A DNA stretch of 48,971 bases from assembly GCA_044447065.1 (NCBI GenBank), contig JBIOFK010000001.1:1-48971 (forward strand), in the 5' to 3' direction. The notes beneath the pieces were generated by a model. The model was not told where the DNA came from. It worked only from the letters and a program-made list of their open reading frames with translations, and ran no database searches. The translations under genes and the position numbers were made by a program. This DNA is from Actinomycetales bacterium. GTDB lineage: Bacteria > Actinomycetota > Actinomycetes > Actinomycetales > Micrococcaceae. Shown here piece after piece: positions 1 through 48,971 of this stretch. Each line of letters starts with the position of its first letter. Within the stretch, counting starts at the first letter, position 1.

Positions 1-840
1 CTCGGTGGGGAACGGTCCGGCGCCCACGCGCGTCGTGTAGGCCTTGATGATGCCCACAGCGCGGGTAATGCGGGTGGGCCCGATCCCCGACCCCACGCAG
101 GCGCCGCCGGCCGTCGGGTTGGAGGAGGTGACGAACGGGTAGGTGCCGTGGTCCACGTCCAGGAAGGTCGCCTGGCCGCCCTCCATCAGCACCACCTTGC
201 CCTCGTCCAGCGCCTTGTTGAGCACCAAGGTGGCATCGATGACCAGGGGGCGCAGCCGCTCGGCGAAGCCGAGGAAATACCGCACCACCTCGTCGATGTC
301 GATGGCCCGGCGGTTGTAGACCTTGACCAGCAGCTCATTCTTCTGCTGCAGCGAACCCTCCACCTTCTGGCGCAGGATCGAGGCGTCGAAGACGTCCTGG
401 ACTCGGATACCCAGCCGGGCCACCTTGTCCATGTAGGCCGGGCCGATGCCGCGCCCGGTGGTGCCGATGGCGCGCTTGCCCAGGAAACGTTCGGTGACCT
501 TGTCCATGACCTGGTGGTAGGGGGCCACGAGGTGGGCGTTGGCGGAGATGCGCAGCTTGGAGGTGTCGGCGCCGCGGGCCTGGAGGCCATCGATTTCCTC
601 GAACAGCGCCTCAAGGTTGACGACGCAGCCGTTGCCGATCACGGGAATGGCATTCGGGCTCAGGATGCCGGCGGGAAGGAGCTTGAGCTCGTACTTTTCG
701 CCGCCGACGACGACGGTGTGCCCCGCGTTGTTGCCCCCGTTGGGTTTGACCACATAGTCGACCCGGCCGCCGAGCAGATCCGTGGCCTTCCCTTTGCCCT
801 CATCGCCCCATTGGGCTCCGACGATCACGATTGCTGGCAT
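1..840 (-). CDS. purA: adenylosuccinate synthase, N-terminal ~280 codons (3' end lies beyond the window start)
   Basis: My own minus-strand translation from ATG (complement of 838-840) reads [60 protein letters not shown]... It carries the GDEGKGK P-loop and the GGNNAGHT motif. The frame stays open to position 1, so it is absent from the ORF track. A GGAGG RBS lies just upstream. Confidence 0.93.
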
Positions 841-1217
841 GGGATCCTCCCCCATTCGTTGCGGGCACTCCGGGCCGCGAAGCGAGCCAGCCGTGCGCCG
901 CACATCAGAATGCCCCGCCAACCCGGCATGCAACCTGCGCACGCCGAAGAATCCGGGGCTCTTACTGTCCAAGTTTAGCGGACCACGGCCGCGGCGGACG
1001 TCACGGGCCCGGGCAGGCACGGGAGCGGCGGCGAACAAACGGATGATTCTAGCGGATCTCCGTCTAGCTTTGCGGAATATTACGTGCCCCGGCGGCGCGT
1101 TTTTGGTAATAAGTTCAATCGGCGCTCTAGTTGACTACGACAAACTACGCGCCGGCGTCCTTCCGGACCCGGCGGAGCGGTCCGCAATGCCAGCGGGCCA
1201 AAGCCAAAGGATCAGCC

Positions 1218-2429
1218 ATGACCGATATCAGCCCCGTCGCCCGCCTGGAAGAGCCGCTGAAGTTCGCGTACTGGGTCCCGAACGTCTCCGGCGGCCTGGT
1301 GGTCTCGACCATCGAACAGCGCACCGGCTGGGATTTCGAATACAACAGGAAACTGGCGCGCATCGCGGAGAACTCCGGTTTTGAATACGCCCTCACGCAG
1401 ACCCGCTATGCCGCCTCCTATGGCGCGGACAAGCAGCATGAGGCCACGTCCTTTTCGCTGGCGCTGCTGGCCGCAACCGAGCGGCTGAAGGTCATCGCCG
1501 CCGTCCACCCCGGCATGTGGCACCCCGGCGTGCTGGCCAAATTCATCATCACCGCCGACCACATCTCCAACGGCCGCGCCGCCGTGAACATTGTCTCCGG
1601 CTGGCTCAAGGACGAGTTCACGAACTTTGGCCTGGACTGGCTTGAGCACGATGAGCGGTACGTCCGGACCGAGGAATTCATCCGGGTGCTGCGCGGGCTG
1701 TGGACGGAGACCGGCTATTCCCAGGCCGGCAAGTACTACTCCATCAAGGACTTCACCCTGCAGCCGGCCCCTGTCGATGTTCCCGGCCGCGCGCACCCCG
1801 ACATCTTTTTCGGCGGAAACTCGACCGCGGCGCAGGCCACGGCGGGCCGGGTGGCGGACTGGTACTTCTCCAACGGCAAGAGCCTGGAAGGCTTCAAGGA
1901 GAACATCGCCGGCGTCGTCGCCGCGGCCACGGAGACCGGCCGCGGCACCGACGGCGGGCTCGCTGCCCCCCGCTTCGGGCTGAACGGGTTCGTGATAGCC
2001 CGGGATTCCGAGAAGGAGGCGCGCGAGACGCTGCGGGAGATCGTCGCCAAGGCCCACCGTCCCGCCGTCGAGGGTTTCCGCGCGGCGGTCCAGGAGGCCG
2101 GCGCCGCGACGAAGGACGGCAAGGGCATGTGGGCGGACTCCTCCTTCGAGGACCTGATCCAGTACAACGACGGCTTCAAGACCCAGCTGATCGGCACCCC
2201 GGAACAGATCGCCGAACGGATCGTCGAGTACAAGAAGACCGGCGTGAACCTGTTCCTGACCGGATACCTGCACTTCCAGGAGGAGGTGGCGGCGTTCGGG
2301 TCCGACGTGCTGCCGATCGTGCGTGAGCTGGAGGCCGGACTGGCCAGGAAGAACGGCACCGAGCTCAGGCCGGTGGCCGCGCCCGCCGGGACCGCCGCCT
2401 CCGCCAGCGGCGACGGCGAGGCCGCCTGA
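1218..2429 (+). CDS. sfnG: LLM-class (luciferase-like) FMNH2-dependent monooxygenase, SfnG (dimethylsulfone monooxygenase)-like
   Basis: Frame of ORF 1131..2429, with the start moved to ATG 1218 (AAAGGA RBS about 7 nt upstream). KFAYWVPNVSGGLVVS, NIVSGWLKDEF and WLEHDERY match my recollection of the SfnG subgroup. The stop TGA overlaps the metY ATG (TGATG). Confidence 0.8.
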   Translation: MTDISPVARLEEPLKFAYWVPNVSGGLVVSTIEQRTGWDFEYNRKLARIAENSGFEYALTQTRYAASYGADKQHEATSFSLALLAATERLKVIAAVHPGMWHPGVLAKFIITADHISNGRAAVNIVSGWLKDEFTNFGLDWLEHDERYVRTEEFIRVLRGLWTETGYSQAGKYYSIKDFTLQPAPVDVPGRAHPDIFFGGNSTAAQATAGRVADWYFSNGKSLEGFKENIAGVVAAATETGRGTDGGLAAPRFGLNGFVIARDSEKEARETLREIVAKAHRPAVEGFRAAVQEAGAATKDGKGMWADSSFEDLIQYNDGFKTQLIGTPEQIAERIVEYKKTGVNLFLTGYLHFQEEVAAFGSDVLPIVRELEAGLARKNGTELRPVAAPAGTAASASGDGEAA

Positions 2430-3787
2430 TGGCCGAGCGCAGCTTCGGCTTCCGCACCCGCGCCCTGCACGCCGGCGGGACCCCCGACGCGGAGCACGGC
2501 GCCCGGGCCGTGCCGATCTACCAGAGCACCTCGTTCGTGTTCAAGGACACCGCGGATGCGGCGAGCCTGTTCGCGCTGCAGAAGTACGGCAGCATCTACT
2601 CCCGGATCGGCAACCCCACGGTGGCGGCGTTCGAGGAACGGATCGCCTCGCTGGAGGGCGGTATCGGGGCCGTGGCAACGGCGTCCGGGATGGCCGCCCA
2701 ATTCATCACCTTCGCGGCGCTGACCCGGGCCGGTGACCACATCGTCGCCGCCTCGCAGCTGTACGGCGGCACGGTCACCCAGCTGGACGTGACGCTGCGC
2801 CGCTTCGGCGTGGACACCACCTTTATCCCCGGCACGGATCCGGCCGACTACGCCGCGGCCATCCGGGAAAACACGAAGGCCCTCTTCGTCGAGGCCGTCG
2901 CGAACCCGTCCTCGGAGGTGCAGGACCTGGCGGCGCTGGCGGAGATCGCCCGGGCGGCCGGCATCCCGCTGGTGGTCGATGCGACCATCAGCACCCCGTA
3001 CCTGCTGCGGCCGTTCGAACACGGCGCGGACATCGTCATCCATTCGGCCACCAAGTTCATCGGCGGCCACGGCACCACGCTGGGCGGCGTCGTCGTCGAA
3101 AGCGGCCGTTTCAACTGGGGCAACGGCAAATTCCCCGCGATGACCGAACCGGTCCCCTCCTACGGCAACGTCTCCTGGTGGGAGAACTTCGGCGAATACG
3201 GCTTCCTGACCAAGCTCCGCTCCGAGCAGTTGCGCGACATCGGCCCCGCCCTGTCCCCGCTGGCCGCGTTCCAGCTGCTGCAGGGGGTGGAGACACTCCC
3301 GCAGCGCCTGGACAACCACCTCGTCAACGCCCGCGCGGTGGCGCAATGGCTGCAGGACGATCCGCGAGTGGCGTACGTGAACTATTCCGGGCTGCCCTCG
3401 CACCCGCACTACGAACGGGCACGGAAATACCTGCCGCTAGGCCCCGGCTCAGTCTTCTCCTTCGGGGTCAGGGGCGGCCGGGCGGCGGGACAGACGTTCA
3501 TCGAGTCGCTGCAGCTGGCCTCGCACCTGGCCAACATCGGGGACTGCCGTACCCTGGTCATCCATCCGGGCTCGACGACGCACCAGCAGCTGAGTGCCGC
3601 GCAGCTGGCGGCCGCCGGGGTGCCCGAGGACCTGGTCCGGATCTCCGTCGGGCTGGAGGACCTGGACGACATTCTCTGGGACCTGGACCAGGCGCTGGAC
3701 GCCGCGGCCGGTGCCGGCACTGACTCAGGCGCCGCGGCTGACTCCGGCGCCGCGGCAGGTACCCGCGGAATCGGGGCACGGGCATGA
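2429..3787 (+). CDS. metY: O-acetylhomoserine/O-acetylserine sulfhydrylase (PLP-dependent, Cys/Met metabolism family)
   Basis: ORF 2429..3787: FRTRALHAGG, PIYQSTSF, YSRIGNPT and HSATKFIGGHG (PLP-lysine context). It ends in a low-complexity tail TDSGAAADSGAAAG encoded by an 18-nt tandem repeat. Confidence 0.9.
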   Translation: MAERSFGFRTRALHAGGTPDAEHGARAVPIYQSTSFVFKDTADAASLFALQKYGSIYSRIGNPTVAAFEERIASLEGGIGAVATASGMAAQFITFAALTRAGDHIVAASQLYGGTVTQLDVTLRRFGVDTTFIPGTDPADYAAAIRENTKALFVEAVANPSSEVQDLAALAEIARAAGIPLVVDATISTPYLLRPFEHGADIVIHSATKFIGGHGTTLGGVVVESGRFNWGNGKFPAMTEPVPSYGNVSWWENFGEYGFLTKLRSEQLRDIGPALSPLAAFQLLQGVETLPQRLDNHLVNARAVAQWLQDDPRVAYVNYSGLPSHPHYERARKYLPLGPGSVFSFGVRGGRAAGQTFIESLQLASHLANIGDCRTLVIHPGSTTHQQLSAAQLAAAGVPEDLVRISVGLEDLDDILWDLDQALDAAAGAGTDSGAAADSGAAAGTRGIGARA

Positions 3788-4278
3788 GCGCGGAGGCCAG
3801 GACCTGGCAGGGTCCCTCCGCTCCGGAACGGCTGGGGCTGCTTAGGAAGGCCCGTTCCATCGCCATCGTCGGCGCCTCGGACAAGCCGTCCCGCGCCTCG
3901 TACTTCGTGGCCACCTACCTGCTGGCCTCCACGGGCTACCGGGTCTATTTCGTCAATCCCGTGGTGCCGGAGATCCTGGGCCGGCCCACGTACGCGTCGC
4001 TGGCCGACCTGCCCGAAAGCCCCGACATCGTGGACGTATTCCGCAGGCACGCGGATCTGCCGGGCGTGCTGGAGGAGGCCATCGCCGCCGGCGCCGGAAC
4101 CCTGTGGCTGCAGCTGGGATCCTGGCATGAGGAGGTAGCCCGGAAGGCCGGGGCGGCGGGAATGGCCGTGGTGATGGACCGCTGCGTCAAGATCGAGCAC
4201 GCCCGCTTCCACGGCGGGCTGCACCTGGCCGGCTTCAATACCGGCGTCATCTCATCCCGGCGCCAGGTCCTGCCCTGA
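3784..4278 (+). CDS. CoA-binding domain protein (YccU/YneT-like)
   Basis: ORF 3784..4278: IAIVGASDKPSRASYFV, VYFVNP and VDVFR are typical of the CoA-binding Rossmann domain. Its ATG overlaps the metY stop (ATGA). Confidence 0.85.
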   Translation: MSAEARTWQGPSAPERLGLLRKARSIAIVGASDKPSRASYFVATYLLASTGYRVYFVNPVVPEILGRPTYASLADLPESPDIVDVFRRHADLPGVLEEAIAAGAGTLWLQLGSWHEEVARKAGAAGMAVVMDRCVKIEHARFHGGLHLAGFNTGVISSRRQVLP

Positions 4279-4305
4279 CGCACCCACCCGCACGAGAGGC
4301 AATGA

Positions 4306-4497
4306 CCACATGGCCCAACGCGGCCAGGGACGCCGGCGGAGCGGATCCAGCGCTTCGCCGGCCTCGTCGGCCGCGAGCGCACCGCTGCCTCCACCGACTG
4401 CGGACTCGGCGGCCGGGTCCACCCGCAAACCGCCGTCGCCAAGCTTGAATCGCTCGGCCACGGAGCGGCCATCGCCTCCCGGCGGCTCTGGAAGTAG
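4306..4497 (+). pseudogene. start-less C-terminal remnant resembling a cobalamin-independent methionine synthase (MetE C-terminal domain) family protein
   Basis: 64 open codons follow an in-frame TGA at 4303-4305 and contain no ATG/GTG/TTG. They read PHGPTRPGTPAERIQRFAGLVGRERTAASTDCGLGGRVHPQTAVAKLESLGHGAAIASRRLWK*. The (N)xDCGL...KL...aa...R pattern is the usual C-terminus of MetE-like proteins. Confidence 0.35.
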
Positions 4498-4519
4498 CCC
4501 CCGCCGGCGCGGCGGGGGC
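4497..4519. terminator. GC-rich hairpin between convergent genes
   Basis: GCCCCCGCC-ggcgc-GGCGGGGGC, a perfect 9-bp stem. It lies between the end of the + strand unit and the stop of the DUF3151 gene (4533). Confidence 0.5.
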
Positions 4520-4532
4520 ACACCCGTCCGCG

Positions 4533-4952
4533 CTAGTGTTCCAGCCGGGCCCTGGCACTCGGGTCGGAGTCGTTCAGGAACGCTGCAATCCGCTCGGGTT
4601 CCTCAGGTTCGCCGATGGCCGCGGACGCCCGTCCCAGGGCGTAGAGCGCCCTGAGGAATCCGCGGTTGGGCTCATGCTCCCACGGAATGGGACCCGTGCC
4701 GCGCCAGCCGCTGCGGCGCAGGGAATCCAGCCCCCGGTGGTAGCCGACCCGAGCGTACGCGTACGAATCGATGGTCCGGCCCTCGGCCCACGCCTCCTCT
4801 GCCAGGATCGCCCACAGCAGCGAGGACGTCGGGTTCGCCGCCACCAGGTCCAGCGCCTCCCCGCCCTGGTCCAGCTGCCGGTAGACCTCGGTCTCGGCCG
4901 GCAGCAGCGTCGGCTCCGGGCCGAGCAGGTTGCGGCGGAATTCCTCGGCCAC
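4533..4952 (-). CDS. DUF3151 domain-containing protein
   Basis: ORF 4533..4952 with a GTG start. It reads ...LLWAILAEEAWAEGRTIDSYAYARVGYHRGLDSLRRSGWRG.GPIPWEHEPNRGFLRAL..., a conserved actinobacterial protein that normally sits downstream of fba. Confidence 0.8.
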   Translation of the reverse strand: MAEEFRRNLLGPEPTLLPAETEVYRQLDQGGEALDLVAANPTSSLLWAILAEEAWAEGRTIDSYAYARVGYHRGLDSLRRSGWRGTGPIPWEHEPNRGFLRALYALGRASAAIGEPEEPERIAAFLNDSDPSARARLEH

Positions 4953-5971
4953 TAGAGCGTCTTACCGGCGGAGCCGAGTCCCTGGGCCGCGACGACGACA
5001 CGGGCGGCCAGGCCCTTTTCCGCCGAGGCGCCCCAGACGCGCGGGTCGTAGGCCTTCTTGTTGCCGACCTCGCCGTCCACCTTGAGCACGCCGTCGTAGT
5101 TGCGGAGCATGTGGTCCGCCACCGGCCGGGTGTAGGCGTACTGCGTGTCGGTGTCAATGTTCATCTTGATCACGCCGAAGGAGACCGCATCCCTGATTTC
5201 CTGCTCGCTGGACCCTGATCCGCCGTGGAACACCAGATCGAACGGGTTGGTCTTCCCGATCTTGGCCCCGACCTCGGCCTGGATCTCCTTGAGGATTCCG
5301 GGGCGCAGCTTTACTCCTCCGGGCTTGTAGACGCCGTGCACGTTACCGAAGGTCAGCGCGGTGATATAGCGGCCGTTTTCGCCGGAGCCGAGGGCCTCCA
5401 CCGTGGCCAGCCCGTCAGCGACGGTGGAATAGAGCTTGTCGTTGATGGCGTTTTCGACGCCGTCCTCCTCGCCGCCGACCGCGCCGATCTCAACCTCGAG
5501 GATCATGTGCGCCGCCGAGGTGCGCGCCAGCAGTTCGCGGCCGATGCGGAGGTTTTCCTCCAGCGTCTCGGCGGATCCGTCCCACATGTGCGAATTGAAG
5601 ACCGGGTCCTTGCCCGCCTTCACCGCGGCCTCGGAGGCGGCCAGCAGCGGCAGCACGAACCCGTCCAGCTTGTCCTTCGGGCAGTGGTCGGTGTGCAGGG
5701 CCACGTTGACGGGATAGTTCCGGGCGACCTCGCGGGCGAAGGCGGCGAAGCCCAGCGAGCCGGCCACCATGTCCTTGACCGAAGCCCCCGACCAGTACGC
5801 CGCACCGCCGGTGGAGACCTGGATGATGCCGTCGGAGCCTGCATCCGCGAATCCCTGCAGGGCCGCATTGAGTGTCTGGGATGAGGTGACGTTCACTGCG
5901 GGGTAGGCGAAGCCACCGCTCTTGGCGCGGTCGATCATCTCTGCGTACTTATCAGGGGTTGCAATAGGCAT
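4952..5971 (-). CDS. fba: class II fructose-bisphosphate aldolase
   Basis: Frame of ORF 4952..6037, with the start set at ATG 5971 (MPIATPDKYAEMIDRAK) and AAGGAG 6 nt upstream. PAVNVTSS, IIQVSTGGA, HTDHC and FHGGSGS are present. The 22 upstream codons are encoded by DNA repeats and are unlikely to be coding. Confidence 0.93.
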   Translation of the reverse strand: MPIATPDKYAEMIDRAKSGGFAYPAVNVTSSQTLNAALQGFADAGSDGIIQVSTGGAAYWSGASVKDMVAGSLGFAAFAREVARNYPVNVALHTDHCPKDKLDGFVLPLLAASEAAVKAGKDPVFNSHMWDGSAETLEENLRIGRELLARTSAAHMILEVEIGAVGGEEDGVENAINDKLYSTVADGLATVEALGSGENGRYITALTFGNVHGVYKPGGVKLRPGILKEIQAEVGAKIGKTNPFDLVFHGGSGSSEQEIRDAVSFGVIKMNIDTDTQYAYTRPVADHMLRNYDGVLKVDGEVGNKKAYDPRVWGASAEKGLAARVVVAAQGLGSAGKTL

Positions 5972-5983
5972 GCTGGCTCCTTG

Positions 5984-6020
5984 TATGTCACGGGGTATGT
6001 CACGGCGTGGGATGTCACGG
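5984..6020. promoter_or_regulatory. three direct copies of (T/G)ATGTCACGG in the fba 5' region
   Basis: TATGTCACGG at 5984-5993 and 5996-6005, GATGTCACGG at 6011-6020. These lie 13-49 nt upstream of the fba start codon. Confidence 0.45.
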
Positions 6021-6134
6021 GCCGGGGCGCCGGCCAAGGCCGGCTACGGTGGCTGGTTCCATCCTAGCCATCCGGCGCCCCGCATGCCCGAAGGTGACAT
6101 TGCTACTGCGCCTTCGCCATAACGGCTCCGCTCG

Positions 6135-6172
6135 CCCGCTTGGGCTACGTTGGCCAACGTGGCCCAAGCGGG
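6135..6172. repeat. 38-bp near-perfect palindrome (19-bp arms, no loop, 1 mismatch)
   Basis: CCCGCTTGGGCTACGTTGG|CCAACGTGGCCCAAGCGGG, in the intergenic region between the peptidase stop and the fba promoter. Confidence 0.7.
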
Positions 6173-6240
6173 TCCGCGTCGCCCGAGCGGGCCAGCGTCG
6201 CCGGTGCGGCGCCAACCCGACGCGCGGACCGGGATGCCGA

Positions 6241-6269
6241 GGGCCCCCGTCCGGTGCGGACGGGGGCCC
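6241..6269 (-). terminator. 13-bp GC hairpin downstream of the S53 peptidase gene
   Basis: GGGCCCCCGTCCG-gtg-CGGACGGGGGCCC, 46 nt past the stop at 6315. Confidence 0.55.
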
Positions 6270-6314
6270 TTGCGCTATTCAGTTTGTGCCTGTCAGATAC
6301 CGCAGGCCGACGCT

Positions 6315-8387
6315 CTAGTCGTTGTTGCCGTGACCGCCGCCGTGGCCGTGGCCGTGGTCGGCCAGCGCCGCGGCCAGGCGGTAACTCATGCTGCCCACGC
6401 CCGTCACGTCGTCGTAGCCCTTGGCGGTAACCAGGGACGTGTCATGGTCCATGGTGAGCAGGTACTGGTTGCCCGAGGTCCTGCTGGTGTAGGCGAGCAC
6501 GGGCTGCTGGGCCAGCGGCCGAACGTCGTTGAAGACCTTCGGGCTGTCCTTGGCCACCTGGTACAGCACCGGATTTGCGAACCCGAGAACCTGTCCGGTG
6601 ACCTGCTGCGCCACAGCCACCTGGGCCGCGGTCAGCGGCGAGGCCAGCGACGTTCCGCCGTAGGTCACCGTGGTGTACGGGTCCGTGGAGAGCGTGCTGT
6701 CGTCGTTGATCGGGCTCAGGCCGATGGTGTACCCGGTGTACGGGTCAGCCAGGGATGATACGTCCGGGGAGACCCGCTTACCTTGGGCGAGGGAGTTGGG
6801 AACCACCCCGCGCTGGTAGAAGGGCTGGTCGAAGACGGCGCTGACGCCGCCGCCGGCACCCCCGCCGTAGGTGGTTCCCGGAAGCGGAGACGTGTAACTC
6901 TTACTGCCGTCCGGGTTGGTCACAATCTTGTCCAGGATGCCGCCCCAGCCGGTTTCGAACTGGTAGTTGCCGCGCTTGTCCACCGCCAGGGAGGTGCCGC
7001 CCACAGACGTGGCCCACGGCGAACTCGCCGGGAAGTCCGGCGAGGTGTAGCCCAACCGGGCGTTCTCGTCGCCGTTGTCACCGCTGGAGTAGTACAGGCC
7101 GATGCCTTCACCGGCTGCCTGCAGGTGGATGTTGACCTGTCCCTTGATGGCGTCCGCCGGAAGGGCCTCGCCCACGTTGCCATAGCTGTTGGAGACAATA
7201 TTGGCCAGCTTGTTGTCGAGGATCTTGGACATGGCGACATCGATACCGGCGCCGCAGTTGAAGGCACCTGCATAGAGGATGTTCGCCCCCGGTGCCAGGC
7301 CGTGCACGGAGTCAACGTCCAGGGCTTCCTCGCCCTGCCAGCCGCTCGGGAAACCGCAGGCCGCCTGGTCGACGAACTGGCTGGGAGTTGCGCTGATTTC
7401 CCGGTAGCTGGAGGAATTCATCTGCGGGAGGTTGTTGTCCCGGGAGAACTGGTTGACGTCCGCCAGCATGGTCGGGGACGCGTAGGCGTCGATGATGGCG
7501 ACCGTCTGGCCCTTGCCGTCCGCGGCGTTACCGTGGTTGCCCCGGTTGTCCGAATGGACGCCCTTGACATCGCCCAGACCGTACGCGCTCTGCAGCTGCT
7601 GCGGGGTGTACCCGCAGATGAAGGTGGGCGCCGTGGTCTTGCCGTATGCGGCCGGAATGGCGGCAATGTACTGGCCGAAATAGGTGGAGCACTGGGTGGA
7701 CACCGTCGCGGACTTGTCCGGTGCCGCGGCGTCCACCTGCGACGTGCTGGGCTTGACCCCGGCGGAGGAATTGTCATCCCCCTGCTTTTTCGAGTCCGGG
7801 TGCGTCATGAAACGGCTGCTGTCGATCGTGACGCCGGAAACCTTGCCGGCGATAGCGACCGGCAGTGAGGGAGCGGTGCTGGGGCCCACCAGGGTCTTGC
7901 CGCCCACGCTGTAGTTATGCAGCTGGGTGGCCATGGCCTTGTTGACCTGGTCGGCGGTGCCCCGGAACACAACGTACTGGCGGCTGTCCGGCACGGCGCT
8001 GATGGTCAGGCCCATGGAGGTCAGCTGGGCGACGACGGCGTCGGAGTCGGCCTTGGTGGGCGCGAACCGGGCAATCCACTGCTGCGGGCTCAGCCACTGC
8101 TTATAGGCCCTGTTGTCGGGTGAGGACACCGCCTGGGCGAAGGCTTCGGCGCCCTTCGCGTCGCGGAGCGGAAGAAAGATCTCGCCCTCCACGGTGGTGT
8201 CCGCCGCGGCGGCGCCCTGGTCATTGGCGGTCTTGGCCCAGGAGGGCACGGCACCGGGGAAGGAGGTGTCCGGTGACGGCGGCGCCGCCATCGCGGTCGT
8301 GGAGCCCAGGGTGACGGCACACGCGGTCGCTGCCCCGAAGGCCAGAATCCTGGCCAGCCTGCTGTGTTGCTTCAGTGAGTTGCCCAT
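6315..8387 (-). CDS. secreted S53 (sedolisin/kumamolisin-like) serine peptidase with pro-domain
   Basis: Frame of ORF 6315..8405; I prefer ATG 8387 (MGNSLKQHSRLARILAFGAATACAV..AMAAPP signal peptide). It has an N-terminal pro-kumamolisin-like activation region, SSGDNGDE, and the catalytic-Ser motif GGTSLASP. The tail is His/Gly-rich (HGHGHGGGHGNND). Confidence 0.85.
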   Translation of the reverse strand: MGNSLKQHSRLARILAFGAATACAVTLGSTTAMAAPPSPDTSFPGAVPSWAKTANDQGAAAADTTVEGEIFLPLRDAKGAEAFAQAVSSPDNRAYKQWLSPQQWIARFAPTKADSDAVVAQLTSMGLTISAVPDSRQYVVFRGTADQVNKAMATQLHNYSVGGKTLVGPSTAPSLPVAIAGKVSGVTIDSSRFMTHPDSKKQGDDNSSAGVKPSTSQVDAAAPDKSATVSTQCSTYFGQYIAAIPAAYGKTTAPTFICGYTPQQLQSAYGLGDVKGVHSDNRGNHGNAADGKGQTVAIIDAYASPTMLADVNQFSRDNNLPQMNSSSYREISATPSQFVDQAACGFPSGWQGEEALDVDSVHGLAPGANILYAGAFNCGAGIDVAMSKILDNKLANIVSNSYGNVGEALPADAIKGQVNIHLQAAGEGIGLYYSSGDNGDENARLGYTSPDFPASSPWATSVGGTSLAVDKRGNYQFETGWGGILDKIVTNPDGSKSYTSPLPGTTYGGGAGGGVSAVFDQPFYQRGVVPNSLAQGKRVSPDVSSLADPYTGYTIGLSPINDDSTLSTDPYTTVTYGGTSLASPLTAAQVAVAQQVTGQVLGFANPVLYQVAKDSPKVFNDVRPLAQQPVLAYTSRTSGNQYLLTMDHDTSLVTAKGYDDVTGVGSMSYRLAAALADHGHGHGGGHGNND

Positions 8388-8545
8388 TCGAGATCTTCCA
8401 CTCAACGAGGCACCTTTTGTGCCTGCACCCAGCCGACTGTATCCGCGGGAAGGCCACAGGCATAGTACCCACGGTCAAATAGTTCACAGGATTTTTACAG
8501 CGAAAAACAAAACGTGACCAAATCCGTTGTGCTAAGTCACTTTTT

Positions 8546-9193
8546 TCACTGGGCGTGCTGCGCAAAGACATGCCGTCGGATCCAGGCGTGCATGGCGATG
8601 GCTGCGGCGGCGGATGCGTTGATGGAGCGGGTGGATCCGAACTGGGCGATGGACAGGGTCGCCTCCGCCGCCCGATGCACCTCGTCGGTCAGTCCCGGCC
8701 CCTCCTGGCCGAAGACCAGCACACAGTCGCGCGGAAGCTCGTAGTTCTCCAGCGGAACCGAGTCCGGAAAGTTGTCGATGCCGATGATGGCGAGCCCCTC
8801 GGACCGGGCCCAGGCCACGAAATCGTTCACTGTCGGGTGGTGGCGCACGTGCTGGTAGCGGTCGGTGACCATCGCCCCGCGCCGGTTCCACCGCCGTCGG
8901 CCGATGATATGCACCTCCTTGGCCAGGAACGCGTTGGCGCAGCGCACCACCGAGCCGATGTTCAGATCGTGCTGCCAGTTCTCCACGGCCACGTGGAAGT
9001 TGTGCCGCCGCGTGTCCAGCTCCGCGACGATAGCCTCCATGGTCCAGTAACGGAACGCGTCGGTGACGTTGCGGCGGTCCCCGCGTTCGAGCAGCTCGTG
9101 ATCCCACTGCGGTCCGGCGGGCCAGTCGCCCTCCCACGGGCCCACGCCGACCTCCTCCGCAGGGGCGGTCTGGGGTTCCTGGAGCTGATGCAT
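8546..9193 (-). CDS. TrmH/SpoU family RNA 2'-O-methyltransferase
   Basis: ORF 8546..9193: NIGSVVRCANAF, LVFGQEGPGL and IAQFGSTRSINASAAAAIAMH are SpoU motifs 1-3. Confidence 0.85.
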   Translation of the reverse strand: MHQLQEPQTAPAEEVGVGPWEGDWPAGPQWDHELLERGDRRNVTDAFRYWTMEAIVAELDTRRHNFHVAVENWQHDLNIGSVVRCANAFLAKEVHIIGRRRWNRRGAMVTDRYQHVRHHPTVNDFVAWARSEGLAIIGIDNFPDSVPLENYELPRDCVLVFGQEGPGLTDEVHRAAEATLSIAQFGSTRSINASAAAAIAMHAWIRRHVFAQHAQ

Positions 9194-9323
9194 GCGGCGA
9201 TTCCCTGGGCAGGAGGAGTTTGCTGACTGTTCAAGAATACGGTGTCGGATTCCGCCCCCGGGATGAAAGACTGGGTTTGCGGCGCCGTCCCCCGGTGCCC
9301 GCGGCGACGATCGGAAGGCACCA

Positions 9324-10119
9324 GGTGGCAGACTTTGACGGCCGCAGCGTTCGGGATATTGAATGCTGGCTCACGGACATGGACGGTGTGCTGGTCCACG
9401 AGAACCATGCGATCCCCGGCGCCGCCGAGCTGATCCAGCGCTGGGTGGACACGTCCAAGCGGTTCCTGGTGCTGACCAACAACTCCATCTACACCCCCCG
9501 GGACCTCTCCGCCCGGCTGCGCCAGTCCGGGCTGGAGGTGCCGGAGGAAAATCTGTGGACCTCGGCGCTGGCCACGGCGAAATTCCTCAAGGCCCAGCTG
9601 CCGGGCGGGCGGGCCTTCGTGATCGGCGAGGCCGGACTGACGACGGCGTTGCACGAGGCCGGCTTCATCCTCACCGACCAGGACCCCGACTACGTGGTCC
9701 TGGGCGAAACCCGGACGTATTCCTTCGAGGCCATCACGCGCGCGATCCGCCTGATCGGCGACGGCGCCCGCTTCATCGCCACGAACCCGGACGCCACCGG
9801 ACCGTCCAAGGAAGGGCCGATGCCGGCCACCGGCGCTATTGCGGCGCTGATCACCAAGGCCACGAACCGGGAGCCGTACATCGTCGGCAAACCGAACCCG
9901 ATGATGTTCCGCTCCGCGATGAACCAGATTGAGGCCCATTCGGAAACGACCGCCATGATCGGGGACCGGATGGACACGGATATCATCGCCGGAATGGAGG
10001 CCGGACTGCATACCGTGCTGGTGCTCAGCGGCATCACCCAGCCGGCGGACATTAAGGCCTACCCGTTCCGGCCGGACCAGACGCTGGATTCGGTGGCGGA
10101 CCTGCTGGCGCAGATCTAG
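9324..10119 (+). CDS. HAD-IIA family hydrolase (NagD-like phosphatase)
   Basis: Frame of ORF 9220..10119: LTDMDGV nucleophile motif, LTNNS, GKP and GDRMDTDI. The start is uncertain. GTG 9324 has GGAAGG 7 nt upstream; the TTG at 9220 is the longest option. Confidence 0.75.
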
Positions 10120-10148
10120 ACCGGGGGCGGCACGGACAGGACGCCGCG

Positions 10149-10724
10149 CTAGTCCAGGCCCAGCTCGTCCTTGCTGTACGCGAACAGATACGGCACGCCC
10201 GCCTCGGTTTCGATGCGTTCCTTGGCGCCGGTATTGCGGTCGACGATGACGGCGACGGCGGCCACGGTGGCACCGGCCCGGCGCAGGGCCTCGACAGCGC
10301 TCAGCGCGGATCCGCCGGTGGTGGAGGTGTCCTCCAGCGCCACCACCGTGCGCCCGGAAACGTCGGGGCCCTCCACCTGCCGGCCCATGCCGTAGGACTT
10401 CTGCGCCTTGCGGACCACAAAGGCGTCAATCTCCCGGCCTGCGGCGCGGGCCGAATGCATGACGGCGGTTGCCACCGGATCCGCGCCCATGGTCAGTCCG
10501 CCCACCGAGCCGTAGCCGGCGATACCGGCGTCGTCGAGCAGGCCCAGCATCACCTGGCCCACCAGCGCCGAGGCCTCCGAATGCAAGGTGATCCGGCGCA
10601 GGTCCACGTAGTAGTCGGCCTCCGCGCCGGAGGACAGGATCACCGAGCCGCGGACGACGGCCAGTTCCTTGATCAGATCCTTAAGTCGTTCGCGGGCGGC
10701 GGGAAGTGTCAGTGGCGCAGTCAT
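10149..10724 (-). CDS. pyrE: orotate phosphoribosyltransferase
   Basis: ORF 10149..10724: SSGAEADYYVDLR and VVALEDTSTTGGS (PRPP-binding loop). Confidence 0.92.
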   Translation of the reverse strand: MTAPLTLPAARERLKDLIKELAVVRGSVILSSGAEADYYVDLRRITLHSEASALVGQVMLGLLDDAGIAGYGSVGGLTMGADPVATAVMHSARAAGREIDAFVVRKAQKSYGMGRQVEGPDVSGRTVVALEDTSTTGGSALSAVEALRRAGATVAAVAVIVDRNTGAKERIETEAGVPYLFAYSKDELGLD

Positions 10725-10743
10725 GCCCCCAGTTTAGTGTGCA

Positions 10744-10840
10744 CCGGGGGCATGGCCGGCCCGACGGCCGGGGGCATGGCCGGCCCGACGGCCGGGGTAT
10801 GACCGGCCCGCCGGCCGGAGCGTGACCGGCCGGCGGGCCG
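10744..10840. repeat. 24-nt tandem repeat: 2 perfect plus about 2 degenerate copies
   Basis: CCGGGGGCATGGCCGGCCCGACGG at 10744-10767 and 10768-10791, followed by decaying copies (CCGGGGTATGACCGGCCCGCCGG, CCGGAGCGTGACCGGCCGGCGGG). Intergenic, between the GH3-fusion stop and the pyrE start. Confidence 0.8.
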
Positions 10841-10855
10841 GTCCGGTAAGGCGCG

Positions 10856-13138
10856 CTAGAGCCGGGTGCCGAAGGTGTCGCAGAAGACGTTCTCGTTGAA
10901 CGTGCCCTGGAAATCCGAGAGGCCCTGGATTTTCGCCACCGTGGCCCGGATGGCCTCGCGGGTGCCGGCATGGGCGTGGATGGCGGTCTTGACCATCGGC
11001 ACGTCGATCAGGTGGTTCGGCTGGTTCAGCGACACGAAAACGGTCGGGACTTCCGTGACGTACCACGGGATCTCCGCCGCCATCGGCGCGGACCACTTGA
11101 TCCGGATGGACGCCTCCTGCGCGAAGCCCTTGACGTCGGCGAACACGAAGGCAGCATCGTACTTCCGGGCGTAGTCCCCGGTGGCCTCCTCCCCCAGGGC
11201 GGACATGAAATTCACGCCCGTCTCCCCCGCGGCCTCGCGCTGGGCCGCAGTCTTGTACAGGTGCACCTCGAAACCGGCCGCTTCGAGTTCCTCCCTGACG
11301 GTGTCCAGGTACCCCAGCGGGTCCGCCCGGGTGAAGTCCGCGCCGCCGGAAATCCCGTACAGCCGGATGCGCCGGTGCGTCCGCGGGGTGATCGGCAGGT
11401 TGCCTGCGGTGTCCTTGACCAGCGTCACCGTCTTGTCGGCGATGGCGGCGGCGATGGCGTGGTGCTCCTCGCTGCCGACGAGCGCGAGCGCCTCCGGCCC
11501 CGCGACCAGCTCGTCCCGGGGCACCAGGTGCAGCCCGAGGGAAGCCTTGAGCGCCAGGATGCGCCGGAGCGCGTCCTCCAGCCGCTGTTCGGTGATGACT
11601 CCGTTGCGGTAGCCGGCCAGCATGTAGCCGAAGTCCTCCTCCGGATTCCTGAAGAACAGGAACATGTCACAGCCGGCCGCGATGGTGGCGGGCACCAGGT
11701 CCTCCCGCCGCATCGCCTGGGTCAGGCCGACCATCTGTGTCGCGTCGGTGAGGATCAGGCCGTTGAAGCCCAGTTCCCCGCGCAGCAGGTCCTGGAGCAG
11801 TTCCGGGGCGAGCGTGGCCGGCATGATCTGCCCGTCCTTGATGCCCGGCCGGAAGTGCCGGGACAGTTCGGGGGCGCCGATGTGCCCGGCCATCACGGAC
11901 TGGACCCCGAGGGCGATCATTTCCCGGTAGACGTGCCCGTAGGTTTTGTCCCACTCGCGGTAGCCCAGGGTGTTGTAGGAGGTGACGACGTGCTGGTCCC
12001 GTTCGTCGACGCCGTCGCCGGGGAAGTGCTTGATGGCGCACGCCATCGCGGATTCACTGATGCCGTCGAAGTACTCCTTGGCGCGCTCGGCCACCAGTTC
12101 CGGCGTATTGCCGAAGGCGCGGGTGGAGATGACGGTGTTGCGCCAGTTGTAGTGGATGTCCACGATCGGGGCGAACGCCCAGTTACAGCCGATGGCGGTG
12201 CATTCGACGCCGGCCACCTGCCCCATCTGGCGGGCAATGTTCTTGTCCGGGTGCGAGCCCGCCTGCAGGTGGGTGCAGACAAAGGTCCCGTCGTCGCAGC
12301 TGCCGAAACCGCCCATCTCCGGGTTGGACGCCACCAGCAGGGGGATCTTGCTCTTGGACTGGGCGTAGCGGATGTGCTCCTGGACCTCGGCGGCGGACCC
12401 GGGCCGGTAGCGCATCGCTCCGACGTGGTACCGCTCCAGCACGCCGTCAAGGTAGGCCGGGGAGTAGTCGTTGTTGTGGTTGATGAACAGCTGGCCGATC
12501 TTTTCCTCGACGCTCATCGCCGCGATCGTGGATTCCACCCAGGCGACGGCCCCGTCGTCGAGGTTGAACGGGGCGGCGCGCATGTCCACCCGGTGGCTCA
12601 GCTCCGCGCCGGGCCGGGCGAGCGATGACTGAACGGACCTCAGGTCCGCCACGGAGGCGGCGACGACGTCGTCCACGTGTCCGGCGATGTCGACCACGAA
12701 GCCGAGCTCATCCGCGGCCAGCGGCTCCAGGGTCTGCAGCTGGGATTCCAGCAGCGCCACCGGCATGAAATGTCCGCTGCGCCCCTCCAGCCGGGACCCG
12801 AGCACCTCGCGGCTGCCCTCAAGGTGCAGGAACGCGGTCCCGGGGGCGGTGGCGCGGATGGCGTCCCGGTAGCTGCGTTTGAGCGCCGAACAGGCCACCA
12901 CCAGCCCGTGGGTGCCGGCCGCGGCCAGCTCCTTGCCCACGGTCTCCAGCCAGGGCCAGCGGTCCTCGTCGGTCAGCGGGGTGCCCGCCGCCATCTTGGC
13001 CACGTTGGCGACCGGGTGCAGCGAGTCACCGTCGATGAACGGGATGCCGAGCTCATGGGCCACGAGGGCGCCGATGGTCGTTTTTCCGGAGCCGGACACG
13101 CCCATCACGACGATCCGCGGCATAGTGTCAGCGCTCAC
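10856..13138 (-). CDS. fusion protein: N-terminal GntK/IdnK-type gluconokinase domain plus glycoside hydrolase family 3 (NagZ/beta-glucosidase-like) domains
   Basis: Single 760-codon ORF. Residues 1 to about 170 carry GVSGSGKTT (P-loop), FIDGDSLHP and [11 protein letters not shown], which indicate gluconokinase. Residues about 200-760 carry EKIGQLF, KHFPGDG and [10 protein letters not shown] (GH3 nucleophile context) plus a C-terminal alpha/beta domain. No in-frame stop separates the two parts. GTG 13138 overlaps the manD stop (GTGA); an alternative start is ATG 13123. Confidence 0.85.
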
Positions 13139-14364
13139 CAGTCATGCACCGTGCCGTCGGCCAGCCGGTTGTACGGCAGGTAGGCCTGCTGGTAGGGGTA
13201 GGACGCCGCGGCCTCCTCGTTGAGTTCGACGCCGAGTCCCGGCGCCTCCCCCGGGTGCAGGTAGCCGTCGGTGAAGGTGAGCGACTGTTCGAAGACGGTA
13301 TTGGTGGCGTCGCTGTGCTCCATGTACTCCTGGATGCCGAAGTTGTGGATGGCCAGGCCGACGTGGGTCTGGGCAGCCAGGCCGACCGGGGAGACATCCG
13401 TGGGCCCGTGGAAGCCGGACTTGATCTGGTACTGCGCGGCGTAGTCCATCACCTTCTTCAGCGGGGAAATACCGCCGAAGTGGGTGGAAGCGGCGCGGAC
13501 GTAGTCGATCAGCTGTTCCCTGATGAGTGTTTGGAAGTCGAAGACGGTATTGAAGATTTCGCCCACGGCCAGCGGGGTGGTGGTGTGCTGGCGGACCAGC
13601 CGGAACGCGTCCTGGTTTTCGGCTGGGGTGCAGTCCTCGAGCCAGAACAGGTCGTAGGGCTCGAGGGACTTGCCCAGCTTTGCGGCCTGGATGGGCGTCA
13701 TCCGGTGGTGGCCGTCGTGCAGCAGGGGCAGCTCCGGGCCGAATTCGCTGCGGACCGCTTCGAAGACTGTGGGGATGTGGCGCAGGTACGCGCGGGTGTC
13801 CCAGTCCTCCTCGGCCGGCTGGGCGCCGCGGCCCGCGGGCTCGTAGTCGTACCGTTCGCCGGTGGACTGGGCCTGGGCCGCCACACCGTAAACCGCCTTG
13901 ACACCGGGGATGGACGACTGCACCCGGATGGACTTGTAGCCCTCCTCGAGGTGCTGGCGGATGGAGTCGAAGAGCTCCGGCACGTCCCGGCCGGAGGCGT
14001 GGCCGTAGGTGCGCAGCCCGGTCCGTGATGCGCCGCCGAGCAGCTGGTAGACCGGCAGCCCTGCCACCTTGCCCTTGATGTCCCACAGGGCCATGTCGAC
14101 GGCGGCGATGGCGGCCATCGTGACGGGGCCACGGCGCCAGTAGGCGCTGCGGTACAGGAACTGCCAGGTATCCTCGATGCGGTGCGGATCCTTGCCGATC
14201 AGCAGCGGGACCACATGCTCCTTGAGGTACGCGGCGACGCCGAGCTCCCGGCCGTTCAGGGTGGCGTCACCGAGCCCGGTGAAGCCCTCGTCGGTGGCGA
14301 TCTTAAGGGTCACAAAGTTGCGGCTGGGACTGGTGACTATCACGTCGGCGGAAATGATCTTCAT
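13135..14364 (-). CDS. manD: D-mannonate dehydratase, enolase-superfamily ManD type
   Basis: ORF 13135..14364: [60 protein letters not shown] and a C-terminal DGTVHDW. By eye it is co-linear with characterised ManD proteins. Confidence 0.88.
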
Positions 14365-14392
14365 CTTTTTACCTTTCGGTCCGGGCTGGAAT

Positions 14393-15841
14393 TCAGTGGT
14401 TGTCGGTCGGGGAGGCCGACGGCGGGGCCGCCACCGGGCCGGCGCGGCGGGCGGCGATCTCGGCGACGATCTCCTTGTGCCTGGCGTCGGTCAGCGGGTA
14501 GATCAGCATGATGCCCAGGGCGAGCAGGGCGAAGATGAACGGCAGCAGGCCGGCGCCAGCCCGGATGCCCAGCAGGGCGTGCGCGCTCTGGACGTGGGCC
14601 GTGGAGGAATAGCCGCCCCAGGCCAGCGCATAGGCAGCGAGCGCGCCGCCGACGGCCTGTCCCGTCTTGCGGGTGAAGGAGAACAGCGCATAGGTGATCC
14701 CTTCGGTGCGGACGTGGGTCTTCCACTCCCCATACTCCACCGTGTCGGCCTCGAGCGCCCAGACGAGCATGTTCACCAGGATGATGCCGGCCTGGGTGAT
14801 GATGATGCCGGCGAAGGCCAGCGGCACCATCGACGCCGGGGCGAAGAAGACCATCAGCCCGCCAACGGCCATCAGGGCGGCGAAGGCGATGTAGCTCTTC
14901 TTCTTGCCGAACCTCTTCACCACGCGGGGCAGGAAGGCCGCGCCTCCGAAGGTCAGCACAATGTTGATGATGGAAATGACGGCGTACAGGCCCAGGGAGT
15001 GCAGGACGTCGCGGAAGTAGTAGATCTGCACTGTGGACAGGGCAAGGTAGCCGGTCAGGAACAGGAACGAGCTGATGCACAGCAGCAGCAGCGGCTTGTT
15101 GCCCTTCAGCGTCGCCAGGCTCTGCTTCATCGAGACCTTCGGGACTTCGCGGACCACCCGTTCCTTGGCCGTCGCGACGGTGAAGAAGTACAGCCCGGTG
15201 CCGAGCACTGCGAAAACGACCGTCAGGGTGGTGAACAGCGGCTGCAGGTTGACGCCGTGCACCATCAACGGGGCGATGAAAATGCCCAGGAAGGACCCGA
15301 CGGCAACGGCACCGATGGTGCGCGCGCTGGCGAGTTTGGCGCGCTCGGTGGCGACCTGGGTCATGGCCCCGGCCAGGGAGCCGTACGGGATGTTGACCAT
15401 ACTGTAGGCCAGCCCCAGCAGGGTGTAGCTGACGTAGGCCCAGATCAGCATCCCGGTCTGGCCGATCTGCGGGATCGAGAAACTGGCCACGCTGAGCAGC
15501 AGCAGCGGGATGGAGCCGAACATGATGAACGGGCGGAACTTGCCGAATTTCCTGCTGTAGGTCCTGTCCACCATGCGCCCGGCGAAAATGTCCGAGAACG
15601 CGTCGAAGATGCGCACCACCAGCAGCAGGGTTCCCGCCGCGGCGGCGCTGATGCCCGCCACATCCGTGTAATACAGCAGCAGGAACATCGTGGCGGTGGT
15701 GAAGGCCAGGTTGTTCGCTGCGTCGCCAGCCCCGTAACCCAGAATGCTGAGCTTGGGCAGCGGCGTGAGCGCCGCATTGGATTCCGCCGGGGTCGGTGCC
15801 GGTGCGGGGGCTATCGGTTCTTTCGATGCGGTCATGGCCAT
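14393..15841 (-). CDS. MFS transporter, glycoside-pentoside-hexuronide (GPH):cation symporter family
   Basis: ORF 14393..15841: [43 protein letters not shown] and [15 protein letters not shown] are the GPH signature region. AGGAG RBS. Confidence 0.88.
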
Positions 15842-15990
15842 GGTGGGCTCCTTTACCCGGGGCTCCTTGCGGAGCGGTGTTGCTGGTGGTGGGAATGCTT
15901 CAACTGCAGGCGATCCGGCGCGTCCCGTTCCGGGAGCGGCCGCTCGGTCCTGTGAAGTGCATTACATCCAGTAAAGCATTTCCGACAATA

Positions 15991-16010
15991 TTTGGCAACC
16001 GTTTGCCAAA
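15991..16010. promoter_or_regulatory. LacI-type palindromic operator, copy 1 (TTTGGCAACCGTTTGCCAAA)
   Basis: It sits inside the 26-bp near-palindrome ATATTTGGCAACCGTTTGCCAAATAT, 150 nt upstream of the GPH transporter start. The same 20-mer family recurs at 18918, 27626 and 29761. Confidence 0.7.
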
Positions 16011-16065
16011 TATTCTTTCGGACCGCCCCGGAACGCGGATCCGCCGGCGGCGCGGGTGGGGCTTC

Positions 16066-17472
16066 TCAGCCGACCTGGGCGGGATTGAACGCCCCGACGG
16101 CCGCCTGCAGGCGCTCCACGAGGCCGGTGTTGAGTCCCAGCTCCGGATCCAGCAGGGACAGCAGCGCCGGGACATCACCGCCGTCGGGCTCGGCCAGGGC
16201 CCTGGCAATGCCCCCGGCCGCCGCGTCGGAGACCGGCCGGCCCTGGTCGCGGGCGGAGCGCAGGAAGGCGACCCAGGCGGCAATCAGGCGCAGGGCGCCG
16301 GCGCCGCTGCGGTCTGCGGCCAGTTCCGCCGTCAATACCGGCACGGCCCGCATCCGGAGTTTGCTGGATCCCTCCATGGCGATCTGGGCCAGGAAGTGGG
16401 CGATCCTGCTGTTGGAGAAACGGCCCAGCAGCGCCTCGCGATAGGCGGGAAGGCCGAGCCCGTCGGCGGGCAGGTGCCGTTCGGCCTCGTCCCAGAACTC
16501 ACCGATCCAGCTCCTGCATTCGGCGTCGCCGAGCGCCTCGGCGACGGTCTCGCAGCCGCGCAGCGAACCGGCGTAGGCCAGCAGCGAGTGGGCGCCGTTG
16601 AGCAGCCACAGCTTGCGGTTCTCGAACGGTTCGATGTCCTCGACAAAGGTGGCGCCGGCGGATTCCCAGTGCGGCCGCCCGGCCGGGAAGGAGCCGCTGA
16701 GGATCCAGTCCGTGAAGGGTTCGGTGACGACCGCGGCGTTGTCGAGGTAGCCGCCGCGGGCGGCGAGTTCCAGGTCGGCGTCGGTGGTGCGCGGGGTGAT
16801 CCGGTCCACGGAGGTTCCGACAAAACTGATATTGCCGTCGATCCAGGTGGCCAGCGCCGGGTCGGCCGCGGCCGCGAGATCGCGGACGGCGGTCCGGGCG
16901 GCAGCGGCGTTATTCGCGAGGTTGTCGCAGGAGACGACGGCCATCGGTCCCGCCCCGCTGCGACGGCGCTGAGCCAGCGCCTGCACCAGCCGGCCCGCCG
17001 CCGTCGTTGCCCATCGCGGCTCTGCGGCACTGGCGGCCACGGCGGCCCGCAGGATTTCGACGTCGGCCACCACAGCCGGCAGGGTGAAATCGACGCCGCC
17101 CGCCGCGGTGAGGTTGTAGGCCGGTTCGGTGATGGTGAGGGTCACGATGGCAGTGGATTCCGCGGCGACCAGGGCCGCGAGCCGGGCGACGTCGGCGCCG
17201 TCGTTCGCCTCCACGATGGAGTGGACGACCTCGAAGCTGTCCCCGCCCCCCGACCGTTCGATCAGCGTGTAGAGCCCGTCCTGGGCCGCCAGGGTCACCG
17301 CGGCGTCGGGCCGCCGTCCGGTGAAGGCCGCTATCCCCCAGCCGGCCGCGTCGGCGGCGTGCTGGGTGTACCACGCCTGGTGGGCGCGGTGGAACGCGCC
17401 GAGGCCGAGGTGGACGATGCGGATGGGCGGGACCGGTTCGGTACTGCGCCGGTGCAGCAGTGCCGCGCTCAC
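16066..17472 (-). CDS. uxuB: mannitol dehydrogenase family oxidoreductase (fructuronate reductase / D-mannonate oxidoreductase-like)
   Basis: ORF 16066..17472: IVHLGLGAFHRAHQAWYT, VSCDNL and NGAHSLLAY. The GTG start overlaps the uxaC stop (GTGA). Confidence 0.8.
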   Translation of the reverse strand: MSAALLHRRSTEPVPPIRIVHLGLGAFHRAHQAWYTQHAADAAGWGIAAFTGRRPDAAVTLAAQDGLYTLIERSGGGDSFEVVHSIVEANDGADVARLAALVAAESTAIVTLTITEPAYNLTAAGGVDFTLPAVVADVEILRAAVAASAAEPRWATTAAGRLVQALAQRRRSGAGPMAVVSCDNLANNAAAARTAVRDLAAAADPALATWIDGNISFVGTSVDRITPRTTDADLELAARGGYLDNAAVVTEPFTDWILSGSFPAGRPHWESAGATFVEDIEPFENRKLWLLNGAHSLLAYAGSLRGCETVAEALGDAECRSWIGEFWDEAERHLPADGLGLPAYREALLGRFSNSRIAHFLAQIAMEGSSKLRMRAVPVLTAELAADRSGAGALRLIAAWVAFLRSARDQGRPVSDAAAGGIARALAEPDGGDVPALLSLLDPELGLNTGLVERLQAAVGAFNPAQVG

Positions 17473-18890
17473 AGTTTGAAGGCCCTGCGCGGTGCGGCGT
17501 CGACGACGTCCACAATGATGGCGGCGGCCCGTTCCTCGGAGACCCGGCGTTCGGCGACCAGCCGGGCCAGGAAGCTAGCCTCGATGCGCCGGGACGTGTC
17601 GTGCCGCGCCGGGATGGAGCAGAACGCCCGGGTGTCGTCGATGAACCCGGAGGACCGGGAGAAACCCGCGGTCTCCGTCACGGCCGAACGGAACCGGAGC
17701 ATCGCGTCGGGGGCATCCAGGAACCACCAGGGCGCACCGATGAAGACGGACGGGTAGAAGCCGGCCAGCGGCGCGATTTCCCGGCTGAAAGCCGTCTCGT
17801 CAATGGTGAACGGAATGAGGTGGAACCCGGGGGCGGAGCCGAAGTCCTCCAGCAGCGGCCGCAGCCCGTTCGTGTAGTCCACGGCAAAGGGAATGTCGTG
17901 GCCCGTGTCGGGCCCGTAGGCCTCAAAGGTCGGCCGGTGGTGGTTGCGGGCAACGCCGGGATGGATTGTCATCACCAGTCCGTCCTCGGCGGACATCCGG
18001 GCCATCTGGTAGGTCATGTGCGCCTCGAAGATGTCGGCCTCGGCGGCTGTCGCCTCGCCGCGGCGGCCCTTGTCGAAGAGGTCTTGGGCGTCGGCGCCGT
18101 CCAGCCTGAGCGTCAGCGGCGCGCGCGTGCCGTGATCGGCGGAGACCGCCCCGTGCCCGATAAAGTACTGCCGGCGGTTGGCCAGGGCCCGGAGATAACC
18201 GGGAAAGCCTGCCTGCCCGTCGCCGGCCGCGGCGATGAGCCGCTCGACGTTGTCAGGGAATTCCGCATGGCCGAACTTGATGTAGGCGTCCGGGCGGAAG
18301 GTGGGCAGCACCCGGCCGGTAAAGTCCGCGTCGGCCGCGAGGGCCGCATGCGCGGCCAGGTCATCGAGCGGATCGTCGGTGGTGGCCAGGACTTCGATAT
18401 TGAAGTCGGTGAACAGGCGGCGGGGCCGGAACTCCGGCTCCGCCAGCCGGGCGCTCAGCGCGTCGTAGAGCGCGTCGGCCGCGGCGGCAGAGGGGTCGCG
18501 GTCCAGGCCGCTGAGGTCGAGGCGGAAGACGTGCTCGAATTCCTGCCGGATCCAGTAGCCGGAGGCCGTTCCGTCGAACGCCGGCCACGCCTTGCAGAAT
18601 TCCTGCCAGGCCACGCGCGGCTCGGCCGTCGGATTCGGTCCCATCCGCAGCCTGTCCAGCCCGACGCCGCCGGCGTGGATGAGCCGGGTGACGTAGTGGT
18701 CCGGAGTCACGAGCAGCGTGGCCGGGTCCGGGAACGGTGTGTCCTCCAGCAGCATGCGAGGATCGACGTGTCCGTGCGGCGAGAGGATCGGCAGCCGTTC
18801 CACGAGGCCAAAGAGGCTGCGGGCGATTTTCCTGGTGCCGGGATCCGCGGGCAGGAGCCTGTCCGGATCGGCTGCAATCGACTGTGACAT
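17469..18890 (-). CDS. uxaC: glucuronate isomerase
   Basis: ORF 17469..18890: LPILSPHGHVDP, VTPDHYVTRL, IHPGV and FIDDTRAF are typical UxaC blocks. Confidence 0.9.
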   Translation of the reverse strand: MSQSIAADPDRLLPADPGTRKIARSLFGLVERLPILSPHGHVDPRMLLEDTPFPDPATLLVTPDHYVTRLIHAGGVGLDRLRMGPNPTAEPRVAWQEFCKAWPAFDGTASGYWIRQEFEHVFRLDLSGLDRDPSAAAADALYDALSARLAEPEFRPRRLFTDFNIEVLATTDDPLDDLAAHAALAADADFTGRVLPTFRPDAYIKFGHAEFPDNVERLIAAAGDGQAGFPGYLRALANRRQYFIGHGAVSADHGTRAPLTLRLDGADAQDLFDKGRRGEATAAEADIFEAHMTYQMARMSAEDGLVMTIHPGVARNHHRPTFEAYGPDTGHDIPFAVDYTNGLRPLLEDFGSAPGFHLIPFTIDETAFSREIAPLAGFYPSVFIGAPWWFLDAPDAMLRFRSAVTETAGFSRSSGFIDDTRAFCSIPARHDTSRRIEASFLARLVAERRVSEERAAAIIVDVVDAAPRRAFKL

Positions 18891-18917
18891 AGATCAATCT
18901 TCGGTCCGCGGTCCCGG

Positions 18918-18937
18918 TTTGTCAACCGGTTGCCAAA
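18918..18937. promoter_or_regulatory. LacI-type palindromic operator, copy 2 (TTTGTCAACCGGTTGCCAAA)
   Basis: 28 nt upstream of the uxaC start codon and 15 nt downstream of the LacI stop. One mismatch from a perfect palindrome. Confidence 0.7.
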
Positions 18938-18951
18938 AATTGCCTAAAGAT

Positions 18952-20004
18952 CTATTTCGCGGGCGGCCGTCCCGTGGAACCCCGCAGCACGAGCGAGGTG
19001 ACCAGGGCGGCCGAGGGGAGCCGGCCGTGCGCCTCGTTGAGGTCGAGGAGAATACGCTGCAGGGCATCCTGGCCGGATTCATGCAGCGGCGAGCGGATGG
19101 TCGACAGGGGCGGAGTCGTGAAATCGGAACCGAAAATGTTGTCAAAACCCAAGATGCTCAGGTCGTCCGGTATGCGGATGCCGGCCAGCTGCAGTTCCTG
19201 CATGAGGCCGATGGCCATGAGGTCGTTATAGCAGAACACCGCGGTGGCGCCGCTGTCGAGCACGGCGGCGGCAGCCCGGCGTCCGCCGTCGAGCGTCGGC
19301 ACCCCGGAGGCGACCTCGCTCACTGTCAGGCCTGACCACCGGCAGCGGGCCTGGATGCTCTCCCAGCGCCGCGCCGACATCCAGGACCGTTCGGGTCCGG
19401 CAACATAGGCCACACAGCCGTGTCCCAGCGCCGCCAGATGGCGCACCGCGTCCGTGACCCCGACGTCGGTGTCCGCAACCACCGAATGCACGCCCTCGAC
19501 CAGGCGGTTGATGACGGAGACCGGCTTGTTCGCCGCGAGGTCCCGGATCTGCTGGTCCGACAGCCGGGGACTGGCAAGGATGATGCCGTCCACGGTGGCC
19601 AGCATGCGCCGGGCCGCGGTCAGCTCCGTGTCGGCAGATTCCGCGGACTCCGCGAGCACGAGGGTGTAGTCGCCGTCGGCGGCCGCCTGCTCGGCACCGC
19701 GGATCACGTCGAAATAGGCCGGGTTGGTGATGTCCGAAACGATCAGGCCGACGGTGCGGGTCCGGCCGGTCGGCAGGGCACGGGCAAAGACGTTCACCTG
19801 GTAGTTCAGCTCCGCGGCGGCGTCCTCGATGATCTTTTGCGTCTTGGCGCTCACCCTGCCGGGTTTCGTCAGGGCGCGGGACACGGTGGAGGGATTGACC
19901 CCGGCGAGCCTGGCGATGTCGTAGATGGTTGCCGCGGACTTGGCGCCGCGGACGGTTCCCTCCTCGGCGCCGGTCCCCGCCTGTGCCCTGCTGGTAGTGC
20001 TCAC
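18952..20004 (-). CDS. LacI family transcriptional regulator (LacI-1)
   Basis: Frame of ORF 18952..20034, with the start set at GTG 20004 (GGAGG 4 nt upstream). It has the HTH IYDIARLAGVNPSTVSRAL plus a periplasmic-binding-protein-like effector domain. Confidence 0.88.
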   Translation of the reverse strand: MSTTSRAQAGTGAEEGTVRGAKSAATIYDIARLAGVNPSTVSRALTKPGRVSAKTQKIIEDAAAELNYQVNVFARALPTGRTRTVGLIVSDITNPAYFDVIRGAEQAAADGDYTLVLAESAESADTELTAARRMLATVDGIILASPRLSDQQIRDLAANKPVSVINRLVEGVHSVVADTDVGVTDAVRHLAALGHGCVAYVAGPERSWMSARRWESIQARCRWSGLTVSEVASGVPTLDGGRRAAAAVLDSGATAVFCYNDLMAIGLMQELQLAGIRIPDDLSILGFDNIFGSDFTTPPLSTIRSPLHESGQDALQRILLDLNEAHGRLPSAALVTSLVLRGSTGRPPAK

Positions 20005-20044
20005 TCGTCCTCCACGTTCGTTGTCCCTCCACATCGTAGCCCGC

Positions 20045-20076
20045 GCCGGTCCGGCATTTTGCGGTGCCGGACCGGC
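20045..20076 (-). terminator. 12-bp perfect hairpin after the oxidoreductase gene
   Basis: GCCGGTCCGGCA-ttttgcgg-TGCCGGACCGGC, 50 nt downstream of the stop at 20126. Confidence 0.55.
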
Positions 20077-20125
20077 GGGCGGGCCGGCGGGCGGGAGCGG
20101 GACGGAGCGGGACGCGGCGGAACGG

Positions 20126-21292
20126 CTAGGCGCGCTCGGGGTACTTCCCTTCCTTGCGGATCCGCTGGTTCAGCAGTTCCAGGTATTCATCCTCGTCGAA
20201 GTCGAGCGGGACCTCGGCGCCCTTCCAGCTGGAGAGGTGGATGGCGTTGGCGAGCCGGACTCCGTTGATGCCGTCCGAGCCGGGGGCCAGCAGCGGCGTG
20301 CCGTCCAGGATGTTGGCGGCGAAATTCTCCAGCACGCCGGCATGCTGGGCGCCCCAGGCCGAGTCGAATTCGATGACCTCCTCGGTCAGGAAGTCGTCCA
20401 TGTCCAGCTGTCCGCGGAACAGCTTGCCCACGTCCTCCGGCCCCATGCTGTCGCTGAGTTCGCGTTCGGGCTTCTTCAGCCGTGTGACGGTGGCCCGTTT
20501 GCTCTCCTCCACGACAATCTTGCCCTGGTCGCCGAGGATCTCGAAGCGGTCCGTTCCTGTCAGGTCGTGGGTGGCGGTGACGAAGGTTCCGGTAACGCCG
20601 TTTCCATAGTCGACGACGGCGGTCACCTCGTCTTCCGTGGCGATGTCCCGGCGGAAGCCGTAGGAGACCTTGGCGAAGACCGACGTCGGTACTCCGCAGA
20701 TCCACTGCCAGAGGTCGAGCTGGTGCGGCGCCTGGTTGACGAGCACGCCGCCGCCTTCGCCGCCCCAGGTCGCGCGCCAGGCGCTCTGGTTGTAGTAGCC
20801 CTGCGGCCGCCACCAGGTGGTGATGATCCAGTTGGTCCGGCGGATCGCGCCGATTTCGCCGTTGTCGACGATCTCCTTCAGCCGCTTGTAGAGCGGGTTG
20901 TTCCGCTGGTTGAACATGATGCCGAAGGTCAGTTCCGGCTTCGTCGCCGCGAAGGCGTTGAGCTCCTTGACCTGCTTGGTGTACACGCCGGCAGGCTTCT
21001 CCACCAGCGCGTGGATGTTGTTCTTCAGCGCGGCAATGCCGATTTCCGGGTGCAGGTAGTGCGGAACGCAGGTGACGACGGCGTCCACGTCGCCGCTGGT
21101 GATCATGTCCAGGTAGTCGTCGTAAAACGGAACGTCCGGGTAGGTTCCGGCGGCCGCCGCCTTCTTGGCGGGGTCGGTGTCGCTGATGGCGCCGATAACC
21201 ATGTTGGGCACCTGGCCGCCGGTAATGAATCCGGCGTACATACTGCCCTGGGCGCCGAGGCCGATGATGCCGAGGCGGACTGGATTGCTCAT
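20126..21292 (-). CDS. Gfo/Idh/MocA family oxidoreductase (GFO-B)
   Basis: ORF 20126..21292: N-terminal Rossmann fold RLGIIGLGAQG, then EKP and the motif AWRATWGGEGGGVLVNQAPHQLDL of the GFO C-terminal domain. Confidence 0.88.
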   Translation of the reverse strand: MSNPVRLGIIGLGAQGSMYAGFITGGQVPNMVIGAISDTDPAKKAAAAGTYPDVPFYDDYLDMITSGDVDAVVTCVPHYLHPEIGIAALKNNIHALVEKPAGVYTKQVKELNAFAATKPELTFGIMFNQRNNPLYKRLKEIVDNGEIGAIRRTNWIITTWWRPQGYYNQSAWRATWGGEGGGVLVNQAPHQLDLWQWICGVPTSVFAKVSYGFRRDIATEDEVTAVVDYGNGVTGTFVTATHDLTGTDRFEILGDQGKIVVEESKRATVTRLKKPERELSDSMGPEDVGKLFRGQLDMDDFLTEEVIEFDSAWGAQHAGVLENFAANILDGTPLLAPGSDGINGVRLANAIHLSSWKGAEVPLDFDEDEYLELLNQRIRKEGKYPERA

Positions 21293-21338
21293 GATGGTAT
21301 CTCTTTCGTTGCTGGTTGGGGTGGAGGCGGGCCGGGTC

Positions 21339-22199
21339 CTAGAACAGGTCGCCGTGGCCGAGTGCCTTGAGATTGTCGTAGGAGGTCTGCAGCGCTTCCC
21401 AGACGGTGCGTCCGTACAGCTCGTCCTGCTCGACCAGGAGGTATTGCGCCCCGGCGGCTTTGGCTGCGGGGATGATGGACGCGAAGTCGAGGTTGCCCTC
21501 GCCGACCTCGGCGAACTGGACGACGTTGCGGAACTCGTTCATGAACGCCTGGAACTCGCCTTGCTCCAGTAGGGCGAATGCCGATTCGGGCAGCATGCCG
21601 ATCCGATAGTCCTTGAGGTGCACCATGGCGGTCCGGCCGGCGTACTTCTCGATCGTGCGCACGGGGTCCTGGCCGCCGCGCTGGACCCAGTGGACGTCGA
21701 TCTCCAGGCCTATATCGGGCGACTGGTCCGCGATGATGTCCAGCAGGTATTTGCCGTCAAATTTCGCGAACTCGATGTGGTGGTTGTGGTAGTACAGGCT
21801 GATGCCCTGGTCTTTCAGGCGGAGCGCGAAGTCGTTTGCCTGTTTGGCGAAGTCGATCACGGTGTCCACCGACTTCATGGCGGGGAACGGCAGCATGCCG
21901 ATGCGCAGCAGCGTGGTATCCAGCCGCCTGGCGTCGTCGACGATCTTGTCGAAGTCCTCGCGGAGCGAATCCCCCGGCCTGCCGACGGGTTTTTCGACCA
22001 TCACGGACAGGGCGGCGATGTCCACGCCCAGTTCGCTGCGGCTGCGGCCGAGCTCGGCGACGTTGTCCGCCGTCATCGGGATCTGCGAAATCTCCACAGC
22101 GTGGTAACCGATGTCCGTGACCTTACGCAGCGTCTCGAAGGCGCCGACCTCCGCGAAGCTGTCCTTGAGCATCATTGCCTGTACACCGATTGTTGCCAT
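21339..22199 (-). CDS. sugar phosphate isomerase/epimerase (xylose isomerase-like TIM barrel) (TIM-B)
   Basis: ORF 21339..22199: YHAVEIS, LYYHNHHIEF, IDVHW and VHLKD..EVGEGNLDF fit the AP-endonuclease-2/xylose-isomerase-like TIM-barrel metal-ligand pattern. Confidence 0.85.
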   Translation of the reverse strand: MATIGVQAMMLKDSFAEVGAFETLRKVTDIGYHAVEISQIPMTADNVAELGRSRSELGVDIAALSVMVEKPVGRPGDSLREDFDKIVDDARRLDTTLLRIGMLPFPAMKSVDTVIDFAKQANDFALRLKDQGISLYYHNHHIEFAKFDGKYLLDIIADQSPDIGLEIDVHWVQRGGQDPVRTIEKYAGRTAMVHLKDYRIGMLPESAFALLEQGEFQAFMNEFRNVVQFAEVGEGNLDFASIIPAAKAAGAQYLLVEQDELYGRTVWEALQTSYDNLKALGHGDLF

Positions 22200-22235
22200 G
22201 CTATTGGTCTCCTCTTGTGTGTTCGTCCGTGCCGG

Positions 22236-23134
<899 letters not shown>

Positions 23135-23138
<4 letters not shown>

Positions 23139-24982
23139 GATGAAACCTCCTCGGTCTGTCCTGCGGCGGTACCTGCGGCGACCAGCATGGTCATCGGTTC
23201 CTTACCCTCCAGCATGGAGTCCAGCAGCGTGCGGGTATAGGGGTCCGCGGGGTTGGACAGAATGTCCCGCACCGGGCCCTCCTCCACCAGCCTGCCGTTT
23301 TGCATGACGACGACGCGGTCACACAGATCCGCGACGACGCCGAAGTTGTGGGTCACCAGGACCACGCCCATCGTGTACCGGGCCTGCAGATCCCGCAGCA
23401 GATCCAGTACCTCCGCCTGCACGGTGACGTCCAGGGCTGTGGTGGGCTCGTCGGCGATCAGCAGGTCAGGATTGCAGCTGACCGCCCCGGCAATCAGGAC
23501 GCGCTGGGCCATACCGCCGGACACCTCATGCGGATAGGCCGCGAACGTCCGCTCCGGGTCGTTGATCCCCACAATGCCCAGCAGCTCCAGCGCCCGGGCC
23601 CTGGCCTGGCTGCGCGGGATTCCCAGCACCTTCACCATCGGACGGACCAGCTGGTGCCCGATAGTGAAATTAGGATCCAGGTTGCTCATCGGCTCCTGCG
23701 GAATGTAGGCGATGCGCTTCCCCCGCAGTGCCGCCATCCGTCCCTGCGAGAGGCGTCCGCCTTCCGCGGAGACGAGCGGGACCCCGTCAAAGACCACCGT
23801 GCCGCCGGTAATCTCCGCCTCGTCCGGCAACAGCCCGAGAATGGAGAACGCCGTCTGCGTCTTACCCGAACCGGATTCCCCCACAATGCCGAGCACTTCG
23901 CCACGGTCCACGTGCAGCGAAACGTCCGATACCACTGTTTTGATCCGGCCGCCGGGCTGCGGGTAGCCCACACCCAGCCCGGTGACCGTCAGCAGGTGCC
24001 CGGCCGAATCCGCGCCCGCACCGATACGCTCCGCACCCGTGTTGGTGTTGGCGCCGGTGGCGGCTTGGCTCGACGGACTCCGCCGGGCGCCCCGTTTGAT
24101 TTTTGCCGGCTTAGGTGAATCCTCCAACGCATCACGGAGAGCGTTGCCCAAGACGACGAAGGCCCCGATGGTCAGGGAAATAGCGATGGCCGGCCAGACC
24201 GCCAGAACCGGGCTGGTAAAGATGTTGATGAAGCCTTCGTTGAGCATCACGCCCCAGGTGGGAGTCTGCGGATCGCCCAGACCCAGGAATTCCAACGTGG
24301 CCTGGATGGAGATCGCGATGCCGCACACGATCGAGGTCTGGATGATCAGCGGCGCACGCACCACAAAGAGGATGTGACGGCCGATAATGCGTCCATTGCT
24401 CAGTCCCGCGACCCGGGCCGCGTCCACATAGAGTTCGTTGCGGACGGTCTGCACCGTGGTCCTGGTCAGCCTGAAAATCCCGGGGGACATCAGCACACCA
24501 AAGACGGTCATCGAAATCCACACGCTCTTGCCCAGCGCAGCACTGGCCGCCAACAGGATGATGATGGCCGGCAGGGACATCAGGACGTTGGTGAACCAAC
24601 TGGCCACCGAATCGAACCAGCCGCCGAAGAAGCCTGCCGTCAGCCCGGACGGAAGGCCGATGACCACCGCCACGGCCGCGGCAAGCGCCGCCGCGATCAG
24701 GGTGCTTCGAGCGCCCACGATCAGGCGGCTGAAGACGTCCCGGCCGGCACTGTCCGTGCCGAGCAGGTTCGCGCCGCCGGGGGTTTGCAGCGCAGTGCTC
24801 AGTGACGCATGGTTGGGGTCGAAGGGAGCCACGCAGGGTCCGATGATCGCCGCGATCACCATAATTGCCAGGAAAGTCACTGCAGCGACACCAAGCGGAT
24901 TACGCCACAGACGACGCAGGACGCCGCTTCGGGCGCTTTCTTCGAGCTGCTCGACTTTCAAGTTCGCAATAACGTCGGTCAT
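23135..24982 (-). CDS. fused ABC transporter permease (DppC/OppC-like) and ATP-binding (DppD/OppD-like) protein
   Basis: Frame of ORF 23135..25009, with the start at ATG 24982 (ATGA overlap with the upstream permease stop). The N-terminal ~290 aa are a multi-TM permease (LWRNPLGVAAV...). The C-terminal ~300 aa carry GESGSGKTQ, VSGGMAQRV, LLIADEPTTALD and DPYTRTLL. Confidence 0.88.
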
Positions 24983-25920
24983 GACACACGCGCCTTCGGA
25001 TTCAGCCAACCGACCACGAGGTCGACCAGCAGATTGACGATCACAACGATCAGGACGATGTACACCACAACGCCCATCAGTACGGGCATATCGCCCTGGG
25101 TCGTGGACTGCAGCGCCAAAAACCCCATCCCCGGCAGCGCGAAGATCTGCTCAATCACCACCACTCCGCCGAGCATGTTGATGAACTGCAGCGACAGGAC
25201 GGTCAACCCGGCCGGAGCGGCGCCGCGGAGCACGTGCCGGAAAAGGACCTCCCGCGGTGACAGTCCCCGGCTGCGCAAGGTGCGGACGTAGTCCTTCGAC
25301 AGCACCCCGATGGTCGCACTGCGCACCTGCTGCGCGGTGGAGGCAATCGCTCCGATCGCCAGCGCCACGACGGGCAGCACCAGCGATCCTGCCCAGCCGC
25401 CCGGGCTGTCACCCAGCGGGATATACCCGGTGGCAGGGAACCAGTGCAGGCTGATGGCAAACACCGTCACCACGACGATGGCGATCACAAACTGCGGAAC
25501 TGCGGCCCCGGCAATCGAAACCACCTGAAGCACCCGGTCCACCCAGCCGCGGCGCACGGCCGCGGCAATGCCAATCAGGGTGGAGAGAACGGCGACGATG
25601 ACGATGGTGACAACCACCACCGAAAGGGTCGTGGGCAGCCGGTCCAGAATGCTGCCGACCACCGGCTGGCTCGTGAACCAGGATGCGCCGAAGTCCCCGT
25701 GGACGATTCCGCCGAGCCAGTGCAGATAACGGCTCACCAGCGGCTGGTCCAGGCCCAGCTCAATCTGCTTCTGATGAACCTGCGCCTGGGTCGCGGTCTC
25801 GCCCAGGATATTGCGGGCAACATCGGTGGCGGAGAAGTACAAGAGGAAGAACGTCAACGTCGAGACGACGAAGAGAACAACAACACCGGAAACAATCCGG
25901 CGAATGATAAAGGAAACCAT
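24979..25920 (-). CDS. ABC transporter permease, DppB/OppB-like
   Basis: ORF 24979..25920: MVSFIIRRIVSGVVVLFVVSTLTFFL and the EAA-type loop region ...DYVRTLRSRGLS.... Confidence 0.9.
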   Translation of the reverse strand: MVSFIIRRIVSGVVVLFVVSTLTFFLLYFSATDVARNILGETATQAQVHQKQIELGLDQPLVSRYLHWLGGIVHGDFGASWFTSQPVVGSILDRLPTTLSVVVVTIVIVAVLSTLIGIAAAVRRGWVDRVLQVVSIAGAAVPQFVIAIVVVTVFAISLHWFPATGYIPLGDSPGGWAGSLVLPVVALAIGAIASTAQQVRSATIGVLSKDYVRTLRSRGLSPREVLFRHVLRGAAPAGLTVLSLQFINMLGGVVVIEQIFALPGMGFLALQSTTQGDMPVLMGVVVYIVLIVVIVNLLVDLVVGWLNPKARVS

Positions 25921-25985
25921 TTCTGCTCCGTAGTCAGCTGGTTCAGCAGGCCGCTGGGGTCCCGCAGCAGCGGGACCCCACCGAG

Positions 25986-27527
25986 CTACTTCTTTGGCGC
26001 GTAGTTATAGATAGAAGGAACAGCCTGCCGGGCCTGTGGGACCGTGGTGGTGTTCTTATCCGTGAAGAAGGTGAAGTCCGGCCGGTAGAACGGCGCGAAC
26101 CAGGCCTGGTCGGTGATGTACTTGTTCAGGTCCTTGGCGGCCTGGGCCTGGTCCGACTCGGTGCCCTTCTGGACCGCGTCGATGAACGAGGCGACCTTCG
26201 GGTCAGTCGTGTGGAACGGGTTGTAGGTCGCATTGGGGGTAAGGATCTGGTTGGCCGCCGTCCACGGGGAGCCTTGGAAGAGGGAGAACCATGCCACGGA
26301 CCACTTGCCCTGGATCATGCTGGAAATGAAGTCCGCCGCAGCTACATTCACCCAGTCGACCTTGATGCCCACATCGGAGAGGTTCTGGCCAATGCCGGCA
26401 GTCAGGGCCGGATCCATAAAGCCGGCCACGTTCGGCATGCTGACCGTGAAGCCGCTGCCGAAGCCCGCATCGGCCAGCAGTTTCTTGGCCTTGGCCGGAT
26501 CATACGGGTAGGCGCTGTCAAGGGTCTTGTCGTAGGCATCCGTGGTGGTGCCGAAGACCTGGCTGGTGGTGGTGCCCAGCCCCTTGGCGACCTGCTTGAG
26601 CAGGGAGTCCTTGTCAATGGCGTAGTTGATGGCCTGGCGGACGCGGACATCTTTCAGCGCAGGAACCATCTTGCCGTCCCGGTCATAGAACAGCAGACCC
26701 TGCCAGTCGGTGCCGAACTTGTATTCGGTCATACCGGCGTTCTTGGCCTGTGCCTCCGACTTGGCCGTCACCGTGGCGGCGTTGACCTGGCCCGACAGCA
26801 AGGCGTTCAGCGTCGCGGTGGTGTCCGTAATCGGTTTGACGACGATCTTGTCATAGACCTGCAGGGAGGGGTCCCAGTAGTCCTTGCTCTTGACGAAGGT
26901 ATAGGTGGAACCGGCCACCGTAGCCGAGGCATCCAGGGTGTAGGGTCCGCTGCCGACCGGAGCCGTGGCAATCTTGCCGGCGTCAATCGCTTTGGGGCTG
27001 GCAATGAAGCCGTCCGCGTTGGCCAGGTTGTCCAACAGCGAGGGATCCGGAGCCTTGAGCGTGAGTACGACCGTCGCGGGATCCTTGACGTCGACGCTTT
27101 GGACCAGCGCGATAGTGGAGGCATCAGGACCGTTACCGGTGCGGAAACGGTCAAGGTTGATCTTGACGGCGTTGGCATCAAGGGTGGTCCCGTCGCTGAA
27201 CTTCACGCCGCTCCGTAGGCTGAGCGTCAGCACGGTCTTGTCTGTGTTGTACTCCCATTTCGTTGCCAGCATGGGCACCAGGGAACCGTCCGGCTTCCTG
27301 CGCATCAGCGAATCGTAGACCGGCTGGTCGTACTGGAGATAGTGGCCAATGTGGGCCTGTGCCGGGTCGAACGACTTCACATCGACCAGGGCCGCAAGTG
27401 TCAGCGTGCCGCCGTGTGCCTGGCTCCCGCCGGGCGCGCCAGCATTGGAGCCGCCGCCGCAGGCGGACAGCGCGAGAGTGGCTGCCGCGAATGCCGCAAC
27501 AACTGCGGCTTTTGGACCTAACTTCAT
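25986..27527 (-). CDS. ABC transporter substrate-binding lipoprotein, family 5 (peptide/nickel/oligosaccharide type)
   Basis: ORF 25986..27527: lipobox LALSAC, then a typical SBP_bac_5 layout (LVPMLATKWEY..D..V.TL.LR.GVKFSDG, GSGPY). AGGAG RBS. Confidence 0.9.
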   Translation of the reverse strand: MKLGPKAAVVAAFAAATLALSACGGGSNAGAPGGSQAHGGTLTLAALVDVKSFDPAQAHIGHYLQYDQPVYDSLMRRKPDGSLVPMLATKWEYNTDKTVLTLSLRSGVKFSDGTTLDANAVKINLDRFRTGNGPDASTIALVQSVDVKDPATVVLTLKAPDPSLLDNLANADGFIASPKAIDAGKIATAPVGSGPYTLDASATVAGSTYTFVKSKDYWDPSLQVYDKIVVKPITDTTATLNALLSGQVNAATVTAKSEAQAKNAGMTEYKFGTDWQGLLFYDRDGKMVPALKDVRVRQAINYAIDKDSLLKQVAKGLGTTTSQVFGTTTDAYDKTLDSAYPYDPAKAKKLLADAGFGSGFTVSMPNVAGFMDPALTAGIGQNLSDVGIKVDWVNVAAADFISSMIQGKWSVAWFSLFQGSPWTAANQILTPNATYNPFHTTDPKVASFIDAVQKGTESDQAQAAKDLNKYITDQAWFAPFYRPDFTFFTDKNTTTVPQARQAVPSIYNYAPKK

Positions 27528-27625
27528 CGTTGGCTCCTGTTTTCGTGAGTAGAAGTGCCGGTAAGACGAGAATGTGTCTTACGACACATCAACCTCTGGA
27601 AATTAGAATACCGTCGTTGGCATCA

Positions 27626-27645
27626 TTTGGCAACCGATTGTCAAA
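27626..27645. promoter_or_regulatory. LacI-type palindromic operator, copy 3 (TTTGGCAACCGATTGTCAAA)
   Basis: 99 nt upstream of the SBP start. It is flanked by extra half-site-like TTGGCA (27617-27622) and TGACAA (27650-27655). Confidence 0.65.
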
Positions 27646-27742
27646 AGAATGACAATGAATTTCTTTTCCAACGAGCTATGCCCAGTGTTTAGCCGGTATT
27701 CGGAACTCGGGAAGGCGGCATCCGGCTGCCGCGCACCGCCTG

Positions 27743-28750
27743 TCAGCTGACGATATCGCCCAGGTCCGGGTAGTTCTGGCGGTAGAGATCCTTGATGATG
27801 AACAGCGATTTGGCGGCTTCGGCCGGGTCGATCCAGAACGCTCCCGGGGCCTGGAGCTGCGCATAGAAGTCCCTGATCAGCAGTTCATGGGACGCTCCCC
27901 AGTAGGCCCGCCAGCCGGCCTTGGCCGCGCGTTCCGGCACGACCTCGATGCGGCCGTCGGCGTATCGGACTGTCAGGTCGCCGGACAGGCTGAGCACGGC
28001 CTCCTCGGTCACGACCTCGAGGGTGACCGGGGAGTTGACGACATTCGCCAGCGTGGCGTAAAAGACGCTGCGGGCGCCGTTCGCATGGTCCAGCACCAGC
28101 TCTGCGGTGTCCTCGACCTCGATGGCGTCCCCCAGGACATGGGTCGCCGTCCGCCCGGTGACAGCACTCACCTCGCCCACCAGCCACTGCAGCAGGTCCA
28201 GCGTATGGATGGCCTGGTTCATCATCAGGCCCCCGCCCCCGTCGGCCCAGGTGCCGCGCCACGGGCTGCTGCGGTAATAGTCGGCCGTGCGGGTCCACTT
28301 AACAGTGGCGGAGCAGCCCAGCACGGCACCCAGAGTCCCGCCGGCCAGCAGCTCGTACATGGCCTGCGAGGTCGCGTTGTAGCGGTTTTGAAAACAGACC
28401 GCGATCTTCGCGGTGCTGCGCGCTGCCGCCTCGATCACCCGCCGCCCGTCGGCCGCGGTGGAGGCCAGCGGCTTTTCCGTCAGGACGTTCACCCCGGCGT
28501 CGAGGGCGTCCACGGCAAGGGCCGCGTGCTGCGAATGCGGGGTGCAAAGGTGGACCACGTCCGGCCGTACCGAGCTGAGCAGCTCCCGATGGTCGGCGAA
28601 GCCGGGTACTCCGTACCGGGCTGACGCCGCCGCCAGCCTGCCGCCGTCGACGTCGCAGACCGCCACCAATTCGGCGTCGGCGATGTTCTCCACCGCCTCG
28701 AAATGGACACTGGACACGTCGCCGCAACCGATGATTGCCACCCTGGTCAT
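27743..28750 (-). CDS. Gfo/Idh/MocA family oxidoreductase (GFO-A)
   Basis: Frame of ORF 27743..28771, with the start at ATG 28750 (GGAGAA RBS). RVAIIGCGDV, TEKPL and PWRGTWADGGGGLMMNQAIHTLDLL are present. Confidence 0.88.
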   Translation of the reverse strand: MTRVAIIGCGDVSSVHFEAVENIADAELVAVCDVDGGRLAAASARYGVPGFADHRELLSSVRPDVVHLCTPHSQHAALAVDALDAGVNVLTEKPLASTAADGRRVIEAAARSTAKIAVCFQNRYNATSQAMYELLAGGTLGAVLGCSATVKWTRTADYYRSSPWRGTWADGGGGLMMNQAIHTLDLLQWLVGEVSAVTGRTATHVLGDAIEVEDTAELVLDHANGARSVFYATLANVVNSPVTLEVVTEEAVLSLSGDLTVRYADGRIEVVPERAAKAGWRAYWGASHELLIRDFYAQLQAPGAFWIDPAEAAKSLFIIKDLYRQNYPDLGDIVS

Positions 28751-28832
28751 GCGTTCTCCTTCCGCGGGCACCGTCGCCCGTCCCTGCGTGCTGGCCGCCG
28801 GAAGCCCGGCGGCACCTACGTTGGCGTGCAGC

Positions 28833-29684
28833 CTAGGACAGCCGCACGCCGATTCGGTCGGTCAGGACCCGGAAGGCCCGCGCGGCCTCGCCGAACGCCA
28901 TCGGCCCGGAAAAACCACCGAGTTCATGGGCGCTGGCCAGATGGGGCTCCAACGACGCGAAGCCGGTGTAGCCGTCGTCGCGCAGGGCCGTCAGGGTCTC
29001 CAGGAGTTCTCCGTCGCCGTGTCCGGCTGGAACGACGTCCCCCGTAGCGGCCACGGCATCCTTGACCTGCAGGTATTCGAGGTACGGCCGGAGCAGGGCA
29101 TAGGCCTCGCTGAACGGCTTGGTCCCGACCTGGACGAAATTGGCGTTGTCCCAGGCGGCACGCAGCGCCGGCGAGTCCACGGACTCCAGCAGGTCCAGGA
29201 CCCGTTCGGGGGTGTCCCCATAGATGTCTTTCTCGTTCTCGTGCAGCAGGACGACGCCGGCCGCTTCGGCTTCCGCGGCCAGCAGCCTCAGCCGCTCAAT
29301 CACCGCGTCCCTGACGTCCGCCGGCTGCTGGCCCTCGGCGGGATAGAAGGAAAAAATCCGGATATAGCGGGCGTCCAAGGCCTTGGCGACGGCGATGACT
29401 CTGCGCAACCGCTCCACTTCGTGGCTGGGCGGGAGGCTGGCCGGGACCTTTCCGATGGGACTGGCAACGGCCGAAACCGCGAGGCCGGCGCCATCGAGGA
29501 TGGACTTCAGTTCCGCCACCCGGGACGGTTCCAGCTCGACGACGTTGATCCCCCAGGCGCTGCGCACCTCGATGTGACTTGCCCCCAGCGCCAGCAGCAC
29601 CGCGGCCTGTACCGCGGGGTCCGGATCCACCTCGTCGCCGAATCCGGACAGTGTCCAGCTAACGTCTCGGTTGGCAGTCATCAT
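28833..29684 (-). CDS. sugar phosphate isomerase/epimerase (xylose isomerase-like TIM barrel) (TIM-A)
   Basis: Frame of ORF 28833..29843, with the start at ATG 29684 (GGAGG RBS). IEVRS, YIRIFSF, LLHENEKD, YLQVKD and ASLEPH follow the TIM-barrel family pattern. Confidence 0.85.
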   Translation of the reverse strand: MMTANRDVSWTLSGFGDEVDPDPAVQAAVLLALGASHIEVRSAWGINVVELEPSRVAELKSILDGAGLAVSAVASPIGKVPASLPPSHEVERLRRVIAVAKALDARYIRIFSFYPAEGQQPADVRDAVIERLRLLAAEAEAAGVVLLHENEKDIYGDTPERVLDLLESVDSPALRAAWDNANFVQVGTKPFSEAYALLRPYLEYLQVKDAVAATGDVVPAGHGDGELLETLTALRDDGYTGFASLEPHLASAHELGGFSGPMAFGEAARAFRVLTDRIGVRLS

Positions 29685-29760
29685 CGGCCTCCAGCTCCGC
29701 GCCCCGCAGCGGTGGCGCTCTCTTCCAGTATTACCCCCGAGCATAGGCCGGTGGCACGGA

Positions 29761-29780
29761 TATGACAACCGATTGCCAAA
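29761..29780. promoter_or_regulatory. LacI-type palindromic operator, copy 4 (TATGACAACCGATTGCCAAA)
   Basis: Lies in the divergent region: 77 nt upstream of the TIM-A start and 123 nt upstream of the LacI-2 start. Confidence 0.65.
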
Positions 29781-29902
29781 TTGTTTGAAACGCGGTAGCT
29801 TTACAGGGCGGCGACTGTGCCGTTCATCACAGGGTTTCATCACGCAGGGGCCGGGGGCATCGACCGGCGCCCCGGACCCAGACGCTCAGAGAGGAGCGGT
29901 CC

Positions 29903-30931
29903 ATGGCAGTGCCAGTAAGCTCCGCCCCCGATAGGCCCGCGACCATCCATGACGTGGCCGCCCTGTCCGGAGTGGCCGCGTCCACCGTTTCGCGGGCCCT
30001 GTCCACCCCGCAGCGGGTGAACTTCCGCACCCGCCTGCGGATCGAGGAGGCCGCGGCCCGGTTGAACTACATCCCGAACTCGCAGGCCAAAGCCCTGAGT
30101 TCCGGCCGGACCGGCGCCGTTGCCGTGCTGGTCGCCGACATTACGAACCCGTTCTTTTTCGACATCATCCGCGGCGCACAGCTCCAGCTCAAGGCCGCCG
30201 GCTACACCCAGTTGCTGGTGGACACCGAGGAATCCGGCGAGGTGGAGGCATCCACCCTGGAGCAGCTGCGCCGGAGCGCCGACGGGGTGATCCTGACCGC
30301 CTCCAGGCTCAGCGATGAGGCCCTGTCCATCGCCGCAACCAAGATTCCCCTGGTGACCATTAATACGGAAATCCCCGGCGTGGCTTCGGTGGTGCTGGAT
30401 ACGCCGTCGGCCACGAACCAGGCCCTTGATCACCTGATGTCACTGGGACACCGCCGGATTGCCTACATTGCGGGCCCGGACGCGTCACGGTCCAACCAGC
30501 GACGGTGGACGGCGCTGTCCGCAGCCGCCGAGGAACGCCAGGTGCAGATCACCCGGTTGGGCGGCTTCTCGCCGCGGACGTATTCCGGCGCCGCGGCAGC
30601 GGATGCGGCCGTGCACAGCGGCGTCAGCGCGTGCATCGTCTTCAACGACCTGATCGCCATCGGCATGCTGCAGCGGCTGCGGGAGCGCGGGGTCGCCGTG
30701 CCGGCGGAGATGTCGATCGTGGGCTGCGACGACATTTTCGGCTCGGACTTCTGCAGCCCTCCCCTGACCACCGTGACGGCGCCGGTGGAGCAGGCCGGGC
30801 GGACGGCGGTGACGCTGCTGCTGAGCCAGCTCAAACCCGGCGTGGGCAACGACAGGCGGCACCTCGCCGTGTTGCCGACCCACCTGACGATCCGTGGTTC
30901 AACGGGCCCGGCCCCTGACACAAGGACGTAA
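29903..30931 (+). CDS. LacI family transcriptional regulator (LacI-2)
   Basis: ORF 29903..30931: HTH IHDVAALSGVAASTVSRALS plus a sugar-binding-type effector domain. GAGGAG RBS. Confidence 0.9.
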   Translation: MAVPVSSAPDRPATIHDVAALSGVAASTVSRALSTPQRVNFRTRLRIEEAAARLNYIPNSQAKALSSGRTGAVAVLVADITNPFFFDIIRGAQLQLKAAGYTQLLVDTEESGEVEASTLEQLRRSADGVILTASRLSDEALSIAATKIPLVTINTEIPGVASVVLDTPSATNQALDHLMSLGHRRIAYIAGPDASRSNQRRWTALSAAAEERQVQITRLGGFSPRTYSGAAAADAAVHSGVSACIVFNDLIAIGMLQRLRERGVAVPAEMSIVGCDDIFGSDFCSPPLTTVTAPVEQAGRTAVTLLLSQLKPGVGNDRRHLAVLPTHLTIRGSTGPAPDTRT

Positions 30932-30954
30932 CACGCCGGTAGTACGCTTGGCGG

Positions 30955-31776
30955 ATGCGTGAATTACAGGCCGAAATCATCAGGGAAATGGGCGTCAAGG
31001 CGCAGATCGATCCCGCCGCCGAAGTACGCACCCGGGTGGCGTTCCTCAAGGACTACCTCAGGGCCACGGGCGCCCGCGGCTTCGTGCTCGGGATTTCCGG
31101 CGGCCTGGATTCCACCCTGGCCGGCCGGCTGGCCCAGCTCGCCGTCGAGGAGCTGGCGGCAGAAGGCACCGAGGCGGACTTCATGGCCGTGCGCCTGCCC
31201 TACAACGTCCAGGCCGACGAGGACGACGCCGCGGCCGCACTGGCATTCATCCGGCCCAAGACCGCCATGACCTACAACGTGGCGCCGGCGGTGGACGGCT
31301 TCGAGGGTGAGTACGCCCGCACCACCGGCGAATCCCTGTCCGACTTCACCAAGGGCAACATTAAGGCCCGCGCCCGGATGGTGGCCCAGTACGCCGTCGC
31401 CGGCCAGCACAACCTGCTGGTGGTCGGCACCGACCACGGCGCCGAATCGGTCACCGGATTCTTCACCAAGTACGGCGACGGAGGCGCGGACGTCCTGCCG
31501 CTCTTCACCCTGAACAAGCGCCAGAACCGCGCGCTGCTGCGTGAACTGGGCGCCCCCGGGCGGCTCTGGAACAAGGTCCCGACCGCCGACCTGCTGGACG
31601 GCCGGCCCGGCCGCACGGACGAGGACGAGCTGGGCCTGACCTATGACCAGATCGACGACTATCTGGAGGGCAAGGACGTGCCCGCGGCGGCGGCGGAGTC
31701 CATTGAGCGCCGGTTCCTGGCGACGCGGCACAAACGCACCGCACCGGTCACCCTGTCCGACGGGTGGTGGCGGTAA
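30955..31776 (+). CDS. nadE: ammonia-dependent NAD+ synthetase
   Basis: ORF 30955..31776: GISGGLDST (PP-loop SGGxDS), [20 protein letters not shown] and PLFTLNKRQ. Confidence 0.92.
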
Positions 31777-31805
31777 GGGCTTGCCATCGTGGGTAAGTTA
31801 AAGGG

Positions 31806-32609
31806 GTGAAGATTGCGACCTGGAACGTCAATTCCCTCCGTGCCCGCGCCGACCGCGTCGAGGCGTGGCTGCAGCGCAGTGACGTCGATGTCCTGGCCAT
31901 GCAGGAAACCAAGTGCAAGGACGAGAACTTCCCCTGGGAGCTGTTCGAAAAGAACGGCTACGAGGTGGCTCACTTCGGCCTGAGCCAATGGAACGGCGTC
32001 GCCATCGCCTCCCGGGTGGGGCTCGACGACGTCGAACGCACCTTCGGCGGCCAGCCCGCCTTTGGCAAGGGCGGCAAGGACCCCGCCCAGGAGGCCCGCG
32101 CGGTCGCCGCCACCTGCAACGGCGTGCGTGTCTGGAGCCTGTACGTTCCGAACGGGCGCGCCCTGGACGATGAGCACATGCCGTACAAGCTGCAGTGGCT
32201 CGACGTGCTCAAGGACCGGGCCGCGGGCTGGCTGGCGGCGGACCCGCAGGCCCAGATCGCGCTGGTGGGCGACTGGAACATTGCCCCGCGCGACGAGGAT
32301 GTCTGGGATATCGACTACTTCCGCGCCGAGGGCCTGACCCACGTCAGCCCGGGTGAGCGGGCAGCGTTCCGGGCCTTCGAGGATGCCGGATTCGCCGACG
32401 TCGTCCGCCCCCACCATCCCGGCCCCGGCGTCTACACCTACTGGGACTACACCCAGCTGCGCTTTCCCAAGAAGGAGGGCATGCGGATCGACTTCGTGCT
32501 GGCCTCCCCCGCCCTGGCCGCGCGGGTCGCGGGCGCGGCGATCGACCGCGAGGAGCGCAAGGGTAAGGGCGCCTCCGACCACGCCCCCGTGATTGTCGAG
32601 CTGGACTGA
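31806..32609 (+). CDS. xthA: exodeoxyribonuclease III
   Basis: ORF 31806..32609 (GTG start, AAAGGGG RBS): KIATWNVNSLRAR, LAMQETK, GDWNIAP and ASDHAPV. Confidence 0.92.
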   Translation: MKIATWNVNSLRARADRVEAWLQRSDVDVLAMQETKCKDENFPWELFEKNGYEVAHFGLSQWNGVAIASRVGLDDVERTFGGQPAFGKGGKDPAQEARAVAATCNGVRVWSLYVPNGRALDDEHMPYKLQWLDVLKDRAAGWLAADPQAQIALVGDWNIAPRDEDVWDIDYFRAEGLTHVSPGERAAFRAFEDAGFADVVRPHHPGPGVYTYWDYTQLRFPKKEGMRIDFVLASPALAARVAGAAIDREERKGKGASDHAPVIVELD

Positions 32610-32625
32610 GCCATGGGAGGGCACC

Positions 32626-33468
32626 GTGGCTAACGGTCTGTACCTGGGCGGTCTGAGCCTGCCGTACCTCTCCAGCCTGCGGATCTTCCTGCCCGAAACG
32701 AACTTCACCGCGATGGAAATGCGGTACATCGAGGAGGCGCTGGAACGGAACCGGGACCGGGTCAGCACGGACGCCCAGGAACTGATGGACAGCTTCGGGC
32801 GGATCACCCGCGCCAGCGGAGACCCGATGCCCACGGCCGCCGTCGAGCGCGTACGCACGTTCCGCTGGGGCGAGGAATCGCCCCTGCTGTACTGTCCCAG
32901 CCAGCACGTCCTGCGCAGCGTCGACGCCTCGGGCGCGTTCGCCACCGGCCGGACCCGCCAGCTGGCCAGCCTGTCCCTCCGCGCGGAGGATGTGGCCAGG
33001 CTGCACGAACGCCGCGCCGCGGACCCGCGCACCAGCGGCGCGGTGCTGACCCGGACGGCGAACTGGGGCATCCCGTTCACCTGGTTTGTCCTGGTCGACG
33101 AGGGCGACAGGACGGAAGTGCTCCGCTCGTCCGGGCGCATCCTGACCGTGCGGATCCAGGTCCCGTACCCGGTCGCGTATGAACGGCTCTCCGCGGCCAA
33201 GGAGCTGCTGGGCCGGGCAGCCCCGGAGCTGGACCTGTTCGAGGAAATCGAAGAGATGGACGAATGGCTGGAGGGCCTGCCGGCGGACGCCGCCATGGAA
33301 CTGGACTACGGGCCCGTGGCCAACAGACTTTACCCGGACGACTCCCCCTCCGACGTGCGGATGGGCCTGGAGTGCCTGGCCGAGGGCGACTCGACGGGCG
33401 CCGCCGCGGCGTACCGCAGGCTGGCCTCGCGCTGGATGCCGGTCCGCCAGCTCTCCCGCTCCTCCTGA
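32626..33468 (+). CDS. uncharacterised conserved-looking protein, no family recognised
   Basis: Frame of ORF 32593..33468, with the start set at GTG 32626 (GGGAGG 5 nt upstream). The codon usage looks coding (high third-position GC). I recognise no motif. Confidence 0.6.
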   Translation: MANGLYLGGLSLPYLSSLRIFLPETNFTAMEMRYIEEALERNRDRVSTDAQELMDSFGRITRASGDPMPTAAVERVRTFRWGEESPLLYCPSQHVLRSVDASGAFATGRTRQLASLSLRAEDVARLHERRAADPRTSGAVLTRTANWGIPFTWFVLVDEGDRTEVLRSSGRILTVRIQVPYPVAYERLSAAKELLGRAAPELDLFEEIEEMDEWLEGLPADAAMELDYGPVANRLYPDDSPSDVRMGLECLAEGDSTGAAAAYRRLASRWMPVRQLSRSS

Positions 33469-33535
33469 CCCAACTGGGTCGCAGATAACGCAGCTAAAAC
33501 CGGTCTAAACGGGCATTATCTGCGACCCAGTTGGG
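33469..33535. terminator. perfect 20-bp inverted repeat with 27-nt loop between convergent genes
   Basis: CCCAACTGGGTCGCAGATAA (33469-33488) pairs with TTATCTGCGACCCAGTTGGG (33516-33535). The right arm overlaps the last 6 codons and the stop of LacI-3. Confidence 0.55.
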
Positions 33536-34538
33536 GCGGGGCGGTGGAGCCTCGGATGACGAGGTGGTGCGGCGCCACGGCATCGGTGATGCCGGACCCG
33601 GTCCCGGACAGCTCGGTCAGCAGCATCCGTCCGGCCAGCGCGCCCTGGGCGAGCGGATCCTGGCGGATCGTGGTGAGCCCGGCGGCCTCGGAGAAGTCAT
33701 GGTCATCGATGCCGATCACGGAGAGATCCTCCGGGACCCGGATGCCGCGCCGGTGCGCCTCGAACATCAGCCCCAGGGCCACCTCGTCGGACCCGCAGAA
33801 GACGGCGGTCGGCAACGGCCCCGGGCCGTCAAAGAGGCGGCGGGCCGCCGTCACCCCGTTGCGCACCGTGTATTCGCCGCCCACGTCCCACTCCGGCCGG
33901 GCGGCGATGCCCGCGGCCGCGAGCGTGGCCCGGAACGCGGCGCTGCGGATTCCCGGAACCGTGAAGCGGTGCTCCTCCTCCGCTGTGCCGTGCAGTTGGG
34001 CGATGTCCCGGTGGCCGAGGGAGATCAGGTGCTTGGTGGCCTCCTCGGCGGCGAGCGCGTCGTCGATCCGGATGCTGGCGCAGCCGCGTACGGCACCGCC
34101 GACGGCGACCAGCGGCACCTCTGTCCGGTGCAGATGGTCCAACTCATCAGGGGTCAGGCGGAGGCAGAGCACCACCAGGGCGGCGATCTGCTTGCGCATG
34201 ATGTTGCGGTCAAAAAGACGCTGCCGCCCCTCCCCCGAGCGGCCCAGGCTGAACAGGAGCAGCGAATACGACTGGGTCCGCAGCTCCTGCTCCAGGCCCT
34301 CGATGGCACGGCCGAAATACCAGCGGTCCACATAAGGGGCAAGCACCCCGATGGTCCGGGTGCGGCCGGAGGCCAGATTGCTGGCCGAGGGCGAGGCAAC
34401 ATAGCCCAGCTCGTCGGCCACGGCGAGGATCCGGGCCCGGGTCGCCTCGTTCACCCGGGGCAGCCCGCGGATGGCCCGCGAGACGGTGGCCGTCGAAACG
34501 CGGGCGGCCGCCGCAACGTCATCAATACTTACCGCCAC
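33516..34538 (-). CDS. LacI family transcriptional regulator (LacI-3)
   Basis: ORF 33516..34538 (GTG start): HTH IDDVAAAARVSTATVSRAIRG plus an effector domain. Confidence 0.9.
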   Translation of the reverse strand: MAVSIDDVAAAARVSTATVSRAIRGLPRVNEATRARILAVADELGYVASPSASNLASGRTRTIGVLAPYVDRWYFGRAIEGLEQELRTQSYSLLLFSLGRSGEGRQRLFDRNIMRKQIAALVVLCLRLTPDELDHLHRTEVPLVAVGGAVRGCASIRIDDALAAEEATKHLISLGHRDIAQLHGTAEEEHRFTVPGIRSAAFRATLAAAGIAARPEWDVGGEYTVRNGVTAARRLFDGPGPLPTAVFCGSDEVALGLMFEAHRRGIRVPEDLSVIGIDDHDFSEAAGLTTIRQDPLAQGALAGRMLLTELSGTGSGITDAVAPHHLVIRGSTAPPQLGRR

Positions 34539-34586
34539 AGCCCTGCCTTCCGTTTCATGGCCCCGACCCTCCGCCGTGGACGTCGG

Positions 34587-34829
34587 CTAGACTCCCGTTC
34601 CCCGCCGCCGGCCGATCCTGGCCGGCAGGCTGCGGCGCAGCCGCAGCATGCCCCAGATGCCGGCCACCACGGCTAGCAGGCCCATGGCCCAGCCCAGCGC
34701 AGGCTGGCCGGTGACCTCCATCCACACGGTGATGCCTAGCAGCAGCACGCCCCAGAACGAGAGGAACCCGATGATGATGTCGAAGTCCTCACCGGAGCGG
34801 TGCCGGTTTGCTGCCGCTCCCTTGCTCAC
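34587..34829 (-). CDS. small (80 aa) two-TM membrane protein, GTGA-coupled to the ABC permease gene
   Basis: C-terminal part of the ORF 34587..35258 frame. GTG 34829 overlaps the permease stop (GTGA). It reads VSKGAAANRHRSGEDFDIIIGFLSFWGVLLLGITVWMEVTGQPALGWAMGLLAVVAGIWGMLRLRRSL..., with two hydrophobic helices and a basic tail. Confidence 0.5.
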   Translation of the reverse strand: MSKGAAANRHRSGEDFDIIIGFLSFWGVLLLGITVWMEVTGQPALGWAMGLLAVVAGIWGMLRLRRSLPARIGRRRGTGV

Positions 34830-35716
34830 TTGACGGCTCCCGCGGTCAGGCCGGCAACGATCTTGCGCTGGAAGACCAGCACCAGGATGACTAGCGGGAT
34901 GGTGACGACGGTTCCGGCGGCCATCACGGCGGTGTACGGTTCCTGGTGCGGCTGCGCACCGGCGAACTGGGCGATGGCCACCGTGACGGGCTGGGTGGCA
35001 TCGCTGGAGAGCTGGCTGGCGATCAGGAACTCGTTCCAGGCCGAGATGAACGCCAGGATGGCCGTCGTGAAGACGGCCGGGGCGGCCAGCGGCATGATCA
35101 CCTTGCGGAAGGCCTGCCCCTGCGTGCAGCCGTCGATGCGGGCCGCTTCCTCCAGCTCCCACGGCATCTCGCGGAAGAACGACGTCAGCGTGTAGACCGT
35201 CAGCGGGAGCACGAAGGAAATGTCCGGAATAATCATCGCCTGGTAGCTTCCGTACCACCCGATGTTCGTGAAGAGCTGGAACAGCGGGGTGACCAGGGCA
35301 ACGCCGGGGAACATCGAGGCTCCCAGGATGAACCCCAGGACCAGGAACTTGAACCGGAATTCAAGCCGGGCCAGGGCGTAGGCGGCGAAGACACCGACCA
35401 CGAGGGCGACGACGGTGGTCACCCCGCCGATGATCAGCGAGTTCAGCAGCGCCTGGCCGAAGTGGTTGCCGAGCGACGTGGAAAACACCGTGGCGAAGTT
35501 ATCCAGCGTCACGTGCGTGAAGAACGGCGTCGAATCAAAGGTGAAGCCGACGTCCCGGAATGCTGTCACGACCATCCAGTAGAACGGCAGCAGGCACCAG
35601 ATCAGGATGACGGCCGCGCTTATGTAGGTGCGCCCGCTGGACCAGCGTTCGCGCCTGCGCGCGGCGGTCTTGGGGGCGGCGTCGAAGGCCGGAGCCTTCA
35701 GGGTCGTGGCGGTCAT
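34826..35716 (-). CDS. carbohydrate ABC transporter permease (CUT1, MalG-like)
   Basis: ORF 34826..35716: six TM segments with the EAA loop EEAARIDGCTQGQAFRKVIMPL. Confidence 0.9.
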   Translation of the reverse strand: MTATTLKAPAFDAAPKTAARRRERWSSGRTYISAAVILIWCLLPFYWMVVTAFRDVGFTFDSTPFFTHVTLDNFATVFSTSLGNHFGQALLNSLIIGGVTTVVALVVGVFAAYALARLEFRFKFLVLGFILGASMFPGVALVTPLFQLFTNIGWYGSYQAMIIPDISFVLPLTVYTLTSFFREMPWELEEAARIDGCTQGQAFRKVIMPLAAPAVFTTAILAFISAWNEFLIASQLSSDATQPVTVAIAQFAGAQPHQEPYTAVMAAGTVVTIPLVILVLVFQRKIVAGLTAGAVK

Positions 35717-36732
35717 TGTTCCTTCCCCTTCTTGGTGGGCGTGGCGGAGGCGACGGCGTTAGCTCCCAGGAACCGGACGAAGATAAACGCGACGATGAAG
35801 ATGATCAGGAAGGTGATGGTGGACAGGGCCGCCGCACTGTTGAACCCCTGCCTGATCTGGTCCACGACCAGGATCGACAGCGTGGTGGTGCCGTTGGATC
35901 CCTGGGTCATGATGGCCGGCAGGTCGTACATGCGCAGGGCGTCCAGGACACGGAACAGGATCGCCACCATCAGCGCCGGCTTCACCAGCGGAAGCGTGAT
36001 CTGGGTAAAACGCTGCCAGGCGGAGGCGCCGTCAACCCGCGCGGCCTCATAGACCTCGGCGGGAATGATCTGCAGTCCGGCGAGAATCAGCAGGGCCATG
36101 AACGGGGTTGTCTTCCAGACATCGGCGATGATGATCGCCCAGCGGGCGGGCCACTCGCTGCCGGTCCACAGGATGGAGGTGTTGAACAGCTTGTTGGCGA
36201 TGCCCTCGAAGGCGAAAATGAAGAACCAGAGCTTGGCCGTCACGGCGGTGGGAATGGCCCACGGCACCAGGACCGCCGCCCGCAGCGCGCTGCGTCCGCG
36301 GAAGGTGCGCGCCATGATGACGGCCATCCAGAAACCGAGCACGGTCTCCAGCGCGACGGTGACGATGGTGAAGAAGAATGTGGTGCCCGTGGCGCTCCAG
36401 AACTGGGAACCCAGCGATCCGGGGGCGCACGCCGCGCCGCCGCAGGTCTGGGTGAGCCAGTGCACGAAGTTGTCAAAGCCGGCGTAGCCGCCCTGGACGA
36501 AGGTCTTGGTGACCGGGTCCAGGCCCTGGTCCTTCTGGAAGGACATCACCATGGCGTTGATGACGGGGTAGACGATCACGATGGCCAGCAGGACCAGGGT
36601 GGGGGCGATGAGGAGCAGGCCGGCGCGTCCTTGCGTCTTGGCCTTGCGGTCCATCCCTACTTCTTTGCTTTCTTTCCCTGTTTTGGGGTCCCGTGCCCCG
36701 GGCGCGGTTTTCGGTTGCGCGTCAATGGACAT
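35713..36732 (-). CDS. carbohydrate ABC transporter permease (CUT1, MalF-like)
   Basis: Frame of ORF 35713..36777, with the start at ATG 36732 (AAAGGAGGGG RBS). EAA loop YEAARVDGASAWQRFTQITLPL. ATGA overlap with the next gene. Confidence 0.88.
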   Translation of the reverse strand: MSIDAQPKTAPGARDPKTGKESKEVGMDRKAKTQGRAGLLLIAPTLVLLAIVIVYPVINAMVMSFQKDQGLDPVTKTFVQGGYAGFDNFVHWLTQTCGGAACAPGSLGSQFWSATGTTFFFTIVTVALETVLGFWMAVIMARTFRGRSALRAAVLVPWAIPTAVTAKLWFFIFAFEGIANKLFNTSILWTGSEWPARWAIIIADVWKTTPFMALLILAGLQIIPAEVYEAARVDGASAWQRFTQITLPLVKPALMVAILFRVLDALRMYDLPAIMTQGSNGTTTLSILVVDQIRQGFNSAAALSTITFLIIFIVAFIFVRFLGANAVASATPTKKGKEQ

Positions 36733-36861
36733 GTCCCCTCCTTTCACAACGGAGTCCAACGGCCGGCATGGAATCACCGGTCCGCTGCGTGCCGGTACGG
36801 CACGGAATGAGGTCCGGCTGCGGGCGGCCGGTGAGGGCCGCCCGCAGCCGTGCCGGTTCGG

Positions 36862-38145
36862 CTAAGAGCCGGCCGAGGAGATGGCGCTTTGCATATCGGT
36901 CAGGGCCTGGTCAACGGACTTGTCACCCTTGATGGCGGCGTAGGCGTTGTCCTGGACGGCCTTGGTGACTGCCGGGTAGAACGGCGTGACCGGACGCGGG
37001 ACGGCGTTGTCGATCGAGGTCTTCAGCACCGGCAGGTAGGGCAGCTGCTGCACCAGGGCGGCGTCGCTGTACAGCGCACCGAGCACCGGCGCCAGCGAAC
37101 CCTGCGTGGCGTAGAATTTCTCGGTTTCAGCGCTGGTCATGAACGCCAGGAAATCCTTGTCCGTAGCCTTGTGCTTGGAGTAGACGCTGACCGCGAGGTT
37201 GTGTCCGCCGAGCGACGATGCGCCGGGGCCATCCTTGCCGGGCAGCGGGGCGATGCCGAAGGTGTCCTTCACCGTGGAGGCGCCGTCGGTCTTGGCCAGG
37301 TTGTACACGTACGGCCAGTTGCGCAGGAACATCAGCTTTCCGGACTCGAACGCCTGCCGGCTCTGCTCCTCCTGGAAGGTGATGGCCTCGGTCGGGATGT
37401 TTCCGTCCTTGTAGGCCGTCGCCAGGTTCTGCAGTCCGGCCTTTGCCTCGGGCGTGTTCACTGTCGGCTTGCCGTCGGCGCCGACGATCGTCCCACCCGC
37501 GGTGTTGATGGCCTCGGCGACATTGACGGTCAGGCCCTCGTACTTGGCGAGCTGGCCGGCGTAGCAGCCGATGTTCTGCGCCTTGGCGATCGAGCACATG
37601 CCCATCATCTCGTCCCAGGTCTTGGGCGGGGTGGGAACCAGGTCCTTGCGGTAGTACAGGATGCCGCCGTCGGAGGTCTGCGGGGCGGCGAACAGGGTGT
37701 TGTTATACGTGGCGGTCTTCACCGTGGCCGGCAGCATCGCCGAGGTGTCGATGGCCATCTGGTCCTTGAGCGGCTGCAGCCAGCCCTTGGCGGCGAATTC
37801 CGCTGTCCATACGACGTCGACGTCGACGACGTCGTAGTCGCTGCCCTTGGCCTGGAAGTGCTGGACCAGGTCATCGTGCTGCTGGTCGGCCTGGTCGGAC
37901 TGCTCCTTGAAGGTGACCTTCTCGTCCGGGTGGGCGGCATTCCACTTGTCCACGAGCGGCCGGACGACGTTGCTGTTGTCCTTGCCCTGGACGTAGGTGA
38001 TGGGTCCGCGGTCGGTGAGGTTGTTGGCGGCGTCCCCGCTGGCGGAGCCACCACCTCCGCCGCTTGACCCGCTGCTGCAGGCGGCCATCGTCAGTGCGAG
38101 CACTGCGACCGCGGCAAGGGGGCCGAGTTGTCTTGATCGTTTCAT
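36862..38145 (-). CDS. sugar ABC transporter substrate-binding lipoprotein (family 1)
   Basis: ORF 36862..38145: lipobox LTMAAC plus a Gly/Ser linker and an SBP_bac_1-type body. GAGGAG RBS. Confidence 0.88.
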   Translation of the reverse strand: MKRSRQLGPLAAVAVLALTMAACSSGSSGGGGGSASGDAANNLTDRGPITYVQGKDNSNVVRPLVDKWNAAHPDEKVTFKEQSDQADQQHDDLVQHFQAKGSDYDVVDVDVVWTAEFAAKGWLQPLKDQMAIDTSAMLPATVKTATYNNTLFAAPQTSDGGILYYRKDLVPTPPKTWDEMMGMCSIAKAQNIGCYAGQLAKYEGLTVNVAEAINTAGGTIVGADGKPTVNTPEAKAGLQNLATAYKDGNIPTEAITFQEEQSRQAFESGKLMFLRNWPYVYNLAKTDGASTVKDTFGIAPLPGKDGPGASSLGGHNLAVSVYSKHKATDKDFLAFMTSAETEKFYATQGSLAPVLGALYSDAALVQQLPYLPVLKTSIDNAVPRPVTPFYPAVTKAVQDNAYAAIKGDKSVDQALTDMQSAISSAGS

Positions 38146-38252
38146 GCCGTTTGTACTCCTCTGTGAGCGGGCAGGGCAGCCCTTGCGGGGCGCCGACTAC
38201 CATCCCTGCGTTGGTGTGGTGCGGCTCACTCTAATCAGGGCGGAGGCCATTG

Positions 38253-38266
38253 TGCAAGCGCTTACA
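38253..38266. promoter_or_regulatory. canonical LacI-family operator TGCAAGCGCTTACA
   Basis: Fits TGnAAnCGnTTnCA exactly. It lies 108 nt upstream of the SBP start and is a different motif from the four-copy operator. Confidence 0.55.
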
Positions 38267-38301
38267 TGAGATTGTGATGCTAAGCAAGCATCCGATCGGC
38301 G

Positions 38302-38919
38302 CTAGCGGACGCGTTCGGCCCGGGTGAACCGTGTTCTGGCCCCGACGCCGATGCTGACCAGCACGGGCAGACCGCGTCCCAGCACGGATTCCAGGGCGTC
38401 AACGAGCTCCGCGACATCGGCGGCGACGGCGTGCGGCGCCACCCCCTGCCGGGGCAGGACACGGATCTTCAGCGCCGGCCGGCCGCCGATGTCATAGGTG
38501 GACACGGTGGCTCCGACCAGGTCGGTCCGCTCGGCCAGGGCGGCCTTGAGCGCGTGCTCGGCCACCGTACCGCTGACGACGACGCGTCCCGGCGCGCCGC
38601 CGTCGTCGTCCTCGTCCGCCTCGACCAGAATGTTGGCCCGCCCGCGCCCCTGGGCGGCCACCCACGCGACCATGCAGATCACCAGCACCACCAGCACGGC
38701 GCAGACGGCGATCCAGATCCAGCTGGTGCCGGTGGCGGCCAGGCTGGTCCGAGCGAAGAGGTCCCTGAGCGAGCGATCGGCGCCGCCCGCCCAGCGCCGC
38801 CAGGCGTCCGCGGCGGCCGGGACGGCGACCAGCGCGAGCAGGAGTATGCCGGCGGCCAGGAACAGCAGCCCGACCAGGGCCAGCAGGACGCGGTTAAGGG
38901 CCCGCGGTGTCTGGTTCAC
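38302..38919 (-). CDS. amaP: alkaline shock response membrane anchor protein AmaP-like
   Basis: ORF 38302..38919 (GTG start, GTGA overlap): N-terminal TM LNRVLLALVGLLFLAAGILLLAL, a second TM, then a soluble domain. It is the last gene of an Asp23 operon. Confidence 0.7.
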   Translation of the reverse strand: MNQTPRALNRVLLALVGLLFLAAGILLLALVAVPAAADAWRRWAGGADRSLRDLFARTSLAATGTSWIWIAVCAVLVVLVICMVAWVAAQGRGRANILVEADEDDDGGAPGRVVVSGTVAEHALKAALAERTDLVGATVSTYDIGGRPALKIRVLPRQGVAPHAVAADVAELVDALESVLGRGLPVLVSIGVGARTRFTRAERVR

Positions 38920-39512
38920 ACGCCCACCGCGCCGATCGCCGCCAGGTGCACCGAAGCCGTCAGGCCCGGATGCGGCGCCAGTTCCGCGAGCTCCTCGCGC
39001 ACGGCCGCGAGCACGTCCCCTTCGTCCACGGCGATGCCGGAGGTGGGGCGCACGTTGACGGTCACGGCCGTCCTGGACACCACCACCAGGACCTGCTCGC
39101 GGGTGACGCCGGCGGCGAGGCGGGCTCGGCGGGCCAGTGCGGCGGCGATCACCTCATCATCGACGACGACGGCGGTCCGGGCGCCCGGGAGGGTGTGCCG
39201 GGCGAGCCGGCCCGGCAGGACCGCGTTGAGCAGGAACACCACGCCAAGGAGCGCCAGCACGACGCCGAGCGCCCCGAGCAGGGCCGGGGACACGCCCTCC
39301 GGGAGCCTGGCGAGCGCGTCCAGTCCGCTTTGCGGGTCGATCAGCCACGGCGGCTGGCCGACGGCTCGCAGGGCCGACTCCAGCAGCCCGTAGACGGCCA
39401 GCAGGATCACGAGCAGCGCGGCGATTCCGCTCGGAACGGCCCGGGAGGAGTGGGTCTCACGCCGGATGATCCGCTCGGTGAACCGGTCCCGGTCCGGCAC
39501 CGGGCCGCTCAT
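38916..39512 (-). CDS. DUF6286-like membrane protein of the Asp23 cluster
   Basis: ORF 38916..39512: two TM segments (IAALLVILLAVYGLL, ALLGALGVVLALLGVVFLL). 4-nt overlaps at both ends. Confidence 0.65.
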   Translation of the reverse strand: MSGPVPDRDRFTERIIRRETHSSRAVPSGIAALLVILLAVYGLLESALRAVGQPPWLIDPQSGLDALARLPEGVSPALLGALGVVLALLGVVFLLNAVLPGRLARHTLPGARTAVVVDDEVIAAALARRARLAAGVTREQVLVVVSRTAVTVNVRPTSGIAVDEGDVLAAVREELAELAPHPGLTASVHLAAIGAVGV

Positions 39513-39919
39513 CGGACCCGCTCCGGAACCAGGGCCCTGGTCCCGTTGATGCGGATATCGACCCGGCTCAGCCGGGCGCCGGTGAGGCCGCTGAAGGTGG
39601 CGCCGATGGCGCCCTTGGCGGCCGTTGCGCGTTCCATGATGGTCCCGCCTTCGGCCGCCGGCAACCCCGGATCGCGCACCACCGCGCCGAGCGGGGGAAT
39701 ACCGACAGGCAGCGCCAGGGACATGGCGAGCAGGCCGCCGTCGTCCGAGAAGGCCACCCGCACGTCGGAAGGGCCCACGCCGAAGGTCTGCGCGGCGGCG
39801 GCGCGCGCCACCGTGCTCATGGCCTGGGTGCCGATCCGGTTGTGGCCGGCCAGGGTGCGGGGGCGCTGCGCCGCGGCCGGCAGCGGATCCGTTGCGGCCG
39901 CCTCATTCGGTGCGGTCAC
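39509..39919 (-). CDS. Asp23-cluster hypothetical protein (Asp23/Gls24-like, divergent)
   Basis: ORF 39509..39919 (GTG start, GTGA overlap), a soluble protein of about 136 aa. Confidence 0.6.
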   Translation of the reverse strand: MTAPNEAAATDPLPAAAQRPRTLAGHNRIGTQAMSTVARAAAAQTFGVGPSDVRVAFSDDGGLLAMSLALPVGIPPLGAVVRDPGLPAAEGGTIMERATAAKGAIGATFSGLTGARLSRVDIRINGTRALVPERVR

Positions 39920-40107
39920 GACGAGGAACGCCGTCCGGCAAGGGCGTCGAGAACGCTGCGCAGATCCAGCTTCCCTTCCATGGCGCGGCCGACCGCGGCA
40001 CCGACCGCCATGAAGATCACTGCGATGAGGAAACCCCAGAATCCGAACCTGAACGCCATGAAGGCCAGGAACGCCCCCGCCGTCAGCCCGACCACCGTTA
40101 GATTCAT
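39916..40107 (-). CDS. small membrane protein, DUF2273-like
   Basis: ORF 39916..40107: MNLTVVGLTAGAFLAFMAFRFGFWGFLIAVIFMAVGAAVGRAMEG, two TM helices. ATGA overlap with the upstream gene. Confidence 0.7.
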   Translation of the reverse strand: MNLTVVGLTAGAFLAFMAFRFGFWGFLIAVIFMAVGAAVGRAMEGKLDLRSVLDALAGRRSSS

Positions 40108-40664
40108 CGCTCGTCTCCGTTTCCGTTAGCAGGCAGGGCCGCGGATGCGGCGCCCTGGCGCCCGATCACGCGCGGTTCCGCGGCGGGGACCCGCGGGGTG
40201 CCCCTGTCGGATTCGGCGCCGGCCAAATGGACATCGTTGATTTCCACATTGACCTCGATGACGCTCAGGCCGACCAGTTCCTCGACCGCGCGGTACACGG
40301 CGGCGCGGACGTTGTTGGCGACCTGCTGAAGCGGGGTGCCGTATTCGGCCACCAGGTTGATATCGACGGCAACCTGCGTCTCGCCGACTTCGACCCTGAC
40401 ACCCTGGGCCGCATCCGACTGGCCCACCACGTCGCGGATCGCTCCGAGGGCGCGGGCCGATCCCGATCCGAGCGCATACACGCCGGCCACAGTCCGGGCG
40501 GCCACGCCGGCGACCTTGGCCACGGCGCCGTCCGCGATGACGGTGCGCCCGCCCCTTCCCGCGCTGGGTCCGGTACCCGGATCCGCCGGGGGCGTCGCCT
40601 GCGCAGGGGTCAGCGGCACACCCTGTGGTAGCGGTGATACGGGCTGGTGCTGTGGAATATCCAT
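40104..40664 (-). CDS. Asp23/Gls24 family envelope stress response protein
   Basis: ORF 40104..40664: TVIADGAVAKVAGVAARTVAGVY, VEVGETQVAVDINLVAEYG and VANNVRAAVYRAVEELVGLSVIEVNVEINDV. Confidence 0.85.
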   Translation of the reverse strand: MDIPQHQPVSPLPQGVPLTPAQATPPADPGTGPSAGRGGRTVIADGAVAKVAGVAARTVAGVYALGSGSARALGAIRDVVGQSDAAQGVRVEVGETQVAVDINLVAEYGTPLQQVANNVRAAVYRAVEELVGLSVIEVNVEINDVHLAGAESDRGTPRVPAAEPRVIGRQGAASAALPANGNGDER

Positions 40665-40684
40665 CGGGTCCGCGCCTTTCGTCT

Positions 40685-40724
40685 GGTCCTACGGTAACCC
40701 TAGAGGTCCTACGGTAACCCTAGA
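40685..40724. repeat. perfect 20-bp tandem duplication
   Basis: GGTCCTACGGTAACCCTAGA at 40685-40704 and again at 40705-40724, 21-60 nt upstream of the asp23 start. Confidence 0.9.
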
Positions 40725-41931
40725 GGGGGCTGCTGACACTGGCAACGAGCCGGGCCGGAGCGGGAACGCGCGAACCCGCGGTCGAGTATGGCGGCGGGAC
40801 AGGTCGCGTGACTTGACGTTCGTTAGTGAGTCGTGGCACGAATGTCCTTACCGGAGCGCCTTTTCCGCACCTCGCGAATAGAGCCTTCGCCGATACTCTT
40901 CGACTGCACGCCGGCTGGAGCGCCAAGACCCGTCCCGTTTCCTGGACAGCCTCCAGGCGTCCCCTGGTGGCTGCCTGACGTAGCGCCGAGTAGGACATCG
41001 TGTCGTCTTGGAGCGCCTGCAGGGGAACGAACTTGGACGGTCCAGCAATCTCCGGAATCAAGTGGTGAAGGTTGTCAATGACGGACCGACAAATTTGCTC
41101 CGCCAGGGGACCCAGGTCCCCCTTGTCGGCCTTGTCCAGAGCCGTCAGGTACCTGCTTCTGTGCTTCTTGAAGATAATGGCTGGTGGCCACCCCAGCCGG
41201 ATCAAAATGAGGTTTAGTACAAGCCGTCCGGTTCGTCCGTTCCCATCTATGAAGGGGTGTATCGCTTCGAAGTTACGGTGGATTCCGGCTAGCCGTTCCG
41301 GCACCAGGCTCGCCTCCAAGGTCTTGCCCTTCACTTGGGCACCCAATTCATTGACCGCGTCGATCCACAGGCCCAGGTCGGAGTCGATCTGCACGAAGCT
41401 GGGCGGTGTCATGCCCCCCGAGAACGCGATGATTTCGTGCCGGCGAAATTGTCCCGGACCCTCCAAATCCGACGCGTCGCGGTGAGGAGCAACCTGCCAC
41501 ACGGGACCCATGAGGTCCGCGTGGATGCGGCGAACCTCCGTCTTCACGATGAGCTCATCGTGCTGCCACTGGCTCGGCGATAGCCCCTGCTGGTAGACCC
41601 ATTTGGCGGCATCACCGTACCCCTGCACCTCCACGTAGTCCTTGAGTTCCTTCGCCCCTACCGCCCGGCCGCTGTCGAGTAGAGTCTTCACTTCTTTGAG
41701 AACTAGGGTGTTGCCTTCGAGCGCAGTGGAGTGGTGCGCTTCAAGGTGCCAAAGATCGTCCCAAATTGCTCTAGCTTCGTGAGGCTCGGGGAGTGTCACA
41801 GACGCGTCGCCCAAACGCAACGAAACACTTTGGTGCGAAGTGTCACAGTACGAGCTAGATCCCCTTACGATTCCATCGAACGAACTGTTGGAGGTCTTGG
41901 ATGCCGCAGTTCCAGCGATCAAGATCCACAT
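40720..41931 (-). CDS. Fic family protein (class II, N-terminal inhibitory motif); 3' end probably frameshifted, start uncertain
   Basis: ORF 40720..42090 frame: Fic motif HPFIDGNGRTGR and inhibitory motif STALEGN ([ST]xxxE[GN]). After ...RGRLEAVQ the frame decays into an R/P/A-rich tail, while the -1 frame (ORF 40848..41048) reads KRDGSWRSSRRAVEEYRRRLY...*. Candidate starts are ATG 41931 and GTG 41799. Confidence 0.7.
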   Translation of the reverse strand: MWILIAGTAASKTSNSSFDGIVRGSSSYCDTSHQSVSLRLGDASVTLPEPHEARAIWDDLWHLEAHHSTALEGNTLVLKEVKTLLDSGRAVGAKELKDYVEVQGYGDAAKWVYQQGLSPSQWQHDELIVKTEVRRIHADLMGPVWQVAPHRDASDLEGPGQFRRHEIIAFSGGMTPPSFVQIDSDLGLWIDAVNELGAQVKGKTLEASLVPERLAGIHRNFEAIHPFIDGNGRTGRLVLNLILIRLGWPPAIIFKKHRSRYLTALDKADKGDLGPLAEQICRSVIDNLHHLIPEIAGPSKFVPLQALQDDTMSYSALRQAATRGRLEAVQETGRVLALQPACSRRVSAKALFARCGKGAPVRTFVPRLTNERQVTRPVPPPYSTAGSRVPAPARLVASVSSPL

Positions 41932-42121
41932 GGCGCCGGCCTGGGTATTGGCTATCTGTCCCGATGACGCCAGCCGGCGGCAGGTTGGGCTCGTAACGGT
42001 GCGTGCCGGGAGTGGTTGCCGGGCTTTCGCCACTGGCCAATGAAATACCAGAGGTTCCATCCCGAACTTGGATGATTCCGGCTGACGCACGCTGAGTCCT
42101 GAGCCTTGTTAAACAAGAAGA

Positions 42122-42160
42122 ATCCCGCAATTCCCACGTAAACACTGGGAATTGCGGGAT
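42122..42160 (-). terminator. 15-bp perfect hairpin downstream of the tRNA cluster
   Basis: ATCCCGCAATTCCCA-cgtaaacac-TGGGAATTGCGGGAT, 7 nt past the 3' end of tRNA-Phe. Confidence 0.65.
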
Positions 42161-42166
42161 CCTAGC

Positions 42167-42242
42167 TGGTGGCTCCGACCGGCGTCGATCCGGTGACCTC
42201 TCGATTTTCAGTCGAACGCTCTACCAACTGAGCTACAGAGCC
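42167..42242 (-). tRNA. tRNA-Phe (GAA), CCA encoded
   Basis: The reverse complement GGCTCTGTAGCTCAGTTGGTAGAGCGTTCGACTGAAAATCGAGAGGTCACCGGATCGACGCCGGTCGGAGCCACCA folds by hand into a 76-nt cloverleaf. Anticodon loop CTGAAAA. Confidence 0.93.
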
Positions 42243-42290
42243 TTGGTGAACAGATCACCGTGACCGTCCGGACGAATCCGGAAAATCAAG

Positions 42291-42364
42291 CGACCCTGAC
42301 GGGACTCGAACCCGCGACCTCCGCCGTGACAGGGCGGCGCGCTAACCAACTGCGCTACAGGGCC
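42291..42364 (-). tRNA. tRNA-Asp (GTC)
   Basis: The reverse complement GGCCCTGTAGCGCAGTTGGTTAGCGCGCCGCCCTGTCACGGCGGAGGTCGCGGGTTCGAGTCCCGTCAGGGTCG gives a 74-nt cloverleaf. Anticodon loop CTGTCAC. Confidence 0.93.
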
Positions 42365-42439
42365 TTGCTAGTGACGCTTCCGCGCCAAACAAGAGTTATA
42401 TCTTATCAGCCTTTTCGGACCATCCAAGCCACTCCTGAG

Positions 42440-42512
42440 TACCCCCAACGGGATTCGAACCCGTGCCGCCGCCGTGAAAGGGCGGTGTCCTAGGCCGCTA
42501 GACGATGGGGGC
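42440..42512 (-). tRNA. tRNA-Glu (TTC)
   Basis: The reverse complement GCCCCCATCGTCTAGCGGCCTAGGACACCGCCCTTTCACGGCGGCGGCACGGGTTCGAATCCCGTTGGGGGTA gives a 73-nt cloverleaf. Anticodon loop CTTTCAC. Confidence 0.93.
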
Positions 42513-42944
42513 ATCGGACACATTCGAACGTCAGGAGCGCGGTTTTTCGCCGAGCCCTTGTTCCCGAAGTGGACGCATAAAACTATAGGGCCAACGCTGC
42601 GAATATCCAAAACGATTCCGGTGCCGTACGCCCTGCGGTCCGGCGGCCTCCGGCCATCCGGGGCGGCCGGCCGGAACCGCGACACACCGTGCAGCCTGCG
42701 ACAGAATTACACTGGAGTTGTTTATGTTGTAGGTGGGACACCTGTTGCCAAAGTGATCCCGCACGCCGTAACCTGAGCTCTGTTGTGTAGACGCAGTCAG
42801 GTTCTGCTGCACTGCCCGGTGGCCGAAAACCCGCACGTGTGCGGCCGGCCCGGGGCAGGGCGTCCCGCCCGGAGCCTCAGAACCGGACCTGCCCTAGCGG
42901 GTCCGGGATGCGCTACACACTCGAACGTAGCGAGGACACCACGC

Positions 42945-44438
42945 ATGAGTTTGGCGACGCAACGCGCTTTGGCAGCCGCACGCATCCGGCCCTTCGGCCT
43001 TGGCTCCGCCTCAGGACGAACCAGGATCCTGGCCCGCGGCACAGCGCTTGCGGCCTGCTCGGCCCTCGCCGCCGGCACCTTCCTGGCACCCGCACAAGCC
43101 GCCCCGCTGCCCGCGGCACCGTCGTCGTTCCTGATGCCCGCCGCGTCCGTGGCCACCGACATTCCCAGCGCCGACGATATCGCCGCGGCCAAGAGCAGTG
43201 AGTCCGCCACCGCGTCCGAGGTCACCAAGATCGAGGCCCTGCTGGACTCGGCGAACACCGCGATGGCGCAGGCCATGAGCGGGTCCAGCCGCGCCAGCGA
43301 CAGCTATACCACCGCCCTGGTGACGCTGCAGGACCGGCAGGCCGCCGCCGCCGTCGCCGTCGGACGCGCCACCGCCGCGGGCAAGCTCAAGGACAAGGCC
43401 AAGACCGAGGTCGGCCAGCTCGCCGGCGACATGTACAAGAACGCGGGCATGACGCCGGGCGTGCAGTCCTTGCTGACCGGGGCCTCGGACACGAACTCGC
43501 TGTACCAGGCCTCCACGTTGGTGGCCCTGGGCGAGTCCCGCAACCAGACCCTGACCAACGCCCAGACCGCGGCGGCAACGGCGAAGTCGCTCCAGGATGC
43601 CGCGGATGCGGCCACCAAGGCAGCCGACGACGCCGCCAAGGCCGCCGAAGCGGCCAAGTCGGCCGCCCAGGGCGCCTATGACAGCCAGGCCAAAATTGTG
43701 GCCGACAGCAATGCCCAGCGGACCGTGCTGATCGGCCAGATGGCATCCCTGCACAACACCACCGTGGCCCTGGAGACGCAGCGGGTGACCGGCCTGGAGC
43801 AGCAGAAGCAGGCCGCAGCGCTGGCTGCCGTCATTGCCGCCTCCGCCAAGGCCGCGGCCGCACAGCAGGCATCCGCGCAGCAGGCACAGCAGCAGGCGGC
43901 AAGCACTCCGGTCCAGGCGGCACCCGTCCAGCAAGCGCCGGCGGCCCCGGTGCAGGTGCCTGTTCAGGTCCCGGTGCAGGTGCCGGTCCAGCAGCCGCCG
44001 GCCGCACCCGCTCCTCCGGTCCAGGCCCCGCCGGTCCAGGCCCCGCCGGCCGATCCGAACCCGCCCGCCAGCGGCGGGGGCATCGTCGGCTACGCGATGG
44101 CCCGCACTAACAATCCGGCCTATTTCTACCAGTGGGGCGGCACCGGGCCCTTCGGCTATGACTGCAGCGGCCTCGTCATGAAGGCCTTCGCCTCGATCGG
44201 GATTTCCGTGCCGCGGACCGGGACCGACCAGTACTACGCCGCTCCGCAGCACGTCCCGCTGAGCCAGGCCCGCCCGGGTGACTTGGTGATGTTCAACGGG
44301 ACGACCTCCTGGAGCCACATCGCGATCTACATCGGCAACGGTATGGTCGTCCAGGCGCTGGCGCCGGGCATGGGGATTACCGTCAACTCGCTGGCCAGCA
44401 TGTGGGTCCCGCCGTTCGGCACCGTCGCCCGTTACTGA
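42945..44438 (+). CDS. secreted NlpC/P60 family peptidoglycan endopeptidase with N-terminal coiled-coil domain (RipA-like)
   Basis: Frame of ORF 42783..44438, with the start at ATG 42945. It has a signal peptide (..LAAGTFLAPAQAAP), a long Ala/Gln-rich coiled-coil region and a Pro/Val/Gln linker. The C-terminal NlpC/P60 core reads YQWGGTGPFGYDCSGLV...GDLVMF...SHIAIYIGNG (Cys-His catalytic pair). Confidence 0.88.
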   Translation: MSLATQRALAAARIRPFGLGSASGRTRILARGTALAACSALAAGTFLAPAQAAPLPAAPSSFLMPAASVATDIPSADDIAAAKSSESATASEVTKIEALLDSANTAMAQAMSGSSRASDSYTTALVTLQDRQAAAAVAVGRATAAGKLKDKAKTEVGQLAGDMYKNAGMTPGVQSLLTGASDTNSLYQASTLVALGESRNQTLTNAQTAAATAKSLQDAADAATKAADDAAKAAEAAKSAAQGAYDSQAKIVADSNAQRTVLIGQMASLHNTTVALETQRVTGLEQQKQAAALAAVIAASAKAAAAQQASAQQAQQQAASTPVQAAPVQQAPAAPVQVPVQVPVQVPVQQPPAAPAPPVQAPPVQAPPADPNPPASGGGIVGYAMARTNNPAYFYQWGGTGPFGYDCSGLVMKAFASIGISVPRTGTDQYYAAPQHVPLSQARPGDLVMFNGTTSWSHIAIYIGNGMVVQALAPGMGITVNSLASMWVPPFGTVARY

Positions 44439-44504
44439 TTCGCTACTGATTTGGGGCGAACAATCCCGCTGGGCCTTATAACCCCGCCGGGCCGGTCAGC
44501 CCCG

Positions 44505-45569
44505 TTAGGCCGGCGGGCGCGTCCCGGGTGCGGGCGGCCCGGCCGGGGGCGGCTCGGTGCCGCCGGTCATCATCGGACCAAACGCGGGCCGGTCATCCAG
44601 CCGCGGGTCCGGCGCGTCATGGACCACCATGACGGGCCCCTTCGCGTGGTGCAGCACGCCGTCAGTCGTAGAACCGAGCAGCATGCCGGCGAAACCGCCC
44701 CGGCCGCGGGTTCCCATCACCACCAGCTCGGATTCCCGGGTCGCCTGGATCATGGCCTCCACCGGCTGCGCATCGAGCAGTTCGGTGGAGATGGGCAGCT
44801 GGGGGAAGTGGCTCTGCAGCCACGCCTTGCCCGCGGCGAGCTGCACCCGGAGTTCGTCGAACAGGCTGTCATGGTCCACCGCCGCCGGCATCCAGGCCAG
44901 CGAGCCGTTGAAGGGCGGCACCGCGCAGAGCACCCGCAGCGCCAGGGCATGCCGCTGGGCATATTCGGCGGCGCCGAGCACCGCCACCCGGGCCCGCTCG
45001 GAGCCGTCCACGCCCACTGTTACCTGGGCCCTGACGTCCTCGGGACGGGCGCTGTCCTTGGCCGGGTGCTTGGGTTCCTGGCCCAGGCGCGGGGCGCAGC
45101 TGAGCGGCACCGTCACCGTCGGGCATTCGGCATGGGCGGGAAGGGCGCTGCTGACGGACCCGAGCAGCCGGCCCACGAATCCGCCGCGGCCCCGGGAACC
45201 GAAGACCAGCGTGTCGGCGGTGCGGCTCATCTCCAGCAGCACCGCCGCCGCGTCGCCGCTTTCGACCCGCGCATCCAGTTCGACGGAGTACGGGGCCGCG
45301 GTTGCCGCGGCATGTCCGACCATCGCCTTCGCGCTCTCCCTGATGACGTCGTCGTCCACCGTGGCGTAGCCGCCGTCGAGCCCGGACGCGGCAAACACCG
45401 GCACGGAATACGCGGTCACCAGATGGAGCGGCAGCCCGCGGCTCCGCGCTTCCCTGGCCGCCCAGACGACGGCGCAGTCGCTTTGCTCCGAACCGTCCAC
45501 ACCCACGACGATTCCCGTGGGGACCGGGAGGGGCTCCTCCGCAGGGCTAAGCGGTTCACTGGCGGTCAT
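44505..45569 (-). CDS. universal stress protein, tandem Usp domains
   Basis: ORF 44505..45569: two repeats of the pattern (IVVGVDGSE...LVFGSRGRGGFVGRLLGSVS and VTVGVDGSE...LVVMGTRGRGGFAGMLLGSTT). Confidence 0.88.
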   Translation of the reverse strand: MTASEPLSPAEEPLPVPTGIVVGVDGSEQSDCAVVWAAREARSRGLPLHLVTAYSVPVFAASGLDGGYATVDDDVIRESAKAMVGHAAATAAPYSVELDARVESGDAAAVLLEMSRTADTLVFGSRGRGGFVGRLLGSVSSALPAHAECPTVTVPLSCAPRLGQEPKHPAKDSARPEDVRAQVTVGVDGSERARVAVLGAAEYAQRHALALRVLCAVPPFNGSLAWMPAAVDHDSLFDELRVQLAAGKAWLQSHFPQLPISTELLDAQPVEAMIQATRESELVVMGTRGRGGFAGMLLGSTTDGVLHHAKGPVMVVHDAPDPRLDDRPAFGPMMTGGTEPPPAGPPAPGTRPPA

Positions 45570-45821
45570 GGCGTCCTCTCCGGCCGGCTTCGGTGCGGGC
45601 AGGCCTCCTCCTAGTGACTATTGCCGGTTCCCCGGGGGCCGTCAAGCCGCACGGAACGCGCCGAGGCACCCCGCGCTCTACCCACGGCAGGCAATCTTCT
45701 GTAGTGTTCGAGAATCGGCGGATCCGGCCTGGCCCTGCGTTAACAGCTTGACCGGAGGATTCCGCCTGCCCGTTCCACGATGCCTCGGCAGCGTGCCCAT
45801 TTCCACGGAGGTCCATCGGCC

Positions 45822-46448
45822 ATGACAGCTGCCCCTCCAGCGGCGAACATCCCGGCGCACCCGTCCCGGGCACCGCGCGCAGGGTCTGCAGGGTCGTCTC
45901 CGGGGTCCGCAGGATCGACGGAGTCGACGACGACGGTGGTCATCGGTTCGGGGTTCTCCGGGCTGGCGGTGGCCAGCGAACTCTGTCGGCAGGGCGTGGA
46001 TTCGATCGTCGTCGAGGGGATGCTGCAGGTGGGGGCGGGGACCCGGTCCGATGTGCGGTTCAGGAGCGGCCTGGGCGACCGGGGCGACATTTTCCGCCTG
46101 CTGGTCCATTACGCGCAGAGCCATCACCTGGACATTCGTTCCGGCACGCACGCGGTCGAACTGAGCCGGGCTCCGCTCGCAGCCGCCGGGGGCCAATGGA
46201 TGGTGCGCACCGGGGACGGCATTCTGCTGGCCGACAGCATCGTGCTGACCCGCGGCGCCCAGAACCAGCTGCGCCGGCTTCTCTCCGGCCTGGGCATCGG
46301 GTTGGGCAGGGACCTCCTGACGGCCCTACGTTCGCTGGGGATCTACCTCGTCGGCGTCGGAGACACCCTGGCCCCGAGCACCAAGGACATCCTGCACCAG
46401 GCCAAGCTGGTGGGCCAGGCCATCTCGGCGACGACGGCGGCCGCCTGA
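45822..46448 (+). CDS. short FAD/NAD(P)-binding protein (flavin monooxygenase/CzcO-like ends, middle missing)
   Basis: Frame of ORF 45780..46448; I prefer ATG 45822 (GGAGG upstream). It has the dinucleotide-binding motif VVIGSGFSGLAVASEL and a C-terminal LGIYLVGVGD...HQAKLVGQAI. At about 208 aa it is far shorter than usual members of such families. Confidence 0.6.
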   Translation: MTAAPPAANIPAHPSRAPRAGSAGSSPGSAGSTESTTTVVIGSGFSGLAVASELCRQGVDSIVVEGMLQVGAGTRSDVRFRSGLGDRGDIFRLLVHYAQSHHLDIRSGTHAVELSRAPLAAAGGQWMVRTGDGILLADSIVLTRGAQNQLRRLLSGLGIGLGRDLLTALRSLGIYLVGVGDTLAPSTKDILHQAKLVGQAISATTAAA

Positions 46449-46449
46449 G

Positions 46450-47031
46450 TCAGTCTTCCTCGCCCCGCAGCCTGCGCCGGACGACGACGGCGATGCCGGC
46501 AACCACGAGCACGACGAGTACCGCGATACCCACCCCCAGCCAGGGGAATCCGCCCGAGGCGGTGGCTGCGGACGCCGGCACCTGAACCGGAACCGGTGTT
46601 CCCGCGGCTTGGCCGCTGCCGCCGGCGGATCCGGCCGTGGCATTGAAGCTGAACGTTCCGTCGATGGGGTGGCTGTCCGCGGACACCATCCGCCAGTTCA
46701 CCGTGTACCTGCCGGCGGGCGCCCCGGGCTTGAGCTGCTGGCTGGCCACGTGATCGGTAACCTGGACGGAGCCCGTTGCCCAGTCGGTCCCGGAGGGATC
46801 CTTCACTTCGATTTGGGAGCCGATGGCCGCCGGCGTGTTGTCGAAGGTGAGGGTAATCTGCCCGGGAACGGTCGCGACCGTGGCGCCGTCGGCCGGACTC
46901 GTCGACTCAAGCACGTCGTGTGCGGAGGCCGCGGGGGCCAGCAGCAGAAGTGAGGCGAACATCACGGCCGCTGCGCACAATAGCGCCGCGGCGCCCCGGA
47001 TGGTGGTCCTACGGCGGCGTCCAGCAGTCAT
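46450..47031 (-). CDS. copC: CopC domain copper-resistance protein with C-terminal membrane anchor
   Basis: Frame of ORF 46450..47067, with the start at ATG 47031 (AAGGA RBS). Signal peptide ...APAASA then HDVLESTSPADGATV (mature N-terminal His). YTVNWRMVSADSHPIDGTFSF is present. The C-terminal TM is WLGVGIAVLVVLVVAGIAVVV. Confidence 0.85.
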   Translation of the reverse strand: MTAGRRRRTTIRGAAALLCAAAVMFASLLLLAPAASAHDVLESTSPADGATVATVPGQITLTFDNTPAAIGSQIEVKDPSGTDWATGSVQVTDHVASQQLKPGAPAGRYTVNWRMVSADSHPIDGTFSFNATAGSAGGSGQAAGTPVPVQVPASAATASGGFPWLGVGIAVLVVLVVAGIAVVVRRRLRGEED

Positions 47032-47126
47032 TGCGGCGATTCCTTCTTTCCCTGTGGCTATTCCCACCGTACGTCACGGCGGGGCGCACGGGCCGTGCGG
47101 ACTAAGATTCTTCCGGGGGATCCGTG

Positions 47127-47154
47127 AAACCTGTGACATCTGTTAAACCTGTGA
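47127..47154. promoter_or_regulatory. two direct copies of AAACCTGTGA, 18-nt period, in the copC / purine-permease divergent region
   Basis: AAACCTGTGA at 47127-47136 and 47145-47154, 37-64 nt upstream of the permease ATG. Confidence 0.4.
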
Positions 47155-47190
47155 ACCCTAACTATTGCATCCGTACCCGGGAGGAAACCC

Positions 47191-48696
47191 ATGGCCGCTC
47201 CGACCAAGAAGGCATCCGGCGCCAGTAACGCCCGACGTCCCAGCACGCGCCCGGAGGCAGGCCTGAGCCGGTTCGACCGCTACTTCCTCATCACCCAACG
47301 GGGCTCGACCCTGTCCCGCGAGATCCGGGGCGGTTTCGCCACGTTCTTCGCCATGAGCTACATCGTGGTGCTCAACCCGCTGATCCTCAGCGGCGCGGAT
47401 TCAGCCGGCGGCACGCTCGGGCTCGAGCGCGTGGCCGCGACCACGGCCTTCGTCGCGGGGATCCTGACCATCCTGATGGGCGCCTGGGCGAAGCACCCGT
47501 TCGCACTGGCCACGGGACTCGGCGTTAACGCGTTCGTGGCCGTGACGGTCGCCAGCCACCCGGGCCTGAGCTGGCCGGACATGATGGGACTGGTCCTTCT
47601 TGCCGGTGTCGCCATGCTCATCCTGGTGCTGACCGGATTCCGGACGGCGGTGTTCCACGCGGTTCCCGCGGGACTCAAGTCGGCCATCGTCGTCGGCATC
47701 GGACTGTTCATCGCGCTGATCGGCCTGGTCAACGCCGGCTTCGTCCGCCGCGTCCCCGACGTCGCGGGCACCACTGTCCCGGTGGGCCTCGGCTTTGACG
47801 GCAAGCTGCTGGGCTGGCCCACCCTGGTGTTCGTGGTGGGCCTGGTCCTGACCATCGCGCTGGTGGTCCGCAAGGTCAAGGGCGGTATCCTGATCGGCAT
47901 TATCGCCTCCACCGTGCTGGCCAACATCATCGAAGCCGTCGCCCACATCGGCCCGAGCGTCCAGCCAGGCAAGGCGTTCAACCCGCAGGGCTGGTCCCTC
48001 ATAGCACCGTCGCTGAGCGCGTGGGGCGCCCCGGACCTGTCCCTGATCGGCAAGGCCAATCCCTTCGGCGCCTTCGCGCACCTCGGCGCCATTTCGGCCA
48101 TCCTGCTGGCGTTCGTGATCCTGCTCAGCATTTTCTTCGACGCCATGGGCACCATGGTCGGGCTGGCCGGCGAGGCCGGCACCATCGACAAGAAGGGCAA
48201 CATTCCCAACGTGGACCGTGTGCTAATGGTGGATGCGTTCGGCGCGATCGCCGGCGGCGGTTCCTCGGTGTCCTCGAACCAGATCTATGTGGAGTCCGGC
48301 GCCGGGATCGGCGAGGGTGCCCGCACCGGCGTGGCGTCCATTGTCACCGGGATCCTGCTGCTGATCGCCATGTTCCTGACCCCGCTGGTGCATCTGGTCC
48401 CATTCGAAGCCGTCGCCCCGGCCCTGGTGGTGGTCGGGTTCATGATGGTGTCCCAGGTGGGCAAGATCGACTGGACCGACATCGGGATTGCCCTTCCGGC
48501 CTTCCTGACGTTCACCCTGATGCCGTTCACCTATTCCATCGCCAACGGCCTGGGTGCCGGCTTCATTGCGTTCGTGCTGATCCGCACGGTCCAGCGCCGC
48601 ACCAGGGACATCCACCCGCTGATGTGGGCCGTCGCCGCCGCGTTCCTGGTCTTCTTCGGTATCGGACCGATCGAGCAGCTGCTCGGGATCGGCTAG
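47191..48696 (+). CDS. NCS2 family permease (AzgA/PbuG-type adenine/guanine/hypoxanthine transporter)
   Basis: ORF 47191..48696: FDRYFLITQRGSTLSREIRGGFATFFAMSYIVVLNP, a multi-TM body and ESGAGIGEGARTG. GGAGGA RBS. Confidence 0.88.
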   Translation: MAAPTKKASGASNARRPSTRPEAGLSRFDRYFLITQRGSTLSREIRGGFATFFAMSYIVVLNPLILSGADSAGGTLGLERVAATTAFVAGILTILMGAWAKHPFALATGLGVNAFVAVTVASHPGLSWPDMMGLVLLAGVAMLILVLTGFRTAVFHAVPAGLKSAIVVGIGLFIALIGLVNAGFVRRVPDVAGTTVPVGLGFDGKLLGWPTLVFVVGLVLTIALVVRKVKGGILIGIIASTVLANIIEAVAHIGPSVQPGKAFNPQGWSLIAPSLSAWGAPDLSLIGKANPFGAFAHLGAISAILLAFVILLSIFFDAMGTMVGLAGEAGTIDKKGNIPNVDRVLMVDAFGAIAGGGSSVSSNQIYVESGAGIGEGARTGVASIVTGILLLIAMFLTPLVHLVPFEAVAPALVVVGFMMVSQVGKIDWTDIGIALPAFLTFTLMPFTYSIANGLGAGFIAFVLIRTVQRRTRDIHPLMWAVAAAFLVFFGIGPIEQLLGIG

Positions 48697-48816
48697 CCCC
48701 GCCTGCCCGGCCGCCGGCCCGCCGTCCGCCCCGCCGCCGGCACGGTGTCCGGGATGCGGGACGCGCGGTGGTGCCAGGCTATGGCGCCGCCATGCTTTTT
48801 GGTATGGGCTGGGGGA

Positions 48817-48971
48817 ATGCATCCTCCCAGCACCTCCGAGCTGTTGTCCGTCGACGTCGCGCCCCGGCCCTGGACCGGCCGCTTCGATGGCAGCGGGCCC
48901 GAACACCGGCGCTGGTGGCAGGCGGTTACCGCCTACGGGGCCTCTTCCGCGGTCCCGGCCTCCCCCGAGGC
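48817..48971 (+). CDS. 5' end (51 codons) of a gene running off the window; weak resemblance to N-termini of formimidoylglutamase/arginase-family proteins
   Basis: My own translation from ATG 48817 reads MHPPSTSELLSVDVAPRPWTGRFDGSGPEHRRWWQAVTAYGASSAVPASPE. The W.GR.D...RW.Q pattern recalls HutG N-termini. An in-frame ATG also exists at 48781. The fragment is too short to be sure. Confidence 0.3.
   Translation, partial: MHPPSTSELLSVDVAPRPWTGRFDGSGPEHRRWWQAVTAYGASSAVPASPE

Follow-up and report, generated by a model that had tools for sequence, protein, structure and literature searches.

An in-frame fusion of a gluconate kinase-type domain to a NagZ/BglP-lineage GH3 glycoside hydrolase in Arthrobacter-group soil bacteria

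The metagenome-derived enzyme BglP (PDB 5VQD/5VQE) is a GH3 retaining beta-glycoside phosphorylase, according to a review (PMC8950772), and is said there to act on cello-oligosaccharides. That uronides can be substrates of GH3 enzymes is shown by the GH3 beta-glucuronidase SN243, in which a His/Asp dyad is accompanied by an Arg of the active site, Arg136, that recognises the carboxylate (bioRxiv 10.1101/2022.04.25.489410). The 821-aa SN243 construct was taken from a larger ORF for which a signal sequence and a transmembrane domain are predicted (10.1101/2022.04.25.489410), so SN243 is not cytoplasmic. At its +1 site, the GH94 cellobionic acid phosphorylase takes glucuronate as well as gluconate (PMC4336185), and in a fungal route for cellobionate the cleavage of the glycoside is coupled to gluconokinase (PMC4537572). 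Gluconate kinases of the E. coli GntK/IdnK type (1KNQ series) and the proteins 3T61 and 4EUN are stand-alone, about 175–200 aa long. The E. coli uidABC and uxaC-uxuAB systems comprise a GPH glucuronide transporter, glucuronate isomerase, fructuronate reductase, and a repressor. A literature search returned nothing specific on a fusion of such a kinase to GH3, on links of GH3 to beta-phosphoglucomutase (beta-PGM) or uxaC, or on the Arthrobacter or ManD context.

The window analyzed here is the whole stretch of 48,971 nucleotides from a Micrococcaceae bacterium (contig JBIOFK010000001.1, GC content 67%). The genes and sites around the fusion ORF were as follows:

10801–10843, no strand: GC-rich hairpin, perfectly paired over arms of 18 nt, located 13 nt past the fusion stop codon, no T-tract
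10856–13138, minus strand: gntK::GH3 fusion ORF, 760 aa from GTG or 755 aa from ATG at 13123, stop codon at 10856–10858
13135–14364, minus strand: manD, enolase-superfamily D-mannonate dehydratase (NF043051, 692 bits, cut-off 550)
14393–15841, minus strand: symporter of the GPH family that scores as a transporter of glucuronides (NF007353, 578 bits, cut-off 528; TIGR00792)
15991–16010, no strand: palindromic operator-like site TTTGGCAACCGTTTGCCAAA, upstream of the GPH-manD-fusion operon
16066–17472, minus strand: uxuB-like mannitol-dehydrogenase-family reductase (PF01232/PF08125), 4-nt overlap with uxaC
17469–18890, minus strand: uxaC, glucuronate isomerase (NF002794, 534 bits, cut-off 387)
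18918–18937, no strand: second operator-like site TTTGTCAACCGGTTGCCAAA, between the LacI-family gene and uxaC
18952–20034, minus strand: LacI-family regulator, candidate repressor of the regulon

The operon starts with the GPH symporter, followed by manD and, last, the fusion gene. The manD product matched ManD-subgroup structures in PDB with E-values of 1e-160 or better. The locus resembles the E. coli systems in its transporter, isomerase, reductase, and regulator, but has ManD in place of UxuA, lacks KdgK in the cluster, and has the kinase-GH3 fusion added. The window also lacks a GH2 beta-glucuronidase (GUS), unlike uidABC, although relatives have one.

The fusion ORF was a single frame of 760 codons without interruption, and all motifs quoted in the original prediction were present: GVSGSGKTT (residues 13–21), KHFPGDG (370–376), and GLILTDA (460–466). 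Its GC3 (0.93) was like that of other real genes. A frameshift or a stop codon lost in assembly, which the original prediction had named as the trivial alternative, can be dismissed, since over 100 independent sequences, finished genomes included, are full-length. The best 120 database matches were all full-length (740–792 aa, at least 99% coverage, 78–83% identity), among them ACL38786.1/B8HCK3 from the finished genome of Pseudarthrobacter chlorophenolicus, and the junction was likewise open in 25 of the 30 clade genomes in the species collection. The fusion ORF is real and maintained, and this strain is no lone exception. Database names for the 760-aa proteins, which vary between "gluconokinase", "glycosyl hydrolase", and "beta-N-acetylhexosaminidase", are corrected by this finding.

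The GTG start (13138–13136) overlapped the TGA of manD (13137–13135), and an in-frame ATG (13123–13121), 12 nt past the manD stop, is an equally good start. The spacing between the manD stop and the Met preceding the P-loop was 28 to 112 nt in relatives, and their manD stop was often TAA or TAG. Of the predicted coupling to manD, the overlap at this locus and a tight, conserved manD-fusion linkage were therefore retained, whereas GTGA as a conserved signal of translational coupling was rejected. Met186 was also rejected as a conserved internal translation start, because relatives have Leu there.

The domains and residues of the fusion protein, numbered from the GTG codon, were located as follows:

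12638–13117, minus strand: GntK/IdnK-type gluconate kinase domain, residues 8–167, from TIGR01313 and structure alignments; P-loop GVSGSGKT at 13079–13102
12578–12637, minus strand: interdomain linker, residues 168–187, from the alignment of relatives and the junctions of split loci
10859–12577, minus strand: two-domain GH3 of the NagZ/BglP lineage, residues 188–760, from PDB 5VQD and PF00933
11552–12511, minus strand: Pfam GH3 N-terminal barrel, PF00933, residues 210–529
12404–12412, minus strand: R243-Y244-R245, where predicted barrel strand beta2 ends, a subclass-marking motif
11990–11998, minus strand: D381-Q382-H383, Asp-His acid/base dyad with Gln between, from the sequence and alignment with BglP and NagZ structures
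11744–11746, minus strand: D465 in GLILTDA, predicted catalytic nucleophile, aligned with GLICTDA of BglP

The kinase domain scored 189.1 bits against the TIGR01313 gluconokinase model (cut-off 113.75) over residues 9–163, covering profile positions 1–159 of 164. It aligned over its whole length with E. coli GntK 1KNQ (residues 10–164, E 3e-38), 3T61 (E 1.5e-48), and 4EUN, and kept GVSGSGKT, DGDxLHP, DRxPWL, CSALKRxYRD, and RxGHFMP. Unlike these stand-alone proteins, it continues into a C-terminal extension of 590 residues and is encoded after manD. Two equivalog models scored under their cut-offs (NF008583, 141 vs. 265; NF007336, 134 vs. 304). In local alignments, identity to stand-alone gluconokinases, including E. 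coli GntK, was about 50%, and the kinase showed no residue changes specific to the clade. The domain is complete and could not be told apart by sequence from characterized gluconate kinases, so a changed specificity receives no positive support from it.

The C-terminal part matched PF00933 (E 5.5e-56, residues 210–529) and aligned with BglP (5VQD) over residues 188–758 (E 1e-113, about 50% identity). With these matches and those of the kinase, the in-frame joining of a complete GntK/IdnK-type kinase to a GH3 enzyme was confirmed. The motif KHFPG-x-G-x4-D-x-H of the NagZ/BglP lineage was present at residues 370–383, and K370-H371 and D465 aligned with their BglP counterparts. The counterpart of D381-Q382-H383 is RDQH in BglP and D(S/T)H in the NagZ structures. 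The D-Q-H motif and D465 were invariant in 50 fusion proteins. These motifs place the GH3 domain in the NagZ/BglP His-Asp-dyad lineage, apart from the classical Glu-type beta-glucosidases.

Names given in IMG, such as "beta-N-acetylhexosaminidase", and a partial NF003740 match of 112.7 bits would suggest a NagZ-type beta-N-acetylglucosaminidase for cell-wall recycling. We find this reading hardly credible: the NF003740 score lies below the cut-off of 207, the dyad motif has Gln382 instead of the Ser/Thr of NagZ, and the gene context is sugar-acid catabolism, not murein recycling. The Gln is shared with BglP, in which it reportedly has a role. Over 570 residues the two proteins agree in their two-domain layout; both have KHFPGDG...RDQH, which includes the Asp-His dyad, and a nucleophile within GLI(L/C)TDA. 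BglP, however, is stand-alone and has M-Y-R where the fusion protein has R243-Y-R245, and D or E at the positions of H329 and R333.

The strand beta2 motif was M/L-x-R in BglP and its beta-PGM-linked relatives and R-x-(N/Q/M) in uxaC-linked relatives; the fusion clade has both arginines. The distinction between M/L-x-R and R243 is an empirical marker of this analysis rather than a published definition. A gene for beta-PGM was fused or adjacent in 7/7 members of the M/L243-R245 (BglP) subclass, and none was present within 10 kb in the 46 R243-class loci or in any fusion-clade locus. Fusions of the same GH3 type to a small N-terminal enzyme occur in other lineages as well (the uncharacterized proteins P0131, P0173, and P0237). 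There the partner is a TIGR01990 beta-PGM, presumably processing a product of the GH3, and the GH3 subclass (M/L243-R245) and the gene context differ from those of the fusion described here. The GH3 domain could in principle be a BglP-type phosphorylase making beta-glucose 1-phosphate from neutral beta-glucosides, with an incidental kinase. The identity to BglP, the conserved dyad and Gln, and the beta-PGM fusions all point that way, but we consider it quite improbable given how strictly beta-PGM follows the other subclass.

Compared with BglP, the catalytic barrel showed no general gain of basic residues. Net charge was similar across groups, and the only changes that stood out were local, at R243, H329, and R333. 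R243 and R245 are candidate carboxylate-binding residues at the -1 subsite. A full-length AlphaFold2 model from 50 fusion sequences had a mean pLDDT of 54.6 and a pTM of 0.46, too poor for placing R243/R245 or judging the domain packing; the underlying alignment was too shallow.

Among the 30 clade loci, 25 were fused, two were frameshifted within GH3, and three (L028, L031, and L035; 72–73% and 81% identity) were split in the order manD-gntK(175 aa)-stop-RBS-GH3(581 aa). The N-terminus of GH3 at the split loci matched the linker of the fusion, so the fusion arose by loss of the stop codon between adjacent genes. The split arrangement is the ancestral state, persisting in these three relatives, and the linker, whose length and sequence varied among relatives in the alignment, derives from what used to be the gntK stop, from the spacer between the genes, and from the N-terminus of GH3. 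With the two domains present as neighboring single genes in these relatives, the protein qualifies as a Rosetta-stone fusion. The fusion was found in one 50%-identity cluster only, among 1.8 billion representatives; it is confined to one Micrococcaceae clade and conserved in Arthrobacter-group soil bacteria. Two kinase types, A and B, occurred in the clade. They were 60% identical, with all family motifs retained in both, compared with 86% for the flanking GH3 and 94% for ManD, and the trough in DNA identity between type A and type B loci was limited to the kinase and linker. The kinase module was therefore swapped at least once, and the fused architecture was kept across three genera in spite of it.

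The 20-bp operator-like palindrome had four sites in the window, compared with 0.01 expected, and was common to the uxaC-uxuB operon, the GPH-manD-fusion operon, and an operon of an ABC transporter with Gfo/Idh/MocA oxidoreductases. It was conserved in relatives and was also found upstream of an unfused GH3-gnd pair in Mycetocola. From this distribution, the fusion gene appears to end a LacI-type regulon marked by a putative operator palindrome. The hairpin at 10801–10843 is likely the end of the operon. In a consensus scan, neither a sigma-70 promoter nor a terminator with a T-tract turned up at the boundaries of the operon, which is no surprise in a high-GC actinobacterium.

Neighborhoods of unfused relatives were compared as well. 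Outside the fusion clade, one locus (L042) had the order GPH-GH3-gntK, with a separate gntK after an unfused GH3, and a classical beta-glucosidase. The gene for 6-phosphogluconate dehydrogenase (gnd) was directly downstream of GH3 genes 67–74% identical to the present one in Mycetocola and Agrococcus, was part of the order GH3-uxaC-uxuB-gnd in Microbacterium, and was also near GH3 in two further loci (L076 and L048). In these three Microbacteriaceae, the proximity of gnd may reflect synteny inherited from a common ancestor and so need not stand for three independent events. Among the 46 unfused R243-class loci (Actinobacteria and Firmicutes), uxaC was within 10 kb of GH3 in 15, and a GPH transporter was within that distance of GH3 in 15. 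In Firmicutes, uxaC-GPH-GH3 triads (L080, L086, L047, and L073) had GH3 in the place of GUS.

The fusion may also be neutral, an ordinary gluconate kinase and a beta-glycosidase with unrelated jobs being joined harmlessly through mere adjacency. The loss of one stop codon suffices for it, the linker is unconstrained, the cluster is single, and split versions persist. We nevertheless regard this as distinctly unlikely. In other families, gntK or gnd adjoins unfused GH3 in a different gene order, the architecture outlasted the replacement of its kinase, and the fusion gene shares an operator-defined regulon with other catabolic genes.

The reading preferred here, to which we give about an even chance, is that an acidic beta-glycoside, once imported, is cleaved in the cytoplasm by the GH3 and that the kinase sends gluconate to 6-phosphogluconate. 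The fusion would then be a bifunctional cytoplasmic enzyme that originated by stop loss between the adjacent operon genes gntK and GH3. An acidic beta-glycoside containing uronate or aldonate would be imported by the transporters of the regulon and cleaved by the GH3 domain by hydrolysis or possibly phosphorolysis. The uronate moiety would pass through UxaC, UxuB, and ManD to 2-keto-3-deoxygluconate (KDG), and the kinase domain would convert D-gluconate, either the released aglycone or derived from the released sugar, to 6-phosphogluconate. The two activities would be held at 1:1 stoichiometry. The original prediction, in which glycoside cleavage is joined to phosphorylation of a sugar acid at C6, agrees with gntK following an unfused GH3 in L042 and with gnd in Microbacteriaceae, which is an association and no proof. 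The proposed logic, cleaving a beta-glucosyl aldonate and then phosphorylating gluconate, resembles cellobionate catabolism in Neurospora crassa and Xanthomonas, where GH94 cellobionic acid phosphorylase or a beta-glucosidase works together with gluconokinase. That pathway, unlike the present locus, relies on a different glycosidase family and mechanism (GH94, inverting) and on separate proteins, and it is not known to be linked to uxaC, uxuB, or manD. Within the window, neither a 6-phosphogluconate dehydrogenase nor a gluconate permease was encoded, and this counts against the preferred reading.

A different reading, fairly unlikely in our judgment, is that the GntK-like domain phosphorylates KDG or D-mannonate in vivo, not gluconate, after ManD and in place of a PfkB-type KdgK, and that the R243-class GH3 is a new cytoplasmic type of beta-glucuronidase. 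The manD-kinase order is invariant in the clade, and the product of ManD, KDG, needs a kinase, which also counts against the gluconate reading. As originally predicted, the module is without KdgK: genes for KdgK and Eda were absent from the window and, at the three fusion loci whose neighbors have Pfam annotation, from the 10 kb on either side. Together with the position of the kinase, this fits a KDG kinase. The transporter scores above the glucuronide-transporter cut-off, unfused GH3 relatives stand in for GUS in the Firmicutes triads, and R243 separates the class from that of BglP and beta-PGM. SN243 is a precedent for a proven GH3 beta-glucuronidase with a His-Asp dyad whose Arg binds the C6 carboxylate, but it is closest to classical beta-glucosidases and was absent from the PDB sequence matches of the fusion protein. 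A second, stand-alone gntK adjoins the operon in three relatives, which would permit subfunctionalization.

Against this, the kinase keeps every GntK motif and about half of its residues in common with stand-alone gluconokinases, with no clade-specific changes, and we know of no KDG kinase in the GntK family. The gntK or gnd linkage of unfused relatives was found without manD. A GH2 beta-glucuronidase, which shares no homology with the GH3 domain, was encoded inside the cluster in two clade members (L003 and PAMC25564), so the GH3 is not needed as a glucuronidase there, a point that counts against the preferred reading as well. In a variant of the glucuronidase reading, Gfo/Idh/MocA enzymes would oxidize an imported aldobiouronic disaccharide at C1, and GH3 would split the resulting uronosyl-gluconate. 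If a KDG or D-mannonate kinase were joined to a glucuronidase here, one polypeptide would carry the first and last steps of a self-contained glucuronide-to-KDPG pathway, with neither a GH2 GUS nor a PfkB KdgK.

The protein joins two enzyme types that are already known, in a fusion specific to one lineage, and no new enzyme family, mechanism, or kind of system is involved. To our knowledge, BglP-like GH3 enzymes have no established natural substrate, and the fused kinase hints at that of the GH3. Together with the links to uxaC/uxuB, GPH transporters, and 6-phosphogluconate dehydrogenase, the kinase fusion provides a concrete and cheaply testable hypothesis: a large, unstudied NagZ/BglP-type GH3 subclass, carrying R243 and without a beta-PGM partner, may work on acidic beta-glycosides such as uronides and aldobionic or aldobiouronic acids. 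Pseudarthrobacter and A. psychrolactophilus form a natural fused/split pair for asking whether the fusion improves flux. A search for stand-alone gntK in fusion-carrying genomes returned mainly kinases of cold-adapted Arthrobacter and Specibacter, along with fragments of the fusion.

The gntK::GH3 fusion (10856-13138, minus strand) was read as one uninterrupted frame of 760 codons from 13138 to 10856, as first described, and all motifs quoted in the original prediction were found in its product. Third-position GC was 0.93, matching the other real genes of the window (67% GC overall), a codon pattern lacking in the long antisense ORFs that typically occur in high-GC DNA. The predicted kinase and GH3 identities were also upheld. 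Residues 9-163 (numbering of the 760-aa fusion protein) matched the GntK/IdnK-type gluconokinase model TIGR01313 with a score of 189 bits (NCBIfam, cut-off 113.75), residues 210-529 matched the GH3 N-terminal domain (Pfam, E 5.5e-56), and comparison with solved structures matched residues 8-172 to the gluconokinases 3T61, 4EUN and E. coli GntK (1KNQ). BglP, a GH3 beta-glycoside phosphorylase (5VQD), was matched end to end by residues 188-758 (E 1e-113, approximately 50% identity). Since this single-chain alignment spans them, the C-terminal 230 residues, unassigned by Pfam, are no extra module but domain two of a BglP-type GH3.

The best 120 matches in a collection of 5.8 billion proteins were all full-length (740-792 aa, coverage at least 99%, identity 78-83%) and came from Arthrobacter, Pseudarthrobacter and Micrococcaceae genomes and from metagenomes. 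One matching cluster contained ACL38786.1/B8HCK3, encoded in the completed Pseudarthrobacter chlorophenolicus genome. In a species-level genome collection, 30 loci (L-numbers) fell into the clade, with the GH3 part 80-85% identical. The junction was open in 25 of the 30, a frameshift lay within the GH3 part in two, and a stop codon separated the halves in three (Arthrobacter sp. TWP1-1, A. psychrolactophilus B7 and a Specibacter). Relatives are thus mostly fused and the strain is no lone exception; the assembly or frameshift artefact raised as a trivial alternative did not hold up against the 120 full-length matches and 25 open junctions, and is at best hardly credible.

The split loci had the order manD, gntK (175 aa), stop codon, a spacer of 27-60 nt with a GGAG-type ribosome-binding site, and GH3 (581 aa). 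The N-terminal sequence of their GH3 has a matching stretch at the junction in the window, so the fusion linker (residues 168-187) consists of the former intergenic spacer and the GH3 N-terminus, and the fusion originated by loss of the stop codon between adjacent genes. In relatives the linker was approximately 10 to 35 residues long and Ala-, Gly- and Pro-rich. Among 1.84 billion 50%-identity representatives, cluster P0121 was the only one matching across both domains; the remaining GH3-part relatives were stand-alone proteins of 550-600 aa, bar a few with other fusion partners. The fusion is phylogenetically narrow.

Translational coupling to manD had been proposed from the overlap of the start codon with the upstream stop. 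The overlap of the GTG (13138) with the manD TGA was confirmed, and close linkage to manD is conserved in the clade, but the 4-nt overlap is not. An ATG 12 nt past the manD TGA is an equally plausible start. Across the clade all three stop codons (TGA, TAA, TAG) end manD, and the P-loop Met follows at a distance of anywhere between 28 and 112 nt. In L018 (Arthrobacter sp. 92), a run of approximately ten CCGCCC hexamers (~9340-9430) was seen between manD and the kinase P-loop; if translated, it would give a Pro/Ala-rich N-terminal tail.

The kinase domain aligned over its full length with E. coli GntK and retained the P-loop and the DGDxLHP, DRxPWL, CSALKRxYRD and RxGHFMP blocks. Sequence comparison revealed no substitution distinguishing it from ordinary gluconate kinases. 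Two kinase-module types were present within the clade:
Type A: the window, the three split loci, and L001, L003, L004, L007, L010-L014, L018, L019, L022-L025, L027 and L078
Type B: Paenarthrobacter, A. cavernae, A. globiformis and others (L008, L009, L015-L017, L020, L021, L026, L029, L030)
Kinases were 83% identical within a type and only 60% between types. The flanks had no such division (GH3 domain 86%, ManD 94% identical), and the trough in DNA identity (~64-74%) was limited to the kinase and linker, with flanks at 86-96%. The kinase module was therefore swapped on one or more occasions, through recombination or a second fusion, with the fused architecture retained, which argues against a purely accidental arrangement. 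A neutral fusion, against which this replacement also speaks, is distinctly unlikely. Just downstream, the three split genomes had an additional stand-alone gntK sharing 66% identity with type A.

Neighbouring operon genes commonly fuse in evolution, and both domains are, by their sequences, members of well-known families. Public databases already contain more than 100 copies of the fusion, variously named; the literature search found no paper on the fusion or on the wider sugar-acid gene link of this GH3 class. The fusion represents no new mechanism; it is of value for what it suggests about the function of a large, unstudied subclass of GH3.

The surroundings of the fusion were as follows:
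29761-29780, palindrome site at the second TIM-barrel/oxidoreductase pair
27626-27645, palindrome site upstream of an Opp-type ABC transporter operon ending in a TIM-barrel protein and a Gfo/Idh/MocA oxidoreductase
18952-20034, minus, LacI-family regulator
18918-18937, palindrome site upstream of uxaC
17469-18890, minus, uxaC
16066-17472, minus, uxuB-like reductase, separated by 225 nt from the GPH symporter gene
15991-16010, palindrome site upstream of the GPH-manD-fusion operon
14393-15841, minus, GPH-family symporter, passing the glucuronide-transporter equivalog cut-off
13135-14364, minus, manD, immediately before the fusion in gene order
10801-10843, perfect GC-rich hairpin with 18-nt arms between the fusion and pyrE
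after the hairpin, minus, pyrE

The window contains four copies of the 20-bp palindrome TTTGNCAACCGNTTGNCAAA, where 0.01 would be expected, each standing before a catabolic operon. Relatives share the site, and in Mycetocola (L034 9901-9918) it lies directly upstream of an unfused GH3 gene. The fusion thus belongs to a LacI-type regulon of approximately 19 kb, which unites the uronate genes, the Opp-type ABC transporter and two Gfo/Idh/MocA and TIM-barrel gene pairs. The constant core of the clade was uxaC-uxuB-...-manD-kinase-GH3, and the transporter was variable (GPH, a CUT1-type ABC system, or none nearby). In two clade members a GH2 beta-glucuronidase gene lay between uxuB and the GPH gene (L003 1818-3614; Arthrobacter sp. 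PAMC25564 228825-230633, PMC8171050), a point occupied in the window only by the 225-nt intergenic region. A GC-rich palindromic 16-mer, CCGGCCCGNCGGCCGG, was found between the fusion stop codon and pyrE (array 10756-10843), with direct copies at 10756, 10780 and 10803 and one in inverted orientation at 10826-10841. The hairpin has the last two copies at its core, and the whole could represent an array of terminators or else a small repeat element.

In the GH3 domain, the Lys-His pair is K370-H371, the predicted nucleophile is Asp465 within GLILTDA, and D381/H383 form an Asp-His acid/base dyad as in the NagZ/BglP lineage. Gln382 occupies the position held by Ser or Thr in NagZ enzymes; this Gln reportedly gives BglP glucoside rather than GlcNAc specificity. 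The score against the NagZ equivalog model was far below its cut-off, which makes the frequent annotation as 'beta-N-acetylhexosaminidase' probably wrong, and a NagZ enzyme is barely conceivable. BglP and Nag3 are retaining GH3 phosphorylases owing to the His/Asp dyad (PMC8950772). In three further 50%-identity clusters (P0131, P0173, P0237) this GH3 type is fused to beta-phosphoglucomutase (beta-PGM; TIGR01990 above cut-off), and in four more relatives a beta-PGM/HAD gene is directly beside GH3 (L055 9405-9971; L082 9324-9881; L090 473-1132; L091 176-835). M/L-x-R terminates predicted barrel strand beta2 (positions 243-245 of the fusion protein) in BglP and in all seven beta-PGM-linked members, and may serve as a sequence signature of true beta-Glc1P-forming phosphorylases. 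R-x-(N/Q/M) was found there in 46 unfused loci, none with beta-PGM within 10 kb; uxaC (15/46), a GPH transporter (15/46) and 6-phosphogluconate dehydrogenase (5/46) occurred within that distance. As beta-PGM linkage and M/L-x-R are confined to the BglP subclass, its beta-glucose-1-phosphate logic should not be transferred automatically to the fusion protein, and a BglP-like phosphorylase of neutral beta-glucosides is quite improbable. The fusion clade bears both arginines (R243-Y-R245), and H329 and R333 in place of Asp and Glu in BglP. R243 may touch a substrate carboxylate; in SN243, a GH3 beta-glucuronidase with the His/Asp dyad, an Arg that may lie at a different position binds the C6 carboxylate (bioRxiv 10.1101/2022.04.25.489410). 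The AlphaFold model of the fusion (pLDDT 54.6) was too low in confidence to place domains or arginines.

Unfused GH3 proteins of Microbacteriaceae were 67-74% identical to the GH3 of the fusion. In Mycetocola and Agrococcus the gene is followed by 6-phosphogluconate dehydrogenase (gnd), and in Microbacterium by uxaC-uxuB-gnd in one gene string (gnd in the three genera: L034 11908-13347; L038 11817-13250; L037 14561-16006). The dehydrogenase gene was also near GH3 in a Nostocoides and a Eubacteriales locus, and an Actinomycetota MAG (GH3 57% identical) had, in this order, an MFS transporter, a classical beta-glucosidase, a GPH transporter, GH3 and gntK. In Dermatophilaceae, Microlunatus, Nakamurella and many Firmicutes, GH3 was grouped with a GPH transporter, uxaC and uxuB. 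In the closest stand-alone representative, GH3 and a GPH gene overlap, with GH88 and GH2 genes alongside. The link to hexuronate catabolism and the link to the gluconate to 6-phosphogluconate branch are thus both found repeatedly where no fusion exists.

Drawing on the domain identities, catalytic residues, fusion origin, operon and regulon membership and gene associations read from sequence, we see about an even chance that the GH3 domain cleaves an imported acidic beta-glycoside and the kinase sends gluconate to 6-phosphogluconate. The GH3 domain, which has no signal peptide because the kinase forms the N-terminus, would be a cytoplasmic exo-acting beta-glycosidase; UxaC, UxuB and ManD would handle the uronate moiety, and the gluconate phosphorylated by the kinase would be the aglycone or derive from the released sugar, possibly via the regulon Gfo/Idh/MocA enzymes. 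As precedents, the +1 site of GH94 cellobionic acid phosphorylase accepts both gluconate and glucuronate (PMC4336185), and fungal cellobionate use pairs glycoside cleavage with gluconokinase (PMC4537572). The main rival, in which the kinase phosphorylates 2-keto-3-deoxygluconate (KDG) and GH3 is a glucuronidase, would suit a kinase that invariably follows manD and the lack of KdgK, whose absence from the window agreed with the original prediction (Eda was not found there either). It is unlikely, however, as the kinase sequence is canonical throughout, linkage to gntK or gnd occurs elsewhere without manD, and two relatives have a GH2 glucuronidase in the same cluster.

The regulon Gfo/Idh/MocA oxidoreductases (20126-21292 and 27743-28771) may be part of an oxidative glycoside-cleavage route. 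The CAZyme table of a relative classes them as GH109 (PMC8171050), and one matched the glycoside 3-dehydrogenase family NF058561 weakly. A second gene fusion in the regulon (23135-25009, minus, 624 aa) joins an OppC-type permease (OppC_N, BPD_transp_1) to an ABC ATPase (ABC_tran, oligo_HPY), and in L037 the equivalent position is taken by a 731-aa ORF. Unrelated to the gntK::GH3 fusion, a 696-aa protein with a pro-kumamolisin activation domain (sedolisin-type peptidase) is encoded at 6315-8405 on the minus strand.

Follow-up and report, generated by a model that had tools for sequence, protein, structure and literature searches.

A predicted actinobacterial glucuronide-utilisation regulon that joins a P2B11-type four-enzyme cluster to a peptide-type ABC importer

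We consider it quite probable that the locus described here is a glucuronide-utilisation regulon in which cleavage is assigned to a P2B11-type glucuronidase that is cytoplasmic and non-hydrolytic ("non-Koshland"). The window, the whole stretch of 48,971 nucleotides analysed, contains a block of eight co-directional minus-strand genes which, judged by homology, are a soil-actinobacterial version of the P2B11-type four-enzyme system together with a peptide-type ABC importer. Gene content, homology, residue conservation, operator sites and synteny were established in this analysis. Oxidation by GFO-B, elimination by TIM-B and the cleavage of α- and β-glucuronides are drawn from published biochemistry on homologues, and we infer the transporter substrate, the hydrating and reducing enzymes, the repressor and its inducer.

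Results

Gene content and transcription units

ORF calling and Pfam analysis recovered the eight genes with the coordinates and domains given in an earlier note on this DNA, and Pfam likewise supported both of its LacI genes. The features of the locus are as follows.

29903-30931, plus strand: LacI1 (LacI-family regulator 1), divergent from TIM-A; Pfam LacI and Peripla_BP_3
29763-29778: operator O1, TGGCAATCGGTTGTCA; motif search, promoter scan, position kept in related loci
28833-29684, minus strand: TIM-A, homologue of P2B11 Iso1; Pfam AP_endonuc_2
27743-28750, minus strand: GFO-A, homologue of P2B11 Oxido2; Pfam GFO_IDH_MocA and C-terminal domains
27628-27643: operator O2, TGACAATCGGTTGCCA; motif search, promoter scan, conservation in related loci
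25986-27527, minus strand: family-5 (cluster C) solute-binding lipoprotein (SBP); Pfam SBP_bac_5, lipobox LSAC|GGGS
25951-25984, minus strand: strong stem-loop separating the SBP gene from DppB; fold energy -31 kcal/mol, z = -5.35
24979-25920, minus strand: DppB-type permease; Pfam BPD_transp_1_N and BPD_transp_1
23135-24982, minus strand: DppC permease::DppD-type ATPase fusion; Pfam OppC_N, BPD_transp_1, ABC_tran, oligo_HPY
22236-23138, minus strand: DppF-type ATPase; Pfam ABC_tran and oligo_HPY
21339-22199, minus strand: TIM-B, homologue of P2B11 Iso2; identity to Iso2 and PDB matches
20126-21292, minus strand: GFO-B, orthologue of P2B11 Oxido1; full-length match to PDB 8TDI
20041-20079, minus strand: strong GC-rich hairpin 3' of GFO-B; fold energy -32.7 kcal/mol, z = -5.27
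18952-20004/20034 (two starts given), minus strand: LacI2 (LacI-family regulator 2); Pfam
18920-18935: operator O3, TGGCAACCGGTTGACA, upstream of UxaC; motif search and conservation in related loci
17469-18890, minus strand: UxaC, glucuronate isomerase; NCBIfam equivalog NF002794, 534 bits (cut-off 387)
16066-17472, minus strand: UxuB-like mannitol-dehydrogenase-family reductase; Pfam Mannitol_dh N and C domains
15993-16008: operator O4, TGGCAAACGGTTGCCA, upstream of the glucuronide symporter; motif search and conservation in related loci
14393-15841, minus strand: GPH-family glucuronide:cation symporter, UidB/GusB type; NCBIfam NF007353 "glucuronide transporter", 578 bits (cut-off 528)
13135-14364, minus strand: ManD, D-mannonate dehydratase (enolase superfamily); NCBIfam NF043051, 691 bits (cut-off 550)
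10856-13138, minus strand: gluconokinase (GntK/IdnK-type)::GH3 fusion; Pfam SKI/AAA_33 and Glyco_hydro_3, TIGR01313 189 bits (cut-off 114)

The two ATGA overlaps agree with the ORF coordinates and with the long DppCD ORF having Met as its tenth residue. The shorter starts proposed for TIM-A (ATG 29684) and GFO-A (ATG 28750) fit the alignments of homologues, and the longer GTG ORF of TIM-A would cross a promoter and an operator. The permease::ATPase fusion is genuine, one unbroken match at 98% query coverage being found in each of 24 other genomes. Only 36 bp separate DppF from TIM-B. The stem-loop behind the SBP gene is probably an intra-operon mRNA stabiliser, and the hairpin behind GFO-B likely marks the end of the transporter/TIM-B/GFO-B transcript. 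A signal peptide was found on none of the four enzymes TIM-A, GFO-A, TIM-B and GFO-B.

Correspondence of the four enzymes with the P2B11 cluster

The P2B11 four-enzyme cluster cleaves glucuronides by oxidation and elimination, without hydrolysis, and its Oxido1 is a crystallised glucuronide 3-dehydrogenase, PDB 8TDI (Nasseri et al. 2024, bioRxiv 10.1101/2024.03.25.586180). Its substrates are α- and β-glucuronides, not glucosides; for activity, which Mn/Co stimulates, Oxido1 must be joined by one or more of the Iso enzymes (bioRxiv 10.1101/2024.03.25.586180). We recovered the cluster on contig L081, where the protein termini match the cloning primers in that paper's SI. The enzymes of the window correspond to it one to one: GFO-B is 58.7% identical to Oxido1, TIM-B 47.6% to Iso2, GFO-A 38.0% to Oxido2 (over 324 aa) and TIM-A 40.0% to Iso1 (over 245 aa). 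The PDB entry "P2B11 Glucuronide-3-dehydrogenase" (8TDI) matches GFO-B over its whole length with E = 1e-148.

The earlier note had judged the enzymes not assignable to a characterised pathway, a view that P2B11, matching all four at 59/48/38/40%, overturns; these counterparts also come close to the orthologues of defined pathway that it had named as evidence against its reading. Nor does its description of two paralogous pairs hold: TIM-A and TIM-B show no significant similarity by BLASTP, and GFO-A and GFO-B are 30% identical. The two GFO/TIM "pairs" are, by homology, a single four-enzyme non-hydrolytic glucuronidase interrupted by transporter genes.

Predicted functions of the individual enzymes

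GFO-B is predicted to be a glucuronide 3-dehydrogenase, the six active-site residues named for Oxido1 being invariant in 82 sequences, the window's included. GFO-A has five of the six and is a predicted auxiliary NAD-dependent 3-dehydrogenase/reductase. TIM-B matches 8BVK (OGE) and 8TCT, 8TCS and 8TCD (AL1/BT1) in the PDB; its metal-binding and catalytic H-x-H, D-x-x-W, H and E align with those of OGE and AL1/BT1 and are invariant in 74 sequences, which suggests a 3-keto-glycoside 1,2-lyase (β-eliminase) of this type. TIM-A is a metal-dependent xylose-isomerase-like TIM barrel in which HENE, D179, K208-D209 and E246-P-H248 are invariant in 62 sequences. Its PDB relatives are remote only (best AsbF, 1.8e-11), and it is a candidate for a second 3-keto-glucuronide lyase and/or a glycal hydratase.

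GFO and TIM-barrel pairs are known elsewhere, as in YcjS/YcjR and IolG/IolI, to epimerise or isomerise sugars through a 3-keto intermediate, and the TIM-A profile has remote matches to tagatose 3-epimerase and IolI. Action on free uronates or keto-sugars with the glycosidic bond left intact would be in keeping with both points, but we think it very unlikely here, given that release of aglycones from glucuronides was demonstrated for the homologous P2B11 enzymes, that the closest solved relatives of TIM-B are β-eliminases/lyases rather than epimerases, and that the IolG (97-105 bits, cut-off 355) and IolE (46 bits, cut-off 290) equivalogs score under their cut-offs. The chemistry envisaged in the earlier note, oxidation to a keto-sugar by a GFO dehydrogenase followed by elimination on a xylose-isomerase-like TIM barrel, was of the right class.

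Its opine/Amadori and cyclitol candidates found no support, the NCBIfam equivalogs IolG, IolE, FrlC, LgdA and BT_2158/2159 all scoring far under cut-off. Family-5 SBPs do include opine binders, of which AgaA and MoaA are among the distant structural matches of the SBP, and TIM-A gives a very weak match to the fructoselysine 3-epimerase equivalog (28.7 bits, cut-off 305). However, we found no genes of an opine, Amadori or inositol pathway in the window, the regulon is bound to glucuronate genes, and each enzyme has its specific counterpart in a glucuronide-cleaving system, so that catabolism of such a conjugate or of a cyclitol seems extremely improbable.

Glucuronate genes and shared operators

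Directly downstream of the block lie UxaC, the UxuB-like reductase, the UidB-type symporter, ManD and the gluconokinase::GH3 gene. UxaC, the glucuronide transporter and ManD each exceed their NCBIfam cut-offs; the mannitol-dehydrogenase-family gene scores 240 bits against the fructuronate reductase model, under the cut-off of 603, and is read from its genomic context as a UxuB-like fructuronate reductase. KDG kinase and KDPG aldolase are absent from the window. The statement that the module lacks a glycoside hydrolase and a kinase is correct for the eight genes but not for the regulon, in which gluconokinase::GH3 (10856-13138) closes the symporter operon. This fusion is conserved in Micrococcaceae and replaced elsewhere by two separate genes; it might possibly serve to trim the sugar of the aglycone. 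A simple route from glucuronide to glucuronate does not account for this co-regulated gene.

By motif search the window contains exactly four copies of the 16-bp LacI-type palindrome TGRCAANCGGTTGYCA, where 0.23 would be expected, and each copy stands before one of the four transcription units. In the promoter scan two of the four overlap promoter-like -35 hexamers: O1 that of a site at 29768-29740 (minus strand) serving TIM-A/GFO-A, O1 lying also within the divergent LacI1 region, and O2 that of a site at 27633-27605 (minus strand) serving the transporter/TIM-B/GFO-B unit. Neither search found an operator or promoter-like site belonging to TIM-B and GFO-B themselves. Palindrome positions are kept in the Micrococcaceae, Microbacteriaceae, Tomitella and Dactylosporangium loci. 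LacI1 and LacI2 are 42% identical; LacI1 is restricted to Micrococcaceae versions of the locus, and LacI2 is present where LacI1 is missing but the operators are kept. Because LacI2 is conserved with the operator across families, including loci without LacI1, it is the likely cognate repressor, and most likely acts at the palindrome, possibly along with LacI1.

Since UxaC, UxuB, a glucuronide symporter and ManD adjoin the block and share its operator, we assign the substrate class as glucuronide. The earlier note overlooked these genes and the operator; it had nonetheless proposed a glycoside rather than a free monosaccharide, correctly, and listed a uronide among its candidates.

Distribution and the role of the importer

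The gene order of the block is shared by 15 or more genomes of Arthrobacter, Pseudarthrobacter and Paenarthrobacter and by one metagenomic contig, and because of this recurrence the arrangement is not attributable to chance. Of 80 genomes with a GFO-B relative, 72 have TIM-B no more than 10 kb away, 48 have the full set of four enzymes and 57 have a UxaC, UxuB or ManD gene. The ABC cassette is absent from about a quarter of related Micrococcaceae loci and is thus accessory.

Identity to the SBP does not exceed 26% among the nearest solved structures, whose ligands are peptides, glutathione, nickel chelates, opines, sialic acid or chitin oligomers. Throughout its clade the database names are "peptide/nickel transport system", and its top NCBIfam matches are nickel, glutathione and oligopeptide components. 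Together with the loci that lack the cassette, this would suit an ordinary peptide/nickel importer inserted by chance and functionally unlinked to the enzymes. We give that reading only a slim chance: the equivalogs all score under cut-off (NikA 137/393, GsiB 124/594, DppA 66/1005, OppA 58/947), the cassette bears its own regulon operator over a promoter-like site, conserved across genera whether it stands before or after GFO-B, TIM-B and GFO-B follow DppF closely and have neither an operator nor a promoter-like site to themselves, and the cassette remains with glycoside-cleaving genes in Tomitella, Dactylosporangium and Microbacteriaceae.

In Tomitella a transporter of the same clade (SBP 58% identical) adjoins LacI, UxaC and UxuB genes, each with the same operator upstream. 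The same locus further encodes a GH2 protein that, in its N-terminal 193 residues, reaches 247 bits with the β-glucuronidase equivalog. On the strength of this pairing we read the Dpp-type importer as one that probably carries glucuronides. The SBP is proposed as receptor for a glucuronide or acidic glycoside, its ligand not being readable from sequence or fold.

With the same chemistry, the physiological substrates could instead be other C6-anionic or acidic oligosaccharides (glucuronoxylan aldouronates, GlcA-capped exopolysaccharide or arabinogalactan fragments, sulfated or sulfonated glycosides), the remainder being trimmed by GH3. P2B11 enzymes slowly cleave 6-phospho-, 6-sulfo- and sulfoquinovosides (bioRxiv 10.1101/2024.03.25.586180); the cluster is found together with a GH3 gene in the window, as it is on the P2B11 contig and in loci of Microbacteriaceae; one SBP of the clade (62% identical) is encoded beside a sulfatase, with neither the uronate genes nor the operator; and the same SBP slot holds two divergent types (about 50% versus 65-92% identical), suggesting differing aglycone or oligomer specificities. 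Linkage to UxaC, UxuB and ManD under a shared operator nevertheless points to glucuronate as the sugar released, as does the β-glucuronidase beside the Tomitella transporter, and we regard this alternative, which overlaps our main explanation and differs in the aglycone only, as rather unlikely.

Discussion

In the glucuronide-utilisation regulon that we favour, glucuronides would enter through the SBP/DppB/DppC::DppD/DppF importer, with the UidB-type symporter in parallel. By analogy with the homologues, GFO-B would oxidise C3 of the glucuronosyl unit with bound NAD+, and TIM-B, as a Mn/Co-dependent lyase, would take the C2 proton and eliminate the aglycone, leaving a 2-hydroxy-3-keto-glycal; TIM-A may be a second lyase and/or the hydratase. 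Addition of water would yield 3-keto-glucuronate, which would become D-glucuronate on reduction, either with the NADH that GFO-B has retained or via GFO-A, and the cycle would be redox-neutral either way. UxaC, the UxuB-like reductase and ManD would then convert glucuronate to 2-keto-3-deoxygluconate, and a LacI-type repressor would govern all four transcription units through the 16-bp palindrome overlapping the -35 region.

At a predicted metal-site position TIM-A has Gln, whereas P2B11 Iso1 has His. Identities of 38-59% allow for altered sugar specificity. The cleavage system itself is already characterised, and novelty is confined to the link with a family-5 ABC importer, to the regulon and to the way in which cleavage modules are interchanged.

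Gene content of the locus

The eight same-strand ORFs reported in the earlier note for the minus strand between 20126 and 29684 are present in our ORF calls, their domain assignments were all borne out by Pfam, both ATGA overlaps agree with the ORF coordinates, and the two LacI genes were recovered as well. Five further minus-strand genes directly downstream of the block had been overlooked. The genes are as follows.

29903-30931, plus strand: LacI1, LacI-family regulator divergent from TIM-A
28833-29684, minus strand: TIM-A, xylose-isomerase-like TIM barrel (Pfam)
27743-28750, minus strand: GFO-A, Gfo/Idh/MocA oxidoreductase (Pfam)
25986-27527, minus strand: family-5 substrate-binding protein (SBP), SBP_bac_5 (Pfam), with a lipoprotein signal that ends LSAC/GGGS
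24979-25920, minus strand: DppB-type permease (Pfam)
23135-24982, minus strand: DppC-permease::ATPase fusion, DppC::DppD (Pfam)
22236-23138, minus strand: second ATPase, DppF (Pfam)
21339-22199, minus strand: TIM-B, xylose-isomerase-like TIM barrel (Pfam)
20126-21292, minus strand: GFO-B, Gfo/Idh/MocA oxidoreductase (Pfam)
18952-20034, minus strand: LacI2, second LacI-family regulator
downstream, minus strand: UxaC, glucuronate isomerase (NCBIfam, 534 bits against a cut-off of 387)
downstream, minus strand: UxuB-like reductase of the mannitol-dehydrogenase family (240 bits against the fructuronate reductase cut-off of 603)
14393-15841, minus strand: GPH symporter of the UidB/GusB type (NF007353 'glucuronide transporter', 578 bits against a cut-off of 528)
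downstream, minus strand: ManD, mannonate dehydratase (691 bits against a cut-off of 550)
10856-13138, minus strand: gluconokinase::GH3 fusion with a GntK/IdnK-type kinase, at the end of the symporter/ManD operon

The DppC::DppD fusion is genuine, since in 24 other genomes it was returned as a single unbroken match spanning 98% of the query. Neither a GH2, a GH67 nor a GH115 glucuronidase was found within the window, and KdgK (KDG kinase) and KdgA (aldolase) were not found in the 49 kb.

The window has a high GC content (about 0.61-0.73), and several of its other features were recorded. The gluconokinase::GH3 fusion is conserved at full length in Micrococcaceae and is represented by separate GH3 and kinase genes in Microbacteriaceae, adjoined in two loci (L086 and L087) by 6-phosphogluconate dehydrogenase; it hints at a gluconate-yielding branch, acting for example on glycosyl-aldonates, that the glucuronide model does not account for. 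At 33516-38196 (minus strand) a third LacI-family regulator adjoins a CUT1-type sugar ABC system (SBP_bac_1 and two permeases), a region that lacks the regulon operator described below. The segment 38200-40100 has a GC content of 0.73 and carries, on both strands, long ORFs that gave no Pfam match. The 719-amino-acid protein encoded at 6315-8474 (minus strand) has a pro-kumamolisin activation domain; it is a probable secreted protease of the sedolisin type and bears no relation to the locus.

The enzymes match the P2B11 glucuronidase system

The P2B11 clone was picked up when a gut fosmid library was screened with thioglycosides (Nasseri et al., bioRxiv 10.1101/2024.03.25.586180; Nature 2024). 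It derives from a gut Collinsella-like bacterium and carries a β-thioglucuronidase cluster whose four proteins, Iso1, Oxido1 (structure PDB 8TDI), Oxido2 and Iso2, jointly cleave α- and β-glucuronides, and not glucosides, by C3 oxidation, 1,2-elimination, hydration and reduction (10.1101/2024.03.25.586180). Activity requires Oxido1 and at least one Iso enzyme and is stimulated by Mn2+ and Co2+; the tightly bound NAD and the 3-keto intermediate have been shown for the P2B11 proteins only (10.1101/2024.03.25.586180). For comparison with the window we rebuilt the 8TDI sequence, located a 99%-identical protein and fetched its contig (L081), which holds the four P2B11 genes in the published order and encodes proteins whose termini fit the cloning primers of the supplementary information. 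Within 4325-10162 of this contig, a GH3 gene, an MFS_2/GPH transporter gene and UxaC lie directly beside the four enzymes, whereas the authors reported 'no apparent nearby transporter/regulator' (10.1101/2024.03.25.586180). Our literature search on 3-keto-glucuronide enzymes, non-Koshland glucuronidases and glucuronide ABC transport found no primary work beyond that of Nasseri et al.

GFO-B matched 8TDI, listed as 'P2B11 Glucuronide-3-dehydrogenase', over its full length (E = 1e-148, PDB sequence search). In BLASTP comparisons with L081, each of the four enzymes in the window was the best match of a different P2B11 protein, one-to-one: GFO-B with Oxido1 (58.7% identity), TIM-B with Iso2 (47.6%), TIM-A with Iso1 (40.0%) and GFO-A with Oxido2 (38.0%). 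No significant similarity exists between TIM-A and TIM-B, and GFO-A and GFO-B are 30% identical, so the earlier description of two paralogous pairs does not hold; together with the one-to-one matches, this points to a single four-component machine with the transporter inserted between its halves. Nor can the pathway be called uncharacterised, as had been proposed, since its enzyme core matches a published system at 38.0-58.7% identity.

Other assignments were compared as NCBIfam equivalogs, including IolG/IolE and LgdA, which are among the characterised enzymes with which comparison had been suggested, and none came near its cut-off. The myo-inositol enzymes scored 97 and 105 bits against 355 (IolG) and 46.5 against 290 (IolE), levoglucosan LgdA 56.6 and 84.9 bits against 650, and the Bacteroides models for glycoside 3-dehydrogenase BT_2158 and dehydrogenase BT_2159 22-41 bits against cut-offs of 650-750; FrlC (fructoselysine) and UDP-GlcNAc 3-dehydrogenase were likewise far under cut-off. 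No DUF1080 protein occurs within the window.

Conserved residues and proposed mechanism

All six active-site residues of Oxido1 (Asn147, Trp179, Arg181, Tyr185, Asn205 and His209) are kept in GFO-B and are invariant in 82 sequences; GFO-A and Oxido2 have five of the six. The best PDB matches of GFO-A are 3Q2I and 3Q2K, which we take to be WlbA UDP-GlcNAcA 3-dehydrogenases, an identity that carries no weight in our assignment. The nearest solved structures to TIM-B are the O-glycoside β-eliminase OGE (8BVK) and the 3-keto-β-glucoside 1,2-lyases AL1 and BT1, with which H138, H140, D168, W171, H194 and E257 of TIM-B align. These residues are invariant in 74 orthologues, and the H-x-H, D-x-x-W, H and E positions correspond by alignment to the metal ligands and catalytic Glu of AL1/BT1.

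TIM-A belongs to another TIM-barrel subfamily without a close structure. A profile of its orthologs gave only remote PDB matches, namely AsbF, Art22, tagatose epimerase and IolI, the best being AsbF, a keto-dependent dehydratase (E = 1.8e-11). The motifs HENE, D179, K208-D209 and E246-P-H248 are invariant, and the set HENE, D179, Q206 and E246 is shared with Iso1 apart from Q206, where Iso1 has H. Residue 206, a predicted metal site, is Gln in all 44 actinobacterial TIM-A sequences, whereas the Bacillota proteins and Iso1 have His. A signal peptide is absent from all four enzymes, which argues that cleavage is cytoplasmic and follows import.

On this basis a glucuronide would be imported and oxidized at C3 by GFO-B, after which TIM-B would eliminate the aglycone, with TIM-A acting as a second lyase or as a hydratase. 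Hydration would yield 3-keto-glucuronate, to be reduced to glucuronate by the NADH of GFO-B or by GFO-A, and UxaC, the UxuB-like reductase and ManD would then lead to KDG. The putative oxidation and elimination steps rest on biochemistry published for homologues of 48-59% identity; we infer which enzyme hydrates, which one reduces, what is transported and which repressor acts.

Predicted operators and transcription units

When the 49-kb window was searched with the palindrome TGRCAANCGGTTGYCA, allowing at most two mismatches, exactly four sites were found against 0.23 expected, and none elsewhere in the 49 kb.

O1, 29763-29778: before TIM-A, within the divergent LacI1 region; overlaps a promoter-like -35 hexamer
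O2, 27628-27643: before the SBP gene; overlaps a promoter-like -35 hexamer
O3, 18920-18935: before UxaC; palindrome match
O4, 15993-16008: before the symporter gene; palindrome match

In most Micrococcaceae and Microbacteriaceae loci the motif stands at these same four positions, and it was also found in Tomitella and Dactylosporangium. Such a repeated palindrome of ~16 bp, conserved in orthologous loci, is what the regulon of a LacI-family repressor would be expected to show. LacI2 is present together with the operators in loci where LacI1 is missing, and it is therefore more likely than LacI1 to be the cognate repressor, judging from these sequence comparisons. The operator and promoter-like sites suggest that the eight genes probably form two units, one made up of TIM-A and GFO-A and the other running from the SBP gene to GFO-B. 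The latter would end at a strong hairpin after GFO-B (-32.7 kcal/mol, z = -5.3), and another strong hairpin lies after the SBP gene (-31 kcal/mol, z = -5.35). After TIM-A and GFO-A folding was no stronger than in shuffled sequence, and we claim no terminator there.

Distribution and gene order

A scan of one genome per species returned at least 587 GFO-B relatives among at least 600 matched stretches, and more than 4,000 protein clusters were found at E <= 1e-100. The system is common in soil Actinomycetota and Bacillota. We mapped the window proteins onto the best 80 of the at least 587 GFO-B loci. Among these 80, TIM-B lay within 10 kb in 72, all four enzymes were present in 48, a UxaC, UxuB or ManD gene in 57, the symporter in 38 and the Dpp cassette in 23-25.

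The Bacillota loci have the P2B11 order (TIM-A, GFO-B, GFO-A, TIM-B), and the exact order of the window recurs in at least 15 Arthrobacter, Pseudarthrobacter and Paenarthrobacter genomes. Among the matches listed, the closest relatives are Arthrobacter livingstonensis, A. psychrolactophilus and one Logan contig; a look-up of the exact GFO-B sequence returned no record. In four relatives TIM-A, GFO-A, TIM-B and GFO-B adjoin one another with the transporter absent, and in several Microbacteriaceae the cassette is located after GFO-B; its absence or shift in these relatives suggests that the transporter is a mobile accessory on a conserved enzyme core. One locus (L086) carries two Oxido1-type dehydrogenases, one of them a GFO-B-like gene after DppF (15303-16457; 79% identical to GFO-B of the window) and the other a copy after GFO-A.

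The transporter and its likely cargo

The architecture of the cassette is that of the Opp/Dpp/Nik (PepT-type) importers, with a family-5 SBP, DppB/DppC-type permeases and two oligo_HPY ATPases (Pfam). The SBP fell under every peptide, nickel and glutathione NCBIfam cut-off (DppA, 66 against 1005; OppA, 58 against 947; NikA, 137 against 393; GsiB, 124 against 594), and its homologues are all named generically 'peptide/nickel'. A fold search with its confidently predicted structure (pLDDT 89) returned only relatives of at most 26% identity, whose ligands are too mixed to point to one for this SBP.

Gene neighborhoods were more informative. In Tomitella cavernea (L083, 10001-21533) the same cassette, with an SBP of 58% identity, is followed by LacI, UxaC and UxuB, and after UxuB by a GH2 that reaches 247 bits with the β-glucuronidase equivalog over its first 193 residues; a copy of the operator lies ahead of each of the SBP, LacI and UxaC genes. 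(This locus also encodes a 508-amino-acid protein without a family match.) In Dactylosporangium (L082, 10001-17778) the cassette is followed by a TIM-B-like lyase and a pyranose-oxidase-like GMC oxidoreductase, and in two Microbacteriaceae loci it lies inside the four-enzyme system. A 62%-identical SBP in another locus (L085, 10001-17090) is accompanied by a sulfatase and an FGE-sulfatase protein, with the operator absent. Most likely the cassette imports glucuronides or related acidic glycosides. Its occurrence beside oxidative, GMC-oxidase and GH2 modules argues that the cleavage module is interchangeable.

Taken jointly, these observations allow a broader reading, which we advance tentatively and rate at slightly under an even chance: that the cassette is a 'peptide-type' ABC importer devoted to glucuronides or further acidic glycosides, the first such case, within a LacI regulon that is conserved in several Actinomycetota orders and has a swappable cleavage module (the four oxidative, NAD-dependent enzymes, a GMC oxidase with a lyase, or a GH2 β-glucuronidase), and that the oxidative route is the main or only glucuronidase in these Micrococcaceae. 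If so, both α- and β-linked glucuronides would be accessible, possibly including hydrolase-resistant ones.

The transporter segment (about 23100-27530), comprising the SBP, DppB and most of DppC::DppD, is itself a mosaic. Its SBP, DppB and DppCD are 69-85% identical to Microbacteriaceae proteins (L006, L014) and only 44-65% to those of Arthrobacter. Arthrobacter is the closer match for LacI2, UxaC and the flanking enzymes. The change-over falls near the DppCD/DppF boundary, and over 24-28 kb the GC content drops to 0.61-0.64. A Logan contig (L084) shows the same mosaic at 90-95% identity.

Significance

The enzyme core is a further member of a recently described, known kind. What is new is the link of a family-5 ABC importer to the system, the operator-defined regulon that couples an oxidative glucuronidase to glucuronate catabolism, the evidence that oxidative, GMC-oxidase and GH2 modules swap beside one transporter, and the wide distribution in soil Gram-positive bacteria; our literature search found nothing on these four elements. 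The glucuronide-specific 'non-Koshland' system has so far been known from one gut fosmid, in vitro. The locus and its relatives would provide a physiological frame for it, namely dedicated uptake by ABC importer and symporter, a defined operator with a probable repressor, and a direct hand-off to glucuronate catabolism. They also suggest that family-5 ABC importers, whose routine annotation is 'peptide/nickel', have a new class of substrate, and offer genetically tractable hosts for finding the natural glucuronides of the pathway.

Comparison with known systems

The window shares with P2B11 the four-enzyme complement, the Oxido1 active site, the metal and catalytic residues of the lyase and the cytoplasmic location, and on L081 as well a GPH transporter, UxaC and GH3 adjoin the cluster. 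The two differ in gene order (TIM-A, GFO-A, [ABC importer], TIM-B, GFO-B in the window; Iso1, Oxido1, Oxido2, Iso2 in P2B11), and P2B11 Iso1 has His where TIM-A has Gln206. The inserted family-5 ABC importer, the two LacI genes, the four-site operator regulon and the ManD-type dehydratase also set the window apart, as does its host, a high-GC soil-type Micrococcaceae, whereas P2B11 comes from gut Coriobacteriia.

In AL1-AL4 of Alistipes and BT2156-2160 of Bacteroides thetaiotaomicron, too, a Gfo/Idh/MocA protein with tight NAD oxidizes C3, and TIM-barrel 1,2-elimination is followed by hydration and reduction, TIM-B being homologous to AL1/BT1. Those systems, however, work in the periplasm on glucosides and mannosides, with a DUF1080 lyase/hydratase where the window has TIM-A. 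OGE of Agrobacterium tumefaciens (8BVK; PMC10628242) is the solved structure closest to TIM-B (E = 5.6e-23); its catalytic motifs line up with those of TIM-B, although the alignment is partial (residues 74-198 and 225-259). Its substrates are flavonoid 3-keto-O-glucosides and its oxidizing partner is of another kind (PMC10628242).

DgpA/DgpBC and CarA/CarBC, which deglycosylate C-glycosides, and LgdA/LgdB (levoglucosan), IolG/IolE and YcjS/YcjR belong to the same superfamilies and follow the same logic of oxidation and then elimination or isomerization. All are much weaker matches than P2B11 (DgpA is a distant match of GFO-A, E = 9e-26), and their partner subunits and downstream genes are absent.

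The gus/uxa/uxu genes of E. coli encode the GH2 β-glucuronidase UidA, the symporter UidB, and UxaC, UxuB and UxuA. Their role is the same, from glucuronide import to glucuronate and the isomerase pathway, and equivalogs of UidB and UxaC were found here. The E. coli route is hydrolytic, whereas that of the window would be oxidative and eliminative, with no GH2, ManD in place of UxuA, and an additional ABC importer; the regulators are LacI-type in the window, and TetR-type (UidR) and GntR-type (UxuR/ExuR) in E. coli. Tomitella, which combines the transporter type of the window with a GH2, is intermediate to the E. coli gus case.
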